Part shown: piece by piece, positions 1 through 63,731 of the stretch
Numbering within the stretch: position 1 is the first letter of the stretch
Layout of the letters: each line of letters starts with the position of its first letter
IMG/VR virus record: IMGVR_UViG_3300033145_001147
Span: 1-63,731 of that record
Length of the DNA stretch: 63,731 nucleotides
Strand: one strand, 5' to 3'
Source of the DNA: a virus
Lineage: Duplodnaviria; Caudoviricetes
Position numbers and translations under genes: made by a program
The notes under the pieces: model-generated
Seen by the model: the letters and a program-made list of their open reading frames with translations, nothing else
Told to the model about the DNA's origin: nothing
Databases searched by the model: none

Positions 1-133
1 CGGAGCGACTTTGAATGATGTCAATTTTGAAACGCACGAAGTGGAAATGGATTGTCCCGAGGAAAATAAGACCGCTGTCGCTATTGAGGTGGCGGAACTT
101 TTACAGAATGTTTTAGAATGAAAGGAGGATAAA

Positions 134-334
134 ATGCAAGGGCATTTTTTCTTACAGGATATGGTTGATGCTTGCGTGGATTATTTGAGGAATATGTCCC
201 CAAAAAATGAAGCCAAGGCATTAAACTGTTATCTTGTGGCAGAGGAACATGGTTATTCTCGCGGGCAATTAGACAATGCTTGTAAAACTGTGGAAAATCT
301 TTTGTATAGAAATCTCAACAAAATCCGACTTTGA
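134..334 (+). CDS. hypothetical protein
   Basis: 66-aa ORF preceded by a strong SD (AAGGAGG); locally higher GC than the rest of the window. Confidence 0.7.
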   Translation: MQGHFFLQDMVDACVDYLRNMSPKNEAKALNCYLVAEEHGYSRGQLDNACKTVENLLYRNLNKIRL

Positions 335-350
335 TTAGCGTCAGAGCGGT

Positions 351-384
351 GGAGACAAACAAATGTTGCTTTGTCTCCTTTTTT
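351..384 (+). terminator. intrinsic terminator
   Basis: GGAGACAA/TTGTCTCC stem followed by a T run. Confidence 0.75.
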
Positions 385-415
385 ATAAATCAATAATTAA
401 AATAATGTTAAAAAG

Positions 416-460
416 TTATCCACACTTCTACTTGTAAAACAATTAAAACTATTATAACAT
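416..460 (+). promoter_or_regulatory. DnaA box plus sigma70-type promoter
   Basis: TTATCCACA 416-424, TTGTAA 432-437, 17 nt, TAACAT 455-460. Confidence 0.6.
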
Positions 461-496
461 AATAATAAGAATTAAAAATTAATTAACAATAAAAAT

Positions 497-679
497 ATGA
501 ATTATCCAAAAAGTGAAACAACATTAAAAAAACATAATTATATTTACAAAGGGATACAATACAAAAATGATTTAGGTTCTCCTTGTGAGTATAGAGTTAT
601 AAAAGAAGGAAAAGATACTGGTAGAATAATAAAATATTATAAAAATTCTTTTTTAACAGAATATAATCTAATTAAATAA
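497..679 (+). CDS. hypothetical protein
   Basis: ORF downstream of promoter, tightly packed with the next gene. Confidence 0.6.
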   Translation: MNYPKSETTLKKHNYIYKGIQYKNDLGSPCEYRVIKEGKDTGRIIKYYKNSFLTEYNLIK

Positions 680-680
680 T

Positions 681-887
681 ATGAAAAGTTTTTTAAGAGT
701 AAAATGTGAAAAATGTGGAACTAAATTTTGGAGAAATTTCGGAGCTTTTAAGAATGGAATTTTAGATAATAGAGCTGGAATTTGTTGTGTTCCAAAATGT
801 GAAGGACAACTTATTGAATTTATGGATACAAATGAGGATTATTATATTCAAAAGAAATTAAATAAAGGAATAAATATATTTGGATAA
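681..887 (+). CDS. small Cys-rich (zinc ribbon-like) protein
   Basis: CEKC and CCVPKC motifs. Confidence 0.6.
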   Translation: MKSFLRVKCEKCGTKFWRNFGAFKNGILDNRAGICCVPKCEGQLIEFMDTNEDYYIQKKLNKGINIFG

Positions 888-1320
888 TAAAAATATTATG
901 AAAATAGAAAACCAAGTCTGCTCATTAGAGTTAGCAAAAAAATTAAAAGAGTTAGGAGTTAAACAAAATAGTTTGTTTTATTGGGAAACAGGAGCAATAA
1001 AACCAAAAGTGAGATTAAGTGTAGTAACTGAAATTGAATTTAAGTTAGAATCAACTCAAAAATATGATACATCAGATTGTCGTTTTTTATGTTCAGCTTT
1101 CACAGTAGCAGAATTAGGAGAGATGTTGCCTAAGAGCATCAAATATGGTGGCAAAAATGTTCCGCTTGAATATAGAGGTAAAAACTGTTTTGGAGAGCAT
1201 TTAGTTGCTTATCATATAAATTTTGAATCTCCAATAGGATTACAATGTGAAAAAACAGAAGCAAATGCAAGAGCAAAAATGCTTATATATTTATTAGAAA
1301 ATGATTTATTAAAATTATGA
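880..1320 (+). CDS. conserved phage hypothetical protein (likely start at ATG 898)
   Basis: QVCSLELAKKLKELG...AFTVAELGEMLP...EANARAKMLIYL, a pattern I recognise from phage hypothetical proteins. Confidence 0.75.
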   Translation: MDNKNIMKIENQVCSLELAKKLKELGVKQNSLFYWETGAIKPKVRLSVVTEIEFKLESTQKYDTSDCRFLCSAFTVAELGEMLPKSIKYGGKNVPLEYRGKNCFGEHLVAYHINFESPIGLQCEKTEANARAKMLIYLLENDLLKL

Positions 1321-1862
1321 AAATAGAATTATATCATGGGACAAGTAAAAAAAATGCAGATTTAATTTTGAAAGAAGGTTTCAAAGATAGGATTAATTCT
1401 AAAGAAAGTAATTGGGAAGATGAAAAAATAAGTCAAAAAGGTTTTGTATATTTAACAACAGCATATCCATTTTTTTATGGAATGAATGCAGGAGAAGAAA
1501 AAGATAGAGAAGCAAGTGTTCTAAAAGTAATAGTTAATACTGATAATTTATATCCTGATGAAGATATTTTAAGGATAGGAGGAATAAAAGGAGATATTGA
1601 TTTAGAAGATTATAAACATCACGGATTAGATTCTTTAGAGAGATTAGGAAATGTTGCAGTAAAACCAAAACATATTGAAAAAATAATAGGAAGAAAAGAT
1701 TTCAATATAGGTAAAATGATTATGTATTCAGACCCTTCAATATCTACACTTAATTATCAAATTATGGGAAAATATTATAGAGATTTGACTAATGATTGGT
1801 GGGAAGGAAAAAAATTAAAACAAATGAATCATATAAATTATTTTGATACAATTAATAATTAA
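1317..1862 (+). CDS. putative ADP-ribosyltransferase-fold protein
   Basis: LYHGTS...ILKEGF...GFVYLTT, typical of HGT-motif ART/PARP-like domains. Confidence 0.6.
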   Translation: MKIELYHGTSKKNADLILKEGFKDRINSKESNWEDEKISQKGFVYLTTAYPFFYGMNAGEEKDREASVLKVIVNTDNLYPDEDILRIGGIKGDIDLEDYKHHGLDSLERLGNVAVKPKHIEKIIGRKDFNIGKMIMYSDPSISTLNYQIMGKYYRDLTNDWWEGKKLKQMNHINYFDTINN

Positions 1863-1873
1863 TTAAAAAAATT

Positions 1874-2053
1874 ATGCAATTAACAAAAGAACAAGTAAAT
1901 AAAAAATATAAAGGTCGTTATATTGAATTTACAAAGATTAAAGATTTTAATAATGATATTGATTTATATGAGGTAGGAAAAACATATAAAGAAATACATG
2001 AAAATACAACATTAGGAGAAGATGTCGGAACTCCTTTAGAATATACAAGATAA
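1874..2053 (+). CDS. hypothetical protein (59 aa, below ORF-track cutoff)
   Basis: ATG 1874 to TAA 2053 fills the intergenic gap. Confidence 0.55.
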   Translation: MQLTKEQVNKKYKGRYIEFTKIKDFNNDIDLYEVGKTYKEIHENTTLGEDVGTPLEYTR

Positions 2054-2090
2054 TAATTAATTAAAAATATCATGAAAATAGAAAAAACAT

Positions 2091-2438
2091 ATGAGGAAGA
2101 AACTTATTTATCTAAAACAAGGGCAAGTGGGAATAATCCCAGGTAGTCAAGGCACAGCATCATATATTGTGGAAGGACTTGGTAATAAAGAAAGTTTTGA
2201 AAGTTGTTCACATGGAGCAGGGAGAGTAATGGGAAGAAAACAAGCAATTAAAACTTTAGATTTAAAAAAGGAAATCAAATTATTAGATGACCAAAATATA
2301 ATTCACGGAATAAGAAATCAAAATGATTTAGAAGAAGCTACAAGTTGTTATAAAGATATTAAAACTGTAATAGAAAACCAAAAAGATTTAGTGAAAGTGT
2401 TAGTAGAACTAAAACCGCTTGGTGTTATAAAAGCTTGA
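2091..2438 (+). pseudogene. rtcB: C-terminal fragment of RtcB RNA ligase
   Basis: IIPGSQG, SCSHGAGRVMGR, YKDI and LKPLGVIKA are RtcB C-terminal motifs; the N-terminal two-thirds are absent. Confidence 0.8.
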
Positions 2439-2483
2439 TAATTAAAGGTTAATATATTTATTAGAATTTATTAAAACAAAATT

Positions 2484-2704
2484 ATGAAAAAATATAAATT
2501 GGAGTGGTAGAACTTATCCAAACAGAAACTTTTGTAGTTGATGTTAAAGCAAAAAGTGAAGAAGAAGCAATTAATCTTGCAAGTGAAAAATTTGCAGATA
2601 TAAAAGAAAAAGGAATGGAACATTATAATCAAGTCGGAGATTTAATGATTGATGTTGGAACAGTTTATGATGTTACTAATACAGATGACCCATTTGATGA
2701 ATAA
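2484..2704 (+). pseudogene. small phage protein (DpnD/PcfM-like) frameshifted near the start
   Basis: ATG 2484 frame (MKKYK) joins the VELIQTETFVVDVKAKSEEEA frame if 2499-2506 is removed. Confidence 0.55.
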
Positions 2705-2708
2705 AATT

Positions 2709-3200
2709 ATGTATAAACAAAAAACATTTACAATTAGAGATATAGTTAAATTAACAGAATGGAAAGATGTTAAAAAAGCTTATCTTTATTATTATGGGAA
2801 AAGAGGTCTAAAAGGTTTAGAGGAAATTTTTGAATTGATTAAAACTTTTAGAAAACAAAAACCAAAAGAAAAGAATGAATTTATAGAAGTTATAGTTGGA
2901 GGTTTTCCTGGATATGAACCTGAAGAAGATAGAGGTTATGGTATTCATACAACTAAATATTCTTTATCATTTAGAAAATGGAGAGAATTAGCAAATATTC
3001 CTATTGAAAAAGAAACAATTAGAAGATATAAATTTCATGAAATTATTTGTCATTTTCTTTACGAGATTACTTTTTATGGATATGACGAAAAGGAAATAGG
3101 AAAAAAAGGAAAAGAGATTTTTGGAAGATATAAAGAGGCTGTAAAAGACATAAAATCTAATAAAAAGAAGAAACAAATCATATCTAATATATGGCTCTAA
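2709..3200 (+). CDS. hypothetical protein
   Basis: ORF, likely start ATG 2709 after the upstream stop. Confidence 0.7.
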   Translation: MYKQKTFTIRDIVKLTEWKDVKKAYLYYYGKRGLKGLEEIFELIKTFRKQKPKEKNEFIEVIVGGFPGYEPEEDRGYGIHTTKYSLSFRKWRELANIPIEKETIRRYKFHEIICHFLYEITFYGYDEKEIGKKGKEIFGRYKEAVKDIKSNKKKKQIISNIWL

Positions 3201-3276
3201 ATAAAGATATTTTGACCCTTAAAATCAAGTTCTGACAGGTTTTATTAACAAAGTGGATATAATATACCTATAAATT

Positions 3277-3633
3277 ATGAAAAAATTAGTAATTGCATTT
3301 GACACAGACGATTGCCTTATCATTCCAGCTATTGCAACTGGATTTGACAGAGATGTTCCAAATTATGAAACAATTGCTATATATCGTTGGTTTCAAGCCC
3401 AAGGAAATCATATGATTATTTGGAGTGGAGGTGGAAAAGATTATGCAAAAATGTGGGCAGAAAAATTAGGGTTAGAAGCTAATGAAATTATGGCAAAAGA
3501 TACTCGTATGAAAGATAAGATTGATATTGCATTTGATGATTCAGATATGGAACTGGCAAAAATAAATGTAAAAGTAAAAAGATTAAATAATAAAATTATT
3601 CGTTATCCTGAAAAATTAAATAGAAAAAATTGA
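3277..3633 (+). CDS. HAD-superfamily phosphatase-like protein
   Basis: IAFDTDD motif I, IIWSGGG motif II, IAFDD motif IV. Confidence 0.7.
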   Translation: MKKLVIAFDTDDCLIIPAIATGFDRDVPNYETIAIYRWFQAQGNHMIIWSGGGKDYAKMWAEKLGLEANEIMAKDTRMKDKIDIAFDDSDMELAKINVKVKRLNNKIIRYPEKLNRKN

Positions 3634-3654
3634 AAATAATTAAAAAAATAAGAT

Positions 3655-5484
3655 ATGTATAAACTTCGTGATTATCAAACAGAAGCAGTAATAAAAGGAT
3701 TGGAAATTTTTAATTCTACAAAAATTAAGAAAGAGATTGTTGTTCTTCCTACAGGCAGTGGAAAAAGCTTAATTATTGCTTCTATAGCTAAAGAATTAAA
3801 AGGAACTACTATTATATTTCAACCCAGCAAAGAAATTTTAGAACAAAATTTACAAAAGATGTATGATTTTGGGTTTACTGATGTTGAAGTTTTTTCAGCG
3901 TCAATGGGTAAAAAAAATATTGGGAAAATTACTTTTGCTACAATAGGAAGTATTTATAACAAAAAGGAATGTTGGGGATATTTTGATAATATTCTTATAG
4001 ATGAATGTTTTATTTCTGGAACAAAAATTAATGTTCCTAATGGATATAAAAATATTGAAAAATTAAAAATTGGAGATAAAGTGATTTCTGCTTTTGGGAT
4101 AGATAAGGTGATAAGTGTCAGTAAAAGAACAAGTAAAATAATTTATAAATTAAAAACATCAGATGGAAAAGAAACATTTGTTACACCAAACCATAAGATT
4201 TTTACAGATAAAGGATGGACATTTGTTAAAGACCTTATAGTTGGAGATTGTTGGTTACATCTTAAAAATGACAGCAATAGAAATAGATGGAACAAGTTAT
4301 TGTTCTTTAATAGTTCAAGCAAAAGACAAAAAGAAAACAGAGTTACTAGAAAAATTAGGGTAGAAAGTATTGAGATTCAAAAACAAGGAAGTTATGAAGT
4401 CTATAACATCGGTGTCAAAAATCACCCGAGCTATTTTGTAGAAGATAAATTAGTTCATAATTGCCATTTAGTTAATGCAAAAGGTGGAATGTATAAAGAA
4501 TTTATAAAAGTTAATGGTGGCAGTGTTATGGGTTTAACAGCTACTCCTTATAGATTACATTCTTATAATGATATGTTTACAAACGAGCAAGTTGTTGTTG
4601 CTAAATTACTTACAAGAACAAGTCCTAAAATTTTCAGTAAAATAATTCATGTTACTCAAGTAAAGAAATTATATGAAGACAAATTTTTATGTCCTGCTGA
4701 ATATATAATTAATGATAAGTATAAACACAATGAAATTAAACTAAATTCAACAGGTAGAGATTTTAATGAAAATGCTTTAAAAACATATAATAAAGAAAAA
4801 GGTGTTATTGATATGGTAGCAAATACTATTACAGAAAATAATTCAAAACATATTTTAGTTTTTAATATTTTTGTATCAGAAGCAGAAGAATTAAGTTGCA
4901 AACTAAAACAAAAAGGAATTACAGCTGAAACTGTTTCAGCCCAAACAAAAAAGAAAGATAGAGATAGAATATTAAAAGATTTTAAATCTGGAAAAATTAA
5001 AGTAGTAACCAACGTTGGTGTATTGACAATAGGTTTTGATTTTCCTGCCTTAGATTGTATTGTATTGGCTAGACCTACTCAATCAGTTGCACTTTTTTAC
5101 CAAATGGTTGGACGCGGGACAAGAATTAACAAAGGGAAACCAAATGTTAAAGTTATTGATATCTGTGGTAATGTGAATCGTTTTGGAAGAATAGAAACAT
5201 TTGAAATTGTTTATACTGGAACAAATAAATTATTAAGATTAAGAAGTGAAGTAGGTTATTTAACAGGTTATGATTTTGTAAATAATAGAGATGTGGAAAA
5301 AAGTAATTATGCTGGGTTGAAAGAATCAGAAGGTTGGAATAAGGATATTATTAGATTTGGAAAATACAAAGGCACACATATTAAAAAAATTCCTACTGAT
5401 TATCTTCAATGGTGTTCAGAAAATTTCAAAGAAGGTAAATATAAAGATATGTTTGAAAAAGAATTACAAACAAGAACAAAATAA
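3655..5484 (+). CDS. SF2 DEAD/DEAH-box helicase (RadD/UvsW-like) with mini-intein
   Basis: LRDYQ, PTGSGKS, DE-CH split by intein, TATP, QMVGRGTR; C-terminal FGKYKG domain. Confidence 0.92.
   Translation: MYKLRDYQTEAVIKGLEIFNSTKIKKEIVVLPTGSGKSLIIASIAKELKGTTIIFQPSKEILEQNLQKMYDFGFTDVEVFSASMGKKNIGKITFATIGSIYNKKECWGYFDNILIDECFISGTKINVPNGYKNIEKLKIGDKVISAFGIDKVISVSKRTSKIIYKLKTSDGKETFVTPNHKIFTDKGWTFVKDLIVGDCWLHLKNDSNRNRWNKLLFFNSSSKRQKENRVTRKIRVESIEIQKQGSYEVYNIGVKNHPSYFVEDKLVHNCHLVNAKGGMYKEFIKVNGGSVMGLTATPYRLHSYNDMFTNEQVVVAKLLTRTSPKIFSKIIHVTQVKKLYEDKFLCPAEYIINDKYKHNEIKLNSTGRDFNENALKTYNKEKGVIDMVANTITENNSKHILVFNIFVSEAEELSCKLKQKGITAETVSAQTKKKDRDRILKDFKSGKIKVVTNVGVLTIGFDFPALDCIVLARPTQSVALFYQMVGRGTRINKGKPNVKVIDICGNVNRFGRIETFEIVYTGTNKLLRLRSEVGYLTGYDFVNNRDVEKSNYAGLKESEGWNKDIIRFGKYKGTHIKKIPTDYLQWCSENFKEGKYKDMFEKELQTRTK
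4006..4461 (+). mobile_element. mini-intein (152 aa, no endonuclease) in helicase motif II
   Basis: starts CFISGTKI, has TPNH block B, ends LVHN followed by Cys; removal restores DECH. Confidence 0.92.
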
Positions 5485-5494
5485 TTAATAAAAG

Positions 5495-5540
5495 TTATCC
5501 ACACTTTTTACTTGATTATAAAACCATTATAACATATAAT
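5495..5540 (+). promoter_or_regulatory. DnaA box plus sigma70-type promoter
   Basis: TTATCCACA 5495-5503, TTGATT-17-TATAAT 5512-5540. Confidence 0.75.
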
Positions 5541-5975
5541 ATGAATATAAAAGTAATAATAAAATTATTAATAAATAACAATCAAGTAAAAATCATGACT
5601 AATATAAAAATTAAAAGATATTGTAATCATTGCGGGACAAAAATACCAATTGATTCTGAAGTTAATTTTTGTAATATTTGTGTTGAATTAAGACATTGTA
5701 AAGGATGTTCAATTTTACTTAGAGATAAAAAAACTGTAAATAAATTAATAAAAAATTGTCCAAATTATAAATTTAAATCTAATATTTCTCCTGTAGATGA
5801 AAGATTTTGTATAGATTGTTACTCCGAATTTAGACTTCGTAAAAAAATTAAAACAAATTGTTTTTGTGGAAATATAGTTACAGAAGATATTGATAAATTA
5901 GATTATTTTATAAAAAATGGAAATTTTTGTGAACAATGTTTAGAACGAGTTAGAAATAATTTAAAAAGTCAATAA
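5541..5975 (+). CDS. multi-CxxC zinc-binding protein
   Basis: several CxxC pairs; start may be downstream. Confidence 0.65.
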   Translation: MNIKVIIKLLINNNQVKIMTNIKIKRYCNHCGTKIPIDSEVNFCNICVELRHCKGCSILLRDKKTVNKLIKNCPNYKFKSNISPVDERFCIDCYSEFRLRKKIKTNCFCGNIVTEDIDKLDYFIKNGNFCEQCLERVRNNLKSQ

Positions 5976-5990
5976 TTAATTAAAAATAAT

Positions 5991-6305
5991 ATGAAATTAC
6001 TTACAAAAGAGATATTAGAAAGATTTAAAAAAATTGGAAATCAAAAAGATAAACAACTTGAAGATTTAGAAATTGTTGTAAAATTCTTTAATCCTTCTGG
6101 AATAGGAACTTGGTATGCAACTTATTATAATTCAGAAACAAAAATATTTAGTGGGTGGGTAAGTTTATTTAATGACCATAATGATGAATATGGAGATTTT
6201 AGTTTGAAAGAATTAGAAGAATTTAAAGGAGCTTTTGGTTTAGGAATTGAAAGAGATTTGTATTTTGGGAAAGGTCGAACATTGAAAGAAGTAATGAATA
6301 AATAA
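5991..6305 (+). CDS. DUF2958-like protein
   Basis: VVKFFNP..GTWY...EYGDFSLKEL...IERDLYF. Confidence 0.75.
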   Translation: MKLLTKEILERFKKIGNQKDKQLEDLEIVVKFFNPSGIGTWYATYYNSETKIFSGWVSLFNDHNDEYGDFSLKELEEFKGAFGLGIERDLYFGKGRTLKEVMNK

Positions 6306-6306
6306 T

Positions 6307-6720
6307 ATGAAAATAAAAAATATTAATAATTTAGAAAAACCAGAAAGAGAAGCTATTGAAATGAAATATTTAGGGAATTCTATCAGTAGAATATCTAATA
6401 AATTAAGTAAGTCTTTTGATACTGTGAATGGTTGGTTTAAGAATGGAGGAAAATTATTTGATATTTATAATGAATATAAAAAAGAAAGAAATAAAAAAGA
6501 TTATAAAAATGTTGAAATAAAAACTTGGTATATAACAGCTTTTGCTTATGAAGAAAATGGGGATAAACGATATAATGGAACTCAATTTAGTAGCGAAAAA
6601 AGAGGTGAAGATTTAATAATAGAAATTAAAAAACATCTTTCCAAAATATTCTTTGAACAAGAAATTTTTACAGAAAATGGAAACAGAATGTGTATTATTA
6701 ATTTAACAGATATAACTTAA
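6307..6720 (+). CDS. HTH protein paralogous to the N-terminus of the terminase small subunit
   Basis: AIEMKYLGNS...FDTVNGWFKNGGKL versus AIELKYLGNS...FDTVNGWFRTGGKL in ORF 36446. Confidence 0.75.
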   Translation: MKIKNINNLEKPEREAIEMKYLGNSISRISNKLSKSFDTVNGWFKNGGKLFDIYNEYKKERNKKDYKNVEIKTWYITAFAYEENGDKRYNGTQFSSEKRGEDLIIEIKKHLSKIFFEQEIFTENGNRMCIINLTDIT

Positions 6721-6846
6721 ATGGCAAAAAAGAAAAAGAAAAACAAAACAAAACAAAGAAGAAAAAGAGATAAAAAGTCAAAAATAGATAAAAAAATAAA
6801 AACAAATAATAAGAAAAAAGACGATTTTGAACGATTTATAGTATAG
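6721..6846 (+). CDS. 41-aa highly basic peptide
   Basis: ATG directly after the upstream stop; Lys/Arg-rich. Confidence 0.4.
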   Translation: MAKKKKKNKTKQRRKRDKKSKIDKKIKTNNKKKDDFERFIV

Positions 6847-6850
6847 TGTA

Positions 6851-7062
6851 ATATATGTTGAAAATAAAGGATATTTAATATAAGATTCTTTATATATGTT
6901 GAAAAATAAGGATATTCAATATAAGGTTCATTGAAAAAGAGATATAAGCGAAAATTTAGAGTTTATATTGAGTATAAGCAAAATTTATATTGAATATAAA
7001 AAATCATAAAAGTTTATAATTATTAGAAAAATGTTTATATATGTTGAAGAATAAGGGTATTT
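6851..7062. repeat. iteron-like direct repeats in an AT-rich non-coding gap
   Basis: ATATATGTTGAA.A..AAGG at 6851, 6892 and 7037; TTTATATTGARTATAA twice near 6962 and 6984. Confidence 0.7.
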
Positions 7063-7270
7063 ATGAAATAAGGATAGGGTATCATAGGATATAGATATAC
7101 TACGGTTTATATTATATTATTATTATATTATTTAATTTATATTTAAGTCTTATAAGAAACAATTAAAGATTAAATAAAGAAAATAAAAAAGTTGTTTTCT
7201 TTATCTAGTTATTAATTTAATTAGAGATTGTTCTTTGATAGTTAATCTTTCTTAAAAGGGGGTGGTTAAA

Positions 7271-7378
7271 ATGTTGAAAGTGAACGAAATTTTTGGACCA
7301 GTTCAACAAGGGGAAGGAAAATCTATAGGTAAAGAGGTAATGTTTCTCCGTTTGGCTGGTTGCAATTTCCATTGTGTT
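7271..7378 (+). CDS. queE: QueE (7-carboxy-7-deazaguanine synthase) exon 1
   Basis: MLKVNEIFGPVQQGEG...FLRLAGCNFHCV; not in the ORF track. Confidence 0.9.
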
Positions 7379-8345
7379 TAACATACTGGACTCAATGGTT
7401 CTAGCATTATTCGTAAATTTTAACAATTAAATAATCATATCTTTTTAGGGCTTGTTAATCAATGCAAATTACAATATAATAAACATATGGTAATTTGTAA
7501 AATTTGTAATCAGAAATATCATTACATAAATAATACTCATTTGAAGAAACATAATCTTACTATGAAAGAGTATATTAATTTATATGGTAATGATATTAAA
7601 AGTTCTGAATATAAGAAAAAAGCATATAAAAATCATTCTACAACAATGAGTAGATTGCGACTTAATGGTATTGTAAAACCGAAACCAATGTCGTTGATTC
7701 GGCGTAAACAAACTTCACAGAGGATGAAGTTAAATAACCCAATGAAAAATCCTGAAACTGCTAAGAAAGTTTCTCAAAAATTGAAAGGAAGAAAATCGTA
7801 TGATAGAACAATTGAACATAGATTATTACAAAGTAAACAAAAAATTGGGAAGTTAAATCCTAGATGGGTAGAAGGTATTAAGCCAAATCGGGGGTGGGGT
7901 TTTTATAAGATATGGAAACCTTATAGAAATAAAGCATTGGAACGAGATAAAAATAGGTGTGTTGATTGTGGTATGACAAACAAATTTCATTTAGAGACAT
8001 ATGGTAAAAGTTTGCATGTTCATCACATTATCCCGTATCGTATTTCTAAAGATAATTCAATCCGTAATTTAGTTACTTTATGTGTGAATTGTCATATGAA
8101 AAGAGAGCAAAAATTGATTAACAAAAACTAAAGAATATAATTATTTAATTAATGAATAATAGATTGGAAAGAATAAAATCTTCTCTGATTACTTGGAACC
8201 CTAAGTTATATTAAATTATAATAAGGCAACCAGAGGCAAGTTAATTTCAAATGAAATTAGGATAGCCGCAGAGACTAAGCGAGAGGACACTTAAAATAAG
8301 TGATGCGATAGTCCGACACTCTTGGAAACAAGAGACAACAAATTG
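7379..8345 (+). mobile_element. group I intron in queE
   Basis: P1 with U.G at the 5' splice site (exon CCATTGTGTT / GACTCAATGG 7389-7398), core CAGAGACTA and GATAGTCC, terminal G 8345; splicing restores CxxxCxxC. Confidence 0.9.
7487..8131 (+). CDS. intron-encoded HNH homing endonuclease
   Basis: RDKNRCVDC...HVHHI...NLVTLCVNCH; own promoter TTGTTA-17-TATAAT 7452-7480. Confidence 0.9.
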   Translation: MVICKICNQKYHYINNTHLKKHNLTMKEYINLYGNDIKSSEYKKKAYKNHSTTMSRLRLNGIVKPKPMSLIRRKQTSQRMKLNNPMKNPETAKKVSQKLKGRKSYDRTIEHRLLQSKQKIGKLNPRWVEGIKPNRGWGFYKIWKPYRNKALERDKNRCVDCGMTNKFHLETYGKSLHVHHIIPYRISKDNSIRNLVTLCVNCHMKREQKLINKN

Positions 8346-8951
8346 TGGTGTGATACACCTTATACTTGGAATTGGGTTGGAACAAAATTCAAACATCCCA
8401 AAAAGTTTGAAATAGATGATGAGGTTCATAAAATGACTTACAGTGAGGTTATTTTAGAACTTATTCATTTAGATAATCATGTTAAATCTTTGGTTATCTC
8501 TGGCGGAGAACCTCTCCTTCAGCAAAAAAACCTTATTCCTTTATTGGAAGTTTTGAAAAGTGCTGGTTGGTGGATTGAAATTGAAACTAATGGGACGATT
8601 TTACCTTTAGATGAGATTTTTAATCTTACTGACCAATTCAATTGTTCGCCTAAACTTTTCAATTCAGGTAATCCTGAAAAAATGAGGATTAGACCTAAAG
8701 TATTAAGGGCTTTGGCTCAAAACAAAAAATCTACTTTTAAGTTTGTTGTAAGTTGTAAAGATGATATTTCTGAAATATTGGCTATGATAGAAAATTTCAA
8801 TATGAAACAAGTATATCTTATGCCTTTAGGAATGACTCCTGACCAACTTGAACAAACCAGAGAGATAACTAAAAGGTTGTGTGTGCAATATAACCTAAAC
8901 TTCTCTGACAGGCTACATATTGTCAAATATGGAGACAAGAGAGGTGTATAA
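8346..8951 (+). CDS. queE: QueE exon 2
   Basis: WCDT, SGGEPLLQ, IETNG, SPKL and RLH radical-SAM QueE motifs. Confidence 0.9.
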   Translation, partial: WCDTPYTWNWVGTKFKHPKKFEIDDEVHKMTYSEVILELIHLDNHVKSLVISGGEPLLQQKNLIPLLEVLKSAGWWIEIETNGTILPLDEIFNLTDQFNCSPKLFNSGNPEKMRIRPKVLRALAQNKKSTFKFVVSCKDDISEILAMIENFNMKQVYLMPLGMTPDQLEQTREITKRLCVQYNLNFSDRLHIVKYGDKRGV

Positions 8952-8958
8952 TTGTGAG

Positions 8959-8997
8959 GGTGGTTGCTTTTATGGAGCCACCTGAACAATTTTTTTT
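8959..8997 (+). terminator. intrinsic terminator
   Basis: GGTGGTT/AGCCACC stem, then a long T run. Confidence 0.6.
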
Positions 8998-9024
8998 ATT
9001 ATTAAAATTTAATCAAATAAAAAA

Positions 9025-9486
9025 ATGATAACAATAGAAAAAGAGATTGGACTTGACTATGCTCATAGATTACTAAACCATGAATCGTTATGTAGTAATT
9101 TACATGGTCATAGAGCGAGAATTCTTATCGGGATTGAAGGGGAATTAATTACAAAAGGGAGTAGTCAGGATATGGTAATTGATTTTAAAGATTTAAAACA
9201 AATTCTTAATGAAAAAATAATGAGTCAGTTAGACCATACTTGTATTGCTTCAGTTGAAGATAAAATTTTATCAGATTTTTTAATCCAAAATAATCAAAGG
9301 TATTTGATAATTAGAGGAATGCCTACTGCAGAGAATTTAGCAAAATGGTGTTTTGATGAGATTAAAGAAGATATAGAAAAATTAGGTTGTAAGGTTGCTT
9401 ATGTTAAGTTTTATGAAACTCCGACGAGTGAAGCAATTTATACAAAAGAAATGGATAATGAAGAAATCGGTAGATTTGTGAGATAG
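9025..9486 (+). CDS. queD: 6-carboxy-5,6,7,8-tetrahydropterin synthase
   Basis: AHRL, CSNLHGH, MVIDF, LDH, PTAENLA, ETPTS. Confidence 0.92.
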   Translation: MITIEKEIGLDYAHRLLNHESLCSNLHGHRARILIGIEGELITKGSSQDMVIDFKDLKQILNEKIMSQLDHTCIASVEDKILSDFLIQNNQRYLIIRGMPTAENLAKWCFDEIKEDIEKLGCKVAYVKFYETPTSEAIYTKEMDNEEIGRFVR

Positions 9487-9610
9487 AATTGAGAGTAGAA
9501 CATATTGTAATTCAAGCAAAATTAAGTTTTAACAAAAGTATAGTTGTTTCTTATACCTTTTATTATGTTTGAATATAAAATTTGTTAAATCAAAGAAATT
9601 ACAAAAAAAG

Positions 9611-9656
9611 TTATCCACACTTGCTACTTGTAAAACAATTATAACTCATATATAAT
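9611..9656 (+). promoter_or_regulatory. DnaA box plus sigma70-type promoter
   Basis: TTATCCACA 9611-9619, TTGTAA-17-TATAAT 9628-9656. Confidence 0.75.
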
Positions 9657-9662
9657 AACAAT

Positions 9663-9860
9663 ATGATTAAGCAATTGAAATTTTTTATAGAAGATGAAAT
9701 GGGAAAGTTAGACTATGATTATAAACCTGATAAAACTTGGGGAAGGTTAGATGTTGATGAAGTCGAAAAATTAAAACTTGACGAAGATGAAGTTTTCTTT
9801 AATTGTCCAGAATGTGATAATAAATTACCAAAGGCATTAGTAAATTGCTTAAATATATAA
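9663..9860 (+). CDS. hypothetical protein, probably leaderless
   Basis: ATG 6 nt after the -10 box; CPEC motif. Confidence 0.6.
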   Translation: MIKQLKFFIEDEMGKLDYDYKPDKTWGRLDVDEVEKLKLDEDEVFFNCPECDNKLPKALVNCLNI

Positions 9861-9862
9861 TC

Positions 9863-10042
9863 ATGAAAATAGAAAAAATACAATGTAGCAAATGTAAAAA
9901 ACAATTTACTTCTAAAAAAATATATAAATTTTCTTGGAGATATAATGATAAGGTAAAAATTTATAATGTAAGCAAAAGAAAATGGATTCACACAGGATAT
10001 TATTTTCTTTGTAAAAAATGCCTTGATAAAATTATTAAATAA
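9863..10042 (+). CDS. small CxxC protein
   Basis: two CxxC motifs. Confidence 0.55.
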   Translation: MKIEKIQCSKCKKQFTSKKIYKFSWRYNDKVKIYNVSKRKWIHTGYYFLCKKCLDKIIK

Positions 10043-10043
10043 A

Positions 10044-10328
10044 ATGGATGAATTAGATAAAAAAATAAATAAACTTTTAGAATATTTAGATATTCAAGAA
10101 GACCCACAAAGACCAGGACTTTATCTTACTAAAGATGGTTCAGAAAGTTTAACTTTACTTAAAATAAGGATTCGTAAAATATTAGGATTTGATAAAAGAT
10201 GTTCTGTTTGTCATCAATATAAAATGAAATATGATTTAAGTCTAATTGAGAATACAGACAAGGAAATTTGCCAGGATTGTTTAGAGAAGGTTATGAGTGG
10301 AAATATAAAAATTAATGAAGATTTATAA
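10044..10328 (+). CDS. hypothetical zinc-finger protein
   Basis: CSVC and CQDC motifs. Confidence 0.6.
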   Translation: MDELDKKINKLLEYLDIQEDPQRPGLYLTKDGSESLTLLKIRIRKILGFDKRCSVCHQYKMKYDLSLIENTDKEICQDCLEKVMSGNIKINEDL

Positions 10329-10354
10329 AATTAACAATTAATGAAAATGTAATT

Positions 10355-10954
10355 ATGAAAATGTATTTTGATGGGGCGTGTTCAAAAAATCCTGGAGGAA
10401 TAAGCACTTGGGGGGCAGTAATTTATGATGTTGGTGGTCGTATTTATGAGATAAAAGGAGTAGTAGATACTCCCCAAATTTCAACTAATAATGTTGCTGA
10501 ATATCATGGATTGATTGAAGCAATTAAGTTTATAAAAAAACACCGTTCTTGTTTGCCTAAAATTGAAGTTTTTGGGGATAGTTTATTAGTTATAAATATG
10601 GCATCAAAAAAATGGGGCTGGAAAAAAGGAAGATATAATCCACACCCAGATAAATTACATTTGAAAAAATTATTGGAAGAATTACATGAACTAACTAAAG
10701 GAATGATGATTACATATAACTGGGTGCCTCGCGAGCAAAATGAAATTGCAGATAGATTATCTAAAGAAGCTTTAGAAGAATATAAAAAACCAAAAGAAGA
10801 AGAAATTAATATTCCATTAGCAATAAATGATTTTTTGAAAAAATTACCAGTAGAAGAATTAATGGGAAGTGATGGAATAGATGAAGTTGGAGATTCAATT
10901 TTTATGTTTGAATTTAAGTATAAAGGGGAAAATTATACAATTACTTTTAAGTAA
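10355..10954 (+). CDS. rnhA: ribonuclease HI family protein
   Basis: YFDGAC.NPG, TNNVAEY, GDSLLV, WVPREQNEIADRL. Confidence 0.9.
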   Translation: MKMYFDGACSKNPGGISTWGAVIYDVGGRIYEIKGVVDTPQISTNNVAEYHGLIEAIKFIKKHRSCLPKIEVFGDSLLVINMASKKWGWKKGRYNPHPDKLHLKKLLEELHELTKGMMITYNWVPREQNEIADRLSKEALEEYKKPKEEEINIPLAINDFLKKLPVEELMGSDGIDEVGDSIFMFEFKYKGENYTITFK

Positions 10955-10957
10955 GAG

Positions 10958-11002
10958 TTATCCACACTTTTACTTGATTTTATTAGTTATATAATATATA
11001 AT
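10958..11002 (+). promoter_or_regulatory. DnaA box plus sigma70-type promoter
   Basis: TTATCCACA 10958-10966, TTGATT-17-TATAAT 10974-11002. Confidence 0.75.
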
Positions 11003-11039
11003 ACATATAAGAGTTAATTAATAATTAATTAAAAATTAA

Positions 11040-11423
11040 ATGAAACAATATACTAAAGAACAAAAAAATAAATATTTTAAGAATTTAAGAGAAAGATGGG
11101 CTACATCAAAAGTATTAGCAGATAAAGATGATACTGTCAAAGCTTTATATAATGAAGTTGGTGGTGATTTTAGTTATTACAGTTTTTATTGGACTTTAAT
11201 GGATATGAAAAGTTTAGAATTAGAAGGTATTCCATATGTGGATACAAAAACTTTTAAGGGTTGGAAAGATGCAGGATTTATGGTTAAAAAAGGTGAAAAG
11301 TCAAAATTGTCAGGAATAACTTGGTTGCCAGTTAAGGATAAAGAAGGTGAAGAAACAGAATATTTGATTCCAAAAGAATATAAATTATTTCATACAAGTC
11401 AGGTGGAGGAATTAAAAAAGTAA
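11040..11423 (+). CDS. ArdC N-terminal-like ssDNA-binding protein
   Basis: TFKGWK..G..VKKGEK...LFHTSQV. Confidence 0.65.
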   Translation: MKQYTKEQKNKYFKNLRERWATSKVLADKDDTVKALYNEVGGDFSYYSFYWTLMDMKSLELEGIPYVDTKTFKGWKDAGFMVKKGEKSKLSGITWLPVKDKEGEETEYLIPKEYKLFHTSQVEELKK

Positions 11424-11424
11424 T

Positions 11425-11631
11425 ATGATAATAAAAGATTTAATAAAAATGTTATTAGCAGTAGGAGATGATAATGCAGTAGTTCATATAGCATCAGATG
11501 AGGAAGGGAATAGTTATGGAGATGTTTCAAAATATTCAATGAACACAAAATTAAAAAAGACAGGGGGAGAATGTATAGTGTTATTTCCAAAAGGTTATTA
11601 TGATGATGAAGTATATGAACGCGAAGAATAA
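11425..11631 (+). CDS. hypothetical protein
   Basis: SDEEGNSY motif seen in small phage proteins. Confidence 0.65.
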   Translation: MIIKDLIKMLLAVGDDNAVVHIASDEEGNSYGDVSKYSMNTKLKKTGGECIVLFPKGYYDDEVYEREE

Positions 11632-11664
11632 AAAACAATTTTAATAATTAATCAAATAAATATT

Positions 11665-12249
11665 ATGGGACAATATTTTAAGCCAGTCAACATAGATAAA
11701 AAAGAATGGATTTATACTCACCGTTTCAAACAACAAGGAATGAAATTAATGGAACATTCTTATATTGGAAATCCTTTTGTAGAAGCAGTTGAAATTCTTC
11801 TAACAAAATATGGACCTTGGTATAAATGTAGTTTTGTTTGGGCGGGAGATTATGCTGATGTTGAAAAAGAAACGATGGTAAAAGGAAATGAAGATAGTGG
11901 AGAAAATCTTTTTCATATAGTTGATGAAGAAAAAGGGATTGAATCTATTGCTCCTTACGAAATAGACAAAATTAAAGAAAAAAATAAAATTGATTTGAAA
12001 GATTATCCTTTTATTGTAAACCATACTGAAGGATATTATGTAGATAAAAGAAATGTTAAGGAATTTGAAGATGGTTGGAAAATACATCCTTTACCTTTAT
12101 TGACTTGTGAAGGAAATGGTAGGGGTGGGGGAGATTATAAAAGTGAAAATGATGAAAGTTTAATAGGTCTATGGTCGAGAGATTCTATTTCAATAGAAAA
12201 AGAAATTCCAAAAGGATATAAAGAATTAGAAGTTAATTTTAGAGAATAA
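11665..12249 (+). CDS. conserved phage hypothetical protein
   Basis: MGQYF...KLMEHSY...HPLPLLT.EGNGRGGGDY. Confidence 0.75.
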   Translation: MGQYFKPVNIDKKEWIYTHRFKQQGMKLMEHSYIGNPFVEAVEILLTKYGPWYKCSFVWAGDYADVEKETMVKGNEDSGENLFHIVDEEKGIESIAPYEIDKIKEKNKIDLKDYPFIVNHTEGYYVDKRNVKEFEDGWKIHPLPLLTCEGNGRGGGDYKSENDESLIGLWSRDSISIEKEIPKGYKELEVNFRE

Positions 12250-12250
12250 T

Positions 12251-12433
12251 ATGAAAAAAGATATGGCAGATGTTTGTGAAGAAGCTCATAGATTAACGGT
12301 TGAGGAATGTGAAAAAAAAGATATTGAATTAGATATAAATAAAGATGAATATGGAGATGAAGTAATATATACAGAGGAAGCACAAGAAATATTTAATAAA
12401 TATTTTGATAAAATAGTTGAGAATAATAATTAA
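12251..12433 (+). CDS. hypothetical acidic protein
   Basis: tightly packed ORF. Confidence 0.6.
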   Translation: MKKDMADVCEEAHRLTVEECEKKDIELDINKDEYGDEVIYTEEAQEIFNKYFDKIVENNN

Positions 12434-12463
12434 AATTAAAAATTAATTAATTAAATAAATATT

Positions 12464-13750
12464 ATGGTAGAAAATAAGGGATATATAAAAATTGAAAATA
12501 AAGGAGAGATTGATATTCAAGCTCTTACATTATTGGGAGCAACAAATAAAAGGGGTGATAGTTCAAAAATTGGATATTTTGGTTCAGGATTAAAATATGC
12601 AATAGCTGTTTTATTGAAATTCAAAATTCCGATTATTATCTATTCGGGGGAAAAAGAAATTAAAATAACAACTGTTAGAAAAGATTTTAGAGGAGAAAAG
12701 TTTGATGTTATTAAAGTTAATGGGAAACTTACGAGTTTAACAACAGAAATGGGTCCTGATTGGGAGGCTTGGTTTGCTGTTAGGGAAATTTATTGTAATG
12801 CTTTAGATGAATTGGGTTCTAATTTAGGAATTGCAGGAGAACCAAAAGGTAAAAAAGGTTATACAAATGTTTTTGTTAAATTTGCTCCAGAGTTAGATAA
12901 TTTATTTTCTCATTGGAATGAATATTTTTCAGAAAAAAGAGATGATTTAATTTGTGAAGATTCAATGAAAAGCACAAGAATGTTTTTAGGAAATTCTAAA
13001 AAATTTATTATATACAGAAAAGGAATAAGATGTCATATAAGTAATGAAAAATGTTTGTATCATTATGATTTAGATTGGGTAGATATTAATGAAAGTAGAA
13101 CAATTAAAGATATGTGGGATTTGGAATATCATTTACCTGCTAAAGTAGCTGATTGTGCCAATACTAAAGTTATAAGAAATATTTTTGATAATTATAAAGA
13201 TACTTATGAAGGAGATATGAAATGGCATTATGCTAATAGATTTAATGAAGCTTGGTTGAAAGTTATTGATGGGAGGAAACTTGTTAAATTAGATATTTCA
13301 GGTTTCTTTTTAGATGATATTGCAAAAGGGAATTGTCTTGTTTTGCCAAATTACTTAGTAAGTGCTTTGAAAGATTATTTCGGAAACAAAGTTACAGTAT
13401 TAGGTAGGTCAGACCATACAGATGAAGGGAAAGATGTTAATCCTACAGCAAAACAAGCAGAAGCTCTTGACGATGCCGTTGATTTTCTAAAAAAAGTTTC
13501 TATAGAAATAGAACATCCTATTATTTTACATAATTTTGAAAATGTAAATACTTACGGGCAAGCAAAAGAAGATAAGATATTTATTTCTCCAAAAGCAATA
13601 GACGAAGGAAGGAGATTTTTGATAGCAACAATTTTAGAAGAAGAAACACATCTTACTACTGGGCATAAAGATATGACAAGAGGTTTGCAGAATTATTTAT
13701 TCAATTATATTACTGGTCTTTTAGCAGATAAAATTAATGAAAAATTATGA
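12464..13750 (+). CDS. GHKL-type ATPase-like protein with C-terminal metallopeptidase-like region
   Basis: KIGYFGSGLKYA glycine loop, REIYCNALDE N-box-like motif, C-terminal LEEETH. Confidence 0.6.
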   Translation: MVENKGYIKIENKGEIDIQALTLLGATNKRGDSSKIGYFGSGLKYAIAVLLKFKIPIIIYSGEKEIKITTVRKDFRGEKFDVIKVNGKLTSLTTEMGPDWEAWFAVREIYCNALDELGSNLGIAGEPKGKKGYTNVFVKFAPELDNLFSHWNEYFSEKRDDLICEDSMKSTRMFLGNSKKFIIYRKGIRCHISNEKCLYHYDLDWVDINESRTIKDMWDLEYHLPAKVADCANTKVIRNIFDNYKDTYEGDMKWHYANRFNEAWLKVIDGRKLVKLDISGFFLDDIAKGNCLVLPNYLVSALKDYFGNKVTVLGRSDHTDEGKDVNPTAKQAEALDDAVDFLKKVSIEIEHPIILHNFENVNTYGQAKEDKIFISPKAIDEGRRFLIATILEEETHLTTGHKDMTRGLQNYLFNYITGLLADKINEKL

Positions 13751-13968
13751 TAAAAAAATGTCCTCATTGCAATATTGATTTAAAGAAATTTGGAATATAT
13801 CAATTAGAAAATGCAAAAATAAAATATTACATAGATTGGATTAAAAATAAAGGTTATTATTATGGAATTACAATGACAGAACATTCAAAAGAAAACGATT
13901 CTACTTTCCATTGTGCATTTTGTGATAAATTATTAGATTTAGGTGATGAACCATTTATTAATGATTAA
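13747..13968 (+). CDS. zinc-ribbon protein
   Basis: CPHC and CAFC. Confidence 0.6.
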   Translation: MIKKCPHCNIDLKKFGIYQLENAKIKYYIDWIKNKGYYYGITMTEHSKENDSTFHCAFCDKLLDLGDEPFIND

Positions 13969-13979
13969 TAAAAAATATT

Positions 13980-14348
13980 ATGACACAAGAGTTATTTAAA
14001 AAGGAAATTGAAAAAACATTGAAGCGATTTGATTATGAAATTAAAGATATTGAATGGGAATATTTATTTGAAAAAGAAGACGGTGAAGATATGATTTATA
14101 ATTTAGAGCAAATGGATGTAATATCTTTTGGTGCACATCATAGAAGTAGTGAAATGGATGGGTGGTATCAAATTGAATATTATTCTAAGATAGGCAAAAC
14201 AATTATTTTTGATTATGATTTTCAGGAAAGTTTTGATGATTTCGAAGATTTTGTTAATGTTTTGTGGAATACAGAACAGGCAATTAAGAAGTTTGAAAAG
14301 AGGTTGGAATTATCATTAGAAGATTGTGTAATTGATAAGGATAAATAA
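13980..14348 (+). CDS. hypothetical protein
   Basis: ORF in co-oriented gene run. Confidence 0.65.
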   Translation: MTQELFKKEIEKTLKRFDYEIKDIEWEYLFEKEDGEDMIYNLEQMDVISFGAHHRSSEMDGWYQIEYYSKIGKTIIFDYDFQESFDDFEDFVNVLWNTEQAIKKFEKRLELSLEDCVIDKDK

Positions 14349-14410
14349 TTAGATGATTTATTATTAAATTAGCGATTGTATGGGAATAAATAATCTTACA
14401 ATATAAAATA

Positions 14411-14824
14411 ATGGGGAGATATTATAATGGGGATATAGAAGGTAAATTTTGGTTTGGAGTTCAATCAAGTGATGATGCTTCATTTTTTGGAGGGAAACAA
14501 GGAGAACCAAATCATATTAATTTCTATTTTAACAAGGATGATTTACTTGATATCAAGAAAGGGTTAAAGGAATGTGAAGAAGAATTAGGAGATTATTTAA
14601 AGAAAATGGATAAGTTTTTTGATGAAAATAATAGTTATAATGATGAACAATTAGCTAAGTATCTAGAAATTCCAATGATAGATAAAAAAGTAGGAAAAGT
14701 TATTTATCAAGAAAATCCTAAAGTAAAAGAATTATTGAAATGGTATGCCAGAAGAATATTAGGTCAAAAAATTCTAAAATGTGTAGAAGAAACAGAGTAT
14801 TGTGAGTTTGAAGCAGAATTATAG
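14411..14824 (+). CDS. conserved phage hypothetical protein
   Basis: MGRYYNGDIEGKFWFGVQSSDDA...CEFEAEL. Confidence 0.75.
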   Translation: MGRYYNGDIEGKFWFGVQSSDDASFFGGKQGEPNHINFYFNKDDLLDIKKGLKECEEELGDYLKKMDKFFDENNSYNDEQLAKYLEIPMIDKKVGKVIYQENPKVKELLKWYARRILGQKILKCVEETEYCEFEAEL

Positions 14825-14831
14825 AATAAAA

Positions 14832-14875
14832 TGTGGATAACTTAACTTGTAAAACAATTAAAAATAATATATAAT
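14832..14875 (+). promoter_or_regulatory. inverted DnaA box plus sigma70-type promoter
   Basis: TGTGGATAA 14832-14840, TTGTAA-17-TATAAT 14847-14875. Confidence 0.75.
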
Positions 14876-14935
14876 ACATATAACAAATAGGTCGAGAAAT
14901 GTATTAATTTAAGTAAAATAAGTATAATTAGCAAA

Positions 14936-15151
14936 ATGACAGAAAATAAAAAAAAGAAAGATTTCTATACGACACAGGAACTTGTAGATGCAGAATGGTT
15001 TCCAATTCGTTCTACTTTAACAGTTAAGAAATTAATTGAAAATGGAACGTTGAAAGCAGTAGACATTAGCACAAGCAAGAATTTCAAAAGGTATAGAATA
15101 TCGAAAGAATCTGCTAAACAATTTATAGAAATGGAAAAAATAAAAGAATAA
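14936..15151 (+). CDS. excisionase-like winged-HTH DNA-binding protein
   Basis: YTTQEL...TVKKLIENGTLKAV...YRISKES. Confidence 0.7.
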   Translation: MTENKKKKDFYTTQELVDAEWFPIRSTLTVKKLIENGTLKAVDISTSKNFKRYRISKESAKQFIEMEKIKE

Positions 15152-15175
15152 ATTATTTAATAACGAAATAAAATT

Positions 15176-15760
15176 ATGGATTTAAAATGTTTAAATAAAC
15201 AATGTAATAAAACCTTTTCTGTGGTGGCATCTTCCAAAAGAAAATATTGTAGTCAGAAATGTTATTGGGCAGATAAAAAAAGCCGAGGGTTGATTCCGCC
15301 ATCAAGAAAAGGAGCAAAATTAACAATAAAACATAAACAGATATTAAGTAAATATAACAAAGGAAGAATACATAATGACACAATGAGAAAAAAGAGTAGT
15401 ATTGCCAAACTTGGTAAAAATAATCCTATGTATGGCAAAATAGGTGATAAACATCCTAATTGGGTGGGGAATAAAATTAAACATTTTGATAAAAGAATTA
15501 GACATTGTTCTTTATATATTCAATGGCGTTCAAATATTTTTCAGAGAGATGGTTGGATTTGCCAAACTTGTGGTGTAAGGGGTGGTAAATTACAAGTTCA
15601 TCATATCAAATCATTTGCTGAAATTTTACAGAATAATCATATTAAGACTTTTGAACAAGCAATAAATTGTAAAGAATTATGGAATTTAGATAATGGTATT
15701 ACGCTTTGCGAAGATTGTCATAAATTAACACAAAGTTATAAACAAAGAATTATTAAATAA
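15176..15760 (+). CDS. HNH homing endonuclease
   Basis: RDGWICQTC...QVHHIK...NGITLCEDCH. Confidence 0.88.
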   Translation: MDLKCLNKQCNKTFSVVASSKRKYCSQKCYWADKKSRGLIPPSRKGAKLTIKHKQILSKYNKGRIHNDTMRKKSSIAKLGKNNPMYGKIGDKHPNWVGNKIKHFDKRIRHCSLYIQWRSNIFQRDGWICQTCGVRGGKLQVHHIKSFAEILQNNHIKTFEQAINCKELWNLDNGITLCEDCHKLTQSYKQRIIK

Positions 15761-15777
15761 AGTATTTAAACAGTAAT

Positions 15778-18081
15778 ATGTCGAAATTAATACAAAATAC
15801 TAAATTATTTGAATATAGCGAATCAAATGAAATTGAAGAAATTGAAGATATAGAACAAGAAATAAAGTCTGGTCCTAATGATTTGAGTGATGCTCCTCCA
15901 GAAATATGGTCAGTTATGGGTATTTGGAATGATATAACAGAGGTTGAAAGACGAAAACCAAAGGTTAGAGATTATATTTCTTTTGGAAATATTGGAAAGA
16001 ATGATTACTGGTCAAGATATATGAAAATGAAAGGTGTCCCAGAAAGCAATCCAATTGAAGGGAGAGTTATTAGGATATTTCAAGCAGGAGATACTTTCCA
16101 CGATTTAGTAAAAGGTGTTTTCAAAAGTGCGGGGGTATATATCTTTTCTCAAGATGACCTTAATGAAAAAGGAGAAAGAGATTGGTCTGAAATTCCTGCT
16201 ACAAAAACCCAATTGAAACAATTTGGGGCTTTTGATGTTTTAGTTGGAGGTAAACCAGATTTGGAAAAGGCAATGAAATGGATTGAGAAAAGTGATATGA
16301 CACAATTTCAGAGGGATAAAGCTACAAAAATTGCTGAATATTTTTCTGATAAGTTTCCTAATGGTTTGAAACCAATGATTTATGAAATAAAATCAATTAA
16401 TTGTATTGCCAAAGGTGAATTAATATATACTGAAAATGGTTTAAAAAAAATAGAAGATATTAAAAAAGGAGAGAATATTTATTCTATTAAAGATGATTTT
16501 TCATTAGTAAAAAATAAAGTTAAAAATGTATTCAAAAGTGGTAGAAAAGAAGTTTATAAATTTACTACAAAAACAGGAAAAACTATATTAGCAACAGATA
16601 AACATAAATTTTTGACAACTAATGTTAAATATTTAGCAGATAGAAATATATTACCTAAAAATGTAATTTGGAAAGAACTTAGGGATATAAAAGAAGGTAA
16701 TAAAATAGCTGTGGTTAATAAATATCCTGAAAACAAATTAAAAGAAAAAATAAATAAAGATGTTGCTTTGGTTTTAGGTTATTTAGTTGGTGATGGATAT
16801 ATTAATAAAAAATATCAATCTAATATAGCTGTAGTTAAAATGAATGAAGCTATTTTAATTAAAGATATTATTGATAGAAACTTTGATTTAGATTGTCAAA
16901 TAAAACAATATAAATCTTTGAGTGGGATATTAAGAGTAAATTTAACTGGAGGAATAAAAAATAGAAAAGGTTGTGGTAATTTTAGTAATAAGTTTTTGAA
17001 TTTTTTAAAGAAAAATAATATAAACAAAATTAAAACAGATAAAGAAATACCAAAAGTTATATTAGATAGTAATAATGAAGTAATTGCAATGTTTTTAAGA
17101 GGGCTATTTCAAGCAGATGGTTGTGTAGCTAAACATGAAAATGGTATCCAAATTAATTATGGAACAATAAGTAAAAAATTAGCTAAACAAGTATCCCATT
17201 GTTTATTGCGGTTAGGTATACAAAGTTCGTTATATGAAGTTAATCATAGAAAAGGGGGTTTCAGAAGTAAGAATTCTATTTTTTACAATATAAATATTCG
17301 TTCTTTTAGTTTTAGAAAATTTGCAAAGACTGTAGGTTTTGTTGATTTTAAGAATAAAAAATTAAATAAATTATTAAAAGGGTGGAAGCCAAATAGTAAA
17401 AATAGAAAAGAAAATATATTTTTTGATATTGTAAAAAGTATAGAAAAAATAGGGATTAAAGAAACTTATGATATTGAAGTAGAATCAAAAGACAAGGTAA
17501 TGAATAGTTTTTGTTGCGAAGATATAATTGTCCATAATTCAATGGCTTTTTGGGGTAAGAAAAATTATTTACACGAAGCTTATCCACATCATAGACATCA
17601 ATTATTCGGTTATCTAAAAGCAAACCATAAAAATCCTGAAATGTTAAAACGAGTTGAAGAAGCAGGAATTAAAGTTAATTCAATTGATGAAGGAAGATTA
17701 TTATATATTTCAAAAGATGATTTAGTAATGGCAGAATTTCCAATTTCAATTTATAACAAAAGTTTAGAAGAAAGTTATAAAAATGATATTGATACAATGT
17801 CTGGTTATATTTTAAGAGATGAAGAACCACCTAAACCACCTTATGTAATATTTAATAAAAGGAAAACATTAGGTTTCCAAAAGAATAAAATTAAGTATAA
17901 AGTAAGGGGTTGTTATGTTGTGAATTGGGAAGTAACTTGGAGTTCTTATTTCACACTTATGACAGGTTTCAAATCTGACAAGGTAAAAGATTTTGAACAA
18001 ACATTGAAAGCAGAAATTAAAGAAAAAAATGAAATTATTAAAGCACAAGTTTTAGCAAAGGTCGATGTTATAACTAAGTAA
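15778..18081 (+). CDS. PD-(D/E)XK (Cas4/lambda-exo-like) nuclease with LAGLIDADG intein
   Basis: GDTFH, GAFD, YEIKS and QLFGY nuclease motifs flank the intein. Confidence 0.75.
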   Translation: MSKLIQNTKLFEYSESNEIEEIEDIEQEIKSGPNDLSDAPPEIWSVMGIWNDITEVERRKPKVRDYISFGNIGKNDYWSRYMKMKGVPESNPIEGRVIRIFQAGDTFHDLVKGVFKSAGVYIFSQDDLNEKGERDWSEIPATKTQLKQFGAFDVLVGGKPDLEKAMKWIEKSDMTQFQRDKATKIAEYFSDKFPNGLKPMIYEIKSINCIAKGELIYTENGLKKIEDIKKGENIYSIKDDFSLVKNKVKNVFKSGRKEVYKFTTKTGKTILATDKHKFLTTNVKYLADRNILPKNVIWKELRDIKEGNKIAVVNKYPENKLKEKINKDVALVLGYLVGDGYINKKYQSNIAVVKMNEAILIKDIIDRNFDLDCQIKQYKSLSGILRVNLTGGIKNRKGCGNFSNKFLNFLKKNNINKIKTDKEIPKVILDSNNEVIAMFLRGLFQADGCVAKHENGIQINYGTISKKLAKQVSHCLLRLGIQSSLYEVNHRKGGFRSKNSIFYNINIRSFSFRKFAKTVGFVDFKNKKLNKLLKGWKPNSKNRKENIFFDIVKSIEKIGIKETYDIEVESKDKVMNSFCCEDIIVHNSMAFWGKKNYLHEAYPHHRHQLFGYLKANHKNPEMLKRVEEAGIKVNSIDEGRLLYISKDDLVMAEFPISIYNKSLEESYKNDIDTMSGYILRDEEPPKPPYVIFNKRKTLGFQKNKIKYKVRGCYVVNWEVTWSSYFTLMTGFKSDKVKDFEQTLKAEIKEKNEIIKAQVLAKVDVITK
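16402..17538 (+). mobile_element. intein (379 aa) with LAGLIDADG endonuclease
   Basis: CIAKG start, TDKH block B, LGYLVGDG and LRGLFQADG, ends IVHN followed by Ser. Confidence 0.92.
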
Positions 18082-18096
18082 TCAAATAAAAATGTT

Positions 18097-18261
18097 ATGT
18101 TTCAAGACCCATTAGCAAAAGTAACAAGCTTATTATTAAAATCTGTTGCTGAAGTTACAAAAGAAGTCAATAAAAAGAAAGAGATTATCTTAGAATGTGA
18201 GCAAGCCATTAAGGATACACAGGTAGCAATTAATGAAGCTAAAAATGTTCTTTCAATGTAG
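18097..18261 (+). CDS. small coiled-coil-like protein (54 aa)
   Basis: ATG-TAG ORF filling the gap. Confidence 0.5.
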   Translation: MFQDPLAKVTSLLLKSVAEVTKEVNKKKEIILECEQAIKDTQVAINEAKNVLSM

Positions 18262-18295
18262 TAGATTATTAATTATTAATTAAAAATAAGAAAAT

Positions 18296-19057
18296 ATGGA
18301 TTTAGAAAAAATGAGTGGGGAAAGAAAACAAATTCCTCAACTAAAATTAAATCAAATTAGATTTAATGGTCAAAGTGGAGAGTTTATGTATAAAGATATT
18401 CTTAAAGGTTTTAAGGAAGATAAAGATGGAAAGAAAACTTATGAAGAAGTATCTATTGGAAAAGAAATTTCAGTTATCTTTTTGAAGATAAGACGAAAAT
18501 TAGTAGCATTTAGAAAGGATGAAAAACCTTTAACATCACAAGAACATAATACAAAAGAAAGTATGATTACACTTTATGGTAATTCTGCTGTTGAAGTTTC
18601 AGATAACGATACTTTAAGAGAAAAATATCCAGCATTAAAAACTCAACAAATTATTTATGTTTTGTATAAAGGTGAATTAGTAAGATTAATTGCGAAAGGT
18701 TCAGCTCTTGGGTCTGCTGTTAAAAGTGAAGATGTTCATAGTTTTTATTCTTATATCGGAAGTTTCAAAGCAGATGGTAAAGATGAACATTTTTACGAAT
18801 GTCATACTAATTTATACGGAGTGGAAGAAAAAAGTGATTTAGGAACTTACCAAGCAATGAGTTTCAAAGCAGGAGAAAAATTGAATGAAGAAGAAATGAA
18901 AGCTGTTGAAGAAAATATGAAGAAAGCTTTTGATTATTGTGTTGAAGTTGATGCTTACTTTAATAAGGATAAAAAAGAAATTATAAAAGAAGAATCAGAA
19001 AAACCAGAAGTTGATACGCCTGAAGAAGATATTTCTTCAGAAGATATTCCTTTTTAA
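18296..19057 (+). CDS. putative ssDNA-binding/annealing protein
   Basis: acidic tail ending EDIPF; lies between nuclease and replication initiator. Confidence 0.6.
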   Translation: MDLEKMSGERKQIPQLKLNQIRFNGQSGEFMYKDILKGFKEDKDGKKTYEEVSIGKEISVIFLKIRRKLVAFRKDEKPLTSQEHNTKESMITLYGNSAVEVSDNDTLREKYPALKTQQIIYVLYKGELVRLIAKGSALGSAVKSEDVHSFYSYIGSFKADGKDEHFYECHTNLYGVEEKSDLGTYQAMSFKAGEKLNEEEMKAVEENMKKAFDYCVEVDAYFNKDKKEIIKEESEKPEVDTPEEDISSEDIPF

Positions 19058-19143
19058 AAAGGGATTTATATTAATGAGTGGGGAAAAATATTCTCCCACT
19101 TGTTAAATATAAAGTATCTTACTAAAGTATAATTATTATTGAA

Positions 19144-19881
19144 ATGAGTAAAAACAGAATGGTAAATACAAAATATTGGAATGATGGATTTATAATAAAT
19201 CTTGACCCTATAGAAAAGCTTTTGTTTATATATTTCTTAACTAATCAATATACTAATTTATGTGGTATTTATGAATGTAATGTAAAAATAATCGCATTTG
19301 ATACAGGAATTAGTAAAGATACAATAGAAAAAATATTCAAAAGATTTGAAGGAAAAATTCATTACATTAGTGGTTGGGTCTATGTCCGTAATTTTTCAAA
19401 GCATCAATCTGCTAATGAAAAAATGAAAATAGGAGCAGATAGAGAAAGAAAAGAAATACCTCTTAATATAAGAAAAAAGATTTTAGAAATAGATAAACAG
19501 TATATTGAAAGTGATAAAGAAATAAAAACATTAGAGGATGAAATTAAACAAGAGAATAAAAAACTAAAAAAAGATAAAGGATTAGTTGATAAACAAATTG
19601 ATGAACTTATTGCTTATTACAAAGAAAAGATTTATCCACCAACTAAAGCAACAAAACAATCAAGAGATAAAATTAGAGTAAGATTATTAGAACCTTCTAC
19701 TGAACCTAAAATTACTAGATTTGATGAATTGAAATTATGTATTGATAATTTTTCTAAAGATAATTGGAGAATGCAAAACAATAAAACATTAGGTTTACAA
19801 TTTTTCTTTAGAAATGAAGACCAAATTGTTAAATGGTTACAACTTGAAATTAAAGTTAATAAAATACATAAAATATTATGA
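19144..19881 (+). CDS. putative phage replication initiator
   Basis: RMVNTKYWND...KLLFIYFLTN..TNLCGIYE wHTH N-terminus typical of phage initiators. Confidence 0.7.
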   Translation: MSKNRMVNTKYWNDGFIINLDPIEKLLFIYFLTNQYTNLCGIYECNVKIIAFDTGISKDTIEKIFKRFEGKIHYISGWVYVRNFSKHQSANEKMKIGADRERKEIPLNIRKKILEIDKQYIESDKEIKTLEDEIKQENKKLKKDKGLVDKQIDELIAYYKEKIYPPTKATKQSRDKIRVRLLEPSTEPKITRFDELKLCIDNFSKDNWRMQNNKTLGLQFFFRNEDQIVKWLQLEIKVNKIHKIL

Positions 19882-20567
19882 AAATAGCAAAACTTTTTAT
19901 CAAAGGAATGAGGGTTCCTTTAGAGTTAACAGAGAATCAAGGACTACAAGCAAAGTCTATTAAAGAAGATATTAATATTCTTAATAGTGAAACTGTTGAT
20001 ATTGGAGATACTTGGACAGGAGAAAAAGGAGATATTAGGTTTATTATTTTTGAAAATGTTGCTGAATATAAAGATGAAAGTAAATTTAGTAACCAAGAAT
20101 TAAGAGATTTTGAAGAGGAATTAAGACCTTATTTCTTGAAAGAAACAGATAGTGAATTTATGGATTTGGTTAATAGTTTAGTTAAGGATATTATAGCTGA
20201 TAGAAAAATGTTTTGTTCTACAGAAATGTTAAAACAAATTAAAATCATTAGAGATTTACATTTGAAAGAAGAAGATATAATTGAAAAAGCAAAAGAAATG
20301 ATTCGTGATAAATATATTGGAACTCTTACTAAAACAGGAGAAATGAGATATTTAATTGATAAACGAGTGATTAAAATGAATGACGATGGAAAAGATTTTT
20401 CTGTGATACAAAATTCTGATAAAACTATTCCTTATAATGATTTGAACAATAAATTATGTGAATATAGTGATTATAAAAGTCGTATTGCTTATGCCAAACA
20501 AATGGATGTTAAAAGATTAGAGGAAACTGCAGAGCAAATGGGGGTTGAAAGTGAACAAGAATTTTAA
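19878..20567 (+). CDS. hypothetical protein
   Basis: overlapping ORF in operon. Confidence 0.7.
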   Translation: MKIAKLFIKGMRVPLELTENQGLQAKSIKEDINILNSETVDIGDTWTGEKGDIRFIIFENVAEYKDESKFSNQELRDFEEELRPYFLKETDSEFMDLVNSLVKDIIADRKMFCSTEMLKQIKIIRDLHLKEEDIIEKAKEMIRDKYIGTLTKTGEMRYLIDKRVIKMNDDGKDFSVIQNSDKTIPYNDLNNKLCEYSDYKSRIAYAKQMDVKRLEETAEQMGVESEQEF

Positions 20568-20899
20568 TGATTTTGAGAAACAATTTTAACAAAAATGAAT
20601 TGCAGAAATGGTTTACTTATAACTTTACTTGTTGGTTTTGTAATAAGAATCATGCAGATTGTTTTCATCATATTATGGGGAGAGGGGAGGGGGATAGTAA
20701 ATGCGAGAGGTCAATATTGAATTCAGCCCCAATGAATAATCACGATTGCCATTTAAGAAATCACGGGAAATTAAGAACAAAAGAAAATCAAACAATATTA
20801 CTACAAAAAACAATGAAATATTTATTGAAGCAAAAATACGTTTTTTGCAATATAGATAAAGAATTCATTGAAAAGTATAAAGATTACTATTTAGGTTAA
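20567..20899 (+). CDS. HNH-like zinc-binding nuclease
   Basis: CWFC...FHHIMGR...N...CH. Confidence 0.6.
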   Translation: MILRNNFNKNELQKWFTYNFTCWFCNKNHADCFHHIMGRGEGDSKCERSILNSAPMNNHDCHLRNHGKLRTKENQTILLQKTMKYLLKQKYVFCNIDKEFIEKYKDYYLG

Positions 20900-20906
20900 A
20901 AAAATT

Positions 20907-21413
20907 ATGTCAGAAGAAATAAAAAAAGGAGAAAGTTTAGCTAATGAAGATTTTTACATAGCTCTTGTGGAAGATTGCCAAGCTATTAAAATTGAAAAGG
21001 AGTTTATTATCCGTGATGAAAAGATACAGACTCAGTGGGAGTTAGGGAAAAGAATAAAAGAAGCTATCACAGATGATATTAGTGTTAATGAAAGAGTTTT
21101 TAACGCGTTAGCGAATGATTTAGGGGTATCAGATAAGGATTTAAAATTAGCTTTAGATTTCTTTAATAAATTTAGAGGAGATTCTTACGAAGAAATAACA
21201 GAAAATGCTCCTTGGGATAAAGGTGCTAGTTGGATAAAAATCAGACAAGAATATTTAGGAGTTGAAAGAAAGAAAAGAGGAAGTGAAAAAAATTACAAAT
21301 TAACAGAAGTTTTGGACGTGTTCAAAAATTATGTGGTCGATAAATTTGATGATGAAGAAGAAGTTGAAAATGATGTAAATAAATTTAGAGAATTATTAAT
21401 TAACAAAAAATAA
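20907..21413 (+). CDS. hypothetical protein (DUF1016 N-terminal-like)
   Basis: WELGKRI...LANDLG motif. Confidence 0.55.
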   Translation: MSEEIKKGESLANEDFYIALVEDCQAIKIEKEFIIRDEKIQTQWELGKRIKEAITDDISVNERVFNALANDLGVSDKDLKLALDFFNKFRGDSYEEITENAPWDKGASWIKIRQEYLGVERKKRGSEKNYKLTEVLDVFKNYVVDKFDDEEEVENDVNKFRELLINKK

Positions 21414-21497
21414 TATGGAATATACAACAATAGATATTTTATTAGCAGTTGGTATATTGTTATCGGTAGTTTATACCTACGTAAGAACAAAATAATT

Positions 21498-21662
21498 ATG
21501 TCAAAGAAAAATAATGTAGAGTTTTTTAACCCTACAGTAGAAGAATTTATAGAAAAACATAAAAACATGACTCTTATAGGATTAGCTTGGGCTTTATGGT
21601 GGAGAATGTATGTAGTAGTTTTTATTGTAGCATTTGTCGTTAGTTTTTTATTAGAAATTTAA
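21498..21662 (+). CDS. small membrane protein
   Basis: 54-aa ORF with hydrophobic C-terminus. Confidence 0.55.
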   Translation: MSKKNNVEFFNPTVEEFIEKHKNMTLIGLAWALWWRMYVVVFIVAFVVSFLLEI

Positions 21663-21674
21663 TTATAAAATAAC

Positions 21675-21836
21675 ATGGAATTAATCATAACATTAATTAT
21701 TTGGGGTGGAGCAGTAATTGTTTCATATCAAATGGCAGAAAAAAGAGGTTTGAACACTTCTTACGCTATTATTGGAGGATTGATATTTGGATGGTTGGCT
21801 CCTTTGTATTATCTTATTTTTCGAAAAATGAAATAA
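21675..21836 (+). CDS. small membrane protein
   Basis: 53-aa ORF with two hydrophobic segments. Confidence 0.55.
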   Translation: MELIITLIIWGGAVIVSYQMAEKRGLNTSYAIIGGLIFGWLAPLYYLIFRKMK

Positions 21837-22295
21837 TTGTGCTATAATTCAGGAATGGAAAGATGGACAAAAAAACAATTAGATAATTATAGAAAAAAAC
21901 AACATAAAAAGGTGAGGGCTCATATTTATAAAAATGGTTGGTATGATATTAATGGAAAGAAAATGTATTTCAGAAGTTTATGGGAAGTTAATTATGCTTT
22001 ATATTTAGACTTCTTGGTCAGAATGAAAAAAATAAAATCTTGGAAATATGAGCCTAAAATCTTTTGGTTTTTGAAAATCAAAAGAGGAGTAAGAAGTTAT
22101 ACTCCTGATTTTGAAATAAAAAATAATGATAATTCAATTCATTATGAAGAAGTAAAAGGATATATGGATAGTAAAAGTAAAACTAAGATTAAAAGAATGG
22201 CGAAATATTATCCTGAAGTTAAATTAAAAGTGATAGACCAAGAAATTTATAAAGACTTAAAAAATAAAATTGGTAAGTTATTAAAATTTTATTAA
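21837..22295 (+). CDS. PD-(D/E)XK endonuclease (DUF1064-like); likely start ATG 21855
   Basis: FRSLWE, YTPDF, EVKG. Confidence 0.8.
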   Translation: MCYNSGMERWTKKQLDNYRKKQHKKVRAHIYKNGWYDINGKKMYFRSLWEVNYALYLDFLVRMKKIKSWKYEPKIFWFLKIKRGVRSYTPDFEIKNNDNSIHYEEVKGYMDSKSKTKIKRMAKYYPEVKLKVIDQEIYKDLKNKIGKLLKFY

Positions 22296-22437
22296 TTAAT
22301 TAAAAATGTAATGAAAAAATAATTTTATTTGATTTTAATAGAAAAATAATATATAATTAAGTTAATTAAAAATTAGCTTTGCAACTAAGAATGACGAACT
22401 ACTTGCAAAGCGGTTCGTCATTTTTGGTTTATATATT

Positions 22438-23184
22438 ATGCATAAAAATTTCAAAGATTTAACAGGACAAAAGTTTGGTCGGTTAGTAGTAATTAAAAAA
22501 GTTAATAAAAACAAACAAGGTAAATATTATTGGTTGTGTCAATGTGAATGTGGTAATAAAAAGAAGATTATGGGATGTAATCTTAAAAGTGGAGCTACAA
22601 AAAGTTGTGGTTGTTTACAAAAGGAAATGAGGATGAAAAGAGGTCATATACCTTGGAATAAAGGAATACCAATGAATATAAAAACTAAAAATAAACTTAG
22701 TAATATTTTGAAAGGTAAAAAAAGAACGAAGGAATTTAAAACACATTTATCAAAAATATCAAAAGGAAATACAAGGGCATTAGGATATAAACATACTGAA
22801 AAAGCAAAAAAGAAAATATCTGAAGCACAAATGAAAGAAAAACATCACAATTGGAAAGGAGGAATTACTCCTTTTAGAATTAAAATATGGCGTTCTAAAA
22901 GATATAAAGAATGGAGAGATTCAGTATTTAAATGAGATAATTATACTTGTCAGATGTGTAAATTAAAAGGTTGTAAATTAGAAGCTTATCATATATTAAA
23001 ATTCAGTGATTATGTTTCTAAACGATTTGATGTTAATAATGGAATTACTCTTTGTGTTTTATGCCATAATAAAACAAAAAGAAAAGAAAATAAATATGTC
23101 GATATTTTTAATAAAATAATAAAATTAAAAAAAAATGAAAAAACTTTGCTTTCTAGACACGGAAACAACAGGATTAACACCTAA
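22438..23184 (+). pseudogene. HNH homing endonuclease with in-frame nonsense codon
   Basis: VFK*DNYTCQMC: TGA 22933-22935 where paralogues have Arg; AHH changed to AYH. Confidence 0.8.
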
Positions 23185-23857
23185 AGATAGGTTATGTCAG
23201 GTTGCTTATAAAGTAGAAGATAAAGTTGTAAATGAATATTTCAAACCAGAAGTTCCTATTTGTGTTGATGCAATGTCAGTAAGTCATATTACAAATAAAA
23301 TAGTTGAAGATAAACCAGTTTTCAAAAACAGTGATGTTTATAAAGAATTAGTTCAATTATCTTTAGATGATGATAATATCTTAGTTGCTCATAATGCTCC
23401 TTTTGATATTGATATGCTTTTAAGGGAAGGAATTGAATTTAAGAATTTTATCTGCACAAAAAGGATTGCGCAACATTTGGATGAAGATGCAAAAATTCCA
23501 AGATACAATATGCAATATTTAAGATATTTATTAGATTTAGATGTCGAAGGGACTGCTCATGATGCTTTAGGGGATATTATAGTGCTAGAAGCATTATTTA
23601 ATAGGTTGTTAAAAAGTATGGCTGATAAAAATGATTTACCTCCAGTAGATGAAATGTATAAAATGATGGTAGAGATTTCAAGTAAACCTGCTTTGATTAA
23701 AAAGTTTCCATTTGGGAAACATAAAGGAAAATTATTAAGTGATGTTGTTATTGAAGATAGGGGTTATCTTGAATGGCTTTATGGACAAAAAAGTAATGAG
23801 GAAATTTTGGATGAAGAATGGATATTTACATTGAAACATTATCTACAATTGCCTTAA
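23135..23857 (+). CDS. DEDDh 3'-5' exonuclease (ExoX/DnaQ-like)
   Basis: LDTETTG, AHNAPFD, AHDALGD; C-terminal PFGKHKG. Confidence 0.9.
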   Translation: MKKLCFLDTETTGLTPKDRLCQVAYKVEDKVVNEYFKPEVPICVDAMSVSHITNKIVEDKPVFKNSDVYKELVQLSLDDDNILVAHNAPFDIDMLLREGIEFKNFICTKRIAQHLDEDAKIPRYNMQYLRYLLDLDVEGTAHDALGDIIVLEALFNRLLKSMADKNDLPPVDEMYKMMVEISSKPALIKKFPFGKHKGKLLSDVVIEDRGYLEWLYGQKSNEEILDEEWIFTLKHYLQLP

Positions 23858-23863
23858 TAATAG

Positions 23864-23908
23864 TTATCCACACTTTTACTTGATTATAATAGTTATATAA
23901 TATATAAT
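23864..23908 (+). promoter_or_regulatory. DnaA box plus sigma70-type promoter
   Basis: TTATCCACA 23864-23872, TTGATT-17-TATAAT 23880-23908. Confidence 0.75.
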
Positions 23909-23976
23909 ACATATAAGAAAGTAAAAATATTGTTCTTTGAAAAATGGATAGAGGTAAATTAGAAAAATAACAGCTT

Positions 23977-24240
23977 ATGTTTATATTTACCAAAAAAAAG
24001 AATTTAAAACACAATCAAAAGCCTTTGGATATTTATTTCAGTTCATTGGAAGAGGCTTATGGAAATTTACCAGTCCCTTCAGACGATTGGGCAGGTATTA
24101 GAAAAGAATTATTAAAGTCATACAAAACTGAGTGGGAAGTTGATGAAAAAATCGTTGAATTAGGAAATGCTATTGAAACTATAAGAGAACATTATTTAGA
24201 TGTAGCAGAAGTTTTGGAAAAACAAACAATTTATAGTTAA
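23977..24240 (+). CDS. hypothetical protein enclosed by a 27-bp inverted repeat
   Basis: 87-aa ORF between arms 23927-23953 and 24255-24281. Confidence 0.6.
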   Translation: MFIFTKKKNLKHNQKPLDIYFSSLEEAYGNLPVPSDDWAGIRKELLKSYKTEWEVDEKIVELGNAIETIREHYLDVAEVLEKQTIYS

Positions 24241-24296
24241 TTATTATCAACACACTCTATCCATTTTTTAGAGAACAATATATATAGAAGATGTTC

Positions 24297-24788
24297 TTTG
24301 AAAATTAAATAGAGAGGTAGCCAAAAAGGGAAGGCAATAGGGATAGACCGCTACAATACGAATCTATCCAATTTGTAATAGTGCAGATACAAACCTATGA
24401 GATGACCTTTTTAATTTACCGCCGTGATTTGCAACAAATGTTTGGTAGAATAGCATCGCTGAACAGTAGAGCTAATTATTTAACAACCTTTAAGAAAATG
24501 ATAAATTCTTAAAAAAGTTGTTAAACAAAAAGCGAGTTTAACTCTAATTCTATGTAGGGCAATCCTTGAGTTAATCAATGTCGGGCAGTGATAGGTGTAA
24601 GATAAGTTGAACATCCCATTATCAAAGCTCTCGCAAGGAGTATGGGAGGAGTAATCCAACCAAGTAGGATTTAACAAGCTAATTAAATTTTATTTGGAGT
24701 AATATAGTAAACTGAACTTTTGAACTGGAACTAATAATTAAAAATATGACTAAGTCCAATTTCTCATCCTCTCTATTTAATTTTCAAA
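24297..24788 (+). ncRNA. candidate large structured ncRNA
   Basis: no plus-strand ORF of 60 aa or more, perfect 21-bp closing stem, many internal hairpins and GNRA-type loops. Confidence 0.65.
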
Positions 24789-24824
24789 AGATAAAAAAAT
24801 TAATAATTAATAAGATGAAGTATT

Positions 24825-26318
24825 ATGTCTAAGTTTAACGAAAATACAAAAGAAAAAGATGTGGTTGAAAACCATGAAGGTGCAGTAGCATATTCATTAT
24901 CTCCAGAAATGGAATTATATAGTGCTGTTGTTACATCATCACTTTCTAATAAGTTTTATGAATCAGAAAATGAAACTTTAGAAAGAATTAAAGGATTGAT
25001 TAAAAAAGTTTCTCCAGAATTTGTTGGTAAATTAGCTGTATATGCTAGAGAACAAATGTATTTGAGAAGCATTCCTTTAGTTCTTACTACAGAATTAGCA
25101 AAGATTCATAATGGAGATAATTTAGTAAGTAAAATTGTTCAAAGAGTAGTTAAGAGAGCAGATGAAATTACTGAATTGCTTTCATATTATGCTTTAGCAA
25201 ATGAAAGAACTGATACAAAGAAATTAGGAAAATTATCTAGTCAATTTAGAAAAGGATTAAATTATTCATTTAATAAGTTTAATGAATACAATTTTGCAAA
25301 ATACAATAGAAAGAAAGAAATTACCTTGAAAGATGCTTTGTTTATTGTTCATCCTAAAGCAATTTCAAGAGAACAACAAGATTTGTTTGATAAGATTGTA
25401 GATGATAAATTAGAAGTTCCAGATACTTGGGAAACTCAATTAGGAAAAACTGATGATAGAAAAACAGAATGGGAAGGATTAATTGATAGAAATAGTTTAA
25501 AATATATGGCACTTTTGCGTAATTTACGAAATATCTTGCAAGCAAAAGTTTCGCAAAAGCATTTAACTGTTGTTGCTGGAAGATTAGGTAATAAAGAAGA
25601 AGTTGTTAAATCAAAACAATTCCCATTTAGATTTTTGTCAGCATATAAGGAAATCAAAGATACAGTTGATGGAAAATCTGGAATGATATTAGATGCTTTA
25701 GAAGATGCAATGGTAGCAAGTGCTGAAAATATTCAAGGATTTGATTATGATATTTCAGTATTATTAGCTTGTGATGTATCAGGCTCAATGGAAACTTCAA
25801 TTTCTGATAGAAGTAAAGTTCAGTTATTTGATATCGGTTTATCATTAGCAATGCTTTTGAGAAATAGATGCAAAAATGTTATTACTGGAATGTTTGGAGA
25901 TACTTGGAAAGCAATCAATGTTCCTAAACAAAACATTTTAGCTAATGTAATGGAGTTCCATAAAAGAGAAGGAGAAGTTGGATATTCAACAAATGGATAT
26001 AAAGTTATTCAAGATTTAATTGACAAAAAAATGAAAATTGATAAGATTATGATATTCACAGATTGTCAGTTATGGGATAGCGAAGAAGGATGGGGTGACG
26101 GCAAACATATCAAAGATTTGTGGAAAGAATACAAAAAGATTTCTCCAAATTCAAAATTATACTTATTTGATTTAGCTGGATATGGAGATACTCCGTTATC
26201 AGTAAAAAGAAATGATGTGTTTTTGATTAGTGGTTTTTCAGACAAAGTTTTTGATATGTTGGATGCTTACGAGAATGGTTCTAATGCATTAGATGTTATA
26301 AGTAAAATTGAATTATAA
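24825..26318 (+). CDS. rsr: Ro60/Rsr TROVE-vWA RNA-binding protein
   Basis: KLAVYARE, FAKYNR, TWET, MALLRNLRNI, PFRFLSA, vWA DVSGSM and FTDCQ. Confidence 0.93.
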   Translation: MSKFNENTKEKDVVENHEGAVAYSLSPEMELYSAVVTSSLSNKFYESENETLERIKGLIKKVSPEFVGKLAVYAREQMYLRSIPLVLTTELAKIHNGDNLVSKIVQRVVKRADEITELLSYYALANERTDTKKLGKLSSQFRKGLNYSFNKFNEYNFAKYNRKKEITLKDALFIVHPKAISREQQDLFDKIVDDKLEVPDTWETQLGKTDDRKTEWEGLIDRNSLKYMALLRNLRNILQAKVSQKHLTVVAGRLGNKEEVVKSKQFPFRFLSAYKEIKDTVDGKSGMILDALEDAMVASAENIQGFDYDISVLLACDVSGSMETSISDRSKVQLFDIGLSLAMLLRNRCKNVITGMFGDTWKAINVPKQNILANVMEFHKREGEVGYSTNGYKVIQDLIDKKMKIDKIMIFTDCQLWDSEEGWGDGKHIKDLWKEYKKISPNSKLYLFDLAGYGDTPLSVKRNDVFLISGFSDKVFDMLDAYENGSNALDVISKIEL

Positions 26319-26321
26319 TTT

Positions 26322-27029
26322 ATGAAATATGGTATAATATATAAAGTAGAAAATATTCAGAATAGAAAGATTTATATTGGTCAGACTATTAAATCATTAG
26401 ATGAACGAAAGTATGAACATATATATCAATCTATAAAAAAAGATAGTCAATATTATTTTCATAAAGCAATTAGGAAATATGGAAAAGATAGTTTTAGATG
26501 GAATGTTATTTGTAAATGTAATAATATAGATGAACTTAATGATATAGAAATAAAACAGATAAAAAAACATAATTCAAATAATTGTAAATATGGTTATAAT
26601 TTGGACAGTGGTGGTAGTAATGCTATCCCAAATAAAGAAATAAAAAATAAGATTAGTCAAACATTAAAAGGTCATATAACATCTGATATAACTAAACAAA
26701 AGATTAGAAATTCATTAAAAGGAAATATTCCTTGGAATAAAGGTCAGAAAATAGGGAAAGTAAATATTAGTAAAGATGTAAGAAAAAGAAAAAGTCAATT
26801 ATTAAAAAAACAATGGAAAGATAATAATTTTGTAAATAAAATAAAGAATGCAACATTAAAAGCAAATTCAAAACAATGGATTGTTATAGAACCAAATGGT
26901 AAAGAAATTGTTGTTGATAGATTGGTTGAATTTTGTAAAAAAAATAATTTATGTGACAGAAATATGAGAGCAGTTGCTAATAAAACAAGAAATAGTCATA
27001 AGGGTTGGAAATGTAAGTATTCGATATGA
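26322..27029 (+). CDS. GIY-YIG homing endonuclease
   Basis: GIIY...IYIGQT...R...E...GYN with NUMOD-like C-terminus. Confidence 0.9.
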   Translation: MKYGIIYKVENIQNRKIYIGQTIKSLDERKYEHIYQSIKKDSQYYFHKAIRKYGKDSFRWNVICKCNNIDELNDIEIKQIKKHNSNNCKYGYNLDSGGSNAIPNKEIKNKISQTLKGHITSDITKQKIRNSLKGNIPWNKGQKIGKVNISKDVRKRKSQLLKKQWKDNNFVNKIKNATLKANSKQWIVIEPNGKEIVVDRLVEFCKKNNLCDRNMRAVANKTRNSHKGWKCKYSI

Positions 27030-27088
27030 TGGAAGCATTGGAAAATGGAAGCACAAATGTTAAAGAAATTGAAAAGATAGAGTTATAG
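27017..27088 (+). pseudogene. displaced alternative 3' end of Ro60
   Basis: VFDMMEALENGSTNVKEIEKIEL* versus Ro60 VFDMLDAYENGSNALDVISKIEL*. Confidence 0.8.
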
Positions 27089-27105
27089 TTCATTAAAAAA
27101 ATATA

Positions 27106-27233
27106 AAGGTGCCGTAGATAAGAGTTACTTCTTGGCACTGGCAATGAAGGTTCAATTCCTTCTACTTCGAACATCGGAGTATCGTCTAATGGTAGGACTC
27201 CAGTTTATAGTCTTTTTTCGCTTGTTGCCCCTT
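27106..27233 (+). ncRNA. Y RNA (YrlA-like) 1 with tRNA-like domain
   Basis: terminal stem GGTGCCGTAG / CGCTTGTTGCC; internal T arm GAAGGTTCAATTCCTTC, loop-closed acceptor stem, D arm GTCTAATGGTAGGAC. Confidence 0.82.
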
Positions 27234-27244
27234 ATTCAAAAATT

Positions 27245-27377
27245 AGCAAAGGTGTCGTAGAGGAGAGTTACTTCAACTATTAATTGAAAGGTCGTTGGTT
27301 CGAGTCCAACCAAATCTTCGGATTTGTAGCTCAGTTGGTAGAGCATTATGTTCTTTTTTCGTTTGTTACCCTTTGCT
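27245..27377 (+). ncRNA. Y RNA (YrlA-like) 2 with tRNA-like domain
   Basis: same terminal motifs; T arm GTTGGTTCGAGTCCAAC, CAAATC-TTCG-GATTTG, D arm GCTCAGTTGGTAGAGC. Confidence 0.82.
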
Positions 27378-27387
27378 TGAAATCAAA

Positions 27388-27624
27388 TTGGAGGTGCCGT
27401 AAATAAGAGTTACTTCATCAATAAATTACAGAAGATAGATTCGTCTATCGTCTATATGGAAAATGGATTCGTCTGTTTTCTCCTTAGAAGAGAGTTCGAA
27501 CTCCTATAAATTCATTCGTGGATTTGTAGCCATAAGGCACAAACTTAGATTGCAATTTAATTAGAATCAGTTAAATATTTTAATTGAATTGTTAAATAGT
27601 CTTTTATTGTCTGTCGCCCTCCAA
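27388..27624 (+). ncRNA. Y RNA-like 3, expanded
   Basis: same terminal motifs; extra TTCG-capped hairpins, degenerate T and D arms. Confidence 0.72.
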
Positions 27625-27626
27625 AT

Positions 27627-27698
27627 GGCTCTATCATCTAATGGTAGGATAGCAGGTTTTCGACCTGATAATCGTGGGTTCAATTCCCCGTGGAGTCA
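27627..27698 (+). tRNA. tRNA-Glu(TTC), atypical
   Basis: cloverleaf GGCTCTA/TGGAGTC, anticodon loop TTTTCGA, bulged T stem, no encoded CCA. Confidence 0.7.
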
Positions 27699-27707
27699 CA
27701 AGAATTT

Positions 27708-27773
27708 ATAAGGTGCCGTAGATAAGAGTTACTTCTTCGGATTATTAAGTCTTTTATCGCTTGTTGCCCTTAT
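27708..27773 (+). ncRNA. minimal Y RNA-like 4 (terminal stem only)
   Basis: same 5' and 3' motifs with a short loop and no tRNA-like domain. Confidence 0.72.
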
Positions 27774-27775
27774 AT

Positions 27776-27847
27776 TGCGGGTAGGACGAATGGTAAGTCA
27801 GAAGCCTCATAAGCTTTAGAAATGGGTTCGATTCCCATACTCCGCAA
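27776..27847 (+). tRNA. tRNA with CAT anticodon (Met or Ile2), atypical acceptor stem
   Basis: GAAGC-CTCATAA-GCTTT anticodon arm, ATGGG-TTCGATT-CCCAT T arm. Confidence 0.7.
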
Positions 27848-27849
27848 CA

Positions 27850-28245
27850 ATGAATTTATTAAAAGAAAAAGAAATAAGAAATAAAACTATACATTATGGA
27901 TTTTCTTTAGGTGCTTATGCTTTAATGGAATTAGCAACGAAAAAGAATTTAGATAAAATTATATTAGTATCTCCAAGTCCGTTATTCAAAGATATGATAG
28001 GTAAGTTTCCTAAAAAATACCAAAAGACAGTTAGAAAAGAAATGATTAAGAATACAGTTTCAGAAATGTGTGCAAAAATAAATTGTGAAGTAGAAATTTA
28101 TGTAGGAGAAAAAGAACATCTTTTAATGAAACAAACAGCTAGGAAAATTGCAAAAGAATTTGGAATTAAATTAAATATAATTAAAGGAATGGAACATGAT
28201 AAAAAATTATTTGAAAAAGTTTTAAGTATTGAGAATGGAACATAA
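27850..28245 (+). CDS. minimal alpha/beta-hydrolase-like protein
   Basis: GFSLG nucleophile elbow, ILVSP, C-terminal His. Confidence 0.6.
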   Translation: MNLLKEKEIRNKTIHYGFSLGAYALMELATKKNLDKIILVSPSPLFKDMIGKFPKKYQKTVRKEMIKNTVSEMCAKINCEVEIYVGEKEHLLMKQTARKIAKEFGIKLNIIKGMEHDKKLFEKVLSIENGT

Positions 28246-28325
28246 AGTGTTTCATTCCCAATTCTTAATAAGGAGAATTGGAATTGTTCTTTACAGTAAA
28301 CATTAAATAGAATGGAGGTAGAAAA

Positions 28326-28556
28326 ATGGATACAAAGAAAAGGTATCAGCCCAATGCGAATGGCCGCAAGGAAAAAGATGGTTTTATCTGCTCCAGTGCC
28401 ACTTGGAAATGGTTTGACTGCGTTGCAGTTAAAATCGACAAAAAAGGTGTGTTTGTCCGAGATACAAAAGATGCGGCGGATACAACTTTGAGTTTCACTC
28501 ATAATGAGTGGAGAGCCTTCCTGAAAGGTGTTGGAAATGGCGAATTTGATGTTTAA
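28326..28556 (+). CDS. DUF397 family protein
   Basis: CVAV...VFVRDTKD....LSFTHNEWRAFLKGVGNGEFD; SD GGAGG. Confidence 0.8.
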   Translation: MDTKKRYQPNANGRKEKDGFICSSATWKWFDCVAVKIDKKGVFVRDTKDAADTTLSFTHNEWRAFLKGVGNGEFDV

Positions 28557-28563
28557 TTTTTTT

Positions 28564-28588
28564 AAGGGGGACTTGGAAAATCCCCCTT
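28564..28588 (+). terminator. GC hairpin, probable terminator
   Basis: AAGGGGGA/TCCCCCTT stem. Confidence 0.6.
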
Positions 28589-28632
28589 CATTTATAATAA
28601 AAATTATTAACTAATAAAAAAGTATAGAAACA

Positions 28633-28827
28633 ATGAAAATAATATTGATAATAGGTTTTGTAGTAGGATTAACAATTTTTGGATTTAGTCTTTCTAGTTG
28701 GATTTTTATGTTACTTTGGAATTGGGTTTTAGTTGATTTATTTTCAGTTCCTATTATAAGTTTTTGGCAATCATTAGCAATTATAATTTTATTATCTTTT
28801 ATAGGTGGTATGTTTAAGTTAAAATAA
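28633..28827 (+). CDS. small membrane protein
   Basis: hydrophobic; LWNW...ISFWQ motif. Confidence 0.7.
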   Translation: MKIILIIGFVVGLTIFGFSLSSWIFMLLWNWVLVDLFSVPIISFWQSLAIIILLSFIGGMFKLK

Positions 28828-29156
28828 TGAAGTTTAAAAAGATAACAAATAAATATTATCCAGATTTTTATATAGATGAATCAGGTTTTTATAGTATTGG
28901 TGTTGATACACAATTATATGGTAGAATGAAGATACAGGTTATGCACCGAGATTCGCCAAAAAATAATTGGTATGTTATACGAGAATATATAAGCTATGAG
29001 CCGAAGTGTATTATCCAACAATTGAAAGAAATTTTTGAAAAATTAGAAATTATTTCTTTCAAAGAAAAAGTTATTAATGGATGGGAAGAAATTGAAATGA
29101 TTTTACCACCTAATGATAAGAAGTATTTAGAAGATAATTATGAAAAAGAATATTAA
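28827..29156 (+). CDS. hypothetical protein
   Basis: translationally coupled ORF. Confidence 0.6.
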   Translation: MKFKKITNKYYPDFYIDESGFYSIGVDTQLYGRMKIQVMHRDSPKNNWYVIREYISYEPKCIIQQLKEIFEKLEIISFKEKVINGWEEIEMILPPNDKKYLEDNYEKEY

Positions 29157-29610
29157 AGAATTTCTTAAACAATCGAATTTTATAGAATCAGAATATGGTT
29201 CAGAAGCTTTAGATGATTCAATTAAAGCTTGGGATTATATGATTGGAGAAGATAATATAACTGTAAATCGTATTTTAGAAGGACATAGAATTTTGTTAGA
29301 AAATTTGAATTCAAGAATTGCTGGAAAATTTAGAAATTGTAAAGTTTGGGTAGGAGGTAGAGAATGTCCTGCAGATTATGCAGTTCAAGGATTACTTCTT
29401 AATTGGGTAAAATTACATGGTAGAGCTTCTAAAGAAGAAGATATTAAAAAAGCACATATTGCTTTTGAACATATTCATCCTTTTGAAGATGGGAATGGGC
29501 GTATAGGAAGAATCATAATGAATTGGCAGAGAATCAAAAATAATTTGCCAATACTAATAATTCATGAAGGATACGAACAGCGGGAATATTATTTATGGTT
29601 TAGGGATTAG
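29140..29610 (+). CDS. Fic/Doc domain protein
   Basis: canonical HPFEDGNGRIGR. Confidence 0.92.
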   Translation: MKKNIKEFLKQSNFIESEYGSEALDDSIKAWDYMIGEDNITVNRILEGHRILLENLNSRIAGKFRNCKVWVGGRECPADYAVQGLLLNWVKLHGRASKEEDIKKAHIAFEHIHPFEDGNGRIGRIIMNWQRIKNNLPILIIHEGYEQREYYLWFRD

Positions 29611-30025
29611 TATATTGATTGTGTTATTGATAATTCCTTTTATTGTTTGGTCTAACAAAGCTGAAGTTTTGTATTATCAACAAGAAATACCAAAAAATAA
29701 TATTATAAAACAAGAACCTGAAAAGGAACCAGAGATAAAAGTTGGTAATAAAATCTATTGTTCTTGTATTAAAACAGCAAGGGCGGAAGGAGTAGATATT
29801 CCTTATAATACTAATGCAGAAGATTTTATAGCAAATTCAGTTCCACAAGTAGGAGGATTAGTATTAATGGAATATGGATTAATATCTCATGTAGCTGTAA
29901 TAGTAAAATTTATAAATGAAGGAATAATTATTAGAGAAGGAAATAAAATTCATTGTGAAAAAACTGAAAGATTAATTCCTTATAGTTATTATGCAATAAA
30001 AGGTTTTTGGAACCCAGAAAAATAA
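29564..30025 (+). CDS. membrane-anchored CHAP/NlpC-like amidase
   Basis: N-terminal TM helix; Cys (CSC), HVAV and EGN. Confidence 0.6.
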   Translation: MKDTNSGNIIYGLGISILIVLLIIPFIVWSNKAEVLYYQQEIPKNNIIKQEPEKEPEIKVGNKIYCSCIKTARAEGVDIPYNTNAEDFIANSVPQVGGLVLMEYGLISHVAVIVKFINEGIIIREGNKIHCEKTERLIPYSYYAIKGFWNPEK

Positions 30026-30068
30026 GCAGTTGAAAATATTATAAAAAGTAATAAGATAAACAAAACCA

Positions 30069-30263
30069 GTGGAAAAAACATATATATTCAAAACAAAATC
30101 AAGTGATAATGAAATGATTCTTAGAGGAGCACTTGGTAAAAAATTAATGACAGAATTATCTAATGAAGATAAGGTTATTAGTATAATGTCAGGAGCAATA
30201 GTGACAACTGTTGTTACTACAATAGAAACAGTAGAAGAATTAAATGAATTAGCTACAAGATAG
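30069..30263 (+). CDS. hypothetical protein
   Basis: GTG-start ORF. Confidence 0.45.
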   Translation: MEKTYIFKTKSSDNEMILRGALGKKLMTELSNEDKVISIMSGAIVTTVVTTIETVEELNELATR

Positions 30264-30308
30264 ATATCCACACTTTTATTTGATTATATTTGTTATATAT
30301 ATTATAAT
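30264..30308 (+). promoter_or_regulatory. near-consensus DnaA box plus sigma70-type promoter
   Basis: ATATCCACA 30264-30272, TTGATT-17-TATAAT 30280-30308. Confidence 0.7.
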
Positions 30309-30312
30309 ACAA

Positions 30313-30411
30313 GTATCCTTTACCCTCTTTTGAAAGAAAGAGGTTTTGTATGCCCATCAATTGTGATGGCAATAAGTTTTGCCTTCCGTTTCTACGGAAG
30401 GTAAAGGATAT
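30313..30411 (+). ncRNA. candidate ~100-nt multibranch structured RNA
   Basis: 12-bp closing stem plus three internal hairpins, starting near the predicted TSS. Confidence 0.55.
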
Positions 30412-30428
30412 TTGATAGTTAATTGTGG

Positions 30429-30503
30429 GGTGGATGTGGTGTAATGGTAGCACTTTATTCTGTGAAAATGACAGATTGGGTTCGAATCTCAACTTCCACC
30501 CCA
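30429..30503 (+). tRNA. tRNA-His(GTG)
   Basis: cloverleaf, G-1:C73, anticodon loop CTGTGAA, encoded CCA. Confidence 0.85.
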
Positions 30504-30582
30504 GAGTTAATTATTAACATTGCTTTGTTTTAATTATTATACTATAATTGATATATTACAATTTAATTAATGATAAAGTATT

Positions 30583-31059
30583 ATGAAGATTAATTATAAA
30601 AAGCTAGAACAAGATTCTAAAAGTCTTGCTCAAAAAATAGAAAAAGGAAAGTATGATGCCGTTTATGGTATTCCTGCTGGTGGTATTCTTCCAGCTTTTA
30701 TTATTTCTAAAGAGTTAGATATCCCTTTGGTATCTGAAATTGAAGAAGGTAAAAATATTTTAGTAGTAGATGATTTAGTTGATTCAGGTGATACAATTCT
30801 TTCTTTAAGAGAAGAATATGGAAACTTTGATGTTGCTGTTATTTATATAAAAGATGTTGATGGAATAGGAGCTTCATTAGTTGAAGTTTATGAAAAACTT
30901 ATCCCAAATGAATGGGTAGATTTACCTCATGAAGGATTAGAATTGCCTATAGAAAATAATATAATAAGAATTTTAGAATATTATAATCAACAAATTACAG
31001 TTGAAGAAGTAAGTAGTCTTAATAATTTAATAAAACAAAGATATGAAAAAACAAAGTAA
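30583..31059 (+). CDS. type I phosphoribosyltransferase (Gpt-like)
   Basis: YGIPAGG, PRPP loop LVVDDLVDSGDT, WVDLPHE. Confidence 0.85.
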   Translation: MKINYKKLEQDSKSLAQKIEKGKYDAVYGIPAGGILPAFIISKELDIPLVSEIEEGKNILVVDDLVDSGDTILSLREEYGNFDVAVIYIKDVDGIGASLVEVYEKLIPNEWVDLPHEGLELPIENNIIRILEYYNQQITVEEVSSLNNLIKQRYEKTK

Positions 31060-32089
31060 ATGTAAAGTTTGTGGTAAGAAGTTTTCTTTTGACGATTCTG
31101 TTCAAAAAGGATTATATTGTTGTGTTAAATGTCGTTATGCAGACCATTCTAATATTATAAAAGATAGTTATACTCCAGAACTTAAAAAATTACGTTCTGA
31201 ACATGCAAAAGAACAGATGAAAGACAAGAAGCAAATAGAAATTCGTCAACAAAAATGTGGATATAAAATGACTGACGAACAAAGGGAAAAACTATCAGAT
31301 TCAAAAATTAAAAATTCTTTTACTAGGGCTAAAAAGTTAATTATAAAGGAGAGAGGAGAATTTTGTGAAAGATGTGGGAAAGATATTTCTGATTGGCAAT
31401 TAACTGTCCATCATAAAAACGGAAGAAAATGGGATAATGATTTAGATAATTTGCAAATACTTTGTCGTTCTTGTCATTCTAAATTACATAATCAGATAGG
31501 GAAATTGTCTAGTCATTTTGCAGGATTAGCAACAGTTGAAAATTATATTGCTTTAATGCTTCAACATTTAGGAGTTGATTTAGATGACCCTGATTTCAAA
31601 GAAACTCCATTAAGAGTAGCAAGAATGTATAATGAACAATTTGAAGGATTAAAACCTGAAGCTAAAGATGAAATAAAAAATATATTTGGCACAAGATTTC
31701 CTTGTGAAAATGATAATATGGTTGTTATAGATGATATTCGAGTTTATAGTTTGTGTCCTCATCATTTGGTGACGATAATTTATGATATAGCAATTGGTTA
31801 TGTTCCTAATAAATTTGTATTAGGATTGTCTAAATTTGCACGAATAAGTGAGTTATTAGCTCATAAACCTGTTATTCAAGAAACTTTTACTGCTGAACTT
31901 GGTAAGGCAATAGAGGATGAATTGAAACCTCTCGGTGTTGCGGTTAGGATAAAGGGAACTCATTTTTGTATGGTATCAAGAGGAGCAAAACAACAAAATT
32001 CTAAAACTATGACGGCATATATGTCTGGAGTATTTAGAGATAATAAAGACAATTCTAGAAGTGAATTTTATAAGTTAATAGAAAAATAA
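31043..32089 (+). CDS. folE: HNH endonuclease fused to GTP cyclohydrolase I
   Basis: N-terminal CERC..HH..N..CRSCH; C-terminal ETPLRVAR, SLCPHH, GLSKFAR, IQE, HFCMVSRG. Confidence 0.9.
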   Translation: MKKQSKCKVCGKKFSFDDSVQKGLYCCVKCRYADHSNIIKDSYTPELKKLRSEHAKEQMKDKKQIEIRQQKCGYKMTDEQREKLSDSKIKNSFTRAKKLIIKERGEFCERCGKDISDWQLTVHHKNGRKWDNDLDNLQILCRSCHSKLHNQIGKLSSHFAGLATVENYIALMLQHLGVDLDDPDFKETPLRVARMYNEQFEGLKPEAKDEIKNIFGTRFPCENDNMVVIDDIRVYSLCPHHLVTIIYDIAIGYVPNKFVLGLSKFARISELLAHKPVIQETFTAELGKAIEDELKPLGVAVRIKGTHFCMVSRGAKQQNSKTMTAYMSGVFRDNKDNSRSEFYKLIEK

Positions 32090-32090
32090 T

Positions 32091-32795
32091 ATGGATGTAA
32101 AAAAAGCAGTTGTCGTTCTTTCAGGGGGAATGGATAGCACAACATTATTGTATAGGGTTATAAATGAAGGATTTGAAGTTTCTGTCTTGTCTTTTGATTA
32201 TGGTCAAAGACATAAGAAAGAGTTAGAAGTTGCAAAAAAGACTTGTGAGAAATTAAATGTCTTACATAAGATAATTGATTTGACAAGTGTTAAGCAAGTT
32301 ATGAAGAATTCTGCCTTGACAGATGACATAGAAGTGCCTGAAGGGCATTATGCAGACGAGAATATGAAATCAACAGTTGTTCCTAATAGAAATATGATTA
32401 TGGCTTCGATTGCGATTGCAGAAGCAGTTTCTATTGAAGCGGAAGCTGTTTATTTAGGAGTTCATGGAGGCGACCATGACATTTATCCAGATTGTCGTAA
32501 AGAGTTTATAGAAAAATTGAATGATGTTTCTAAGATTGCTAATTATCATTCAGTTGAAATTCGAGCCCCTTATTTAGAAATGGATAAGGGAGATATTCTT
32601 ATTGAAGGAAAAGAATTAGGAGTTGATTATTCTTTTACACGAACTTGTTATCAAGCTGGAGAAAAATCATGTGGTCGATGTGGTTCCTGTATAGAACGTA
32701 TCTTGGCATTTAAGAAAGCAGGTTGTATTGACCCTATTTTTTATGAAAAATCATGGGAAGAAGTTTTACAACATGCAGAAAAATTGGATAAATAG
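32091..32795 (+). CDS. queC: 7-cyano-7-deazaguanine synthase
   Basis: SGGMDS, YGQRH, VPNRN, YPDCR, CY...CGRCGSC. Confidence 0.95.
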   Translation: MDVKKAVVVLSGGMDSTTLLYRVINEGFEVSVLSFDYGQRHKKELEVAKKTCEKLNVLHKIIDLTSVKQVMKNSALTDDIEVPEGHYADENMKSTVVPNRNMIMASIAIAEAVSIEAEAVYLGVHGGDHDIYPDCRKEFIEKLNDVSKIANYHSVEIRAPYLEMDKGDILIEGKELGVDYSFTRTCYQAGEKSCGRCGSCIERILAFKKAGCIDPIFYEKSWEEVLQHAEKLDK

Positions 32796-32820
32796 AAAAT
32801 TATAGGTTATAATATAACCT

Positions 32821-33417
32821 ATGAAATGTCTTAATTGTAATGAAGAAATAAATAATAAAAAATTTTGTGATATTAAATGTTATCAAGAATTTAGAAAACA
32901 ATTATATGATGAAAAATATACAAAACAATGTTTAGTTTGTGGTAATTATTTTAGATGTAAATCTACAGCTCCTAAAACTAAAACTTGTGGAAAAATATGT
33001 TTAAGTAAATTATTTTCTCAAAGAAAATGGTCAAAAGTTACAAATAAGAAAAGGTCTAACACTTTAATAAAATATTGGAATAGCCGAATAAGAATAGGTA
33101 TATTACATACAAAAGATGAAAAAAGAAGAATTAAAGAAAGTTGTAAAGGAATAAATAAAAAAGATAAAAACGGTAATTGGAAAGGAGGAATTTCAACTGA
33201 AAATAATTTATTAAGAAATAGTCCTGAATATTGTGATTGGAGAAAGAAAGTTTTTGAAAGAGATAATTATACTTGTCGGAAATGTGGAGATAAAGGAATT
33301 GAATTAAATGCTCATCATAAAAAATCTTTTTCTAAATATATTGAACTAAGATTTGATATTAATAATGGTTTAACTTTATGTAAACAATGTCACAAACAAA
33401 TACATCAAAAAAAATAA
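32821..33417 (+). CDS. HNH homing endonuclease
   Basis: [12 protein letters not shown]...AHHK...[10 protein letters not shown]. Confidence 0.88.
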
Positions 33418-33509
33418 AAGGGGAAGAAAAACCCTGTGGTAAATGTGGTTCTTGTGTTGAAAGAGCGGAAGGGTTTGTAAGAGCGGGAATGATTGACCCT
33501 ACATTATAA
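33417..33509 (+). pseudogene. displaced alternative 3' end of queC
   Basis: [30 protein letters not shown] mirrors QueC GEKSCGRCGSCIERILAFKKAGCIDP. Confidence 0.85.
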
Positions 33510-33513
33510 AAAT

Positions 33514-33903
33514 ATGAAGATAAGATTACCTAAAAGTGATGAAATTGATGAAACACAAAAATTAATGAATCAATTTTATTTCATGTATAAAAAAGCATTA
33601 ATAGAATACATAAAAAGTTTTTGTGTTTTTATTGCCGAAGAAGATGATACAATTGTGGGAATAATACTTTATAACAAAAAAAGAAATAAAATACTTTTAT
33701 TAGTTATTAAAAAAGAATATAGAAGGAAAAATATAGGAAAAAAATTATTTGAAACATCAAGAACGATATTAAACTTAAAAAAGATAAAAATATTAGCTGT
33801 TGAAGAAAGTATTAATTTTTGGCAATCAATTGGTTTTTACAAGACTAATAAATTTGAAAAAACTAAACATAAGATATTAACAGAAATGGAATGGGGGATA
33901 TAA
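33514..33903 (+). CDS. GNAT family N-acetyltransferase
   Basis: VGII, motif A VIKKEYRRKNIGK, motif B INFWQSIGF. Confidence 0.85.
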   Translation: MKIRLPKSDEIDETQKLMNQFYFMYKKALIEYIKSFCVFIAEEDDTIVGIILYNKKRNKILLLVIKKEYRRKNIGKKLFETSRTILNLKKIKILAVEESINFWQSIGFYKTNKFEKTKHKILTEMEWGI

Positions 33904-33931
33904 GTTTATAAAATAATAACAAGATAAAAAT

Positions 33932-34366
33932 ATGAAAAACTATGGTTCAAAAGAAGTAGATAAAATGGTTAATACAAAGAATTGGGAACTTTGGGATGCT
34001 CCCAAGAATTCAACTCCGATTTATCAATATTTTCCAGAGTTTACTTGTTTATGTCCGAGAAGTGGTTACCCTGATTTTGCAAAAGTGCATATTATTTCAG
34101 TTGCAAATAAGAAAGTTTTGGAGTTGAAAGATTTAAAGTTATGGCTTAATTCTTTCAGAAATGTGGGAATTAGTCATGAAAATGCAACAAATCTTATTGC
34201 TGAAACTTTAATGAAAAAATTAAAATTAAAATATATTTTTGTCTTAATGGAATATTCTCCTAGAGGTAATTTACATACTTTACCTATGGTAGAACTGAAA
34301 AGACAATATAAATTAAGTAATGAAGTCGTTCAAATAAAAAAGAAATTAATAGATAAGGTAATATAA
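33932..34366 (+). CDS. queF: preQ0 reductase, unimodular QueF
   Basis: EFTCLCP..G.PDFA, QueF-like motif ELKDLKLW, SHE, PRG. Confidence 0.85.
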   Translation: MKNYGSKEVDKMVNTKNWELWDAPKNSTPIYQYFPEFTCLCPRSGYPDFAKVHIISVANKKVLELKDLKLWLNSFRNVGISHENATNLIAETLMKKLKLKYIFVLMEYSPRGNLHTLPMVELKRQYKLSNEVVQIKKKLIDKVI

Positions 34367-34368
34367 TT

Positions 34369-35208
34369 ATGAAATTATTTTTTGCATCACCTATCCCAAG
34401 ATATGTAAAATTATTAAAAGAGGAAAATGCTAGTAATTTTCTTGTTAGTTATGCTACAAAAAATATTTGTGTTTCAATAATAAAAGATGGAAACTTAGAT
34501 TCAGGAGATAGTTTGATTATTGATAGTGGAGCTTTTTCTGCTTGGACTAAAAATGTCAAGATTAATTTATCTGAATATATAGATTTTTGTCATGAAACAG
34601 TGAAATTAAAACCTTGTAATAATATTTATTTTATAAATTTAGATGTTATTCCAGGAAGTTTTGGCAAAAGACCAACGAATGAACAAATTGAAGAATCAGC
34701 GAAAAAGGGAATGGAAAATTATCAGATAATGAAAAGAGCTGGATTGAAAGTTATGCCTGTGTTTCACCAGCATGAGGATTTTAAATGGTTGAAAGAAATG
34801 ATAAAAGAAATTGATTATATAGGAATATCTCCAGCTAATGATGTTTCGGTAAAAAGAAGAATTAATTGGTTGAAAAAAGTTTACAGTTTGATGAAGGCAG
34901 ATTATAAAACTCATTTATTTGGATTTACAGCGTTTGAGGCATTAAAACAATTTCCTTGTTATTCTGCTGATAGCACCTCTTGGTTAGCTCCTGCAAGATA
35001 TGGGCAATATGTAACTTTTGATAAAGATAAGATTAAAACTTTTAGAGGTAGAGATAAAAAACTTACTAACGAATCTTATATGATGATAAGAGATAGAGAA
35101 ACAAAAGGAATGAATATAGAAATTATAAGATTACAAGTAATAGAATTATTAAAAATACAAAGTTATATTACAAGATTGTGGGAAAAAAGAGGAATTAAAT
35201 GGGATTAA
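34369..35208 (+). CDS. dpdA: TGT-fold transglycosylase, DpdA-like
   Basis: IDSGAFS, LDVI, PVFH, HLFG, SADSTSW; context in que cluster. Confidence 0.75.
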   Translation: MKLFFASPIPRYVKLLKEENASNFLVSYATKNICVSIIKDGNLDSGDSLIIDSGAFSAWTKNVKINLSEYIDFCHETVKLKPCNNIYFINLDVIPGSFGKRPTNEQIEESAKKGMENYQIMKRAGLKVMPVFHQHEDFKWLKEMIKEIDYIGISPANDVSVKRRINWLKKVYSLMKADYKTHLFGFTAFEALKQFPCYSADSTSWLAPARYGQYVTFDKDKIKTFRGRDKKLTNESYMMIRDRETKGMNIEIIRLQVIELLKIQSYITRLWEKRGIKWD

Positions 35209-35226
35209 TAATTAATAAATAATGTT

Positions 35227-35907
35227 ATGAAGATAAATACAAACAATTTGAAGGTAGATATAAATTTAGTTCATCCAAACAAATACAACCCAAAACTTAA
35301 TTTTGAGGAAAATGAACATAATGCTATTGAGTATCAAAAGATTAAAGATAGTTTAGAGAAATTTGGACAAGTAGACCCTGTTATTGTTCGAACATTAGAT
35401 GAAGGCGAATATAAAGGGGAATATGAAATAATAAATGGTTTTCATAGACACAGAGCAATGAAAGAGTTAGGTAGTCAAGAGATTGAAATAAAAGATTTGG
35501 GAGTAATAGATTTTGATACTGCTGTAGCTATTGCTTTACAAACAGAAGATACAAAAATCCCTATTGATAACATAGAATTGGCTGGATTAATGAAAGAATT
35601 AGTTACTGAAGATAAAGATACTGATTATTGGGCTAAACTTTTACCTTATAATGCAGAGATAATACAATCTAAGATAGATTTAATTGATTTTGATTTTGAA
35701 CAATTTAATAATGAACAAGAAGAAGGGGGAGGGGAAATTGATAATAGTTCATTTTCTTTCAAAATTAAAGACGAAGTAGATGCAGAGATGTGCCACAAAG
35801 CTTTGAATTTGGCTTCTGACGATAAGAATGATGCTTTCGTGGAACTATGTAGGTCTTTTATCCAAATGAGCGAGGTTGGGGTTGATAGTGATGAAGAAGA
35901 AGATTAA
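35227..35907 (+). CDS. ParB/Srx N-terminal domain protein
   Basis: PNKYNP, SLEKFG, PVIVR, IINGFHR. Confidence 0.85.
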   Translation: MKINTNNLKVDINLVHPNKYNPKLNFEENEHNAIEYQKIKDSLEKFGQVDPVIVRTLDEGEYKGEYEIINGFHRHRAMKELGSQEIEIKDLGVIDFDTAVAIALQTEDTKIPIDNIELAGLMKELVTEDKDTDYWAKLLPYNAEIIQSKIDLIDFDFEQFNNEQEEGGGEIDNSSFSFKIKDEVDAEMCHKALNLASDDKNDAFVELCRSFIQMSEVGVDSDEEED

Positions 35908-35925
35908 TAATTAATAAATAATGTA

Positions 35926-36219
35926 ATGAAAAAAACAAAAACTATAGAAGAACAATGGAAAAATCTACCTGCTAATTACAGTGATGGGTTTTATGCTAAA
36001 AGAGGTGGTTTTCAACATTCAAAAGTTTATGAAGAAAGATTACAATTTGTAAAAAATAAAGTTATAGAAAGAGAAGAAGAAATAATTGAAATTATTAAAA
36101 ATTTCAAAGTTCCTAAAAAAGTTAGAGTAATTTCAGACGGAGTAGATGTAAATGATGAATATAAACAAGAATTTTACAATAGATTAATGGAATTGATAAT
36201 TAAAAAAATAAAAATGTAA
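35926..36219 (+). CDS. hypothetical protein
   Basis: ORF in run. Confidence 0.6.
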   Translation: MKKTKTIEEQWKNLPANYSDGFYAKRGGFQHSKVYEERLQFVKNKVIEREEEIIEIIKNFKVPKKVRVISDGVDVNDEYKQEFYNRLMELIIKKIKM

Positions 36220-36371
36220 TGTCAATACAAGATATAAAAGAATTTATTAAATCTCCTTTTTCTTTTTGGTTGTTTAATCCAGAAGCAATTATAGAGATTA
36301 TAAATGAAAATAGAGTGAAAATAGATAAAGATGCTACAACCAAATTAGATGTATATAAGCATTTTTACAAC

Positions 36372-36420
36372 CAAAACTAACAGAATTTAACAAAATATAA
36401 CAAAAAATAACAGACAAAAT
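36372..36420. repeat. imperfect ~10-bp tandem repeats upstream of terS
   Basis: CAAAACTAA CAGAATTTAA CAAAATATAA CAAAAAATAA CAGACAAAAT. Confidence 0.55.
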
Positions 36421-36445
36421 AGAAAAATTAATAGATTAATGTATA

Positions 36446-37027
36446 ATGAGAAGTATGGATAAATTAAACTTAAAAGAAACAATGGCTATTGAATTAAAAT
36501 ATTTAGGTAATTCAATGAAAGCCATATCAGAAAAATTAGAAATGCCTTTTGATACTGTAAATGGGTGGTTTAGAACTGGGGGAAAACTTGACGAAGCTTA
36601 TCTAAAATATACAGAAGAAGTTAATGAGAAAAGAAAACAACAAATGGAAAAAAAGATTTCTATTTCTGATGACGAATTCTTTATTTTAACTACTAATATC
36701 GTTAGACAAATAGGAAAAAGTTTACAAAAAAGAAAAGTTCCTTTAGTTAATAAAAAAGGACAAGCTGTTGCTGATGAAAATGGTTTACCACAATATATTG
36801 AAGTAGAACCTTCTTCTGATTTTAGTGTGAGTGATTTAAGAAATGTTTGGCAAATGCAAAGAATAATGAAAGGACTTCCTATTAATTATGAAAAACAAGA
36901 AGTATCACAAACAAGTTTTGAAAGTGATATGATTATTAAAGAGTTAGGATTAACAGAAGAAGATTTCAAAGATGAAAACATTGAAGCAACAACAAACAAA
37001 ATTACAAAGCATCTCCTTAAACGATAA
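36446..37027 (+). CDS. terminase small subunit
   Basis: N-terminal HTH; overlaps the large terminase gene. Confidence 0.7.
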   Translation: MRSMDKLNLKETMAIELKYLGNSMKAISEKLEMPFDTVNGWFRTGGKLDEAYLKYTEEVNEKRKQQMEKKISISDDEFFILTTNIVRQIGKSLQKRKVPLVNKKGQAVADENGLPQYIEVEPSSDFSVSDLRNVWQMQRIMKGLPINYEKQEVSQTSFESDMIIKELGLTEEDFKDENIEATTNKITKHLLKR

Positions 37028-38624
37028 TGATACTATTCAAAATAAAATAGTAGATATTTCATTAAAGGCAAGAGAAGCTCATATAGAAGGTCGTAAAAAA
37101 TTATGGGCGACTAATTATTTTGCTTGGGTAAAAGATAATTGGAGTTCAAGAGGAAAACCTTTAGATTTTGAAAAACATAGATATCTTGTAGAGATATATG
37201 AAGACCAATCTCCAGATATTACTTATATGAAATCAGCTCAAACTGGTTTAACAGAAAGAATGCTTACTGAAGCTTTATGGTTGCCAGACCAATATGCAGA
37301 AAATGCTATCTACTTTTTCCCTACTGGTGGAACAATGAGTGATATGGTTCAGGAAAGAATTGATGAACCTTTGAATAATAAACAATATCTAAGAGAAGTA
37401 TCTGGTAGAGCAAAAAGAATAATGGGTAAACAAGCTGATAAGATTGGTTTGAAAAGAATGAGTAAAGGTTTCGTTTACTTTAGGGGTTCTGGTTCTACTA
37501 CACAAATTACTTCTGTTCCAGGAGATATTATTTTTGTTGATGAAATAGATAGAATGCCTCAAGAAAATATTCCTTACTTTGATAAACGATTAGAACATTC
37601 AAATAGAAAATGGCAACGATGGGCTTCTACTCCTACTTTACCTAATTTTGGTATTCATAAAAGATTTATACTAACAGACCAAAGACATTGTTTTCTTAAA
37701 TGTTCTCATTGTGGAGAATGGCAAGATTTAGATTTCTTTAAGAATGTTAAATATGAAATGCTTAACGATAAACAATGTAAAGAAGCTCATCTTGCTTGTG
37801 CTAAATGTGAGAAAGAAATGATTACTTGGGAATGTGAACATGAATGGAGAGCAACTAATCCTGATTCAAACAAGAGAGGATATTTTGTTTCTAAACTATA
37901 TTCTCCAATGGCAGACCTAAAGAAAATGGTTGAATCATCTAAACTTACAGCAGAGTGGGAAGTTCAACAATTTTATAATCAGGACTTAGGAGTTCCTTAC
38001 GAACCTAAAGGTGGTAAATTAACTGATGAAACATTACAAGCTTGTAAAAGAGATTATAACTTTGGAGTTAAAGTTGGACATAACTTTATGGGAGTTGATG
38101 TCGGTAAAGTTCTTCATGTTATTATTCATAATAGTGATAAGCAAATTGTTTATGTTGATACTGTAAAAGACTTTGAAGATTTAGATAAGTTAATGAACGA
38201 ATATGATATTAAACAATGTGTAGTTGATGCTTTACCAGAAACAAGAGAAGTTCAAAAGTTTGCTGATAGATTTAGAGGTAGAGTGCATATGTGTTATTAC
38301 TCTGGAATGAAAGAAGTTAAAGAGAATGAGTGGTTCAAGGTCGATGAACAAAAAATTAATACCGATAGAACTTTATCTTTGGATATGTGGACAGCAAGGT
38401 TTAGAAATCAAGAGATTAATCTTCCAAAGAATTTTGCAGATAAGATAGAGTTTATAGACCATATGAAATCTTTGATTCGTGTTATTACTGAAAATAAAGC
38501 AGGAATTAAAAGAGCTGAATATGTAGAGATGTCCCCAGACCATTTCTATCATGCTGGGAACTATTCTAATATGGCTGATGCCATATTTAATATGACTTCT
38601 ACTCCAGAAGTTTGGGTATTGTAA
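36972..38624 (+). CDS. terminase large subunit (lambda GpA-like)
   Basis: KSAQTGLTE, FVDEID, ASTP, CxxC pairs, nuclease GVDVG and DHFYHA. Confidence 0.9.
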   Translation: MKTLKQQQTKLQSISLNDNDTIQNKIVDISLKAREAHIEGRKKLWATNYFAWVKDNWSSRGKPLDFEKHRYLVEIYEDQSPDITYMKSAQTGLTERMLTEALWLPDQYAENAIYFFPTGGTMSDMVQERIDEPLNNKQYLREVSGRAKRIMGKQADKIGLKRMSKGFVYFRGSGSTTQITSVPGDIIFVDEIDRMPQENIPYFDKRLEHSNRKWQRWASTPTLPNFGIHKRFILTDQRHCFLKCSHCGEWQDLDFFKNVKYEMLNDKQCKEAHLACAKCEKEMITWECEHEWRATNPDSNKRGYFVSKLYSPMADLKKMVESSKLTAEWEVQQFYNQDLGVPYEPKGGKLTDETLQACKRDYNFGVKVGHNFMGVDVGKVLHVIIHNSDKQIVYVDTVKDFEDLDKLMNEYDIKQCVVDALPETREVQKFADRFRGRVHMCYYSGMKEVKENEWFKVDEQKINTDRTLSLDMWTARFRNQEINLPKNFADKIEFIDHMKSLIRVITENKAGIKRAEYVEMSPDHFYHAGNYSNMADAIFNMTSTPEVWVL

Positions 38625-38680
38625 AAAATACATTATAATAGTTATAGTTCATTAAAAATTGGGGTCAAGAATTAAAATAT

Positions 38681-39028
38681 ATGAAGAAGAAAAAAGAAGA
38701 AAAAATCCTTAAATGGAGATTAAAAGATAAGCCAACTGTAGATGATGTCACACAGTTGCTAGACAAAGGGCTTTTGTCTAAAGATGAAGCAAGACAAATA
38801 ATTCTTGATGAAACAGATATCAAGCATTCAGATATTCTTGCATTACAAGATGAGATTAAATTATTAAGAGAATTAGTTTTGAAAATATCAGAACAAAATT
38901 CGCGATTACAAGTTATTAAAATTATTGAAAGAAATATTGATAATGTTCCTTTCAGATGGACACAACCTTATACAGTTTATTGTAGCAATCTACACGATGA
39001 AAATAGTGGAACATTTAGATTAAATTAA
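38681..39028 (+). CDS. hypothetical protein enclosed by a 27-bp inverted repeat
   Basis: 115-aa ORF between arms 38642-38668 and 39043-39069. Confidence 0.7.
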   Translation: MKKKKEEKILKWRLKDKPTVDDVTQLLDKGLLSKDEARQIILDETDIKHSDILALQDEIKLLRELVLKISEQNSRLQVIKIIERNIDNVPFRWTQPYTVYCSNLHDENSGTFRLN

Positions 39029-39086
39029 TTATTAGTGATAATTTGACCCCAATTTTTAATGAATTATAAATTAGCTAAAAGATGTA

Positions 39087-40364
39087 ATGAAAAAAATTAA
39101 AAATAAAGTAATACAAGGAAATAGTTTAGAAGTATTAAAAACTTTTGAAGATAATTCTATTGATACGATAATAACTGACCCACCTTACGGATTATCTTTT
39201 ATGGGGAAGAAATGGGATTACGATGTTCCTAGTATTAAGTTATGGAAAGAATGTTTAAGAGTTTTGAAACCTGGAGGAACAGCTTTAATTTTTGCTGGTA
39301 GTAGAACTCAACATAGAATGGCTGTTAATGTAGAAGATGCTGGATTTATTTTGAAGGATACAATTATGTGGCTATATGGTTCAGGCTTTCCTAAAGCTAC
39401 AGATATAAGCAAACAATTGGACAAAGGATATGAAAGGAAAGTTATTGGAATTGATAAAGATTTTGAAAGGAGAAACCCTAATAATACTGGATGTAATACT
39501 TTACATAATATTGATAAAGATGGAATTATCCAAAACAAAAATAAAATTGCTGGACAAATTACAGAATCAACAACCCCAGAAGCTAAACAATGGAATGGCT
39601 GGAAATCTCACGGACTAAAACCAGCTTACGAACCAATCTTAGTAGCTCAAAAACCTAATGAGGGGAATTATGCACAAAATGCTTTGAAGTGGGGAGTAAG
39701 TGGATTAAATATAGATGGGGGAAGAATAGGTAAGGGTGCTAAAAAATGGTCAGAACCTAGGGGCGGTATTTTTCATCCAAGTAAAAAGAATGATGCTAAA
39801 TTAGAAAATAATCCCCAAGGTCGTTTCCCATCTAATATAATACTAGATGAAGAAGCAGGAAAGATGTTAGATGAGCAGAGTGGAGAATTAAAAAGTGGTG
39901 TATTGAAATCTGATTGTTATATAAATGATAGAGATAATAAAAGTATATTTGCAGGGGGTGGCAAATTTGAACATAAAGGGTATAAGTCAGATAGGGGCGG
40001 AGCATCTCGTTTCTTCTATTGTGCCAAAGCTTCCAAGAGTGAAAGAAATGCTGGGTGTGAGGAATTTGATATACCAGAATATAGATGGAATAATGGTGGA
40101 GAAATGAAACAAATTAAAGGACAAAAAGGAAATTTTCATCCGACAGTAAAACCTCTTAAACTAATGGAATATCTTTGCACACTAACCAAAACACCAACAG
40201 GAGGAATAGTTCTTGACCCTTTTGCAGGAAGTTGCACTACTGCGGTTGCTTGCATAAATACTGATAGAGATTTTATAATGATAGAAAGAGAATCTGAATA
40301 TGTAAAAATAGGTCAAGCAAGAATTGATTTTGCATTAAAAGAAAGAAGTAATAAATTATTTTAA
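39087..40364 (+). CDS. N6-adenine/N4-cytosine DNA methyltransferase
   Basis: TDPPY, HPTVKP, DPFAGS. Confidence 0.92.
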   Translation: MKKIKNKVIQGNSLEVLKTFEDNSIDTIITDPPYGLSFMGKKWDYDVPSIKLWKECLRVLKPGGTALIFAGSRTQHRMAVNVEDAGFILKDTIMWLYGSGFPKATDISKQLDKGYERKVIGIDKDFERRNPNNTGCNTLHNIDKDGIIQNKNKIAGQITESTTPEAKQWNGWKSHGLKPAYEPILVAQKPNEGNYAQNALKWGVSGLNIDGGRIGKGAKKWSEPRGGIFHPSKKNDAKLENNPQGRFPSNIILDEEAGKMLDEQSGELKSGVLKSDCYINDRDNKSIFAGGGKFEHKGYKSDRGGASRFFYCAKASKSERNAGCEEFDIPEYRWNNGGEMKQIKGQKGNFHPTVKPLKLMEYLCTLTKTPTGGIVLDPFAGSCTTAVACINTDRDFIMIERESEYVKIGQARIDFALKERSNKLF

Positions 40365-40366
40365 TT

Positions 40367-40954
40367 ATGAAGATATTAAATTTGTATGCAGGAATAGGAG
40401 GAAATAGAAAACTGTGGGGAGATGACCATAAAATTACAGCAGTAGAAAATAATCCTGAAATAGCAAAAATATACCAAGATTTTTTTCCTAATGATAAAGT
40501 TATAATTGAAGATGCTCATCAGTATCTTTTAGACTATTTTGAAGAATTTGATTTTATATGGAGTAGTCCACCTTGTCAAAGTCATTCTTCTTTCAGACAA
40601 AATATATGTGTCAGATACAAAGGGACAAAACCAATTTACCCAGAAATGAATTTATATCAAGAAATATTATTTTTGAAATATAATTTCAAAGGAAAATGGT
40701 TAGTAGAAAATGTTAAGCCATATTATAAAACTCTAATAGAACCAACAAAAGAATTACAAAGACATTTATTTTGGAGTAACTTTGAAATAGAAAATACTGA
40801 TTTTGAAAAAGATAAAATAAGGACGGCACAAATACCAGACCTACAAAAATTACATAGATTTGATTTAAGTAAATATAAATTAAAAAATAAAAGACAAGTA
40901 TTAAGAAATTGTGTTTTACCAGAGTTAGGAAAACATATATTAAATCAATTATGA
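40367..40954 (+). CDS. short C5-cytosine DNA methyltransferase
   Basis: LYAGIGG, SPPCQ, ENV, LRNCV. Confidence 0.85.
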   Translation: MKILNLYAGIGGNRKLWGDDHKITAVENNPEIAKIYQDFFPNDKVIIEDAHQYLLDYFEEFDFIWSSPPCQSHSSFRQNICVRYKGTKPIYPEMNLYQEILFLKYNFKGKWLVENVKPYYKTLIEPTKELQRHLFWSNFEIENTDFEKDKIRTAQIPDLQKLHRFDLSKYKLKNKRQVLRNCVLPELGKHILNQL

Positions 40955-41568
40955 AAAATAAAAAATTAGAAATAATTTCTTCCTGGGATGACGGGAAAAA
41001 AGAAGATTTGAGAATGGTAAAGTTGCTAAAAACCTATCAACTTCTTGGTATTTTCTTTTTATCTAATAAAGGGTTAGAATTAGACTTAGATGAAATAAAA
41101 GAATTATCTAAAGATTTTGAAATAGGAGGGCATACTTTTAATCATCCTATGGACTTAAAATTATTAAGTGAGATACAACAAAAAGTAGAGATAGAAATGA
41201 ATAAGGATTTCTTAGAACATATTACAGGAAAAGAAATTAAGTGGTTTTGTTATCCAAGAGGAAGATATAATACAACTACAATAAAAATTCTAAAAGATAT
41301 TGGAATTAAATATGCAAGAACAACTTTGGTGGGAAATACAAAAGAACCAGAAGATAATTATAGGATAGCAACATCAGTTCATGTTTACCCTTCAAGGAAA
41401 GAATACAAAGAACAAAACTGGTTAGAATACGCAAAAGAAAAATTTGACATAGCCAAGAAAGAAAAAGGGGTTTTTCATATTTGGGGGCGTTCTCATGAAG
41501 TATCTCGTTATAATTTATGGAACGACTTAGAAGAATTGTTCCAGTATATACAAAAAAATAAAATATGA
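40951..41568 (+). CDS. polysaccharide deacetylase (NodB-like)
   Basis: SWDDG, GGHTFNH, FCYPRG. Confidence 0.85.
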   Translation: MKNKKLEIISSWDDGKKEDLRMVKLLKTYQLLGIFFLSNKGLELDLDEIKELSKDFEIGGHTFNHPMDLKLLSEIQQKVEIEMNKDFLEHITGKEIKWFCYPRGRYNTTTIKILKDIGIKYARTTLVGNTKEPEDNYRIATSVHVYPSRKEYKEQNWLEYAKEKFDIAKKEKGVFHIWGRSHEVSRYNLWNDLEELFQYIQKNKI

Positions 41569-41618
41569 TACAATAAACTAAAGTAATATGGGGATATTAT
41601 TATAAATAAAAAAAAGTT

Positions 41619-41900
41619 ATGAATGAAACAACAATAAAAGAAATTGCAATAATCCCTTTGAAACCTAAGGATGGTTTAATCGCTCTTGCTTCTTGTATCG
41701 TAGATGAAAAATTATATATAGGAAGCATAGGAATTTATACAAAGTTAAAAGGAGGATATAGATTGACTTATCCAACAAAAAAAATTGGAGAAAATTCTAT
41801 AAATATTTATCATCCTATTAATAAAGAAATAGGGGATATAATTGAAAAAGCGATTATAGAACAATATGAAGAATTGATGAAATATAGTGTCGTTGAATAA
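41619..41900 (+). CDS. SpoVG-family nucleic-acid-binding protein
   Basis: LIALASCIVD..LYI..I...YP...HPINKE...IEKAIIEQY. Confidence 0.75.
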   Translation: MNETTIKEIAIIPLKPKDGLIALASCIVDEKLYIGSIGIYTKLKGGYRLTYPTKKIGENSINIYHPINKEIGDIIEKAIIEQYEELMKYSVVE

Positions 41901-41999
41901 AAAAAGCACCGTCCAGCTAAGACAGCACTTTTTTTTGTTTTAAAACTCACATATTTTATTTACGATAATATGAAACGCTCAATCTGCGTAAAGCAAAGT
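41899..41999 (-). ncRNA. candidate small RNA with own promoter and terminator
   Basis: minus-strand TTGACA-17-TAAAAT (42034-42006); G.U-containing hairpin plus U run at 41929-41899. Confidence 0.6.
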
Positions 42000-42075
42000 A
42001 TCTAAATTTTATAAGAATACAAGAGTTTTGTCAAGTGAAAAACTTTAATAACTAAGATAAGTAAAGAAAAGTATT

Positions 42076-42942
42076 ATGAATATATATATACCAAACATAA
42101 GTAAGCAATCAATTGGCGGAGGTTGGACATTCCGCTCAAATCTTTTGAAAGCTTTAAAGGATAAAGTTTTTTTCGTTGATAATTGGAAAGATTGTGATTT
42201 AATTTTAATAACAGGGGCTACAATTACAGATAGGAACGAAATGATTGAAGCAAAAGAGGATGGTAAAAAGATTATTTTTCGTGTTGACAATATCCCAAAA
42301 GATAGTAGAAATAGAAGAACAGCTTTTTCTCGTATGTTAGATTTTGCTAAAATGGCTGACTATATTGTTTTTCAAAGTGAGTGGGCTAAAGATTATGTTG
42401 GCTGGTGGTTTGTGGATAACAAAATTGAAATAACTAACAAAAGTAGTATAATATATAATGGAGTAGATAAGGATTTCTTCTCTGAATATAAAAATACTAT
42501 TAGAAAAGAAAATCGTTATTTATATATACAATATAACCGAGATGAAAATAAACGCGTTCCTGAAGCATTTTACGCGTTCCACCAGGTATTTAGAAAGGAT
42601 AAAGACTCTGAATTATGGTTAGTGGGACAATTTTCTCCAACATTAGTAGAATATGGTTTTGATTTTTTTGCTGGAGAGAAAGTAACTTATCTAGGGGTAA
42701 AAGATAATAGGGCTGAATTAGCAGAGATAATGAGGTCGTGCCAGTATTTGTTGTTTCCTGCATTTGCAGATGCAAGTAGCAATCAATTAACTGAGTCATT
42801 AGCCTGTGGTTGTAAGCCGATAGGAATTAATCCAGTTGGGGGTAGTATTGAAATAGTGAATAGGTGGAAACAGGGAATACTTCCATCAATTCAAGAAATG
42901 TCGAGTGAATATTTACAAGTATTTAATAATTTAATAAAATAA
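42076..42942 (+). CDS. GT-B (GT4-like) glycosyltransferase
   Basis: IGGG, IYNGVD, ESLACG. Confidence 0.8.
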   Translation: MNIYIPNISKQSIGGGWTFRSNLLKALKDKVFFVDNWKDCDLILITGATITDRNEMIEAKEDGKKIIFRVDNIPKDSRNRRTAFSRMLDFAKMADYIVFQSEWAKDYVGWWFVDNKIEITNKSSIIYNGVDKDFFSEYKNTIRKENRYLYIQYNRDENKRVPEAFYAFHQVFRKDKDSELWLVGQFSPTLVEYGFDFFAGEKVTYLGVKDNRAELAEIMRSCQYLLFPAFADASSNQLTESLACGCKPIGINPVGGSIEIVNRWKQGILPSIQEMSSEYLQVFNNLIK

Positions 42943-42946
42943 AATT

Positions 42947-43321
42947 ATGTCAGAAAAAAAAGTAGTTGAAAGTTTTTTAGCAGATGTTAAAGAACAAAAA
43001 ATAAAGCAAATATTAGGAATAGTTCTTGATATAGAATATTGGGAAGCTATGGTTAAGGGTAAAGATGAAGATAAAATGAGAGCTGAATTGAAAACTGAAA
43101 ATGAAAAGAAAATTGAAAATAAAAACGGAACTATCTTCAAAGACGAAAGAGATATGGATAAGATTGGATTGTTATCTAAAAATATAGAAGTATTAGCTAA
43201 AGCACAAACTGAACTACAAAGGTTAAAAGAAATGAGAATTGCTATAGAAGGTTATCTAAAATTTGTTTTGAATCCTTCAAAAGATACAATGGCGAAGTTT
43301 GAAGAAGTAGCGAAATTATAA
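42947..43321 (+). CDS. hypothetical coiled-coil protein
   Basis: ORF in operon. Confidence 0.65.
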   Translation: MSEKKVVESFLADVKEQKIKQILGIVLDIEYWEAMVKGKDEDKMRAELKTENEKKIENKNGTIFKDERDMDKIGLLSKNIEVLAKAQTELQRLKEMRIAIEGYLKFVLNPSKDTMAKFEEVAKL

Positions 43322-43340
43322 ATCTAATTAAAAAACTATT

Positions 43341-43934
43341 TTGTCATCTTATACTCGCCAAGCTTTAGAAAAATGGTTAAAAGAAATTCCTTCTGTTGAA
43401 GGGAAAGTTCTTGATATTGGTGGAAGTCAAAATCCTGTTGAAGGAAGAATAATTAACGAAGGAGAAGGAACACAATATAAGATTTTAGATTTAAAAACTC
43501 CGCATGAAACAAAAGTTAAGCCAGATATTGTTTGTGATTTGAATCGTGGGCTTAACAATAATCAACAAAATGTTTATTACCAAAGTGTGTTTGATATAGC
43601 TTTTTGTTTAGAAGTTTCGGAGTATTGGTGGAACCCAGTTCAAGCATTGAATAATATTAATTTCTTTTTGAAGAAAGGTGGAATATTTTATATTTCATTT
43701 CATTTTGTTTATATGATACATTCACCGAAGGGGTTAGATTTTTTGCGTTATACTCCTGATGGTGTGGAAAAATTATTAAAAGAAACAGGATTTGAAATTT
43801 TGGAACACAAATACCGATTGGCAGAAAATGGTTATTTGATAAGGTATTATGAATATGATAAAATGAGAGGGATAAAAGACAATAATATAAATCATAATGT
43901 CATTGGCTCACTTATCAAAGTTAAAAAAATGTAA
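43341..43934 (+). CDS. class I SAM-dependent methyltransferase
   Basis: VLDIGG, FDIAFCLEV, LKKGG; TTG start. Confidence 0.8.
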   Translation: MSSYTRQALEKWLKEIPSVEGKVLDIGGSQNPVEGRIINEGEGTQYKILDLKTPHETKVKPDIVCDLNRGLNNNQQNVYYQSVFDIAFCLEVSEYWWNPVQALNNINFFLKKGGIFYISFHFVYMIHSPKGLDFLRYTPDGVEKLLKETGFEILEHKYRLAENGYLIRYYEYDKMRGIKDNNINHNVIGSLIKVKKM

Positions 43935-43953
43935 GAGTAGATGGCAAAAAGAT

Positions 43954-44448
43954 ATGAGTAGAGAAATAATAAAATTAAATATAGGTTGTGGGAGAAAACA
44001 ATTGACTGGATTTACTAATCTAGATGTAATGCCTTATATTGATGGCAATGGTAAACAAATAGTTGATGTAGTTATAGATATTGAAAAAGAAATATTGCCC
44101 TACAAAGATAATACAGTTGAAGAAATTAGAGTTGATAATGTTTTAGAACATGTTGAAGAATTGAAATTTTTTCTTAACGAATGTCATCGTGTCTTGAAAG
44201 AAGGCGGAATATTAAAAGGGGTAGTCCCTGTAGCTGGAACTGATTATGATTTTCGTGACCCAACACACAAAAGACATTTTATTAAATCGTCTTTTAGTTA
44301 TTTTACTGGACAGAGTGTAAGCAAACCAAACAGACCTTCTCATCCAAAATATGCTGACTATGGTTTTTTGCCCTGGAATCAATTACAATTAGAACAAGAG
44401 AACAATTTAATTTATTTTATATTATCCCCTCGTAAAATTATTAGATAA
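43954..44448 (+). CDS. class I SAM-dependent methyltransferase-like protein
   Basis: KLNIGCG, VLEH, RVLKEGG, DPTH. Confidence 0.8.
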   Translation: MSREIIKLNIGCGRKQLTGFTNLDVMPYIDGNGKQIVDVVIDIEKEILPYKDNTVEEIRVDNVLEHVEELKFFLNECHRVLKEGGILKGVVPVAGTDYDFRDPTHKRHFIKSSFSYFTGQSVSKPNRPSHPKYADYGFLPWNQLQLEQENNLIYFILSPRKIIR

Positions 44449-44462
44449 GTAAAAAAAGTATT

Positions 44463-46058
44463 ATGAAAATTTTATTTCAAGTGGATATTTTTGACTGGGC
44501 TATAGGACATTTAGTGAATGCCAAGGTAAAACATATGTCTCATCTTGAAACAAAGATTATAGACATTCATCCAAGAGATGCTATTCAAAAAGCAGAAAAA
44601 TTTTATAAACAAGTTTTAGAATTTGAACCTGATATTATTGTTTATGAATATTTTAGAAGTGCTTCACAACTTATAGAAGCTAAACCTGAACTAAAAAAAT
44701 ATACATCAATATTAGTTCATCATAACCAAAGAGATAAAGCTCTTTATTATTCTGATTGGAACGAATTAGGTATTGATAGAATTGTTACTCATACTAATAA
44801 GTGTAGAAAAAAGTTAATGGAGAAAGGATATATAAATGTAGAAACAATTAATCATGGAATTGATTTAGACTTTTTTGAATATGACCATGATGAGAAAGAA
44901 GAAAAGACAATTGGTTATGTTGGAAGAATTGTCCCATGGAAAGGATTAAAAGAGATTTCAGAAGTTGCTCAAGAATTAGGATATAAAGTTCAAGTGATGG
45001 GAAAACAAGACAAGGCAGATTATTGGCAAAAAATTCCTAAAGAACCTTTATTGTTTGATTTTATGAATTGTTCAGATAAAGAAAGGGTAAAAGCTTATCA
45101 TAATATGACCATTTATGTTGGAAACAGTGAAGATAACTATGAAGAAGGAACCTTGCCTTACTTAGAAGCTATGGCTTGTGGAGTTCCAGTAATTACTACT
45201 CTTAATGGAGTTGCTAGAGATATTGCTAAAGATGGAGTAAATGCTTTAGTAGTTCCTTTCCAAGATAAAGAAGCTTTGAAAATTGCTATTAAAAGATTAA
45301 TGGAAGATGAAGATTTAAGAAAGAAATTAAGAAAAGGAGGATATAATACTGTTCGTCAAATGAGTGAAGAAAAAATGGCTTATGAATATACTAAATTATT
45401 TTACGAAGTTAAATATGATAAACCCTTAGTATCAGCAATTATTCCTGCTACATTTGATAGAGCAAAAGAAGTTATAACAATTCTAAAATCATTAGAAAAA
45501 CAAACCCATAAACCTATTGAAGCTGTGGTTATTTGGGATGAAAGAATAACAGAACAAACTATTTTCCCAGATATTGCTTCTAATATAAAAGGAGTTGTAG
45601 TAAAACAATTTGTTACAGATAAAGTTGGTTATAATATTGCTTTAGCTCGTAATATAGGAGTAATAGAATCTCAAGGAGAATATTTATTATTCAATGATAC
45701 AAGATTAGAACCTGAAATAGATGCTGTTTCTATGTTCTTACAAGCAATGGAAAATGGAAAATTTTGGTTGTTCGGAGATAAAGGAGCACAGAAAAAATCT
45801 TTTATAGAAAACTTTAGTTTTGTTTCAAGAGAAAATTTTATGACTTTTGGGATGTTCAATGAACGTGTTATGTCCTATGGCGGAGCCTCACAAGAAATAA
45901 GAACAAGATGGATAAAACAAGGAGGTCAATTTAATTATATTCAGGAAGCAATAGCAAAAGAAATTAAGAAAGCTAGTTCAATGACAGATAAAAAAAGAAA
46001 GTCAATTAATGACATGAAATTTTTACTTTATAAGATGTATGGAGATAGATGTTATTAG
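44463..46058 (+). CDS. bifunctional GT4 + GT2 glycosyltransferase
   Basis: GRIVPWKG, LEAMACGVP; then LVSAIIP, ARNIG. Confidence 0.85.
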   Translation: MKILFQVDIFDWAIGHLVNAKVKHMSHLETKIIDIHPRDAIQKAEKFYKQVLEFEPDIIVYEYFRSASQLIEAKPELKKYTSILVHHNQRDKALYYSDWNELGIDRIVTHTNKCRKKLMEKGYINVETINHGIDLDFFEYDHDEKEEKTIGYVGRIVPWKGLKEISEVAQELGYKVQVMGKQDKADYWQKIPKEPLLFDFMNCSDKERVKAYHNMTIYVGNSEDNYEEGTLPYLEAMACGVPVITTLNGVARDIAKDGVNALVVPFQDKEALKIAIKRLMEDEDLRKKLRKGGYNTVRQMSEEKMAYEYTKLFYEVKYDKPLVSAIIPATFDRAKEVITILKSLEKQTHKPIEAVVIWDERITEQTIFPDIASNIKGVVVKQFVTDKVGYNIALARNIGVIESQGEYLLFNDTRLEPEIDAVSMFLQAMENGKFWLFGDKGAQKKSFIENFSFVSRENFMTFGMFNERVMSYGGASQEIRTRWIKQGGQFNYIQEAIAKEIKKASSMTDKKRKSINDMKFLLYKMYGDRCY

Positions 46059-46103
46059 AAGTCATCACTATGAATTTTTTTATGTATATAATATAATATA
46101 TAT

Positions 46104-46538
46104 ATGAAAAAAGGAAAATACAAAAAGTGTAAAAATTGTGGGATTGAATTTTATGAATTTCCTTACTTAAAAGGAAAGAAAAAGTTTTGTTCTACTAATT
46201 GTGCGAATAAATATAATGCTGAAAAATTAAGTAAAGATAGAAAAGGTAAAGGTAATCCAATGTATGGGAAAAGGGCTTGGAATTATAAAGGTTTTACTAT
46301 AACAACTGATAAAAGAAAGCAAAGATATAAATTAATTTATGTTAATAGAAAACAAATAAAAGAGCATAGATATATAATGGAACAATACTTAGGAAGAAAA
46401 TTAAAAAAAGAGGAAGTTGTTCATCATATAAATGGAGATAGTTTAGATAATAGAATTGAAAATCTGAAAGTTATGACCGTTGGAGAACATTCTAAATTAC
46501 ATTTTAGACAAATTAGACAACAAAAAGATATAAAATAA
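46104..46538 (+). CDS. HNH homing endonuclease
   Basis: EHRYIME..LGR...VHHINGDSLDNRIENL. Confidence 0.9.
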   Translation: MKKGKYKKCKNCGIEFYEFPYLKGKKKFCSTNCANKYNAEKLSKDRKGKGNPMYGKRAWNYKGFTITTDKRKQRYKLIYVNRKQIKEHRYIMEQYLGRKLKKEEVVHHINGDSLDNRIENLKVMTVGEHSKLHFRQIRQQKDIK

Positions 46539-46582
46539 ATGTAGTCAATTTATTTTAAGTAGTTAATAATATATATAATTGT

Positions 46583-47670
46583 ATGAATTATAGTAAAGAT
46601 AAAAACATAGATGGGCGACATAGTGTCAGGATTTTTGGATATCCTTGGCATGTCGCCCATCAACGGCTCAATACGAACTCTGCAAAATAAAAAATACACA
46701 ATGGAATTGGTTAGTTCAACACAGAAGAAGTTATTCTGCTTTTCCAAGAGATGATTTCTTTGAAAAATTAGGAGGTAAATGGATTGCTTCATATGAAAAA
46801 GGAAAGTATGATTTTGCTTTATTACATTTAGACCAACAATGTTTTGAGGAAGGTATATGGGAACGAGGGAAAGGTTCTTTGTTTAGAGAAGCAAATGACG
46901 TGATACAAGACATTCCTAAAGTGTGTTTAATGCATGGAACACCTTTTTATCCTGAAGCTTTTCCTTCAGATATTACAGAAGAAAATTATAAGGACTTAAA
47001 TTATACTAAAGACCAAATTGGAATGAGTAGTGTCTTAATCGAAAGATTCAAAAAAGAAGTTAAAGATTTTAAGGTTCTTATTTTTAATTCAAAAACTGCT
47101 AAAAGACAATGGGGGATGGAAGATGATGAAAGAGCTGTTGCTATTTGGCATGGAATAGATATGGATGAATGGTTTGATTTACCTAAAGAACCAAGAGTTG
47201 TAACAATGATTAGCCCTGGCGGATTAGATAAGTATTATGATAGAGTTTTCTTGCGGGCGGTAAAAGAATTATTGCTTGAGAAAGAAATAGAACATTGTCA
47301 TATTACAGTAGATGCAAATTTTAAGAATTGGAAAGAGTATAGAACCTTCTTAGGTAGAAGTTTGGTTTATTTGAATCCAACTATGGAAAGTCCAATGCCA
47401 AGAGCAAGAACTGAAGCAATGGCTTCAGGTTGTTGTGTATTAACTACACCTCATCAAGATGCAGATGAATTTATTAAGAATGGAGAGAATGGTTTTATCA
47501 TTCCCAGAAACCCTCAAATGGTTGCTGATTTAATTGAAAATTTAATTCTTGATTATAAGAAAGCTATAAAAATAGGCAAGGCGGGGAAAGAAACTGTCAA
47601 GGAAGTATTTAGCAATGACCGATATAGAAAAGAATGGTCTGATTTGATTATGAATAAGATATTAAAATAA
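46583..47670 (+). CDS. GT4-like glycosyltransferase with a frame break near codon 27
   Basis: ATG 46583 frame reads ...IFGYPWHVAHQ; the body (QYELCK...EAMASG) is in another frame from 46669. Confidence 0.7.
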
Positions 47671-47671
47671 T

Positions 47672-48100
47672 ATGAAAAAACTAAATATAGGTTGTGGTGA
47701 AAAAATAATGGAAGGATATGATGGTCTTGATAAACAAGATTTTGGACAAAAATGGGTCTGTGATATATTGGAATTTTTTACTGAATTTGATATTAAAGAA
47801 CTTTATGATGAGGTTAGAGCAGAACATTTTTTAGAGCATTTTGACCAGGACGAATTAAAAATAATATTTAATGGAGTTTATAAAATATTAAAGACAGGAG
47901 GAGTGTTTGAAATTATTGTTCCTTCCAAGGAAAAAGATTCTGCCTGGGTTCTAACTCATAAAACTTTTTGGACAGAATATACTTTTAAGGTATTTGAACG
48001 AGAAATGTTTTGTAATGAGTATAGGGTTCCTTTATGGAAAATCGAAGAAGTTAAAACTAACAGTAGAAAAGATATTTACTGTAAGATGATAAAATTATAA
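47672..48100 (+). CDS. class I SAM-dependent methyltransferase-like protein
   Basis: KLNIGCG, HFLEH, ILKTGG. Confidence 0.8.
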   Translation: MKKLNIGCGEKIMEGYDGLDKQDFGQKWVCDILEFFTEFDIKELYDEVRAEHFLEHFDQDELKIIFNGVYKILKTGGVFEIIVPSKEKDSAWVLTHKTFWTEYTFKVFEREMFCNEYRVPLWKIEEVKTNSRKDIYCKMIKL

Positions 48101-48117
48101 GTTAATAAATATGTAAT

Positions 48118-48954
48118 ATGAATAAAACAATTGGTATCTTGACTTTCGAGAAATATTTGGGAAGAAAAAATCTTGGTTCTTCTAAAATTCGTGGTCAATG
48201 GTTAATTAATCATTGGGATGAAGCAGAGATTTTCGAACAAGGAAAAAATTATGATGTGGTAATTTATCAAAAAGCATATTTTGTAGACCACGCAAAAATA
48301 TTTAAAGGAATTAAAATCTTGGATATTTGTGACCCAGACTTTTTAAGTTGGAGATATAGAACAGTTGAAATGATACAAGAAGTAGATGCTATTACAACTT
48401 CAACTGAAGCGTTAGCAGAGGCTATAAGAAATTTTACAGACAAACCTGTATTGTGTGTTCCTGATAGAATTGATTTAGATACAATTGAAAAAACTAAATA
48501 TCACAAAGGAGAAGCAAAGACGGTTGGTTGGTATGGATATTCAACAGGATTTGAGATGTTAAAACCAGTTCTTTATTTTCTAAAAAAATTAAGACTGAAC
48601 TTAACTGTCATTTCTGATGGAGGATTTAGTTTACCTGCTGGATATGAAAGTATGCAATTAATTAATCTTCCTCATAATTGGGAAACTGTTTATGATGATT
48701 TATTAGATGTAGATATAATTGTTAATCCGCAAACCAAATCAGGAAGATATAAATATAAATCAAATAATAAAACTATATTAGCTTGGGCTTTAGGTTTGCC
48801 TGTTGCTAACGATATTGATGAATTAAAAAAATTCAAATCAGAGGAAGAAAGAAGAAAAGAACAAATATTAAGATTAAAAGAAGTAAAAGAAAAATGGGAT
48901 ATTCAATTATCAGTAAAAGAGTATAAAGAGTTTATTAGTTCTTTACAAAAATAG
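48118..48954 (+). CDS. GT-B glycosyltransferase-like protein
   Basis: SSKIRG, DICD, GWYG, KSNNK...WALGLPV. Confidence 0.7.
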   Translation: MNKTIGILTFEKYLGRKNLGSSKIRGQWLINHWDEAEIFEQGKNYDVVIYQKAYFVDHAKIFKGIKILDICDPDFLSWRYRTVEMIQEVDAITTSTEALAEAIRNFTDKPVLCVPDRIDLDTIEKTKYHKGEAKTVGWYGYSTGFEMLKPVLYFLKKLRLNLTVISDGGFSLPAGYESMQLINLPHNWETVYDDLLDVDIIVNPQTKSGRYKYKSNNKTILAWALGLPVANDIDELKKFKSEEERRKEQILRLKEVKEKWDIQLSVKEYKEFISSLQK

Positions 48955-48998
48955 TTATCCACAAACGCTTTACTTTTATTATATTTGTTTGTTATAAT
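48955..48998 (+). promoter_or_regulatory. DnaA box plus promoter upstream of portal
   Basis: TTATCCACA 48955-48963, TTTACT-18-TATAAT with extended TG. Confidence 0.6.
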
Positions 48999-49082
48999 GA
49001 CAATGCACCTAATTTTAGAAGTAAACTTTGTTTATGGGTTACTTTTATTGGAATTAGGTTTTTTTAATGTTATAGTAAATAT

Positions 49083-52000
49083 ATGAATTTTATAGATAAA
49101 CTAAAAAATGTTTTTGGGAAAAACAAAATAAACGAAAATGAAGGGTCTAAAATAACACCTACTGGTTATGAAGCTTATGGATTAGGAAGTTTTTTTGAAA
49201 GCTCTAACAAAACAAAAGAATATTTAGATGAGTTAAAAGGTTGGGTTGGTGCTGCTACTACAGCAATCGCTGATGATGTTGCTTCTATTCAATTACATTT
49301 ATATAGACAAAAAGGAGATGATATAGAAGAAGTAACAGAACATCCAGTTCTGGATTTGCTTTTCAAAATAAATAGTTTTACTTCTAAATTTGACCATTTC
49401 TGGCTAACACAAACTTACTTGGAACTTACTGGTGAAGCTCCTTGGTTTATAGATAAGAAAGGAAAAGAAATCAAAAATATTTTCCTATTAAGACCAGACA
49501 AAATAAAACCAATAGCAGGAAAGAGTAGAATGATTGAAGGATATGAATATGAAATTGGATTAGGTGAAACAGTTAAATTAGATAATGATGAAGTTATCTT
49601 CTTAAAGAATCCAAACCCAGCTAAACCTTTTAGGGGGATTGGAACATTACAAATGGCTGCTAAGATTGTTGATATTGATAACTTCTCTGAAGATTGGAAT
49701 AAACAATTTTATCAAAACTCTGCAAGACCAGATGCTATCCTTACTGTAGATACAGATAAATTAAATGACGAACAAAAAGATAAACTAAAGAAATCACTTA
49801 AAGAATCTTATGAAGGAACACGAAATGCTCATAAGACAATGGTGTTGTTTGGTAATATGACTTTTGAAAAATCAAGTTTCTCTGCAAAAGATATGGATTT
49901 CTTAGAACAACAAAGATTTAGTAGAGATAAGATTCTTGGTATCTTCCGAGTGCCTAAAGCTATTGTGGCTCAAACAGAAGGTGTAAACTTTGCTTCTGCT
50001 AAAGCTGCTCAATATATTTTTGCAAAGTGGACAATCAAACCAAAGATGGAAAGATTGATTCAACAATTAAATGAATTCTTACTTCCTTTATTTAGTGACA
50101 CAGAAAATATGTTCCTAGATTATGATAGTCCTGTCCCTGAAGATGATGAATTGAAGTTAAAGAAATATGAAAGTGGATTAAGAAATAATTACCTTACAAT
50201 CAATGAAGTTAGAAATGAAGAAGGATTGCCTGAAGTTGAAGGGGGAGATGTGATTTATGTTTCTGGAAGTATTAGACCTTTAGGAGAACCTGAACAACCA
50301 TCAGAAAAACCAGAAGAAGGAAAGACTCTTAAATTGAAAAAGGGTGCTATTTATAAATCTAAGTTCTCATCAGATAGATTATATGAAATGAAAGCTAGAG
50401 GTAGAAAATTCTTCCAAAGAAGAAAAGAAACAGAAGCACTTAAAGATAAAATTAGAGCTTCTCTAAAAGAAGAATTAGAAAAAGGAAAAGTTAAAGATAA
50501 TAAACATAAACATAAATTGATTACTAAAGAAATTAATAATGATGGAAATGTTCGTAGAGAATTATCTGCTGAAGAAATATTTAATTTCTGGACAGTTAAA
50601 AATAAAATCTTTGACAAATATCAAAAAAAAGTTGAAGAAGATTTAGTAAAAGTATTTAATACTCAAAGAAAAATTGTATTAGGAAAACTAGGAAAGAAAA
50701 AAGATGTTCATTTCAAAGCTTCTTCTGATTTGTATAATACAATTAAATTAAATAAGAAAAAGGAAGTAGAAAGAACACTAGTTCTAACTTTACCTACATT
50801 AACTGCTTTATTCAAAGAAGCTGGTGATGAAACTTTTGATATGATGGATTTGACTATGAGTATGGATATGGAAAGAGAAGAAATCAAAAAACTATTGAAA
50901 GAAAAAGGAAGGTTGTTTGCTGTAAATGTAACAGATACAACTAATGATTTTATAAAGAAACAAGTAGTAGATGGGATTGCTAAAGGAGATAGTATTCCAA
51001 AAATTAAGAAAAGAATTGTAGGAGTATTTGATTCTGCTACAGAGTTTAGAGCAGAAAGAATTGCAAGAACCGAATCATTGAAATATAGCACAAGAGCAAC
51101 AGAACAAGCTTTCAAAGATTCTGGGATAGTTGAAGGTAAAATGTGGGTTACAGACCCAGACCCTTGTCCTTTATGTCAAGAATTAGCAGGGAGAACAGCT
51201 CCTTTAGGTGGCAATTTTGTCAAGAAAGGTGGTTCTGTTCTAGGTAATGTTTTTGATTACGAAGATATCCCAACACCGCCATTACATCCGAATTCATATC
51301 ATAAGGATACCGAAATTTTAACTAAAGATGGGTGGAAACAAGTTTCTGATTTGAAATGTAAAGATAAATGTTTGTCTCTGAATCCTAAAAATTTTAATTT
51401 AGAATATGTTTCTGTAATTAATACTATTGCACATAAAGAAGATAGATTAATTTCATTTCAAAGTAATAATTTTTCTTTAATGACTACAGGTAATCATAGT
51501 ATGTTTTATCAAACAGATTGGAATGCAAAAAATAATAAAAAGAAATGGAATTTTGTTGAATCAAAATCATTATTAGGTAAAAAGGCAGGAAGATTTTATA
51601 GAAGTAGTAACTGGATTGGCAAAGAATATAAAAAAATAAAACTTGGAAATAAACTTGTTTCCTTTAATACCTATTGTAAATTTATGGGGTGGTATTTATC
51701 AGAAGGAAGTGTCTCAAGAAATCATGTGAACATTGCTCAAAGTAAAGAGAAAAATTTTGAAAAGTGGTGTTCTATTAAGGAATTATTAAATGATATAAAT
51801 TTTAAGATTTATGAAAACAAAAATCAATTTGAAATCAATGATAAAAAATTAGCCGAACAGTTAAAAGTTTTTGGTAAGTCTTTTGAAAAGTATGTTCCTG
51901 AAAATATTAAGAATGCTGATTCTAAATATATCAGATGTTTTCTGGATACTTTTATTGCAGGAGATGGTAATATAAGAGAATCTAGAAAATGGGGAGGATT

Positions 52001-52367
52001 TAATTGGCAACCAGAAAAAACTTATTTTACTTCTTCCCAAAAATTAGCAGATGATTTAGGCGAACTTATTCTAAAAATTGGGAAAAGACCATCATATTAT
52101 TTACAGAAAAGTAAAGGGATAGAAGTTGAACACAAGAATGGGAAATATATTGGTAATCATGATATTTGGATTATAAGAGAATGTAAGTCACAATATGCTT
52201 ATGTTGCAAATATGGATATTCAAGAAGTTAAGTATGATGATATGGTATATTGTGTTGAACTTGAAAAATATCATACGCTTTATGTTAGATATAATGGAAA
52301 GGTTACTTGGTCAGGAAATTGCAAATGTGATATTGCCCCAGTGTTTAAGTCTAAAAAGTCGAATTAA
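49083..52367 (+). CDS. HK97-family portal fused to MuF/SPP1 gp7 head morphogenesis domain, with intein
   Basis: portal motifs (GEAPW, FYQNSARP, IFRVP, LTINEVR); MuF RAERIARTE, CPLC, HPN-CKC. Confidence 0.9.
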   Translation: MNFIDKLKNVFGKNKINENEGSKITPTGYEAYGLGSFFESSNKTKEYLDELKGWVGAATTAIADDVASIQLHLYRQKGDDIEEVTEHPVLDLLFKINSFTSKFDHFWLTQTYLELTGEAPWFIDKKGKEIKNIFLLRPDKIKPIAGKSRMIEGYEYEIGLGETVKLDNDEVIFLKNPNPAKPFRGIGTLQMAAKIVDIDNFSEDWNKQFYQNSARPDAILTVDTDKLNDEQKDKLKKSLKESYEGTRNAHKTMVLFGNMTFEKSSFSAKDMDFLEQQRFSRDKILGIFRVPKAIVAQTEGVNFASAKAAQYIFAKWTIKPKMERLIQQLNEFLLPLFSDTENMFLDYDSPVPEDDELKLKKYESGLRNNYLTINEVRNEEGLPEVEGGDVIYVSGSIRPLGEPEQPSEKPEEGKTLKLKKGAIYKSKFSSDRLYEMKARGRKFFQRRKETEALKDKIRASLKEELEKGKVKDNKHKHKLITKEINNDGNVRRELSAEEIFNFWTVKNKIFDKYQKKVEEDLVKVFNTQRKIVLGKLGKKKDVHFKASSDLYNTIKLNKKKEVERTLVLTLPTLTALFKEAGDETFDMMDLTMSMDMEREEIKKLLKEKGRLFAVNVTDTTNDFIKKQVVDGIAKGDSIPKIKKRIVGVFDSATEFRAERIARTESLKYSTRATEQAFKDSGIVEGKMWVTDPDPCPLCQELAGRTAPLGGNFVKKGGSVLGNVFDYEDIPTPPLHPNSYHKDTEILTKDGWKQVSDLKCKDKCLSLNPKNFNLEYVSVINTIAHKEDRLISFQSNNFSLMTTGNHSMFYQTDWNAKNNKKKWNFVESKSLLGKKAGRFYRSSNWIGKEYKKIKLGNKLVSFNTYCKFMGWYLSEGSVSRNHVNIAQSKEKNFEKWCSIKELLNDINFKIYENKNQFEINDKKLAEQLKVFGKSFEKYVPENIKNADSKYIRCFLDTFIAGDGNIRESRKWGGFNWQPEKTYFTSSQKLADDLGELILKIGKRPSYYLQKSKGIEVEHKNGKYIGNHDIWIIRECKSQYAYVANMDIQEVKYDDMVYCVELEKYHTLYVRYNGKVTWSGNCKCDIAPVFKSKKSN
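51294..52319 (+). mobile_element. intein (342 aa) with LAGLIDADG endonuclease in the MuF domain
   Basis: starts SYHKDTEILT, TGNH block B, GWYLSEG and FIAGDG, ends WSGN followed by Cys. Confidence 0.88.
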
Positions 52368-52439
52368 AGTTGTAAACAATTAAAAGGTATACAAGTATTA
52401 CAGAAAGTGATATTATTATAAGATAACAAAAAATATATT

Positions 52440-54533
52440 ATGGATAAAGAAACAAAAATTCTTCAAGCAACAACAGAAAAAGGCTCTAATGGAGTTCTTA
52501 CTGCTATTGCTTCAACTGAAGACCAAGATAGAGCTGGAGATATTCTTTCTGTAAAGCAATGGGATTTTAGTAAATTCAAAATGAATCCTGTATTACAAGC
52601 TGGTCATAAATATGACCCACAATTTACAATTGGAATCGCCAAAAATATTAGAGTGGAAGGTAAAAAAGTTCTTTTTGAACCTATTTTCCATTCAATTACT
52701 CCATTAGCAAAACAAATTAAAGAAATGTATGAAAAGGGCTTTTTGAAAGCTTGGAGTGTTGGATTTATTCCAGCCGAAGATGAAAAAGGATTTCATGAAT
52801 TATTAGAGGTTTCAGCTGTTGCTGTTCCTGCTAATGCTTTTGCTTTAATGAAAGGATTTGAAAAAGATAATATTGAAGTAGAAATGAAAAATTGGGTAGA
52901 AAAAGAATTAGAAGAAAAAGGAAAAGATGTAGAAACAATAGAAACTCCAGAAGAAGCTGAAGAAAAAGAAGAAACTCCTAGGTTAAAAGAAGAAGTTGTA
53001 GAAGAAGTTGAAGAAAAAAATTATACTCCTTGGAATAAAACGTTGCCAAGTATTTTTGCACAAAAAGATTTTGATATTACTACTGTAAAACCAGAAGCAA
53101 TGACTTTTGAAAACAAAATCTTTACTAAGTTTTTTGACTGTAAGGTTAAAGACTTGTATTTGAATTTTCATAGTATCCCTTCTCCATTATTGGGTTCGTA
53201 TTTATCAGCTTTCAAAAAGACTTTAGCTGATTATGAATTAGTAGATACTAGAAATTGGCATGGAAATGCAGAGTTTCCACCTCAATATAAAACTATTCAG
53301 TTAAATTCAAAAGAAAATGATAGTTTCTTGGTAGAAGGAACAATATTCTATAAAGTTGCTGGTAGAAATGCTTTAGCAATTAGTTTCTATCCTACTTGGG
53401 CAGGAATTGTTGTTGAAATTGTTACTCATAAAGAAAAAAGAGAATGGAGTGAAGAATTATTACAAAAAATTCACACTTGGGTAGACCAAAATAATTATTT
53501 AAGAGGAGAAAAATTTGCTTTAAGTGGAGAATTTATTCCTACAGGGAATAAACAATGGGAAGATATAATTGCTGATGAAAATAATATTAAGGCACTTAAA
53601 CAAGGAATGAAAGTGTTAGAATCTAATTCTAATAAGAGTAGAGGGTTATTATTTGTAGGTCCTCCTGGAACTGGAAAGACTTTAACAGGAAAAGTTTTAA
53701 TGGACAATACTGATGCAACATTTATTTGGATTTCAAGTAAAGATATGGATAGAGTTGGTGCTGTTACTGCATTAAAGATGGGATTCAAATTAGCAAGAGA
53801 TTTAGGACCTTCAATATTATTTATGGAAGATATTGATTACTGGATTAAAGGATATGCGATTGATACATTAAAAACTGAATTAGATGGTATGCATGAAAAT
53901 AATAAAGTGCTTACAATTTTAACATCTAACTTCCCTGAAGATTTACCTGATGCTCTATTAGATAGACCAGGAAGATTCCATGAAATTCTAAATTATGATT
54001 TACCAACAAAAGAAATTCGTTCAGAAATGATATTAAAATGGGCAGAAGTAAATAAGAAAACAGCAGATAGTATTGCCGAATTAACAGAAGGATTATCAGG
54101 TGCTCATATTAAAGAATTAGTAGAATATGCAAAAAATATTTCAGAAGATGACAAATTAGAAATGGCAGAAGCTTTGTTAAAGAGTTTAGAAAAAATGACA
54201 GCACAGAAAGAGTTGATAACTAATATTAGACAAAGTAAGAAAAGTTTTGCTATAATAGAGAAGGAAGGAAAAGTTATTTCTAAAAAGAATATGGAAAAAC
54301 TTGTTACTGCAAAAGAAGCTTTGGAAGCAGTAATAGGAATAGATAAATCAGAAGAAGAACCAGACCTTACTGAAAAGTTTATACAAGATTTAGAAATAGC
54401 CGTTAAAGAAATTGAAGAAAATGAAATGAATAAAAAATTAAATGATAAAGAAATGCTTACAAAGACATTACAGAAGATTTCAAAATCAAGTAATAAGACC
54501 CTGTGTGAAAGAAAGAAAGCAGGAATTAAATAA
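52440..54533 (+). CDS. HK97-type prohead protease fused to AAA+ ATPase
   Basis: ASTEDQDR, H, WSVGF, LLEVSAVAVPAN; then GPPGTGKT, FMEDID, LDRPGRF. Confidence 0.88.
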   Translation: MDKETKILQATTEKGSNGVLTAIASTEDQDRAGDILSVKQWDFSKFKMNPVLQAGHKYDPQFTIGIAKNIRVEGKKVLFEPIFHSITPLAKQIKEMYEKGFLKAWSVGFIPAEDEKGFHELLEVSAVAVPANAFALMKGFEKDNIEVEMKNWVEKELEEKGKDVETIETPEEAEEKEETPRLKEEVVEEVEEKNYTPWNKTLPSIFAQKDFDITTVKPEAMTFENKIFTKFFDCKVKDLYLNFHSIPSPLLGSYLSAFKKTLADYELVDTRNWHGNAEFPPQYKTIQLNSKENDSFLVEGTIFYKVAGRNALAISFYPTWAGIVVEIVTHKEKREWSEELLQKIHTWVDQNNYLRGEKFALSGEFIPTGNKQWEDIIADENNIKALKQGMKVLESNSNKSRGLLFVGPPGTGKTLTGKVLMDNTDATFIWISSKDMDRVGAVTALKMGFKLARDLGPSILFMEDIDYWIKGYAIDTLKTELDGMHENNKVLTILTSNFPEDLPDALLDRPGRFHEILNYDLPTKEIRSEMILKWAEVNKKTADSIAELTEGLSGAHIKELVEYAKNISEDDKLEMAEALLKSLEKMTAQKELITNIRQSKKSFAIIEKEGKVISKKNMEKLVTAKEALEAVIGIDKSEEEPDLTEKFIQDLEIAVKEIEENEMNKKLNDKEMLTKTLQKISKSSNKTLCERKKAGIK

Positions 54534-54660
54534 ATATATAATGGTCGGTAAAGATATTTTATATCATAAAGCCGATGGGACCAGAATAGGTCGAAGCAAA
54601 TAAAGAAATACGGAAGTATATGCCTTTATAAGATTATTAATCAAATTTTTTTAAGATATT

Positions 54661-55104
54661 ATGAAAAAATTGAAAATCGGAGATAAATACTATGAACTAA
54701 AGGAAGTTGATAAAACTACTACAGAAGAAGTTCCTGCAGAAACACCTGCAGAAGAAGTTCCTGCTGAAGTTGTTGAAGAAACTTCTGTAGTTGAAGAAAC
54801 TCCCGTAGAAGAACCTACAGAAAATGTGGACAAAAAAATTGAAGCTGCTACAGAAAAAATCGTTGCCTCATTAGGGTTAGATAAAATTCATGAAAAACTA
54901 GATGTTCTTTCTGAAAAGAAAGAAGTTAAAGACACTAAACCATCTGCTTTGATTGATTTAGAAACTTTAATGAAGAAAGATGTCAGTGAAATGACAACTA
55001 AGGAAAAAATTGTTGGATTTTTCCAAGCTATGATTAAGAATAACCAACCTGTTTTGAAAGCTCTTTCTGAAGGAACTGCTGCTGATGGAGGATATCTATT
55101 CCCT
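54661..55104 (+). CDS. major capsid protein exon 1
   Basis: acidic delta-domain-like N-terminus ending GTAADGGYLFP. Confidence 0.88.
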
Positions 55105-55950
55105 AAATTCGTTGGGGCATAAGTATGTGAGTATTTATGAAAATTCGGTGAATTGCTGGAAACTCCTAAAAAGGACAATCAGCAGCCAAGTTATTATCTA
55201 AATGGTAATAAAAGGTTCAACGACTAGGTTTTGAAACTCTTTTAGAGAATATAATAAACCCATGAGTGCCGAACTTCTTGAATTTAGAACTGAAGTATTA
55301 TATAATAGTTATATGAGAAAAGGTTCAAAAATGACAATTAAACAAAGAAAAAGAGTAAGTGAAGGACATCTTGGACAACCAGGTTGGAATAAAGGTAAAA
55401 AGATGTCAAAAGAGTTTTGTGAAAAAATAAGAATTGCCAATTTAGAAGGAAGATGTGGAATGAAAGGTAGAAAACATAGTGCTGAAACTAAATTGAAACA
55501 AAGTAAAAGTAATAAAACAAAACTTCTTTGGAAAAATCCTGAATACCGAAAAATGATGTCAGAAAAACATAAATGGCAGAGTGGTAAAAATAATCCAGCA
55601 TATATAGACGGAAGAAAACCATTAGTAATGAGAATAAGACATCATCCTAAAATGAAAAATTGGATTAAACAGGTTTTTGAAAGAGATAATTATATTTGTC
55701 AGGATTGTAAACAGCGAGGCAAAAAATTAGAAGCTCATCATTTATATCCTTTTTCAAAAATAATTACTGAATATAAAATAAAGACCATCAAACAAGCCTT
55801 ACAATGTGAAATAATGTGGGACTTGAATAATGGACAAACTCTTTGTAAAAATTGTCATAAAAAAATAAATACAAGAAGATGATATAGTCTGACCTGCAAC
55901 TATATATAAAATTGCAGAAGTAGTAATTAAAAAAACTACGATAACATATG
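55105..55950 (+). mobile_element. group I intron 1 in major capsid gene
   Basis: U.G P1, GAATTGCTGGAA, AATCAGCAG, CAACGACTA, GATATAGTC, terminal G. Confidence 0.9.
55313..55882 (+). CDS. intron-encoded HNH endonuclease (NUMOD3 repeats)
   Basis: VFERDNYICQDC..AHH..NGQTLCKNCH; promoter TTGAAT-17-TATAAT 55278-55306. Confidence 0.88.
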   Translation: MRKGSKMTIKQRKRVSEGHLGQPGWNKGKKMSKEFCEKIRIANLEGRCGMKGRKHSAETKLKQSKSNKTKLLWKNPEYRKMMSEKHKWQSGKNNPAYIDGRKPLVMRIRHHPKMKNWIKQVFERDNYICQDCKQRGKKLEAHHLYPFSKIITEYKIKTIKQALQCEIMWDLNNGQTLCKNCHKKINTRR

Positions 55951-56165
55951 GACGAATTCAGATATGAAATCATTAGAGATATCGCAGAAGATAGCCATAG
56001 AATGAGAAATGATGTGACTGTTGTTCCTATGAAAAGAGATGTTATGAATATCCCTTCATTGGAATCTAGACCACAAGTAACATGGACGGAAGAAAATGCT
56101 ACTAAATCTACAACAACTGCTCATTTTGGTCAAATCACTTTGACAGTAAAGAAAATGGCTGCCAT
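55951..56165 (+). CDS. major capsid protein exon 2
   Basis: DEFRYEII...WTEENATK...FGQITLTVKKMAA. Confidence 0.88.
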
Positions 56166-56907
56166 TAACTTACAAGGTGGCAGAAGGGTGCGAACCCTAA
56201 AGAAAAATGCCGTGAATTGCTGGAACACCCAAAATGGAATAAGAAGCCCATATTGGACAATCAGCAGCCAAGCTTTACCAGTAATGGTTTAGAAGGTTCA
56301 ACGACTAGGGAGCGAATCCTTGATAGGATAGTAATCTCCCCACGAGCGCGGTGCTCTGTTCTTTAACAAATTACATTTGATAAGCAAGAGATTTTAATAT
56401 ATAATATATATATGAATAAAAAATCACTAGCAAATCTTACATATAAATATAAAAAAGGTTGTATTCCTTGGAACAAAGGATTGTCTGCAAAAAATAATGA
56501 GTCAATGAAAAAAATTGCAGAATCAAGAAAAGGAAATAAACATCCTTTGTGGAAAGGTGGAAAAGCAAAAGCAACTGGAGGATACATTAAAATTAAAATG
56601 CCAAATCATCCAAATGCTAATTGTGAAGGATATATTTTAGAACATCGTTTAGTTATGGGAAAAGTTTTAAAAAGAAATCTTTTACCTCATGAAGAAGTTC
56701 ATCATATAAATGGTATAAAAGATGATAATCGTCCAGAAAATTTAGAGATTGTCCTTAAATATAAACATTTTGGAAATATTTGCTGTCCATATTGTAAGAA
56801 AAATTTTAAAATCAAATAATTTGTTAAAGAACAGAAGATGATATAGTCTGACCTTTATGGTAACATAAAGAAGTATTGGATAAAGAGCCAATATAATAAC
56901 AAAAATG
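56166..56907 (+). mobile_element. group I intron 2 in major capsid gene
   Basis: P1 CTGCCAT/GTGGCAG, P10 TACAAG/CTTGTA, conserved core, terminal G 56907. Confidence 0.9.
56412..56819 (+). CDS. intron-encoded HNH endonuclease
   Basis: EHRLVM...VHHINGIKDDNRPENL; promoter TTGATA-17-TATAAT. Confidence 0.88.
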   Translation: MNKKSLANLTYKYKKGCIPWNKGLSAKNNESMKKIAESRKGNKHPLWKGGKAKATGGYIKIKMPNHPNANCEGYILEHRLVMGKVLKRNLLPHEEVHHINGIKDDNRPENLEIVLKYKHFGNICCPYCKKNFKIK

Positions 56908-57418
56908 CTTGTATGCTTCTGATGAATTGATTGATGATGCATCTGAAATTGATATTGTAAACTTCATCATAGGATTATTCTCTGAAGCTATCGGAGAAGA
57001 AGAAGATAGAGTTGTTTGGAGAGGTAATGGAACTACAGAACCTACAGGAATTGTAACAGCACAAGCTACTGGAACTATTTCAGGAAGAACTTGTTCAGGA
57101 AACCTTTCAGTTGATAACATGATTGATTTGTTATATGATTTGCCAGCAAAATGGCAAAAGAATGCTAAACTATATGTTCATAGAACAAATATTAGAGAAT
57201 TGCGAAAATTGAAGGATTCTAATAACAGATACTATTGGTCAGAACCAGTAGCAGCTGGATTAGCTCCTACATTTATGGGATACTCTGTTATTGAAACTAA
57301 TGAATTAAGTGAAGCACAAATTTACTTTGGAGATATGAAAAAGACTTACTGGTTAGGTGACCGTCAAAAGATGACAGTTAAAATATCGCAAGATACTGAA
57401 ACTGCCTTTACGAAGGAT
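56908..57418 (+). CDS. major capsid protein exon 3
   Basis: LYASDELIDDA...GNGTTEPTGI...LKDSNNRY...FGD...AFTKD. Confidence 0.9.
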
Positions 57419-58356
57419 GGAGAAATTTGGTCCTTCAAAAAGGGGGTGAACTGCTGGAACATCCAAGAAGGAATTTTAAGTCCTTATTGGACAATCAGCA
57501 ACCAAGCTTTCGCAGTAATGCGTTAGAAGGCTCAGAGCATAGATTCCGAGTCCAGAATGGACAGTAATGAATCCACGAGTGCCCTCCAGTTCTTTTACAA
57601 TAGAATATATAGAATAATATTTGATTTTTTGTTAAAATAATTATATAATTATATATATAATATATGATTAAACGTGAAATTATCAAAAAATGGAAATCTG
57701 GTAGAGGTTACAGGTATTTGTTAATTTGTCAGAATTGTGGTGAAGAATTTGAAAAATGTGGGAAACAAATTAATAATGATAAATGTTATTTTTGTTCAGT
57801 TAAATGTAGTAATTCTTTCCCTAAAAAAATAAAACAAATTAATCAGACTAAACAAAATAGATATAAGCAACAAAAACAAAATTCTGGTTATGCTTTTACA
57901 TTAAAAGCAAGGAGAAGAATGAGTGTTGGGCAAAAAGGAAAACCAATATGGAATAAGGGAAAATTTGGTGAAGCAATGCCAAATTGGCAAGGAGGAATAT
58001 CTTTTGAACCTTATACTGCAGAATTTAATAACGGATTAAAATTACAGATTAGAAAAAGAGATAATTACACTTGTCAAGAATGTGGTAAAACAGAAAAACA
58101 ATTAAAAAGAAAGTTAAGTATCCATCACATTGATTATAATAAAAAAAATAATGATGAAAATAATTTAATTTCTCTTTGTAGTAAATGTCACGGAAAAACT
58201 AATTTTAAGAGAAAAGATTGGACAACATATTTCCAAAAAAAATAAAATATTATTCTATGTATTCTATGTAAAAGAATTGATGATATATGCCGAACTGCAA
58301 CTATATATAAAATTGCAGAAGTAGAAGATAAAAAACTTTTACGATAACAAAAATTG
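57419..58356 (+). mobile_element. group I intron 3 in major capsid gene
   Basis: P1 GAAGGAT/GTCCTTC, core with covarying P7 (GCATA/TATGC), terminal G 58356. Confidence 0.88.
57664..58245 (+). CDS. intron-encoded HNH endonuclease
   Basis: RDNYTCQEC..IHHIDYNK..NLISLCSKCH. Confidence 0.88.
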   Translation: MIKREIIKKWKSGRGYRYLLICQNCGEEFEKCGKQINNDKCYFCSVKCSNSFPKKIKQINQTKQNRYKQQKQNSGYAFTLKARRRMSVGQKGKPIWNKGKFGEAMPNWQGGISFEPYTAEFNNGLKLQIRKRDNYTCQECGKTEKQLKRKLSIHHIDYNKKNNDENNLISLCSKCHGKTNFKRKDWTTYFQKK

Positions 58357-58440
58357 CAAACTGCTATCAGAGTTGTTTCAAGAATTGCTGGTAACGTTGT
58401 ATTAGGAGCTTCTTGTCGAGCTTTAGTTCAAATTCCTTAA
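58357..58440 (+). CDS. major capsid protein exon 4
   Basis: QTAIRVVSRIAGNVVLGASCRALVQIP*; not in the ORF track. Confidence 0.85.
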   Translation, partial: QTAIRVVSRIAGNVVLGASCRALVQIP

Positions 58441-58457
58441 ACTTTATAGTTTATATA

Positions 58458-58502
58458 CTTACTGATGGGATATTTACCCCATAGGTATCCCACTTCAGTA
58501 GG
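58458..58502 (+). terminator. long hairpin after capsid gene (terminator or 3' stabiliser)
   Basis: CTTACTGA-TGGGATA / TATCCCA-TCAGTAGG arms. Confidence 0.55.
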
Positions 58503-58517
58503 TTAAATTAAAAAATT

Positions 58518-58724
58518 ATGAAAAAAGTTAAACTATTAAAAGAATATCAAGATTATTCTCGTGGAGAGATAATTGAAGTAAGTAATAATGTTGCTTTCGG
58601 TCTAGTTGATTCTGGAATTGCAAGAAATGTTGTTACTGGAGATTTTATTAAGAAAGTTAGTTTTGGTAAAACTAAATCTTTTGAAAAAGCTCCTTCAACA
58701 AAAAGTTATAGAAAAAGATTATAG
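58518..58724 (+). CDS. small head-associated protein (ribosomal L9 N-terminal-like)
   Basis: MKKVKLLK....GEIIEVS..A..LV..G.A directly after the capsid gene. Confidence 0.6.
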   Translation: MKKVKLLKEYQDYSRGEIIEVSNNVAFGLVDSGIARNVVTGDFIKKVSFGKTKSFEKAPSTKSYRKRL

Positions 58725-58812
58725 TTTTTTAATCTAACTTACTGAAGGCTTGAAAATTATTATATATGTATTGAAATTGTAAAAATTATTATTAAGTTTA
58801 TTTTTTACAATT

Positions 58813-59301
58813 ATGAATAAAGAAAAACAAACACTTAAAGGGTTCTTTCGAATCCAATTGACAGAAGCAAAAGATGGAGCAGAAAAAATTGTAGGTGATT
58901 CTGGTTGGAAACAAAACCAAGTTACTAACTTGGGTATTCAAGATTATCTTGTTGACCAATTAATTGGTAACACTGGTGGAAAAGCTGTTACTCATATGGC
59001 TTTGGGAACAGGAACAGCTCCAGGAGCAGCAGCTACAACTCTAGATGGTGAAATTACTCACGCAACTGACTCAAGAAAAGCAGTTTCAACATCTATTGTT
59101 TCTTCAAAGACAGCTCAATTTACAGCTGCTTTCAACTCTGCAGATTCATTTGTTACTGCTTCAGTAAATATTTCAAATGTTGGTTTATTTGAAACTTCAA
59201 CAACGTCAGGAGGAACAATCTTTGCTGGAAATACTTATGCGTCATCATCTTTGGCGACAAACCAAAATGCGAACGTGACATATCAAATACGTTTTAGTTA
59301 A
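58813..59301 (+). CDS. putative virion structural protein
   Basis: Ala/Thr/Ser-rich; HMALGTG...LDGEI...NVGLF. Confidence 0.65.
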   Translation: MNKEKQTLKGFFRIQLTEAKDGAEKIVGDSGWKQNQVTNLGIQDYLVDQLIGNTGGKAVTHMALGTGTAPGAAATTLDGEITHATDSRKAVSTSIVSSKTAQFTAAFNSADSFVTASVNISNVGLFETSTTSGGTIFAGNTYASSSLATNQNANVTYQIRFS

Positions 59302-59394
59302 GTTATGTTGACCTTGTGTAATTTCGTAAGTAGTATTGATTTTGTTCTATAAATTTTATATAATATATGTAATTAATATTAATATATAAAATAT

Positions 59395-60264
59395 ATGAAT
59401 AATAAAAGTAATGCATCTTATGGAATGTTAGGAAAGAAACATTCCCAAAAAACGAAAGAAAAGATTTCTAAATGTAATAAAGGAAATCAAAATACATTAG
59501 GAAAACATTGGAAATGGTCTAAACCTAAACAAGACAGAAAACAATCGCCTGAACATAAAGAAAAAGTTCGTAAATCAAAACTTGGTGTTGCTCGTCCTGA
59601 TATGATAGGAAATACTTATGGTTTTATTAAGGGTCAAACTTCATTGAATAAAGGGAAACAAGCTTCAAAAGAAACTCGGGTAAAACAACGTTTGGCTAAA
59701 CTTGGGACAACTCTTTCAAAAGAAACTCGGCAAAAGATTTCGCAAAAGTTAAAAGGATTAAAACGTTCTGAAGAAACAAAAAGACGTATTTCTGAAGCAA
59801 AAAAAGGGAAGAATAATCCTGCAAAACAAAAATGGGTAAGAGAAAAAATGTCAGAAGTTGCAAGTCGGCAAGATGTTATAGACAAGAAAGAACGAATTAA
59901 AAAATATTCTGGGACATCAATTGAATTGATAATGCGTAAAGAATTAACTCGTAGAAAAATAGAATTTGAACCAAATTATCAATTGATGAATAAATATAAT
60001 GTTGACATGTATATTAAACCAGATATTGTAATAGAATGTGACGGAGATTATTGGCATAATAGACCAGGTTGTCAAGAAAAAGATAAAAAACGTGATATTG
60101 ATTTGAAGAATAATGGTTATCAAGTATTTCGTTTTTGGGAAAAAGAAATTAATACTGATATTAAACAATATGTTGATAAGTTATTGAAATCAATTATTAG
60201 TAATTGTAATAAGTGCAAAAAATCATATGAAGAAAAAAGTAATAAAAAAGAAATCAAAAATTGA
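59395..60264 (+). CDS. NUMOD3-repeat plus Vsr/DUF559-type homing endonuclease
   Basis: repeated SKETR motifs; VD, IECDGDYWH, FRFWE. Confidence 0.85.
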   Translation: MNNKSNASYGMLGKKHSQKTKEKISKCNKGNQNTLGKHWKWSKPKQDRKQSPEHKEKVRKSKLGVARPDMIGNTYGFIKGQTSLNKGKQASKETRVKQRLAKLGTTLSKETRQKISQKLKGLKRSEETKRRISEAKKGKNNPAKQKWVREKMSEVASRQDVIDKKERIKKYSGTSIELIMRKELTRRKIEFEPNYQLMNKYNVDMYIKPDIVIECDGDYWHNRPGCQEKDKKRDIDLKNNGYQVFRFWEKEINTDIKQYVDKLLKSIISNCNKCKKSYEEKSNKKEIKN

Positions 60265-60880
60265 TGTTCTTTTAGAAAAAAATAATCTCGGTGTGAAATT
60301 AGACATTGGCTGTGGTGCAAATAAGCAAGAAGGATTTGTCGGAATGGATGTTAGAGATTTGCCTAATGTGGATATTGTTCAAAACATAGAACAATTCCCT
60401 TGGGCTTTACCCGATGAATCCGTTTCTCTTGCTACAGCTTCTCATGTATTAGAACATATCAACCCAGGAAGCACAGACCCAAGATTAGTAGCTCTTATTA
60501 ATTTATTAGAAAAGAAAAAGATTCTTTCTAAAAAAGAAATAAAAGATGCCATTGGGAATGTTGAAGTTTTTGGAGTGTTTATGTCTTTTATGAATGAAGT
60601 TTGGAGGATACTAAAACCAAAAGGTAGATTTGCCTTTGTGGTGCCTTATGCGGGTTCTCCTGGGTTTTTTCAAGACCCAACACATATTAATCCAATAACT
60701 GAAGCTACGTTATCTTATTTTGACCCATTAGATAGAAGTGGAATGTATTATATTTACGAACCAGCTCCTTGGCAAATAATAAATAGTAGTTTTGACACAA
60801 TAGGCAATTTAGAAGTATTGTTAGAGAAACGCCAAGATGATATTTCTTATCATGTTGATAAAAAAATTAAATATGTCTAA
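60227..60880 (+). CDS. class I SAM-dependent methyltransferase-like protein
   Basis: KLDIGCG, SHVLEH, RILKPKG, DPTH. Confidence 0.8.
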   Translation: MKKKVIKKKSKIDVLLEKNNLGVKLDIGCGANKQEGFVGMDVRDLPNVDIVQNIEQFPWALPDESVSLATASHVLEHINPGSTDPRLVALINLLEKKKILSKKEIKDAIGNVEVFGVFMSFMNEVWRILKPKGRFAFVVPYAGSPGFFQDPTHINPITEATLSYFDPLDRSGMYYIYEPAPWQIINSSFDTIGNLEVLLEKRQDDISYHVDKKIKYV

Positions 60881-61487
60881 CAAAGTTTATAAAAAGACAA
60901 AGTCTTGGAAATGGAGTAAGGAATCTAAAGAACGGTTTAGTGAATATTGTAAACAGATAAAAAGAAGACCTCCGACTAGAAAAGGAATTCCAAATACTGA
61001 ACAACAAAAAGAAAAAATAAGAAAAACTTGGAAAAAAATTATTGAAATGAATGGTGGAAAGCACCCTTACGTTAAACCAATGTATGGTGAAGACAATCCA
61101 TCTAAAAGGAAAGATGTTCGTGAAAAAATTAGTCAAAAGTTGAAAATTGCATCTCTAGAAAGATTTAAAAATAAAGAAAATCATCCAAGATGGTTAGGTG
61201 GTAAATCTTTTGAAGATTATGGTTTTAATTGGACTAAAACATTAAAAAAATCAATCAGACAACGAGATAATTATATTTGCCAAGAATGTGGAATACATCA
61301 AAATAACTTAATTGGTAGATTAAAAAGATTAGATGTCCATCATATTGATTATAATAAAAAGAACTGTAGTCCAAACAATTTAATTTCCCTTTGCCGACAA
61401 TGTCATGCAAAAACGGGTATTAATAGAGATTATTGGAAACAGTTGTTTACAGATAAAAATTATAAACCTTTAAGTAATGAAAAATAA
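60873..61487 (+). CDS. HNH homing endonuclease
   Basis: RDNYICQEC..VHHIDYNK..NLISLCRQCH. Confidence 0.88.
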   Translation: MSNKVYKKTKSWKWSKESKERFSEYCKQIKRRPPTRKGIPNTEQQKEKIRKTWKKIIEMNGGKHPYVKPMYGEDNPSKRKDVREKISQKLKIASLERFKNKENHPRWLGGKSFEDYGFNWTKTLKKSIRQRDNYICQECGIHQNNLIGRLKRLDVHHIDYNKKNCSPNNLISLCRQCHAKTGINRDYWKQLFTDKNYKPLSNEK

Positions 61488-62316
61488 TATGAAAGAAAAA
61501 AAAGTAGATACAAGTTTAGGTATTAAAGGGATTGATAAAAATCCTAATCCAGATTGGAATAAAAGAGTTTTAATCTTTACTCCCACAACAGGTCTTGTAA
61601 GAATAGAATGGGTAAATGCTCGTTATGGGCAGATAATTCCTTGTAATTGGTCTAATGTGAATATGCAACAATTTGTAACTCCGTATGTTCCAGTAGAATA
61701 TCAATTAGCTGATGCTCAAAATTTAATGGCTAAAAAAGTAGTGGAAGATGATTACGAATGGATTATTTACATTGAGCATGATAATATTGTGCCACAAGAT
61801 TTGTTAATTAGATTTGGAGAATATATTAATGAAAGAAATGTTCCTGTTGTTTCAGGTCTTTACTTTACGAAAGCAGAACCTTCTGAACCACTTCTTTATA
61901 GAGGGAGAGGAAACTCTTATTATAGAGATTGGAAATTTGGAGATAAAGTTTGGGTAGATGGCATTCCTTTTGGTTGTCGTTTAGAACACGCAAGTTTTAT
62001 CAAAGAAGCATGGAAAAATAGTCCTGAATATATGGTTGGAGGAGAAAAAACTCGCAGGGTGTTTGAACAACCAGCAAGAATGTGGTTTGACGAAGAAAAA
62101 GGGGGAATGGCATCTAAAGTGGGAACAACTGATTTGGCTTGGTGCTCACGAATTATGGATGAAAAGTTATTTGAAAAATGCGGTTGGGAAAAATATCAAG
62201 ATATGAAATATCCATTTCTTGTTGACACGAATATAAGAGTTGGGCATATTAATCCTGATGGTAAGATTTATCCACTTACAATTCCAAAAAGATATTTACC
62301 AGTTAATAAAAAATAA
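61477..62316 (+). CDS. GT-A-fold glycosyltransferase-like protein
   Basis: IEHDNI, VVSGLY, TDLAWC, VDTNIRVGH. Confidence 0.7.
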   Translation: MKNNMKEKKVDTSLGIKGIDKNPNPDWNKRVLIFTPTTGLVRIEWVNARYGQIIPCNWSNVNMQQFVTPYVPVEYQLADAQNLMAKKVVEDDYEWIIYIEHDNIVPQDLLIRFGEYINERNVPVVSGLYFTKAEPSEPLLYRGRGNSYYRDWKFGDKVWVDGIPFGCRLEHASFIKEAWKNSPEYMVGGEKTRRVFEQPARMWFDEEKGGMASKVGTTDLAWCSRIMDEKLFEKCGWEKYQDMKYPFLVDTNIRVGHINPDGKIYPLTIPKRYLPVNKK

Positions 62317-62318
62317 TC

Positions 62319-62501
62319 ATGACAGAAAAAGAATTAGAAAAATTGAAACAAGACCATCTTGCAGGTAAACATAATGTAGAAGGATATTTTAATGAAGATT
62401 GTATTCTTTGTGTTAATCGAAAAAATGGCTTGAATCAAAAAAATGATGCGATAGCTGTTCAAATTGAAGACTCTATCGAAACAGGAGAAAAAGTAGGTTA
62501 A
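62319..62501 (+). CDS. hypothetical protein
   Basis: ORF in operon. Confidence 0.55.
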   Translation: MTEKELEKLKQDHLAGKHNVEGYFNEDCILCVNRKNGLNQKNDAIAVQIEDSIETGEKVG

Positions 62502-62506
62502 AAATT

Positions 62507-62719
62507 ATGACAAAAACACTTTACATTTCAGTATCAGATACTTTTAAAGTAAATGACAGTAAAAAACTAGTATTTAAACTTGTTAAAAATGAGGTGTTTT
62601 TTGTTGAATATTTTTCAGATATATTAGAACAAATTTTTTCTAATATAAATAATTTTTGTCGCCCACCTACAGTTATAAATATTAATTATTTAATTCCAAA
62701 AAACCACTTGGCTATTTAG
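62507..62719 (+). CDS. hypothetical protein
   Basis: ORF ending within a terminator hairpin. Confidence 0.45.
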   Translation: MTKTLYISVSDTFKVNDSKKLVFKLVKNEVFFVEYFSDILEQIFSNINNFCRPPTVININYLIPKNHLAI

Positions 62720-62732
62720 TCGGTGGTTTTTT
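62699..62732 (+). terminator. intrinsic terminator
   Basis: AAACCAC-TGGCTA / TAGTCG-GTGGTTT stem plus T run. Confidence 0.65.
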
Positions 62733-62795
62733 ATTAGTTAATTAGAAAAAATATTATGTATAGGTTAGTAATATAAATAGTAGAAAAAATAAACT

Positions 62796-63731
62796 ATGAT
62801 TGAAATATTAAAATTACAAAATAAAGAGTATATTAAGAATATCAGAAAAACTGACAGTGTTATTATTGACCAACAAAGTGGATTTAAAAAAACTTATATA
62901 GCAAAAGAAAAAAAATTAAAGATAGAAAACGAAGGAAAAATGATTGATATGGAACTTTTATCGTCTTATCACAAAATGCTTCCAGCGGGCGAAAGCGTTA
63001 TGGTTGCAGAAATAAAACTAAAAGATTGGAATAATAAGAATAATTTGTTTGATGAATTAGAATTTTTTGATAGGAATAATTTTATAAAAAAAGATAAACA
63101 ATTTATCTATAAATATTGTGAAGAAAAAACTATAACAATGGAATTGCCTGCTGAATTTCCTGAACAGGCAAGAGATAATGAAATATTTGAAAAAGTAGTA
63201 GGTGATTGGGATAATGCTATTGAATTTACAAAACTTTCAGAATTACCACACAAGGATATAAGAATAGGTATTTTTACTGAAACTGTTTTAGGTGAAAAAA
63301 TAGAATGGTTGCCGACAATAGACGGTTTTAATATATATGAATGGGCGGCTTATGATATTACAGAATTAAATAGTCTAGAACACGATACAACTTATGGAGA
63401 TTACAATTCTCTCGTAATGATAGACGCTACTCACTTTATTTTAGCTTATACGGGAAATGGTAGTGATGGTTTTATTAAAACATTCAGCATAGACGGAAGT
63501 TATAATATTACTCAGATAAATAGTTTAGAACACGATACAGCTAAAGGAGAATACAATTCTCTCGTAATGATAGATAATACTCATTTTATTTTAGCTTATT
63601 CTGGAGATAGTGGCTTCATCAAAACATTTAGCATAGACGGAAGTTATAATATTACTCAGATAAATAGTTTAGAACACGATACAGTTTATGGAACTCACAA
63701 TTCTCTCGTAATGATAGATAATACTCATTTT
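62796..63731 (+). CDS. partial repeat-containing (beta-propeller-like) protein, runs off the window
   Basis: open from ATG 62796 to the end; ~50-aa repeats NSLEHDT..G..NSLVMID.THFILAY at 63351, 63501 and 63645. Confidence 0.75.
   Translation, partial: MIEILKLQNKEYIKNIRKTDSVIIDQQSGFKKTYIAKEKKLKIENEGKMIDMELLSSYHKMLPAGESVMVAEIKLKDWNNKNNLFDELEFFDRNNFIKKDKQFIYKYCEEKTITMELPAEFPEQARDNEIFEKVVGDWDNAIEFTKLSELPHKDIRIGIFTETVLGEKIEWLPTIDGFNIYEWAAYDITELNSLEHDTTYGDYNSLVMIDATHFILAYTGNGSDGFIKTFSIDGSYNITQINSLEHDTAKGEYNSLVMIDNTHFILAYSGDSGFIKTFSIDGSYNITQINSLEHDTVYGTHNSLVMIDNTHF

Follow-up and report, generated by a model that had tools for sequence, protein, structure and literature searches.

Textbooks describe boxA elements and leader-trailer helices as parts of ribosomal RNA (rRNA) operons, and outside rRNA they are known mainly from nut sites of the lambda type, in which the boxA does not lie in a long-range helix. 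The RNase III sites of phages T7 and SP82 are local hairpins between genes. In the intervening sequences of 23S rRNA (S23p, PF05635), a small ORF for a helical protein lies in the loop of a long stem, which is excised by RNase III. The boxA consensus of the gamma-proteobacteria is given as GYTCTTTAANA (PMC5725501). In Escherichia coli the leader-trailer helix of 23S rRNA comprises 27 bp and is cut by RNase III, and formation of the 30S subunit needs a helix of >17 bp, even without RNase III, according to PMC10250234. NusB/NusE bound at boxA has been proposed to tether the leader to the elongating polymerase, thereby helping the distant strands to meet (PMC4807359). In Bacillus subtilis, the 23S stalk is cleaved on either side by RNase III, and the mature ends are generated by Mini-III (PMC4838370); the SP82 sites are also cut by B. 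subtilis RNase III (work cited in PMC4838370).

The locus described here has a stalk of similar dimensions around one protein-coding gene of a phage. It lies in an IMG/VR virus record of 63.7 kb with an estimated completeness of 77% and a G+C content of 28%. The whole record (63,731 nucleotides) was analysed and is called the window below; its + strand carries all of the long ORFs. The positions of the features are collected in Table 1.

Table 1. Features of the stalk-enclosed unit, its promoter and the other stalks, in positions of the window
Feature	Position	Strand	Details
Promoter of unit 1	23864..23908	+	TTATCCACA, TTGATT, 17-nt spacer, TATAAT; predicted
5' arm of stalk 1	23927..23953	+	outer part, 23930-23943, is the boxA-type 14-mer TTGTTCTTTGAAAA
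Spacer from helix to start codon, stalk 1	23954..23976	+	23 nt; CAGCTTATG at start codon
ORF87	23977..24240	+	87 aa, 264 nt; conserved; acidic, pI 5.1; predicted four-helix protein
3' arm of stalk 1	24255..24281	+	18/22 identity with Bacillus sp. pre-23S trailer strand
5' arm of stalk 2	24292..24317	+	begins with 13-mer TGTTCTTTGAAAA; 10 nt past stalk 1
ORF-less RNA candidate	24318..24767	+	450 nt inside stalk 2
3' arm of stalk 2	24768..24793	+	pairs with 5' arm 24292..24317
Ro60 (Rsr) orthologue	24825..26318	+	TROVE 7e-35, vWA_Ro60 2.8e-07, phrog_850; next gene downstream
tRNA-His helix	30412..30517	+	30412-30434/30495-30517; 19 Watson-Crick, 3 G.U, 1 mismatch
Unit with ORF115	38642..39069	+	arms 38642-38668/39043-39069; 26 Watson-Crick and 1 G.U; 5' arm holds GTTCATTAAAA
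Intron stalk	56355..56835	+	19 perfect bp, 56355-56373/56817-56835; 5' arm holds GTTCTTTAACA
Second HNH stalk	57587..58279	+	57587-57622/58245-58279; about 13 + 23 bp, offset by one base; starts with GTTCTTTTACA
Stalk on 68-aa ORF	58493..58747	+	arms 58493-58521/58719-58747; 29 positions: 25 Watson-Crick, 3 G.U, 1 A.C

A covarying helix around a single gene

The two arms of stalk 1 pair over 27 bp, 25 of them Watson-Crick and two G.U in the RNA of the + strand; read on the - strand, both wobbles become A.C mismatches. Recomputation returned the same pairing as the original prediction, and stems of this kind are not expected by chance. Five long-range stems of the window have 19 or more Watson-Crick pairs, three or more G-C pairs and no transversion mismatch, against a mean of 0.05 such stems in 40 dinucleotide shuffles. 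Four of the window's stems have at least 23 such pairs, a length reached in none of the 40 shuffles. Upon folding of positions 23915-24295 as + strand RNA (-78.2 kcal/mol, z -4.1), the stalk is present in both the minimum free energy and the centroid structures, and the - strand is less stable at -63.6 kcal/mol. An alternative local hairpin, between the 3' arm of this unit and the 5' arm of the next, has an energy of -17.3 kcal/mol.

The loop of 301 nt contains a single ORF, as had been claimed. The ATG of this gene, ORF87, lies 23 nt past the 5' arm and the 3' arm begins 14 nt past its stop codon, with no overlap between gene and arms. Thirteen homologues with 52-89% identity were found in a large protein collection, and their alignment has 25 invariant columns, which include the block LEEAYGNLP. 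As judged from its sequence, ORF87 is a genuine protein family. It matches no family in Pfam (E<=0.01) or PHROG. The AlphaFold2 model (pLDDT 77.8) consists of four helices, and a search for similar folds in PDB and BFVD gave none at E<=0.001. In a phage collection, no close relative was found either with the DNA of the window or with the ORF87 protein.

Twelve homologous loci (L006-L017), one viral and eleven from metagenomes, were fetched through an alignment search and represent seven distinct stalk sequences besides that of the window. In all twelve, a helix of 23-32 bp encloses the ORF87 homologue, its letters differing from locus to locus. The helix lies within 250 nt of the gene in 11 of the 12; in the twelfth, L017, it encloses the homologue together with a second ORF. 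Covariation was evaluated on six of the eight distinct sequences (the window, L007, L011, L010, L016 and L015), which MAFFT placed in register. L006, which MAFFT misaligned, and L017, with its two-ORF loop, stand outside the pair count, and each has a helix of its own. Within the set of six, 90.3% of the cells pair, compared with 37%-48% when the 3' partner is slid by one to three columns, and 14 of the 27 pairs show double compensatory changes. The covariation score was reached by 0 of 500 shuffles. Covariation among homologues had been named as a check on the stalk, and it bears the stalk out. The boxA letters have drifted in three of the homologous stalks (L006, L016 and L017) with the helix retained, so that the constant feature is the helix and not the boxA.

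Units also occur in tandem. L014 is a head-to-tail array (71-237, 318-593, 599-880 and 881-1053) in which some loops, of 115-232 nt, hold no credible ORF, and a comparison of L014:1-1100 with Rfam gave nothing meaningful at E<=5. Neighbouring units abut in this array (593 to 599 and 880 to 881) and in the window (24281 to 24292). Independent compensatory changes separate the stalks of L009 and L014.

To count wobbles, the window and the 12 loci were rescanned with G.U and A.C scored alike. The non-Watson-Crick positions of all distinct stems comprise 59 G.U, 15 A.C and 25 others. Among the 25 stalks that have no more than one mismatch of another kind, 51 sense-strand G.U stand against 9 A.C (p 3e-8), and the excess persists (p 6e-6) under a null of 0.573 that corrects for the G-rich, C-poor composition of the + strand. 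With one representative per apparent family the counts are 37 and 7, and in the window alone 11 and 2. This excess of G.U over A.C indicates that the pairing is selected on the transcribed strand. Selection at the RNA level, originally read from the two G.U pairs of stalk 1, thus gains support from both the covariation at the homologous loci and the sense-strand bias. The wobble bias and the better folding of the + strand favour RNA; single-stranded DNA of that sense, if folded, would be compatible with them too.

Alternatively, the arms could act in DNA, as the ends of a mobile or recombining cassette (terminal inverted repeats) or as sites at which modules are shuffled. Among sequencing runs, none of RNA was listed for this stretch, and contigs of two DNA runs were compared with the window. 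In one of them, metagenome run X2, a contig of 1188 nt matches the window only at 23927-24280, with 37 differences and with 772 and 62 unmatched bases beyond, and the match of a second contig starts exactly at 24292, the first base of the next unit. These arm-to-arm matches indicate that the arms also mark boundaries of DNA exchange. In addition, the ORF87 units of L006, L009, L015 and L017 lie in different gene neighbourhoods, and the outer 13 bases common to the units possibly provide microhomology for recombination. Exchange at the borders is, however, equally expected if selection keeps whole units. Each unit has inner arm halves of its own, with compensatory changes that a common transposase site would not call for, and both the bias of the wobbles toward the transcribed strand and the copying of both strands of an rRNA helix (see below) speak against arms that act in DNA. 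Pfam scans revealed no transposase domain in the window ORFs scanned, and no target duplication was seen by eye. DNA terminal repeats had been named as the case that would overturn the original prediction; of what they entail, homology blocks that run from arm to arm are found, but target duplication is not. Inner halves that differ between units and covary, together with the missing duplication and transposase, set the stalk apart from a terminal-inverted-repeat element, and arms that act chiefly in DNA are considered improbable.

Likeness to the pre-23S leader-trailer helix

The predicted promoter upstream of stalk 1 consists of the DnaA-box-like TTATCCACA (23864-23872), TTGATT (23880-23885) and TATAAT (23903-23908). 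Its score of 10/12 is the highest of any + strand site within 22500-28500, and transcription is expected to begin near 23915, some 12 nt 5' of the arm. By eye, the composite motif that includes TTATCCACA is repeated ahead of other gene blocks, a promoter of the sigma-70 type just upstream of the arm is also seen in L006, L007/L011 and L010, and a -35/-10 pair a few bases 5' of the arm is seen in most homologous loci. Most of these loci also share, in flanks inspected by eye, a spacer of 23-24 nt between helix and gene and CAGCTTATG at the start codon. The boxA-type element (23931-23943) is therefore promoter-proximal and ahead of the product, the promoter being a predicted one.

The 13-mer TGTTCTTTGAAAA had been reported to recur at 24292, at the head of the next stalk; indeed, its only exact copies in the window are those at 23931 and 24292. 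With up to two mismatches allowed, 22 copies are found against 13.1 expected, a weak enrichment. The degenerate motif GYTCWTTDAMA occurs nine times against 3.0 expected, a count reached by 1 of 100 shuffles. Of the 11 positions of the gamma-proteobacterial boxA consensus GYTCTTTAANA, 10 are matched by stalks 1 and 2 and all 11 by a site at 56358.

A scan with the 14-mer TTGTTCTTTGAAAA over one genome per prokaryote species gave at least 122 stretches, 80 of which were fetched. In 13 of the 80 fetched genome loci it is part of an rRNA operon and reads in the sense direction, eight times in the 16S-23S spacer and five times in the leader just upstream of 16S. The assemblies concerned are assigned to Bacillus, Neobacillus, Paenibacillus, Clostridium, Veillonella, Mycoplasmopsis, Vampirovibrio and Nitrospira, and two are of deltaproteobacterial type. 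In all three loci with a complete 23S gene (Bacillus, Clostridium and Mycoplasmopsis), TTGTTCTTTGAAAA begins a helix of 25-27 bp with the 23S trailer, and in each of these helices the boxA position that is a U.G wobble in the phage is one as well. The likeness extends to the letters of both strands. Counted from GTTC, the 5' arm of stalk 1 is identical to the pre-23S leader strand of a Bacillus sp. at 19 of 22 positions and the 3' arm to the trailer strand at 18 of 22; the phage stalk of L010 shows the same values, 19/22 and 18/22, with the strands of Mycoplasmopsis. Fourteen bases of the boxA region are shared by stalk 1 and the real 23S stalk. The letters of GTTCTTTGAAAACTGAAT are familiar from diagnostics, where they form a standard primer in the 16S-23S spacer of Mycoplasma (PMC4312986) and are contained in a phytoplasma spacer probe (PMC7110721).

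An rRNA-style stalk that starts with boxA had been proposed, and the proposal is strongly supported by the finding that the same 14-mer begins real 23S leader-trailer helices. In view of the strand identities with Bacillus and Mycoplasmopsis, the stalk is a near-copy of a Bacillota-type pre-23S helix, which goes beyond the description "boxA-like". Stalk 1 has the properties of a leader-trailer helix, as it is long-range, its 27 bp fall within the range of about 17-30, and its pairs covary. Since the enclosed product is a protein-coding ORF and not rRNA, it is a mimic of the pre-rRNA helices and not a member of them. The probability that stalk 1 is an RNA-level mimic of the rRNA stalk is put at roughly 0.8.

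Among the matches listed for other viruses, none of the 82 instances of TTGTTCTTTGAAAA (80 fetched loci) has a comparable partner arm. The best partner-arm score of these 82 listed instances is 28.5, compared with 45-50 for the stalks of the ORF87 family and of rRNA under the same scoring. The 14-mer alone is thus no predictor of stalks.

Clues to the host conflict, in that the letters of the stalk are Bacillota-like and one ORF87 homologue is labelled by NCBI as belonging to a Candidatus Woesebacteria assembly. No host is named here on account of this label, of the Bacillota-like letters and of the presence of TTGTTCTTTGAAAA in the rRNA operons of assemblies from Melainabacteria, Nitrospira and deltaproteobacteria as well.

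Other stalks in the window

Stalk 2 contains 21 perfect bp (24297-24317/24768-24788) and can be extended outward to 24292-24793. A relative of the 450-nt RNA candidate in its loop is present in metagenome run X2, where the stretch corresponding to 24464-24545 is missing. Comparison of 23800-24900 with Rfam gave nothing meaningful at E<=10 and no Y RNA match. The gene that follows encodes a Ro60 orthologue, whose relatives among the matches listed reach at most 37% identity; a search for it on viral contigs gave no locus.

Bacterial rsr genes have Y RNA genes beside them, and the Rsr protein of Deinococcus has a role in the maturation of 23S rRNA. The stalk-ended RNAs might thus be ligands or decoys, either as Y-RNA-like partners of the phage Ro60 or as sponges for host Nus factors and rRNA-processing nucleases that would disturb the production of ribosomes. 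The position of the Ro60 gene after two stalk units is in line with this, as is a TROVE-domain protein that follows the homologous unit in L006. However, Pfam detects no TROVE protein in the fetched flanks of L007, L009, L013, L015 and L017, and no Y RNA or other Rfam family is matched at E<=10. The link to Ro60 is given low weight because the other scanned loci lack TROVE and a Y RNA match is lacking. Unit 1, moreover, encodes a conserved protein and is therefore a message in any case. A role as ligand or decoy is accordingly rated as very improbable.

The remaining stalks enclose a variety of products. ORF115 (115 aa, 38681-39028) lies between the genes for the large terminase and a DNA methylase, and its protein is unrelated to that of ORF87. 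The helix at 30412 is formed by leader and trailer and continues the acceptor stem of a tRNA-His (30430-30503). In an Rfam alignment, the stalk at 56355 corresponds to helix P8 in a group I intron that interrupts the capsid gene, and the loop of the stalk contains the ORF of an HNH endonuclease (56412-56819). A second HNH ORF (57664-58245) is enclosed by the stalk at 57587, in a paralogous, intron-like stretch of the capsid gene; Rfam returned no score for this stretch, the third intron. The stalk at 58493 surrounds a basic ORF of 68 aa (58518-58724) and its arms overlap the start and stop codons, an arrangement that translational masking would appear to fit better than processing. For two further sites that resemble boxA, at 6926 and 27088, no long partner arm was found over a distance of 4 kb. 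The window also contains a fragment of a gene for an RtcB-type ligase.

Cleavage of P8 in a group I intron before splicing would destroy the capsid message. As two of the stalks are P8 stalks of group I introns (for the one at 56355 by the Rfam alignment), in which early cleavage would be harmful, cutting cannot be the purpose of all stalks. This bears on a reading in which the helix stays uncut and works without Nus factors: it would close each RNA unit, prevent misfolding across units and shield the ends, and the boxA would be a relic of descent from the rRNA stalk. The retention of the helix where the boxA letters have drifted (L006, L016 and L017) agrees with such a role, as does the use of stalks as P8, where the ribozyme needs the ORF-bearing loop closed. 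For E. coli, too, the leader-trailer helix is reported to be indispensable to the formation of 30S, whether or not RNase III acts (PMC10250234). On the other hand, both strands of stalk 1 are close to those of a real 23S stalk, with 14 boxA-region bases identical, which suggests that the letters still matter. A perfect duplex of 25-27 bp is also a standard substrate of RNase III, and its escape from the enzyme would need protection. The P8 stalks and the mask-like stalk at 58493 make a closing helix without cleavage a serious rival, even if an unlikely one.

Proposed function and relation to known systems

The mimicry of an rRNA stalk suggests how unit 1 may be expressed. Transcription from the phage promoter would begin about 12 nt ahead of the 5' arm, and the boxA, while still single-stranded, would recruit host NusB/NusE. 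These factors would convert RNA polymerase into a termination-resistant complex of the rRNA type to which the 5' arm stays tethered. The 3' arm would be made 300 nt later, whereupon the arms could anneal and the ORF87 message would be looped out. The resulting duplex of 27 bp would be open to attack by host RNase III, and perhaps also by Mini-III, and cleavage would free a single-gene RNA with paired and protected ends, separate from the next unit. Nus binding, cleavage and stabilisation are inferred here by analogy with rRNA operons; excision and stabilisation of the message are reasonable inferences on the same analogy. That stalk 1 is a mimic and that this whole mechanism applies as well, with both Nus recruitment and processing of the RNase III type, is held to be probable, with less assurance than the mimicry by itself.

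Circularisation of the message had also been raised as a possibility. The ends made by RNase III are not substrates of an RtcB-type ligase, and circularisation is for this reason unsupported. A still broader proposal would treat the layout of pre-rRNA as the general expression grammar of this phage lineage. Messages, the large non-coding RNA, the tRNA and the intron endonuclease genes would each be set in a boxA-led helix copied from the 23S stalk of the host, and Ro60 and the RtcB-type ligase would act on the stem-ended RNAs, either with the 450-nt RNA as an outsized Y-RNA-like partner for Ro60 or with the ends joined to give circles. This proposal is regarded as speculative and rather unlikely.

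With the mimicry of the rRNA stalk as the preferred reading, a phage that sets protein genes, a tRNA and a large RNA within close copies of the host's 23S stalk points to an ability of viruses to channel their messages into the rRNA production line, which offers fast termination-resistant transcription, assisted long-range folding and trimming by enzymes of the RNase III family. If true, viruses would thereby have a novel way both of taking over the host and of punctuating operons, and the stalk would offer a simple, transferable design for insulated and stable single-gene RNAs. The close sequence match would also provide a new clue for host prediction, in that the phage would copy the rrn boxA and stalk of its host. 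In the literature, searches returned papers on rRNA, Nus factors and RNase III, among which no description of boxA/leader-trailer stalks around phage protein genes was found.

The unit shares individual features with several described systems. Like Y RNAs, it is closed by a stem formed by its 5' and 3' ends and adjoins a Ro60 gene; unlike them, the units are far longer, unit 1 is coding, there is no match to a Y RNA in Rfam, and the stalk follows ORF87 into loci without Ro60. Like the ORFs in 23S intervening sequences, ORF87 encodes a small helical protein in the loop of a long stem. As it has no Pfam match, it is not PF05635, and the phage unit, in contrast to intervening sequences, is intergenic and lies outside any rRNA gene. 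With the T7 R sites and the SP82 sites it has in common a double-stranded RNA between phage cistrons that would release messages with structured ends, but here a whole gene lies between the strands, with 301 nt separating them, and the helix they form is copied from rRNA. The resemblance to lambda nut and rrn antitermination lies in a boxA-type element just 3' of a (predicted) phage promoter. In contrast to lambda nut, no boxB hairpin or N-like protein was identified in the phage, and its boxA sits in a long-range helix.

The closest counterpart is the pre-23S stalk of Bacillota and Mycoplasmatota, which likewise has the 14-mer at the base of its 5' strand, a length of 25-27 bp and the U.G pair at the same boxA position; the phage element also lies near a promoter and ahead of the enclosed product. 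In place of a 2.9-kb rRNA, the phage stalk encloses an ORF of 264 nt, and elsewhere a 450-nt RNA, a tRNA and intron ORFs. It is, moreover, carried by a phage, with several units head to tail. The parts, boxA, leader-trailer helix and RNase III, are all known, and as far as the literature searches show, their use around phage protein genes would appear to be a new element.

The RNA candidate of unit 2 and its arms

The second boxA-led stalk (unit 2), which lies 10 nt downstream of the stalk enclosing ORF87 (unit 1), surrounds an RNA candidate that matched no family in an Rfam search (see table). The gene immediately downstream of this candidate encodes Ro60. A homologous TROVE gene (4083-5546) also follows the ORF87 unit in the viral contig L006, with an HNH gene between them. 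Comparison with a relative from the metagenome DNA run X2 showed that the AT-rich internal hairpin of the unit 2 RNA (24464-24545) is absent from the relative.

A local alternative hairpin (24255-24317, -17.3 kcal/mol) can form where unit 1 meets unit 2, since the 3′ arm of the former and the 5′ arm of the latter are sufficiently paralogous. A microRNA-family match at the same position was rejected as spurious, since it arises from this hairpin. A second cross-unit pairing, of the unit 2 3′ arm with the 5′ arm of unit 1, is also possible.

Coordinates of features in the window and in loci with ORF87 homologues
Feature	Sequence	Position	Strand	Remarks
RNA candidate, ~450 nt	window	24292-24793	+	ORF-less, G+C-richer; inside second boxA-led stalk
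Ro60/Rsr orthologue, phage-encoded	window	24825-26318	+	TROVE and vWA domains
AT-only palindrome	L016	about 915-935		read by eye
AT-only palindrome	L017	about 2620-2637		read by eye
AT-only palindrome	L006	about 3330-3355		read by eye
AT-only palindrome, shorter form	window	24237-24250		read by eye
Promoter module, repeated	window	23864-23908; near 400, 5490, 9610, 10957, 14830, 48955		read by eye
Stand-alone boxA-like motif GTTCATTAAAA	window	27088-27098		long intergenic stretch
Stand-alone boxA-like motif GTTCATTGAAA	window	6926-6936		long intergenic stretch
tRNA-His	window	30430-30503		within leader-trailer helix 30412-30517
7-deazaguanine pathway gene set	window	8322-9486; 31043-34366		
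ORF with partial match to RtcB RNA ligase	window	2091-2438		C-terminal quarter only, profile positions 314-425 of 426
Phage_capsid pieces of major capsid gene	window	55948-56292; 56909-57526		
Group I intron	window	55099-55274		scored by Rfam
Group I intron	window	56155-56430 plus 56782-56868		scored by Rfam
Intein domains	window	3655-5484		inside helicase gene
Intein domains	window	15778-18081		inside 767-aa ORF (with LAGLIDADG)
Intein domains	window	49083-52367		inside portal gene

Palindromes and stalk arrays in related loci

An AT-only palindrome (TTAATTAGCTAATTAA type) that contains stops in all frames was recognized by eye downstream of the ORF87 homologue's stop codon and ahead of the 3′ arm. 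In the metagenome locus L014 (1-1100), and also in L008, L009, L012 and L013, four stalk-closed units are arranged head-to-tail, with loops of 115-232 nt. At least two units of such arrays contain no credible ORF and gave no Rfam match (L014 1-1100 searched), and one unit is preceded by a TGGTATAAT promoter.

Promoter modules, tRNA-like sequences and RNA-related genes

Several gene blocks of the window are headed by a promoter module, read by eye as a DnaA-box-like TTATCCACA followed, after a few bases, by a -35 element (TTGATT/TTGTAA) and then a -10 element (TATAAT); at 14830 the DnaA-box-like element is inverted. Neither stand-alone boxA-like motif yielded a long arm in a partner-arm search within 4 kb. 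The one at 27088-27098 heads a tRNA-like region downstream of a GIY-YIG gene. Two tRNA-like matches were obtained with Rfam (27627-27698 and 27777-27846), neither of which was called by ARAGORN. These are additional to tRNA-His, whose acceptor stem is lengthened by ∼17 bp through the leader-trailer helix.

The 7-deazaguanine pathway genes, encoding a radical-SAM protein, PTPS/QueD, a GTP cyclohydrolase I-HNH fusion, QueC and a QueF-like protein, suggest modified bases in phage DNA or in tRNA. Because the RtcB match is confined to the C-terminal part and the two ORFs upstream gave no match in a Pfam search, this could be a split or interrupted gene.

Introns, inteins and endonucleases

An HNH ORF is present in each of the group I introns that interrupt the major capsid gene (55099-58330); a third paralogous intron-like stretch near 57440-58330 received no Rfam score. 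Judged from its inteins together with ∼10 ORFs for HNH, GIY-YIG or Vsr-type endonucleases, the genome is very rich in selfish elements.

Follow-up and report, generated by a model that had tools for sequence, protein, structure and literature searches.

The window, by which we mean the entire stretch of DNA analysed here, is a 63.7-kb viral record that is estimated to be 77% complete and has a GC content of 28%. Selfish elements are abundant: inteins occur in a helicase, a 767-aa protein and the portal protein, and many HNH genes, one GIY-YIG gene and one LAGLIDADG domain are encoded. At least three group I introns, each carrying an HNH ORF (55262–55882, 56412–56819 and 57664–58245), interrupt the capsid gene (54661–58520); Rfam finds only the first of these introns (55099–55274), and the second and third are homologues. 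A queuosine/7-deazaguanine gene set (8433–9483 and 31043–34363; radical SAM, PTPS, GTP cyclohydrolase I preceded by a fused HNH domain, QueC and QueF-like) suggests base modification of phage DNA or tRNA. RtcB is represented by its C-terminal part only (model positions 314–425; ORF at 2091–2435), so it seems that either the gene is split or the record begins in a broken or intron-bearing RtcB region (898–2435).

Our analysis centres on the leader of a Ro60 gene (24825–26318, + strand; TROVE and vWA domains, TROVE E 7e-35), whose product is most like the Ro60 proteins of Bacteroidota. Upstream of this gene, 23922–24793 holds four copies of one ~25-nt arm sequence in alternating orientation, which delimit two modules, both read here on the + strand. 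In the first, cassette A, a 32-nt left arm (23922–23953) is 88% complementary to the right arm with which it pairs (24255–24286), and the two enclose ORF87 (23977–24240), 87 conserved codons for a small helical protein. Cassette B comprises a left arm (24292–24317), a 450-nt non-coding cargo (24318–24767) and a right arm (24768–24793). Between the two cassettes, the left arms share 87% identity over 23 nt, and a fold of the 926-nt leader contains the closing helices of both cassettes in the minimum free energy (MFE) as well as the centroid structure. A match to a sigma-70-like promoter (23880–23908, + strand; 10 of 12 consensus positions) lies upstream of the insertion and is kept in L084, a related metagenome contig introduced below.

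Element B measures 492 nt, and its arms (24297–24317 and 24768–24788; 21 nt each, 450 nt apart) are 100% complementary. The helix extends outward on both sides (by 5 nt on the left), where four more pairs, two G·U and two Watson–Crick, follow a single C×A mismatch. The perfect 21-bp stem described in the initial annotation is therefore real and far beyond chance: the window has two perfect 21-mer inverted seeds at most 3 kb apart, and 40 block shuffles produced none. B is non-coding and a member of no curated RNA family. The lack of a long plus-strand ORF noted earlier extends to both strands, as no ORF exceeds 65 aa, stops occur throughout all six frames and one open stretch of 63 codons is left. 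The two longest open stretches match no Pfam or PHROG family, no reading frame of B resembles ORF87 or any other protein of the window, and B is single-copy in the window, with no paralogue there. Its interior does have a higher GC content than the window (33.3% vs. 28.1%), as had been remarked, but this value corresponds to the 92nd percentile of 450-nt windows and is equalled by many coding stretches; the coding cargos described below lie at 26–29%.

As a whole, B folds with a z-score of –4.6. This is mostly due to the terminal helix, since the interior alone (24318–24767) reaches z –1.53 on the + strand, where 9 of 100 shuffles fold as well; on the – strand the interior scores z –2.82, with 1 of 100 shuffles as good. 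The hairpins listed in the initial annotation are indeed present in the MFE structure, but because the interior folds like + strand shuffles, they jointly amount to no more than composition gives, and the notion of an ornate, many-hairpin RNA was not upheld. A 15-bp interior helix with three G·U pairs is found in the + strand fold only, and a sub-domain (24464–24545) contains a long hairpin (24471–24533).

A search of 23800–25300 with 4227 Rfam families, using permissive filters and a threshold of E ≤ 10, returned nothing besides three chance-level rows (E 7.7–9.4). Families without a match include tRNA, YrlA, GOLLD and ROOL, and ARAGORN likewise detected neither a tRNA nor a tmRNA in B. GOLLD and ROOL are both Rfam families, so kinship with them, which had been suspected, finds no support at E ≤ 10; B is like them in being several hundred nucleotides long, non-coding and carried by a phage with tRNA genes, yet differs in having no sign of an elaborate conserved fold. 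The impression that B opens like a tRNA could not be substantiated either, as 24297–24788 contains no match to a tRNA or YrlA model, no T-loop pattern and no GNCGAA (the single CGAA lies at 24359). Intron_gpI gave no match to B at E ≤ 10, a result to be read with the fact that, at gathering score, the same model fails to detect two of the three introns in the capsid gene; B sits between complete genes, with ORF87 ending at 24240 and Ro60 aligning from residue 1.

Readings of B as an integron attC site, retron, hammerhead-type ribozyme or bulge-helix-bulge element were dropped: the conserved GTTC stands at the outer end of long, perfect, bulge-free helices, and there was no reverse transcriptase or integrase gene and no ribozyme family match. 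An antisense pairing of the B interior with the ORF87 start (duplex of –19.0 kcal/mol) was reached by 11 of 300 shuffles with four targets tried, and was thus not significant. Within B, 24729–24749 is 86% identical to 24798–24818 in the Ro60 leader, a possible leader copy with a local alignment score that 17 of 500 shuffles attain.

In bacteria and phages, Ro60 genes typically have YrlA RNAs on the same strand and within 4 kb, and these RNAs combine a 5′ GNCGAA(N)G motif and a terminal stem with a permuted tRNA-like module composed of T-arm, acceptor-like hairpin and D-arm (PMC4201824). By 5′ motif, folds and the Rfam YrlA model, four YrlA-like Y RNA candidates lie on the + strand at 27104–27232, 27247–27375, 27389–27622 and 27708–27776, i.e. 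0.8–1.4 kb downstream of Ro60 and past a GIY-YIG insertion. Their 5′ motifs start at 27108, 27251, 27393 and 27712, and all four units end in a conserved 3′ strand. Three contain the T-arm, acceptor-like hairpin and D-arm in this order; the fourth (27708–27776) consists of the stem without the tRNA-like module. Rfam YrlA (RF02553) aligns to 27264–27375 with 44.4 bits (E 2.2e-8), below its gathering score of 69. Two tRNAs that Rfam recovers and ARAGORN misses (27627–27698 and 27777–27846) are interleaved in the cluster. The same units are found in L084 (5007–6030), where the acceptor-like hairpins differ in sequence yet still pair. The GIY-YIG gene itself (26322–27029) is absent from L084, and the Ro60 3′ end of that contig (4905–4951) aligns twice to the window, at 26232–26278 and 27003–27049, from which it follows that a short segment of the Ro60 3′ end was duplicated with the insertion.

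Element B shares several traits with Y RNAs, being non-coding, encoded on the Ro60 strand less than 4 kb away and closed by a long stem between its two ends. It is, however, about four times longer, has neither the T-arm/acceptor-hairpin/D-arm module nor the 5′ motif, gives no row at E ≤ 10 when 23800–25300 is compared with the RF02553 covariance model, and is not kept with Ro60. The suggested role as a partner of Ro60 sits poorly with L084, whose Ro60 is 86% identical and which has no B, and with the distant phage contig L185, which has an HNH gene in that place; B and Ro60 do not co-occur in either. Judged by these sequence features, B is not the Y RNA of the window's Ro60, and the YrlA-like units at 27104–27776 are its likely partners. 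This corrects the annotation of the Ro60 locus, in that the probable Y RNAs are the conserved YrlA-like cluster downstream of the gene, and this cluster, together with ORF87 beside Ro60, offers concrete material for the hardly studied Ro60 systems of phages.

Comparison with relatives delimits the insertion. L084 (Ro60 86–88% identical) and the window are collinear on either side, and the L084 exonuclease gene is followed by Ro60 after ~22 bp; window positions 23907–24799, and with them both A and B, have no counterpart. L084 also lacks the GIY-YIG gene after Ro60 and an upstream NUMOD3 ORF. As one close relative was compared, loss in L084 is indistinguishable from gain in the window. The flanks facing the empty site are A-rich, and the alignment permits an imperfect repeat of ~13–15 nt without showing one. 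In L185, the HNH gene occupies the place of B between ORF87 and Ro60.

Further borders came from DNA contigs of another metagenome that were fitted to 22900–26400 at 80% likeness. A 1188-nt contig fits only 23927–24280, which is cassette A from arm to arm (37 differences). A 451-nt contig fits from 24292, the first base of the B left arm, shows 30 differences up to 24463 and there passes directly to 24546, so that 24464–24545, the hairpin sub-domain, is skipped or replaced before the match continues. Since the rest of these contigs did not fit 22900–26400 at 80%, A and B seem to be separate in this sample, a separation read from short contigs at one likeness threshold. The B copy is ~17% diverged (30/172), compared with ~10% for ORF87 and ~12% for Ro60, figures that derive from contigs of possibly different strains. 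On the strength of these alignments, A and B are accessory: they are present or absent between close relatives and elsewhere have borders at their arms.

Homologues of B itself were sought widely. No match was obtained in 50,697 phage records (blastn, distant mode), nothing above chance in 80 Ro60 loci from viral contigs, and no homologue among 160 other Ro60 loci (blastn and nhmmer). A 17-mer from B had one unrelated match in viral contigs (51% GC), and a DNA search of the record of a terminase relative, G001, gave chance-level matches only. Long-range repeats upstream of Ro60 in three other contigs (L058, L141 and L087) proved to be sub-threshold YrlA matches or short Y-like stems instead of B-like inserts. 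In L058, an unrelated Ro60 phage, the 28-nt inverted repeat upstream of Ro60 (2101–2875) corresponds to two opposed sub-threshold YrlA-like matches of 33.7 and 28.4 bits.

Cassette A is better represented. ORF87 is a real gene with 13 homologues (52–89% identity) and an invariant LEEAYGNLP block, and its AlphaFold model comprises four helices (pLDDT 77.8). It retrieved no PDB fold at E ≤ 0.001, no Pfam family, PHROG families only at E 0.06–0.13 and no usable atlas match. A long-range stem encloses ORF87 at all three loci compared. In the MAG contig L187, the homologue (556–819) lies inside arms (511–542 and 845–876) that align with those of A, B and D (module D is described below), the B arms being closest (21 of 25 positions, hand-counted on the alignment). 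In L185, a 94-kb viral contig, it lies at 2480–2815 inside 36-nt arms of unrelated sequence that are 81% complementary. ORF87 is located upstream of a TROVE/Ro60 gene in two distant phages, the window and L185, with the HNH gene between them in the latter; no Ro60 was present within the 3.8 kb of L187 examined. As ORF87 adjoins Ro60 in a distant phage too, cassette A would not be a random passenger and, as far as gene order indicates, may be tied to Ro60.

Directly after its ORF87 module, L187 harbors a 136-nt, Y-shaped, stem-closed non-coding element (855–990; z –5.2 on the + strand and –5.1 on the – strand) that matched no Rfam family. Because the left arm of this element overlaps the right arm of the module, the two pairings are mutually exclusive.

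Three further modules in the window, all on the + strand, have related arms. Module D (38642–39069) holds ORF115 (38681–39028) between the terminase and methylase genes inside 27-nt arms (38642–38668 and 39043–39069), the outer part of which matches the L187 arms. Module C (56355–56835) consists of an HNH ORF in a capsid-gene group I intron, bracketed by perfect 19-nt arms (56355–56373 and 56817–56835), and module E (57587–58280) of an HNH ORF in a further group I intron of the same gene, with arms of ~40 nt (about 57587–57639 and 58228–58280). Downstream of its terminase, G001 has nothing in common with the window, which leaves no basis for scoring D as an insertion. A 17-nt outer part of the D left arm (38642–38658) recurs exactly at 27081–27097, upstream of the first Y-like unit, where it has no recognisable partner arm.

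All five arm pairs of the window (A–E) start with GTTC(T/A)TT at the outer end, and from them we derived the shared outer sequence GTTC-W-TT-R-A-M-AA-W-T. This motif has 15 matches compared with 4.07 expected, a count to which the very arms it was derived from contribute 8. Among three related records, the 14-nt outer motif was no commoner than its reversed control in the one large genome. A search of viral contigs with the arm pattern GTTCTTTGAAAANNNNATAGAG yielded 16 single sites, which we took as chance given that the contigs range from 31 to 64% GC and none of the sites has a partner arm.

The arms also co-vary. In an alignment of six modules, the best partner of every left arm is the right arm of the module it belongs to (20–24 of 21–24 columns, vs. 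12–22 with the others), and 15 of 24 arm columns show two-sided changes that keep the pair. Transition mismatches form G·U on the + strand in 11 cases and on the – strand in 4, a modest bias (11/15; one-sided binomial p ~0.06, an estimate), and the four exceptions all fall at or near outer ends that we labelled as frayed post hoc. This preference for sense-strand G·U suggests, without being decisive, that the arms act as RNA helices. The B arms, being perfect, carry no strand information of their own save for their weak outer extension. The terminal helix of B appears to be under selection and to function in the sense RNA. Within the capsid-gene introns, arms C and E fall between core segments, a position where an RNA role is presumably to be expected.

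Taken together, our preferred reading, held with confidence evenly poised between acceptance and doubt, is that B represents a non-coding, accessory member of a family of stem-closed cassettes that resides in the Ro60 leader and whose helix would serve RNA processing or insulation. In such cassettes, two arms pairing with each other over 19–40 nt would tightly enclose a cargo; how the cassettes move is something we infer. The promoter-like site at 23880–23908 would drive a single transcript through A, B and Ro60, in which each arm pair would fold into a long helix of the sense RNA and close its insert off as a domain. The 21–26-bp helix of B probably has a role in RNA processing or insulation, by a mechanism that we infer to involve double-stranded (RNase III-type) processing or stabilisation. 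The insertion might thereby leave Ro60 expression undisturbed, because the helix would loop the insert out of the leader. The cargo of B may have decayed or been replaced. Three observations sit less comfortably with this cassette reading: co-varying inverted ends are also expected of a DNA transposon with terminal repeats, the skipping of a whole hairpin sub-domain in the diverged copy is the type of indel known from real structured RNAs, and the B interior folds at z –2.8 on the – strand.

The first of these observations leads to a rather unlikely alternative, in which B is a miniature transposable element at the DNA level (MITE- or MPME-like), its arms are terminal inverted repeats for a trans-acting transposase or endonuclease, perhaps from C or E, and RNA pairing is incidental. 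A perfect, fully complementary 21-nt terminal repeat, presence or absence between close relatives (L084) and similarity borders at the arms in the second metagenome would all suit such an element, as would the ends of the cassette A arms, which read TG…CA and, if set at TGTTC/GAACA, have ATAT on both sides. Moreover, B and L187 have kept the arm sequence and not pairing alone, as would suit a protein-binding site, and two HNH genes are flanked by related arms. It counts against this alternative that the flanked genes are HNH genes rather than transposases; none of the 80 scanned ORFs matches a transposase or integrase family (E thresholds of 0.01, 1 and 1e-4) in a record estimated to be 77% complete. 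Neither B nor A and B together are surrounded by a clear target duplication, the A-rich flanks being ambiguous, B is single-copy in the window, and the arm pattern shared by A and B occurs across the collection solely as the 16 partnerless sites. Finally, a DNA site would not require mismatches to favour sense-strand G·U, and the arms of C and E, as we read the intron core, form helices within group I introns, a setting in which they must act in RNA.

It is unlikely that B is instead a new large structured RNA, freed by cleavage within its 21–26-bp helix and acting as a substrate, decoy or scaffold with Ro60, the YrlA-like RNAs and RtcB. What recommends this idea is a non-coding element in sense orientation directly upstream of Ro60, a closing helix of a length typical for double-strand-specific processing, somewhat raised GC, the 15-bp helix with its three G·U pairs specific to the + strand, and the skipping of an entire hairpin sub-domain in the diverged copy; the phage carries an RtcB fragment as well as Ro60, and a strongly folded, stem-closed element (136 nt, z –5.2) comes directly after the ORF87 module of L187. 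Against it weigh an interior that is no more stable than + strand shuffles, the lack of any RNA-family match, and the distribution of B, which is missing from L084 despite retention of Ro60 and the Y-like RNAs, missing from L185, and without homologue in the other Ro60 loci and the phage collection searched. The diverged copy also differs more from B (~17%) than the neighboring genes do from theirs, with the proviso that different strains may be involved.

A combined scheme, in which the arm pair forms a plug-in system that lets protein-coding or RNA cargo enter a transcript, fold out and be cut free at its double-stranded base, with B as a new large RNA of ~470 nt working with the RNA-repair set formed by Ro60, YrlA and RtcB, appears decidedly unlikely. 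Highly doubtful is the proposal that B is a functionless wreck of a protein-coding cassette with ORF87-type or endonuclease cargo, its arms intact and its cargo decayed: every other family module holds an ORF tightly bracketed by arms, the B arms are closest to those of the L187 ORF87 module, 63 open codons are left and the second B copy is more diverged than neighboring genes, but no frame of B resembles ORF87, window proteins, Pfam or PHROG families, arms could stay perfect beside a completely decayed cargo only if selection acted on them alone, and the GC content of B (33%) exceeds that of the coding cargos.

B matches none of the nearest described systems exactly, i.e. PeSL cassettes, MPMEs and intron-looped endonuclease ORFs; it lacks tested features of YrlA RNAs, GOLLD/ROOL, group I introns and PeSLs and, in part, of MITEs. 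A limited keyword survey of the literature on phage MITEs, PeSLs, MPMEs and repeat-flanked endonuclease genes returned no description of long-range arm pairs. In T4-type phages, PeSL cassettes are accessory modules, often single ORFs, bordered by a repeated stem-bearing motif, and they undergo insertion, deletion or replacement of whole modules between close relatives and are thought to be insulated from their neighbors (PMC2839356). The cassettes described here are similar in being small accessory modules with stem-containing borders that differ between close relatives. They are unlike PeSLs in that PeSLs are local promoter-plus-terminator units in direct orientation, whereas the arms here flank the cargo in inverted orientation and pair over 300–600 nt, and in that one stem-closed module, B, contains no ORF. 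The arms hold no promoter- or terminator-like site (25 promoter-like sites vs. 29.1 expected, and one terminator-like site elsewhere).

Prokaryotic and viral MITEs, reportedly small elements with inverted ends, can be likened to B alongside the MPMEs. MPME1 of mycobacteriophages measures 439 bp and has the inverted repeats IR-L and IR-R and a 6-bp addition at one end, and MPMEs resemble B in size (~440–500 bp), inverted ends and presence or absence between nearly identical phages (PMC3029335). B differs in having much longer arms (21–26 nt), is single-copy and contains neither an ORF nor a recognisable target signature, and the arm mismatches of its family hint at an RNA role; a relationship to MPMEs and MITEs at the sequence level would not be expected.

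If the cassette reading is true, these modules would constitute a further way of packaging or tolerating accessory modules, through co-evolving arms whose pairing in the sense RNA spans the whole cargo. Phage group I introns have endonuclease ORFs that are looped out of peripheral helices. The likeness to our modules is that a long RNA helix joins the two flanks of a cargo and carries this cargo in its loop, and modules C and E are such cases. By contrast, A, B and D are intergenic, and B has neither a surrounding intron core (no Intron_gpI at E ≤ 10) nor an ORF. The outer arm motif is common to C and E and to the intergenic A, B and D, and under the cassette reading one arm type would serve intron endonuclease genes, intergenic small ORFs and a non-coding insert alike.

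What the first reader, a model, noticed from the sequence alone, without database searches (positions are those of the whole stretch)
24825..27847. Phage Ro60 with an array of four architecturally different Y RNAs interleaved with tRNAs
Seen: four units share a 5' GGTGYCGTA...AGAGTTACTTC and a 3' TCTTTT...TGTYRCCC that pair into one terminal stem, but each carries a different interior. Two have a permuted tRNA mimic (T arm, loop-closed acceptor stem, D arm), one is a 237-nt expansion with extra UUCG hairpins, and one is a bare 66-nt stem. Known: bacterial Ro60/Rsr binds YrlA-type Y RNAs with this tRNA-like module, which can tether effectors such as PNPase; some phages carry Ro60 with Y RNA. 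Inference: a modular RNP set with one Ro60 handle and swappable effector domains, for example decoys for host tRNA-cleaving defences or adaptors for RNA decay. The invariant GTTACTTC linker may be a separate protein- or RNA-binding site.
Basis: partly seen in the sequence, partly recalled or inferred. Interest (0 to 1): 0.88.

Follow-up and report, generated by a model that had tools for sequence, protein, structure and literature searches.

The report
Phage Ro60 gene with Y-RNA array
A phage carries the RNA-binding protein Ro60 followed by four small RNAs that share one protein-binding stem but have different inner parts, an arrangement that turns out to be common in Bacteroidota bacteria and in other phages.

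Summary
A 24-nt 5' motif occurs exactly four times in the window against 0 expected. It pairs with a 3' motif into a terminal stem that covaries strongly: 94.6% of cells paired in 150 related units, against 35-55% for slid controls.

The units lie 3' of an intact TROVE+vWA Ro60 gene. They are interleaved with tRNA-Glu(UUC) and tRNA(CAU), which Rfam finds and ARAGORN misses. Unit 2 is YrlA-like, but at 44.4 bits it is below Rfam's cut-off of 69. Unit 1 is a second permuted tRNA mimic. Unit 3 (227 nt, not 237) is an expanded form. Unit 4 (58 nt, not 66) is a bare hairpin.

The array is not peculiar to this phage. My covariance model finds 304 units in 84 sources and 362 in 80 genome loci, nearly all Bacteroidota. 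It also finds 8 unannotated units in Caulobacter phage CcrColossus. The GUUACUUC linker is a feature of the whole clade.

A relative with 86% identical Ro60 has six units, with two interiors exchanged relative to their flanks.

Ro60 binding, expression and function are untested. I rate it a new variant of a known kind, of moderate interest.

The parts
24825..26318 (+). Ro60 (Rsr) gene, 497 aa, TROVE plus vWA/MIDAS
   Evidence: Pfam TROVE 7e-35 and vWA_Ro60 2.8e-7. PHROG 850 'RNA-binding protein' 5e-61. 100% coverage against homologues, 86% identity to the closest and about 60% to Bacteroidota proteins. D317, S319 and S321 are invariant. The only solved relative found by sequence is Thermus phage phiLo Ro60, E 7e-22.
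26322..27029 (+). GIY-YIG/NUMOD3 homing endonuclease gene inserted at the 3' end of Ro60
   Evidence: Pfam GIY-YIG and NUMOD3. PHROG homing endonuclease. Absent from the relative L021, where the array follows Ro60 directly.
27002..27088 (+). Dead remnant of the original Ro60 3' end
   Evidence: Translates with an internal stop. Its last 20 residues match the L021 Ro60 C-terminus at 19 of 20 positions, whereas the live gene ends differently.
27108..27230 (+). Y RNA unit 1: handle plus permuted tRNA mimic (5-bp anticodon-like stem, T arm, 7-8 bp loop-closed acceptor-like stem, D arm)
   Evidence: Covariance model 55.7 bits. Folds as a cloverleaf when the handle is enforced, and the L021 orthologue gives the same fold unconstrained. 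The acceptor-like hairpin differs entirely in sequence in L021 but stays paired. No YrlA hit at E<=10.
27251..27371 (+). Y RNA unit 2: YrlA-type (variable-arm hairpin, T arm, 6-bp UUCG-closed acceptor-like stem, D arm)
   Evidence: Rfam YrlA 44.4 bits, E 2.3e-8, below the gathering score of 69. Covariance model 51.4 bits. Consensus fold of 56 such units has 19 of 26 pairs with compensatory changes.
27393..27619 (+). Y RNA unit 3: 227-nt expanded unit with UUCG hairpins, a degenerate T arm/7-bp hairpin/mini D arm core and an AU-rich hairpin
   Evidence: Covariance model 38.5 bits over 27393-27619. Fold z-score -3.53. The hairpins are kept in the L021 orthologue with compensatory changes.
27627..27698 (+). 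tRNA-Glu(UUC), starting 7 nt after the end of unit 3
   Evidence: Rfam tRNA 44.3 bits. Anticodon read from the alignment. ARAGORN misses it here but calls the L021 orthologue tRNA-Glu(ttc).
27712..27769 (+). Y RNA unit 4: bare handle closed by a small loop
   Evidence: Covariance model 68.9 bits, E 1e-17. It is one of the 10 sequences the model was built from, so this score is not independent. Orthologue of unit A in L021 at 87.5% identity.
27777..27846 (+). tRNA with anticodon CAU, starting 7 nt after the end of unit 4, with an irregular acceptor stem
   Evidence: Rfam tRNA 49.8 bits. Not called by ARAGORN. 67 of 70 positions identical in L021.

Best explanation
The locus is a phage-borne Ro60 ribonucleoprotein cassette, taken over from (or shared with) the Bacteroidota type of Ro60 locus.

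Shown in silico: one Ro60 gene is followed on the same strand by four Y RNAs. Each Y RNA closes its 5' and 3' ends into the same handle:
- helix 1: G1-C, G2-C, bulged U3, G4-C, N5-N'
- the conserved CGUA
- an 8-bp variable helix 2
- the near-invariant UUACUUC

Inferred from the family (Chen 2014; the YrlA structure preprint): this handle is what Ro60 binds. The interiors are different effector modules, namely two tRNA mimics, one expanded form and one bare 'gate-only' hairpin. Through them the same Ro60 ring would be tethered to different partners, such as host PNPase or other exoribonucleases, tRNA-binding enzymes or an RtcB-type ligase, or simply be blocked.

Inferred from the anatomy: units sit 20-21 nt apart or 7 nt upstream of a tRNA, with no terminator and no promoter-like site inside the array. 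This suggests one precursor is transcribed together with the tRNAs. Host tRNA-processing enzymes (RNase P 7 nt after units 3 and 4) and trimming nucleases would cut it up, and Ro60 would protect the handles.

Inferred: during infection the set redirects structured-RNA decay or repair in the host.

The identical handles also act as homology arms, and interiors have been exchanged between this phage and its closest relative.
For: Motif and model hits:
- Four motif copies against 0 expected.
- Covariance model E-values from 1e-17 to 1e-7 for the four units, and nothing else above 9.2 bits in 63.7 kb.

Handle covariation:
- In the 10 seed units, 94.3% of cells pair and 9 of 14 pairs change on both sides.
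- In the 150 best matches, 94.6% pair against 34.7-54.9% when slid. Helix 1 is 100% paired and all 8 pairs of helix 2 covary.
- N5:N' shows C-G, U-A, G-C and A-U.

Association with Ro60:
- All rows listed for the 80 metagenome loci fetched with Ro60 lie on the Ro60 strand.
- So do the 300 rows listed for the 80 genome loci.

YrlA likeness:
- Rfam YrlA E 2.3e-8 for unit 2.
- In 56 YrlA-type units the T arm is 99.6% paired, the acceptor-like stem 91.9% paired with 5 of 5 pairs covarying, and the D stem is invariant.
- T precedes D in 89 of 89 units that have both.

Orthologue support:
- The acceptor-like hairpins of units 1 and 2 are rewritten in L021 but stay 6-8 bp.

Array packing:
- The median spacer is 23 nt, and 169 of 255 spacers are 30 nt or less.
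- No terminator-like site lies inside the array.

Literature:
- Y RNAs are modular. Every species studied has at least two, one tRNA-like and one a long hairpin. YrlA was found in 22 phages (Chen 2014, passages and sections 5 and 10 read).
- Thermus phage phiLo Ro60 binds two phage Y-like RNAs and forms a complex with host PNPase (passages read).

Also in this phage:
- An RtcB fragment lies at 2091-2438.
Against: - No expression data: no RNA run holds the stretch.
- Binding to Ro60 is not tested.
- None of the four units reaches Rfam's YrlA gathering score. Unit 2 gets 44.4 against 69, and units 1, 3 and 4 have no hit at E<=10.
- Single-sequence folding is not better than shuffles for stretches around units 1, 2 and 4 (z -1.68, -0.56, -0.19).
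- The proposed C6-G pair fails in 54 of 143 cells.
- The variable-arm hairpin seen in unit 2 is only 48.8% paired across 56 aligned units.
- The covariation alignment A3 was fitted to the model, which favours the structure.
- The partners of the interiors are unknown.
- The RtcB ORF is only the C-terminal quarter of the protein, with no N-terminal part found in the record, so it may be dead.
- Co-transcription is inferred only from spacing. The promoter scan does not cover Bacteroidota or phage promoters.
Confidence: 0.72

Rival explanations
1. The tRNA-like units act mainly as decoys or sponges for host factors that recognise the tRNA elbow or acceptor, such as tRNA-directed defence nucleases or modification enzymes. 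Ro60 would serve only to stabilise them.
For: - Units 1 and 2 fold as close tRNA mimics.
- They sit among phage tRNA genes, and 17 of 100 related loci also mix units with tRNAs.
- tRNA finders are fooled by such units in 9 loci and in the CcrColossus annotation.
- The phage carries an RtcB-type ligase fragment.
- The jumbo-phage survey links phage TROVE proteins to RNA repair (passages read).
Against: - The mimics have no anticodon loop, since the handle replaces it. Anticodon-loop nucleases therefore have no target.
- Units 3 and 4, and 137 of 355 units overall, lack a T arm, so decoy function cannot explain the whole array.
- The same arrays are chromosomal in Bacteroidota, where a role as an anti-defence decoy is not expected.
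Confidence: 0.1
2. The units are cis-acting parts of the Ro60/tRNA transcript rather than free-standing small RNAs. They could be autoregulatory Ro60 binding sites or stability and processing elements in the 3' UTR.
For: - They begin 79 nt after the homing endonuclease ORF and, in L021, about 20 nt after the Ro60 stop codon.
- No promoter-like or terminator-like site lies inside the array.
Against: - In M. smegmatis, two Ro60-bound Y RNAs are processed from a single precursor (Chen 2014, passage read), so lack of own promoters is expected for true Y RNAs.
- In CcrColossus the eight units lie upstream of the TROVE gene. In several loci they lie kilobases away or inside tRNA clusters.
Confidence: 0.08
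3. The units are decayed or duplicated tRNA genes and repeat debris with no function of their own.
For: - Rfam's tRNA model gives weak hits inside units 1 and 2 (19.3 and 26.5 bits, below the cut-off of 29).
- The phage genome is full of mobile homing endonuclease genes.
Against: - Compensatory changes are maintained across hundreds of units.
- The units are strictly linked in strand and position to Ro60.
- Nucleotides outside the helices are invariant.
- All four units are conserved in the 86% relative.
Confidence: 0.03

Closest known systems
YrlA / YrlB Y RNAs next to bacterial Ro60 (Rsr) (Chen et al. 2014, RNA 20:1715; Rfam RF02553)
   Same: - Encoded within 4 kb of Ro60 on the same strand.
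- The 5' and 3' ends form the Ro60-binding stem, with a GNCG(A/U)A motif on the 5' strand.
- Unit 2 has the permuted T arm, closed acceptor stem and D arm with the near-invariant D and T stems.
- A tRNA-like RNA coexists with a simple hairpin RNA, as with YrlA plus YrlB.
   Different: - Four units here, and up to 8 in related loci, instead of the two described per species.
- The motif reads GNCGUA rather than GNCGAA.
- Both strands of the handle are conserved, and a further near-invariant UUACUUC follows helix 2.
- No unit reaches the Rfam gathering score.
- Units 1 and 3 have interiors found only in this phage lineage.
Thermus phage phiLo Ro60 with Yrl1 and Yrl2 (NAR 2025, PMC12135203)
   Same: A phage-encoded Ro60 with phage-encoded Y-like RNAs beside the gene. 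That work showed binding in vitro and a ternary complex with host PNPase.
   Different: - phiLo has two Yrls upstream of the gene, described as stem-bulge-stem with a CGAA motif.
- Here there are four downstream units of four architectures, mixed with tRNAs.
- The two proteins are distant (phmmer E 7e-22).
Deinococcus radiodurans Rsr-Yrn1-PNPase (RYPER)
   Same: It is the working model for function: a Y RNA handle on Ro60 with a second module tethering an exoribonuclease, and the Y RNA also gating the Ro60 cavity.
   Different: Yrn1 belongs to a separate lineage with a different order of tRNA-like arms (Chen 2014, section 10 read). No PNPase link is shown here.
rsr-yrlBA-rtcBA RNA repair operon of Salmonella
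   Same: Ro60, Y RNAs and an RtcB-type ligase occur in one genome.
   Different: In this phage the RtcB ORF is 22 kb away and covers only profile positions 312-425 of 426. No RtcA or RtcR was seen.

Membership tests
Ro60/Rsr protein | TROVE (HEAT-repeat ring) domain followed by a vWA domain with a MIDAS DxSxS motif | tested here: met
   Pfam TROVE 121.5 bits and vWA_Ro60 31.1 bits, both above cut-off. D317, S319 and S321 are invariant in 14 relatives. Full-length alignment to homologues.
Y RNA (general) | 5' and 3' ends pair into a long bulged stem that carries the Ro60 site | tested here: met
   14-pair handle, 94.6% paired in 150 units against 35-55% for slid controls. 11 of 14 pairs change on both sides.
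Y RNA (general) | Physically bound and stabilised by Ro60 | not testable with these tools
   No RNA-protein tool is available and no RNA runs hold the stretch.
YrlA (RF02553) | Score at or above Rfam's gathering threshold (69 bits) | tested here: not met
   Unit 2 scores 44.4 bits and its L021 orthologue 41.2 bits. Units 1, 3 and 4 have no hit at E<=10.
YrlA (RF02553) | Encoded within about 4 kb of Ro60 on the same strand | tested here: met
   The units lie 790-1451 nt after the Ro60 stop codon on the + strand.
YrlA (RF02553) | GNCGAAN0-1G motif near the 5' end | tested here: inconclusive
   All four units read G-N-C-G-U-A-R, with U in place of the first A. In the 150 best related units C6, G7 and U8 are invariant and A9 is found in 141 of 150.
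YrlA (RF02553) | Permuted tRNA-like module: T arm, loop-closed acceptor stem, D arm, with conserved D and T stems | tested here: met
   For unit 2: consensus of 56 units has T arm 99.6% paired, acceptor-like stem 91.9% paired and D stem 100% paired. Unit 1 has the same architecture but different D and T sequences.
YrlA (RF02553) | [quoted passage not shown] | not testable with these tools
   These are biochemical assays only.
tRNA | Cloverleaf scoring above Rfam's tRNA cut-off (29 bits) and recognised by a tRNA finder | tested here: inconclusive
   Rfam gives 44.3 and 49.8 bits. ARAGORN calls neither in the window, but it calls the L021 orthologue of the first as tRNA-Glu.

The most novel reading that the evidence does not exclude
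Ro60 loci of Bacteroidota and their phages are cassette libraries. The invariant handle would be both the Ro60 docking site and a homology arm that lets effector modules be shuffled, gained and lost by recombination. Each genome would then carry its own set of 2 to 8 or more adaptors aiming one Ro60 ring at different RNAs or enzymes. The phage would carry such a set, with two lineage-specific modules, to take over host RNA decay or repair or to blunt tRNA-directed defences. The clade-wide UUACUUC would be a second, still unknown docking site common to all adaptors.
Probability: 0.15. Interest if true: 0.8.

Novelty: new variant of a known kind. Interest (0 to 1): 0.5.

Why it matters
Ro60 and Y RNAs are conserved from bacteria to humans, yet the function of bacterial Y RNAs is known in detail for one species only. 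The papers I could read describe two Y RNAs per species.

This work shows that one large Ro60 clade routinely carries tandem arrays of several different Y RNAs:
- a median of 3.5 and up to 8 per locus in 80 metagenome loci
- 362 units in 80 genome loci, nearly all Bacteroidota
- 8 units in a published Caulobacter phage

All share a handle with a previously unremarked invariant UUACUUC. That gives a ready comparative data set of hundreds of natural handle and module variants for asking what Y RNA modules recruit.

It also offers culturable systems to test this, such as Flavobacterium, Chryseobacterium and the Caulobacter phage CcrColossus.

For annotation, these units are currently unannotated or mis-called as tRNAs.

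Tried and rejected
Searches that found nothing useful:
- A protein-pattern scan of viral contigs with the single Ro60 sequence found no relative.
- A nucleotide search of the phage collection found no close relative. It gave only a 61-nt match in Caulobacter phages and a homing endonuclease match.
- The first DNA pattern scan gave 20 loci, 17 of which were one unrelated coding gene.
- In the second pattern scan, only 21 of the 79 new loci it fetched held model-confirmed units.
- Sequencing runs: no RNA holder was listed.

Region 23900-24824, upstream of Ro60 and absent from L021:
- No Rfam match.
- Fold z-scores of -0.56 and -0.31.
- No match in the phage collection.
- I dropped it as a candidate RNA.

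Structural ideas rejected or left open:
- The C6-G pair in the handle is not supported.
- A conserved variable/anticodon-like hairpin after the linker holds in unit 2 but is only 48.8% paired in 56 aligned units. Only 87 of 214 T-arm units have such a hairpin.
- My first reading of the tRNA at 27627 as Arg(UCG) was a mis-count. The loop gives UUC.

Promoters and terminators:
- Sigma-70-like promoter sites show no excess: 21 found against 25.8 expected, and none inside the array.
- The Bacteroidota -7 motif TAnnTTTG is absent from the array.

Sources that were closed or not held:
- The two Wolin-lab reviews were not held.
- Supplements are closed. Supplemental Tables S1 and S2 of Chen 2014 may list several Y RNAs per species and phage, which bears on the novelty claim.

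Searches behind the statement that arrays are not described:
- Searches covered listings and abstracts only, apart from the papers cited as read.
- None of them describes arrays of more than two Y RNAs.
Full report
**1. What is there**

The window is a 63.7-kb viral record, classed as linear and estimated 77% complete. It is clearly a tailed phage:
- It has large terminase, portal and major head protein genes.
- It has replication genes and a 7-deazaguanine pathway.
- It has more than a dozen HNH or GIY-YIG homing endonuclease genes.

ORF 24825-26318 is a full-length Ro60. Pfam finds TROVE at 7e-35 and the Ro60 vWA domain at 2.8e-7. The MIDAS DxSxS residues are invariant among 14 relatives.

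Its closest relatives are 86%, 85% and 78% identical proteins from metagenomes. Next come proteins about 60% identical, named by their sources as Flavobacterium, Chitinophagaceae, Xanthocytophaga and the like. In the genome collection the best 80 loci are nearly all Bacteroidota.

**2. The four units**

The 24-nt 5' motif occurs four times, all on the + strand, against 0 matches in 100 shuffles. Each copy is matched 58-227 nt downstream by UCUUUU..CG.UUGU.RCCC.

Read directly, the two ends form the following handle:
- helix 1: G1-C, G2-C, U3 bulged, G4-C, N5-N'
- a UU or UC bulge on the 3' strand
- conserved C6 G7 U8 A9
- an 8-bp helix 2
- then UUACUUC

Within the window there are already compensatory differences. 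Unit 2 has U5 with A where the others have C5 with G. Unit 3 has A10 with U where the others have G10 with C.

Folding energy alone does not support units 1, 2 and 4. The z-scores are -1.68, -0.56 and -0.19 for stretches around them. Unit 3 gives z -3.53.

**3. Comparative test of the handle**

I aligned ten short units from the window, the 86% relative and four other contigs. On my structure, 94.3% of cells pair and 9 of 14 pairs change on both sides. No shuffle out of 500 reached the observed values, and slid controls pair at 41-57%. I chose these ten units myself.

A covariance model built from them behaves as follows:
- In the window with filters off it finds units 1, 2 and 4 in full and the first 61 nt of unit 3. 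The next best hit scores 9.2 bits. With default filters unit 3 is matched whole.
- It finds 304 matches at E<=0.001 in 84 sources.
- On the 150 best, 94.6% of cells pair, against 34.7-54.9% when slid. Helix 1 is 100% paired and all eight pairs of helix 2 covary. That alignment is fitted to the model, which favours it.
- The C6-G pair I first drew is not supported: 54 of 143 cells are unpaired.

**4. The array is the rule in this Ro60 clade**

In the 80 metagenome loci fetched with the Ro60 alignment (counts from the 300 of 304 rows listed):

| Units per locus | Loci (of 80) |
|---|---|
| at least 1 | 75 |
| at least 2 | 69 |
| at least 4 | 40 |

- The most in one locus is 8 and the median is 3.5.
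- All listed rows for these loci lie on the Ro60 strand.
- Spacers are short: the median is 23 nt, and 169 of 255 are 30 nt or less.

Other collections give the same picture:
- The model finds 362 matches in 80 genome loci, and all 300 listed rows are on the Ro60 strand. The organisms include Flavobacterium, Chryseobacterium, Chitinophaga, Pontibacter, Mucilaginibacter, Pedobacter, Rapidithrix, Tannerella and Bacteroides.
- Among the 79 new viral contigs fetched by a looser DNA pattern, 21 hold 55 confirmed units, and 19 of those 21 hold two or more.
- The published Caulobacter phage CcrColossus has eight units just upstream of its TROVE gene. None is annotated as a Y RNA, and the 5' part of one is annotated as tRNA-Gln.

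**5. The interiors**

I classed 355 units with simple motif rules:

| Class | Units | Median length |
|---|---|---|
| No T arm | 137 | 67 nt |
| T arm only | 125 | 119 nt |
| T arm followed by a YrlA-type D arm | 89 | 125 nt |
| D arm only | 4 | 120.5 nt |

Wherever both arms occur, T comes before D (89 of 89).

*Unit 2* belongs to the T-then-D class.
- Rfam YrlA gives 44.4 bits, E 2.3e-8, below the gathering score of 69.
- In the consensus fold of 56 such units, 19 of 26 pairs have compensatory changes.
- The T arm is 99.6% paired, the acceptor-like stem 91.9% paired with all five pairs covarying, and the D stem is invariant.

*Unit 1* has the same architecture with other sequences.
- It has a 5-bp anticodon-like stem, a T arm, a 7-8 bp loop-closed acceptor-like stem and a D arm.
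- It folds this way when the handle is enforced, and its orthologue folds this way unconstrained.
- Its interior matches only its L021 orthologue among the 355 units.

*Unit 3* keeps three UUCG-closed hairpins, a T-arm-like hairpin, a 7-bp hairpin with compensatory changes and a 3-bp mini D arm in both phages.

*Unit 4* is a bare hairpin. [quoted passage not shown]

**6. The linker**

Among the 150 best units, U20, C22, U24 and C25 are invariant, and A21 and U23 nearly so (alignment columns).

Among all 355 units the octamer after helix 2 reads:
- TTACTTC plus one further base in 206 units
- ATACTTC plus one further base in 63 units

The model itself rewards this motif, so the figures are somewhat circular. 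Part of it pairs in some units (unit 4, and the variable-arm stem of unit 2), but no partner is conserved. Whether it contacts Ro60 or another factor is open.

**7. The tRNAs**

Rfam finds tRNAs at 27627-27698 and 27777-27846, scoring 44.3 and 49.8 bits. Their anticodons, read from the alignments, are UUC and CAU.

ARAGORN misses both. The first has a bulged U in the T stem and the second a bulge in the acceptor stem. Both are conserved in L021, where ARAGORN calls the first one tRNA-Glu.

Each starts 7 nt after the end of a Y unit, here and in L021. Free-standing tRNAs lie within 300 nt of the array in 17 of 100 loci with units. This is a lower bound, because the window itself is not counted.

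**8. Comparison with the closest relative**

L021 is about 83% identical in DNA and syntenic with the window. The gene orders are:
- L021: Ro60, A (bare), B, C, D (YrlA-type), E (long), tRNA-Glu, F, tRNA-CAU
- Window: Ro60, homing endonuclease, F-like, D, E, tRNA-Glu, A-like, tRNA-CAU

The flanks of window unit 1 match those of A on the 5' side and of C on the 3' side. The flanks of window unit 4 match those of F.

So the interiors of A and F sit in exchanged positions, and B and C are absent from the window. The simplest reading is recombination within the near-identical handles. The direction of change cannot be told from two genomes.

**9. Literature**

- Chen et al. 2014 (abstract, sections 5 and 10 and further passages read): YrlA-like RNAs lie next to Ro60 in 254 bacteria and 22 phages, the GNCGAAN0-1G motif marks them, and each of three studied species has at least two Y RNAs.
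- The YrlA structure preprint (passages read): Y RNAs are modular, with a Ro60-binding module and a tRNA-like effector module joined by short unpaired loops. Many YrlAs have long variable arms.
- Thermus phage phiLo (passages read): a phage Ro60 binds two phage Y-like RNAs and assembles with host PNPase.
- The jumbo-phage survey (passages read): some phages carry a TROVE protein, which it links to RNA repair.
- My searches (listings and abstracts only) turned up no description of arrays with more than two units. However, two reviews were not held and supplements are closed.

**10. Verdict**

The mechanism is inferred from the family. Binding, expression and partners remain untested.

The window is one member of a widespread and apparently under-described layout, namely tandem arrays of varied Y RNAs. 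It adds two lineage-specific modules and evidence of module exchange.

Noticed in passing
window 26232-27088: A GIY-YIG homing endonuclease gene (26322-27029) sits at the 3' end of Ro60. The live Ro60 ends with a diverged C-terminus. Downstream at 27002-27088 lies a dead copy of the original 3' end, with an internal stop, that matches the relative's C-terminus. This looks like a homing event that brought its own replacement exon end.
   Followed up: yes
window 2091-2438: An ORF of 115 aa matches only the last quarter of RtcB RNA ligase (Pfam positions 314-425 of 426, E 1e-33). A six-frame search finds no N-terminal part anywhere in the record. The gene may be truncated, split by an insertion or dead.
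   Followed up: partly
L301 (Caulobacter phage CcrColossus, JX100810.1) 2265-3450: Eight handle-model matches lie in tandem just upstream of the TROVE gene in a published jumbo phage. None is annotated as a Y RNA. The annotated 'tRNA-Gln' (locus 2672-2739) is the 5' part of one of them, and two 'terminators' are annotated in the same stretch of the locus.
   Followed up: partly
L013, L021, L050, L114, L116, L121, L128, L140, L177: ARAGORN calls 'tRNAs' that overlap Y RNA units in 9 of 100 loci. The 5' two-thirds of YrlA-type units (handle 5' strand, variable-arm hairpin, T arm) look like a tRNA without a D arm. Rfam's tRNA model gives 26.5 bits for window 27251-27318.
   Followed up: partly
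window 22296-23105, 23906-24800, 27850-28598: Three further stretches are present in the window but absent from the syntenic relative L021. One holds an HNH/NUMOD3 gene (22438-22935). The 23906-24800 stretch holds an 87-aa ORF and about 580 nt with no ORF of 60 aa or more on the + strand. No RNA family or phage match was found for that stretch.
   Followed up: partly
window 54661-57526: The major head protein gene appears to be split into pieces separated by HNH endonuclease ORFs. A group I intron lies at 55099-55274 (Rfam 65.7 bits).
   Followed up: no
window 8322-9486 and 30583-35208: A set of 7-deazaguanine/queuosine-type genes is present: QueE-, QueD- and QueC-like, GTP cyclohydrolase, and a tRNA-guanine-transglycosylase-like protein. 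This is typical of phages that modify their DNA. One of the GTP cyclohydrolase ORFs is fused to an HNH domain.
   Followed up: no
window 29140-29610: A Fic/DOC family ORF (Pfam 9.5e-14) lies 1.3 kb downstream of the array, between it and tRNA-His at 30430.
   Followed up: no

Follow-up and report, generated by a model that had tools for sequence, protein, structure and literature searches.

The introns of the T4 genes td, nrdB and sunY and of the SPO1 DNA-polymerase gene belong to subgroup IA2 and carry the ORF of a homing endonuclease in a peripheral loop. These ORFs are expressed from their own signals, and the introns home into intron-less alleles during mixed infection. As regards several introns in a single gene, Landthaler and Shub are said to have described, in 1999, three self-splicing group I introns in orf142 of the Staphylococcus phage Twort; these are reportedly short and devoid of endonuclease genes, and exon skipping has reportedly been seen between neighbouring ones.

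Phage capsid genes with several introns have already been published (PMC7886860). In the report concerned, the major capsid protein (MCP) gene of cMAG OLRF01000054, a crAss-like phage of the Zeta group, is described as lying in five fragments; the genome is metagenomic, splicing was deduced, and the introns were recognised through searches for signature protein domains, for the most part those of endonucleases (PMC7886860). The capsid gene of mycobacteriophage LittleE (Cluster J) contains an intron of ~0.8 kb with an HNH gene, for which RT-PCR and N-terminal sequencing of the protein proved splicing, and whose type was regarded by its authors as unclear, though most likely group I (PMC3706429). 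Furthermore, two or three group I introns are described in the DNA polymerase and terminase genes of Bastillevirinae (PMC11878797), and the Jug phages are reported to have an average of 18.5 introns per genome, mostly of ~206 nt, with metatranscriptome reads backing the splicing of 37 out of 76 predicted introns (PMC12880540). Finally, an intron nuclease of phage PhiPA3 has been shown to serve competition between co-infecting phages (PMC11620839).

The locus described here belongs to an uncultured phage and lies in a metagenome-assembled linear record of 63,731 nt, analysed over its whole length (the window). Three self-splicing and mobile group I introns, all with an HNH endonuclease gene in P8, very probably interrupt its sole capsid gene (Table 1).

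Table 1. Exons, introns and intron-encoded genes of the capsid locus
Feature	Coordinates	Strand	Description
Capsid exon 1	54661..55104	+	148 codons; ORF; N-terminal acidic delta-like region, terminus ...ADGGYLFP
Group I intron 1	55105..55950	+	846 nt; protein site 148/149, phase 0; terminal G 55950
HNH gene of intron 1	55313..55882	+	within P8 loop; Pfam HNH_2, 25.5 bits (cut-off 21)
Capsid exon 2	55951..56165	+	215 nt; DEFRYE...KKMAA plus AT of Ile codon
Group I intron 2	56166..56907	+	742 nt; insertion after codon 219 plus 2 nt; ends in G
HNH_3-type gene of intron 2	56412..56819	+	within P8 loop; Pfam HNH_3, 31.6 bits (cut-off 24.8)
Capsid exon 3	56908..57418	+	511 nt; C of Ile codon plus LYASDEL...ETAFTKD
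Group I intron 3	57419..58356	+	938 nt; protein site 390/391, phase 0; terminal G 58356
HNH gene of intron 3	57664..58245	+	within P8 loop; Pfam HNH, 32.4 bits (cut-off 21.4)
Capsid exon 4	58357..58440	+	27 codons, QTAIRVVSRIAGNVV...QIP plus TAA

The capsid gene and its exons

The four exons, with three junctions between them, had been put forward in the original prediction, and their coordinates proved right to the base: once joined (444+215+511+84 = 1254 nt) they encode 417 amino acids in a frame that stays open up to the final TAA. At junction 1 (55104/55951) the sequence ...TATCTATTCCCT is joined to GACGAATTC, giving YLFP/DEF; at junction 2 (56165/56908) ...GCTGCCAT is joined to CTTGTATGC, where AT and C make up a split Ile codon with LYAS next; and at junction 3 (57418/58357) ...ACGAAGGAT is joined to CAAACTGCT, giving FTKD/QTAIR.

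The joined product is collinear with homologs of 400-422 amino acids, and its identity to uninterrupted ones reaches 91%, the value found for exon 3 against the homolog P0001. Alignment to homologs bears the junctions out, since the first two are gap-free in all 12 aligned proteins and the third in 11 of the 12, the exception (P0004) itself running into an intron. The N-terminus and the end of exon 1 are collinear with the aligned homologs (P0001-P0012), and in 11 of these 12 the C-terminus is collinear with exon 4. Moreover, exons 2 and 3 are consecutive in the Pfam Phage_capsid profile (PF05065, cut-off 24.2), because they match positions 8-78 (31.2 bits) and 81-255 (122.6 bits), respectively; exon 2 also matches positions 372-442 of the major head protein family phrog_10. 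The homolog P0001 matches solved capsids, among them HK97 gp5 (1ohg, E 6e-5) and 6tba (E 4e-19), which points to an HK97-family protein that would adopt the HK97 fold.

PF05065 has no match elsewhere in the 63.7-kb record, so that the capsid gene is the single one seen; the record is ~77% complete, and a second, intact gene may sit outside it. Near-identical DNA was not found among known phage records, where the best capsid protein match is only 38.8% identical, and there is thus no annotated close relative from which the gene structure could be copied.

Splice sites and ribozyme cores

A P1 helix can be drawn at the 5' splice site of each intron (CCCU/GGGG, CUGCCAU/GUGGCAG and GAAGGAU/GUCCUUC for introns 1, 2 and 3), in which the final exon base, a U, faces a G of the guide sequence, so that every cleavage site has its U.G pair. 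Directly 5' of the P1 strand, a P10 strand pairs with the 3' exon over 8, 6 and 4 bp, respectively. The P10 and P1 strands occupy 55106-55113 and 55114-55117 in intron 1, 56171-56176 and 56177-56183 in intron 2, and 57426-57429 and 57430-57436 in intron 3, where P10 pairs with the first four bases of exon 4. All three introns end in G. These pairings, together with the covariance model and the HNH domains described below, support the earlier claim of three HNH-bearing group I introns, each with a U.G P1, a catalytic core and a terminal G.

The unspliced capsid frame runs into stops 5, 43 and 35 codons into introns 1, 2 and 3 and has no capsid-like continuation. Since the frame closes in every intron, full-length capsid protein would need all three splicing events, a dependence that had been proposed from the start and that holds as a reading of the sequence; the splicing of introns 1-3 is likewise something that we infer from the DNA. 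No RNA run was listed as containing the 3.78-kb stretch of the gene, and two DNA runs from one study share ~6% of its words.

With the general group I model of Rfam (RF00028, gathering score 50 bits), only intron 1 scores above the threshold (65.7 bits). Intron 2 is matched in two parts, a 5' part of 47.0 bits and a 3' part of 30.9 bits (56782-56868), each below the gathering score, and intron 3 is not matched even at E<=10, owing to the altered consensus of its J6/7-P7. In this comparison, the cores are split by the endonuclease ORFs. A family model (R1, 133 model positions) was built solely from 16 introns of other phages' contigs, leaving out those of the window. When the 63,731 bases were scanned on both strands, R1 gave three matches of 121-134 bits (E 2e-31 to 4e-35), each within a predicted intron and across all 133 positions, and nothing further at E<=1: 134.3 bits at 55141-55274 (intron 1), 125.7 bits at 56205-56354 (intron 2) and 121.0 bits at 57439-57587 (intron 3).

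The fold is well defined by covariation. RNAalifold recovered P3, P4, P5, P6, P7.1 and P7.2 from the 16 introns from outside the window, with compensatory change in 21 of 32 pairs; the same is seen for 7 of the 8 pairs of P9 and P9.1. P7 and P8 pair across the ORFs. P7 is paired in 19/19 family introns, with a double swap in two of them: in intron 3 it reads GCAUA/UAUGC, as against GACUA/UAGUC in 17 of the 19 members, and this two-pair compensatory swap, both strands having been altered together, recurs in an intron at site G of another phage (L078). This compensatory pairing and its membership of the family suggest that intron 3 may be active. P8 stems are present in all family introns examined: UUCUUG (55275-55280) pairs with CAAGAA (55872-55877) in intron 1, a stem at 56355-56367/56823-56835 encloses the ORF of intron 2, and a stem of ~50 bp surrounds that of intron 3. 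Two nested helices, P7.1 and P7.2, follow the 5' strand of P7 and precede the 3' strand of P3; they occupy columns 105-109/149-153 and 115-116/139-140 of the alignment, and the outer one has 8-10 double changes per pair. Introns 1-3 belong to one RNA family, whose architecture is of the IA type (IA2-like) as judged from the P7.1/P7.2 elements.

Intron-encoded HNH endonucleases

In addition to their Pfam domains, all three intron ORFs match HNH endonuclease families of PHROG, that of intron 2 matching phrog_20891 (E 2e-30) and that of intron 3 phrog_1271 (E 8e-19). Among solved structures, the protein of intron 3 has a weak match to the HNH endonuclease 5h0m (E 5e-5), and the search gave no match for those of introns 1 and 2. 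The longest ORF of intron 1 begins at 55262, but that ATG is inside the ribozyme core; the start at ATGAGAAAAGG is common to the ortholog in L037. The HNH gene of intron 3 has 68% nucleotide identity over 278 nt to a free-standing HNH gene (61185-61458), and free-standing endonuclease genes lie at 59395-60264 and 60837-61487. As a separate observation, the portal gene of the record contains an intein.

Each HNH gene probably has a promoter of its own, as predicted from hexamer matches. A promoter-like TTGAAT-17-TATAAT ends 6 nt upstream of 55313 in intron 1, and the best such match of the region (TTGATA-17-TATAAT, 11/12) ends 6 nt upstream of the ATG in intron 2, whose ortholog in L075 has the same hexamers and spacings visible. 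In this genome of 28% G+C, promoter-like matches do not outnumber those of shuffled sequence (31 observed, as against 23.1 +/- 4.7).

Occupied and empty sites in related phages

Introns of the same family are found in 14 of 80 related capsid loci, 31 in number and at 12 sites, to which the window adds a 13th; the other 66 loci have no family intron within the part of the sequence examined. Site 1 is occupied in 5/80 of these loci, site 2 in 6/80 and site 3 in none, although the database proteins P0129 and P0168 break at the latter. When viral contigs were searched for a pattern combining the guide sequence and P3/P4 of intron 3, no stretch was found. Full-length identity is 78% between intron 1 and its site-1 counterpart in L040, and 72% between intron 2 and its site-2 counterpart in L075. 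Moreover, three intron-less loci (L003, L004 and L005) have contiguous DNA that agrees with the joined exon ends in 25-33 of 36 bases. Sites are thus occupied in some relatives and vacant in others, which is the footprint of mobility. In the protein, each insertion site falls within a motif that is invariant or nearly so (P153/D154, A223-A224-I225 and D395/T397 in P0001 numbering).

Introns of 255-267 nt that lack an ORF also occur in the capsid genes of relatives, including one at site 2. Capsid genes with 2, 3, 4 and 6 family introns are found on independent contigs; six, in one relative, is the highest number, and exons can be as short as 11 nt. One locus (L063), first flagged as split, was rejected and not counted, as it has a frame change with neither insert nor model match. 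Public protein sets contain at least 60 part-length capsid proteins of this kind; many begin at or run into these intron sites, and some of them may reflect contig ends only.

Proposed mechanism and alternative explanations

The capsid pre-mRNA would carry each intron, which would fold into a P3-P9 core. The guide sequence would pick the 5' splice site by forming P1 with its U.G pair, P10 would align the next exon, and the intron would excise itself at its terminal G, so that three excisions would yield the mRNA of the 417-aa protein. During mixed infection, the HNH enzymes are expected to cleave or nick, at a conserved target, those capsid alleles of related phages that lack the intron, and repair would then copy the intron into the vacant allele (homing).

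Other readings of the locus have to be weighed against this one. The inserts could be group I introns by descent, of which at least one has ceased to splice itself and may depend on a protein helper, or the contig may represent a defective variant with a dead capsid gene. The likeliest candidate would be intron 3, with its altered P7 and J6/7, which RF00028 fails to detect, and intron 2 also falls short of the gathering score. Nevertheless, such a loss seems improbable, given that the P7 strands of intron 3 changed in concert into a variant also present at site G of L078, and that R1 matches this intron at 121 bits over all 133 of its model positions. Furthermore, P0129 comes from a 129-kb contig with a site-3 intron, and its read-through across the P7 strand is GSEHRVRV, compared with GSEHRFRV in the window; judged from this protein read-through, the P0129 intron would have the same P7 variant. 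The exons, moreover, show no damage and reach 91% identity to a homolog without interruption, and the record shows no other capsid gene.

It is very improbable that the inserts are free-standing HNH cassettes or inteins, the capsid protein being put together from separate fragments or through protein splicing, even though the record does hold free-standing endonuclease genes (59395-60264 and 60837-61487) and a portal-gene intein. The early stops close the capsid frame in each insert, which leaves no room for an intein; conserved motifs contain both the start of exon 2 and the end of exon 3, and a codon is divided between two exons; the inserts all have a structured ribozyme core that shows covariation; and relatives carry, in the same gene, the ORF-less introns of 255-267 nt, including the one at site 2. 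Equally slight is the chance of an assembly artefact, in which intron-bearing and intron-less strains had been merged and no real genome had all three introns. The record is indeed a linear one assembled from a metagenome, and each site is polymorphic among relatives, but independent contigs have multiple family introns in single capsid genes, the identity of the exon sequence is unbroken, and a 30-nt P9 stretch that introns 1 and 3 share and their orthologs lack (see below) fits residence in one genome. Self-splicing of three mobile introns is therefore the reading retained here.

Possible spread of the introns within the gene family

How the introns came to be so numerous in one gene is a more tentative matter. 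It is possible, though not the likelier outcome, that a single IA-type lineage radiated within this capsid gene family to at least 13 sites, by ectopic insertion and by exchange of parts. The first route would be insertion at sites with look-alike last exon bases, and similar exon ends are found at sites 2, G and H (CUGCCAU, CUGCGU or CUGCAU) and at sites A, B and F (GGGU). The second would be exchange between introns of the same gene: introns 1 and 3 of the window have an identical 30-nt stretch in P9, absent from the orthologous introns. A chimeric origin of intron 3, with a 5' half like intron 2 and a 3' end like intron 1, was considered and dropped, as its 5' core resembles several members to about the same degree (74-78%); of the evidence for it, just the P9 identity with intron 1 stands. 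Were the radiation true, the capsid gene would be a breeding ground for the retargeting of introns through their guide sequences, and not just the passive victim of three unrelated invasions.

Significance

Gene callers break this capsid gene into several short ORFs, which is of direct concern to annotation. The intron load of uncultured phages is probably under-counted, since the Rfam threshold finds one of the three introns here and the family model all three. The most highly expressed late protein would depend on three ribozymes per transcript, implying efficient and ordered splicing. A role of the introns in timing late expression, as raised in the original prediction, is a conjecture on which the present data bear neither way. 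Finally, 34 related introns at 13 sites of one gene constitute a natural data set for studying how introns and HNH enzymes change target, and could also be used to ask whether they serve competition between co-infecting phages.

Comparison with known systems

The locus resembles Twort orf142 in that a single protein gene of the phage holds three group I introns, the host gene and the phage being different. The risk of exon skipping applies to the capsid introns too, because the three share core sequences. The introns of T4 and SPO1 are likewise phage introns of the IA type with an endonuclease ORF in a peripheral loop, but they interrupt genes of nucleotide metabolism or replication, one per gene, whereas three are found here in a capsid gene.

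With the Bastillevirinae and Jug phages, as far as these are described, the locus has in common an essential gene that holds several group I introns, as well as Rfam matches that are often partial owing to an endonuclease ORF in a long loop; the genes interrupted there are those of DNA polymerase, terminase and nucleotide metabolism, and not the capsid gene (PMC11878797, PMC12880540). LittleE is closer in its host gene, which is also of the HK97-like capsid type, where the exon ends in U and the intron in G, and its junction, next to a GGY motif close to where the mature capsid starts, is comparable to sites B and 1 (PMC3706429). It is described as having a single intron with the HNH gene on the opposite strand, in contrast to the three introns with co-oriented HNH genes found here, whose ribozyme family, unlike that of LittleE, is defined by covariation (PMC3706429). 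The nearest parallel in architecture is OLRF01000054, likewise metagenomic, with a major capsid gene split by several intervening segments and splicing deduced from sequence; the present phage belongs to another lineage, and, going by the published account of that genome, differs from it in that ribozymes, guide sequences and junctions are resolved to the base, with an HNH gene in all three P8 loops (PMC7886860).

The interrupted capsid gene and its intron-less homologs

The capsid gene lies in a linear record of 63,731 bases, with a G+C content of 28% and a completeness of 77% (CheckV estimate). Four capsid-like ORF pieces are found on the + strand between 54661 and 58440, with three HNH-domain ORFs between them, and the presence of a portal/Mu-F-like gene and a prohead-protease-like gene upstream (Pfam, PHROG) places them in a head-morphogenesis module. 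The original prediction, in which four exons are joined into one uninterrupted frame, has proved accurate: 444+215+511+84 nt amount to 1254 nt, that is, 417 codons plus TAA with zero internal stops, and the boundaries read as claimed, YLFP/DEF and FTKD/QTAIR being phase 0 junctions and the second junction splitting an Ile codon (AT/C) before LYAS. The only PF05065 (Phage_capsid) matches in the record are exon 2 (profile positions 8-78) and exon 3 (81-255), which thus follow directly on one another along the profile and meet at the split codon; in phrog_10 (major head protein) the two are likewise continuous, at positions 372-442 and 446-610.

A search with exon 3 as query, restricted to longer proteins, retained 188 homologs at E<=1e-5 from 959 candidates; among the 120 of them listed, nearly all measure 355-435 aa and three 320-334 aa. 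The top homolog, P0001, is 91% identical across exon 3 and matches solved HK97-family capsids, HK97 gp5 among them. The best 12 homologs cross junctions 1 and 2 without a gap in all cases (GGYLFPDEFR; KKMAAILYASDEL), and 11 of them do so at junction 3 (T(K/R)DQTAIRV), while the twelfth, P0004, diverges past ETA and continues as intron read-through.

At the DNA level, the joined exon ends match 25-33 of 36 bases in three viral contigs (L003, L004 and L005) whose capsid genes are contiguous, so that empty sites do exist. At sites 1 and 3, the codons of L003 and L004 end in A or C (CCA, GAC), whereas the window has T in both (CCT, GAT), the base required for the U.G pair; in L005 the codons are CCT (site 1) and GAC (site 3). 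In an alignment of 25 sequences, moreover, the residues at all three window sites are invariant or nearly so, a conservation such as would be expected of homing targets.

Exons, introns, endonuclease genes, ribozyme matches and insertion sites of the capsid gene (sites in window-protein numbering; R1, covariance model trained on introns of other loci)
Feature	Position	R1 score (bits)	Coverage or occurrence
Exon 1	54661-55104		
Intron 1	55105-55950		
R1 match, intron 1	55141-55274	134.3	all 133 model positions
HNH gene, intron 1	55313..55882		
Exon 2	55951-56165		
Intron 2	56166-56907		
R1 match, intron 2	56205-56354	125.7	all 133 model positions
HNH gene, intron 2	56412..56819		
Exon 3	56908-57418		
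Intron 3	57419-58356		
R1 match, intron 3	57439-57587	121.0	all 133 model positions
HNH gene, intron 3	57664..58245		
Exon 4	58357-58440		
Site A	138/139		2 loci
Site B	144 + 1 nt		3 loci
Site 1	148/149		window + 5 loci
Unnamed site	166/167		1 locus
Site C	about 193/194, ambiguous within 4-nt repeat		1 locus
Site 2	219 + 2 nt		window + 6 loci
Unnamed site	223 + 1 nt		1 locus
Site D	about 287 (probable)		1 locus
Site E	344 + 1 nt		1 locus
Site F	366 + 1 nt		1 locus
Site G	386 + 1 nt		6 loci
Site 3	390/391		window only, among these loci
Site H	393 + 2 nt		3 loci

Ribozyme features of the three introns

Each insert ends in the predicted G and possesses the predicted U.G P1, in which the last 4-7 exon bases pair with a guide sequence that lies 10-12 nt inside the intron; furthermore, the bases just 5' of the guide pair with the opening bases of the exon that follows, giving P10 helices of 8, 6 and 4 bp. 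The general Rfam model of group I introns, RF00028 (gathering score 50), scores 65.7 bits on intron 1; intron 2 receives 47.0 bits and, for a 3' piece matched on its own, 30.9 bits, each under the gathering score; on intron 3 Rfam gave no RF00028 match even at E<=10.

Relatives of these introns were obtained by scanning viral contigs with the capsid alignment, which yielded 80 loci, 14 of them with interrupted capsid genes; in 14 loci searched with Rfam at gathering score, 9 group I matches were found. Junctions were mapped by frame continuity, best ungapped similarity, exon-end T and intron-end G, and the cores (P3 to P3') of 16 of the introns were aligned, window sequences being excluded. 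RNAalifold returned P3, P4, P5 and P6, together with two helices between P7 and P3' (P7.1/P7.2), the signature of IA-type introns, and compensatory changes occur in 21 of the 32 core pairs. The covariance model R1, trained on these 16 introns, gave exactly three matches in the window, one per intron, and nothing further at E<=1 on either strand. The catalytic core attributed to each intron is recognised by a model that had been trained on other loci only.

The 3' parts of 19 introns could also be aligned: in P9 and P9.1, 7 of 8 pairs show covariation, P8 stems enclose every ORF, and P7 pairs across the ORFs in all 19, as GACUA/UAGUC in 17 and as GCAUA/UAUGC in window intron 3 and the site-G intron of locus L078. 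In this variant two neighbouring base pairs are exchanged, a change that affects both strands and preserves the G-C pair; the swap accounts for the failure of Rfam to detect intron 3, and its occurrence on both strands argues that the helix is still required.

Distribution of the intron family

In the 80 loci R1 gave 33 matches at E<=1e-3, of which 31 (56-146 bits, 16 of them its own training sequences) lie in the capsid genes of the 14 loci, on the capsid strand; the two others, in L006 and L008, are weak and lie outside the capsid gene. No family intron was found in the covered part of the remaining 66 loci. Including the window, the total is 34 introns at 13 sites. L078 has six introns and L082 four; L068 and the window have three apiece, seven loci have two and four have a single one. 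Outside these loci, site 3 has an occupant in P0129 and P0168, database proteins in which intron read-through follows FTKD; the read-through of P0129 (GSEHRVRV, against GSEHRFRV in the window) spans the P7 5' strand and, from the protein sequence alone, may be read as the same GCAUA variant.

Some of these genes are finely divided. The six introns of L078:1012-6167 leave mini-exons of 30 nt (TAADGGYLFP) and 54 nt, and L082:584-4984 has an 11-nt micro-exon (CTTATACGCCT) between two of its four introns. In L040:4690-5840, L042:1560-2600 and L037:4690-4964 the capsid ORF is unbroken to its own stop and a family intron follows directly; in L040 and L042 a diverged second copy of the last ~30 codons lies 3' of this intron. 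Its guide, GCGUAGU, pairs with ACUGCGU at site G, 5' of the first copy, so that spliced and unspliced RNA would each encode a full-length capsid protein, with different C-termini.

Endonuclease genes and intron exchange

The three ORFs carry differing domains, HNH_2, HNH_3 and HNH in introns 1, 2 and 3 respectively, each over the Pfam cut-off, and each lies inside the P8 loop of its intron and on the same strand as that intron. In intron 1 the longest ORF begins at 55262, within the ribozyme core, and the start common to the L037 ortholog is 55313. Promoter-like sequences precede the genes: TTGAAT-17-TATAAT (55278-55306) 6 nt 5' of this start, TTGATA-17-TATAAT (56377-56405, the best such match of the region) 6 nt 5' of the intron 2 ORF start, and two overlapping matches just upstream of 57664 in intron 3. 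The L075 ortholog of intron 2 shows the same arrangement and spacings. The region is AT-rich and its 31 sigma-70-like sites, against 23.1 +/- 4.7 in shuffles, are not significantly enriched; the arrangement faintly suggests separate expression of the nucleases, possibly from leaderless or near-leaderless mRNAs.

Across its whole length, intron 1 shares 78% identity with the L040 site-1 intron (flanking exons, 72-75%), and intron 2 shares 72% with the L075 site-2 intron (exons, about 60%). On this informal comparison, introns more alike than their exons would agree with movement between phages. In addition, introns 1 and 3 share an identical 30 nt spanning P9 (55893-55922 and 58294-58323; CTGCAAC...TTGCAGAAGTAG); none of the remaining 17 introns in the family alignment has it, not even the site-1 counterparts of intron 1. 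This points to a patch of gene conversion between introns that share a gene. Exon ends are also alike across sites in the junctions compared (L044, L045, L061, L066, L068, L075, L078 and L082), with CUGCCAU, CUGCGU or CUGCAU at 2, G and H and GGGU at A, B and F; one intron lineage could have spread to sites with matching guide-sequence targets.

Other features of the record

The portal/Mu-F-like fusion ORF (49083-52367) contains an intein at about 51294-52319 (Pfam Intein_splicing and LAGLIDADG_3, both under their cut-offs) that interrupts the motif PPLHPN/S...WSGN/CKC. Directly 5' of the capsid gene, a single 697-aa ORF (52440-54533) joins an AAA ATPase domain (69 bits with Pfam AAA) to an N-terminal region resembling prohead protease (phrog_80, head maturation protease), a fusion judged unusual. 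Just 3' of the capsid gene, outside detected introns, lie two endonuclease genes (59395-60264 and 60837-61487), one with NUMOD3 and DUF559/Vsr-like domains and the other an HNH gene with 68% nucleotide identity to that of intron 3 over 278 nt; more HNH-like stretches, resembling the HNH gene of intron 1, occur near 15587, 22924 and 33236. Finally, a Y-RNA-like match (YrlA, RF02553; 27264-27375; 44.4 bits, E 1e-6, under the gathering score of 69) lies just 5' of two tRNA genes (27627-27698 and 27777-27846), and a third tRNA gene is found at 30430-30500.

Splicing of the capsid transcript and comparison with known systems

The claim that the capsid depends on splicing is upheld by the predicted read-through of the unspliced introns, which would stop after 5, 43 and 35 codons, so that unspliced RNA should be unable to yield capsid protein. 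All three introns would self-splice out of the late capsid transcript, the HNH enzymes would cut intron-less alleles and so drive homing, and the nuclease genes may be transcribed from promoters of their own. Sequence identity is 74% between introns 2 and 3 (across 167 nt) and 83% between introns 1 and 3 (across their last 81 nt); given core sequences common to the three, mis-pairing and exon skipping are conceivable. That the P1/P10 pairs differ from one intron to the next speaks in favour of ordered splicing. The division of the capsid gene by three HNH-bearing group I introns is thus confirmed as an observation and, judging from the sequences, its main interpretation is very probably right.

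The orf142 of Twort is reportedly interrupted by three introns. In the literature covered, mostly outside subscription journals, no paper was found that deals with this family of capsids or with a capsid gene holding three introns that each bear an endonuclease. A capsid-gene intron is described in phage LittleE, with splicing established by RT-PCR and by sequencing of the protein N-terminus, in a report that cites another such intron in lactococcal phage Tuc2009 (PMC3706429). Also described are a capsid gene in five fragments in a crAss-like Zeta-group phage (PMC7886860), polymerase and terminase genes with two or three introns per gene in Bastillevirinae (PMC11878797) and an average of 18.5 introns per genome in Jug phages (PMC12880540). 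That group I introns occur in phage capsid genes is therefore already known and the window is a further, very well-supported example. Its chief interest lies in the family-level pattern, in which a single ribozyme lineage occupies 13 sites of a capsid gene and as many as six of its introns are found in the same gene.
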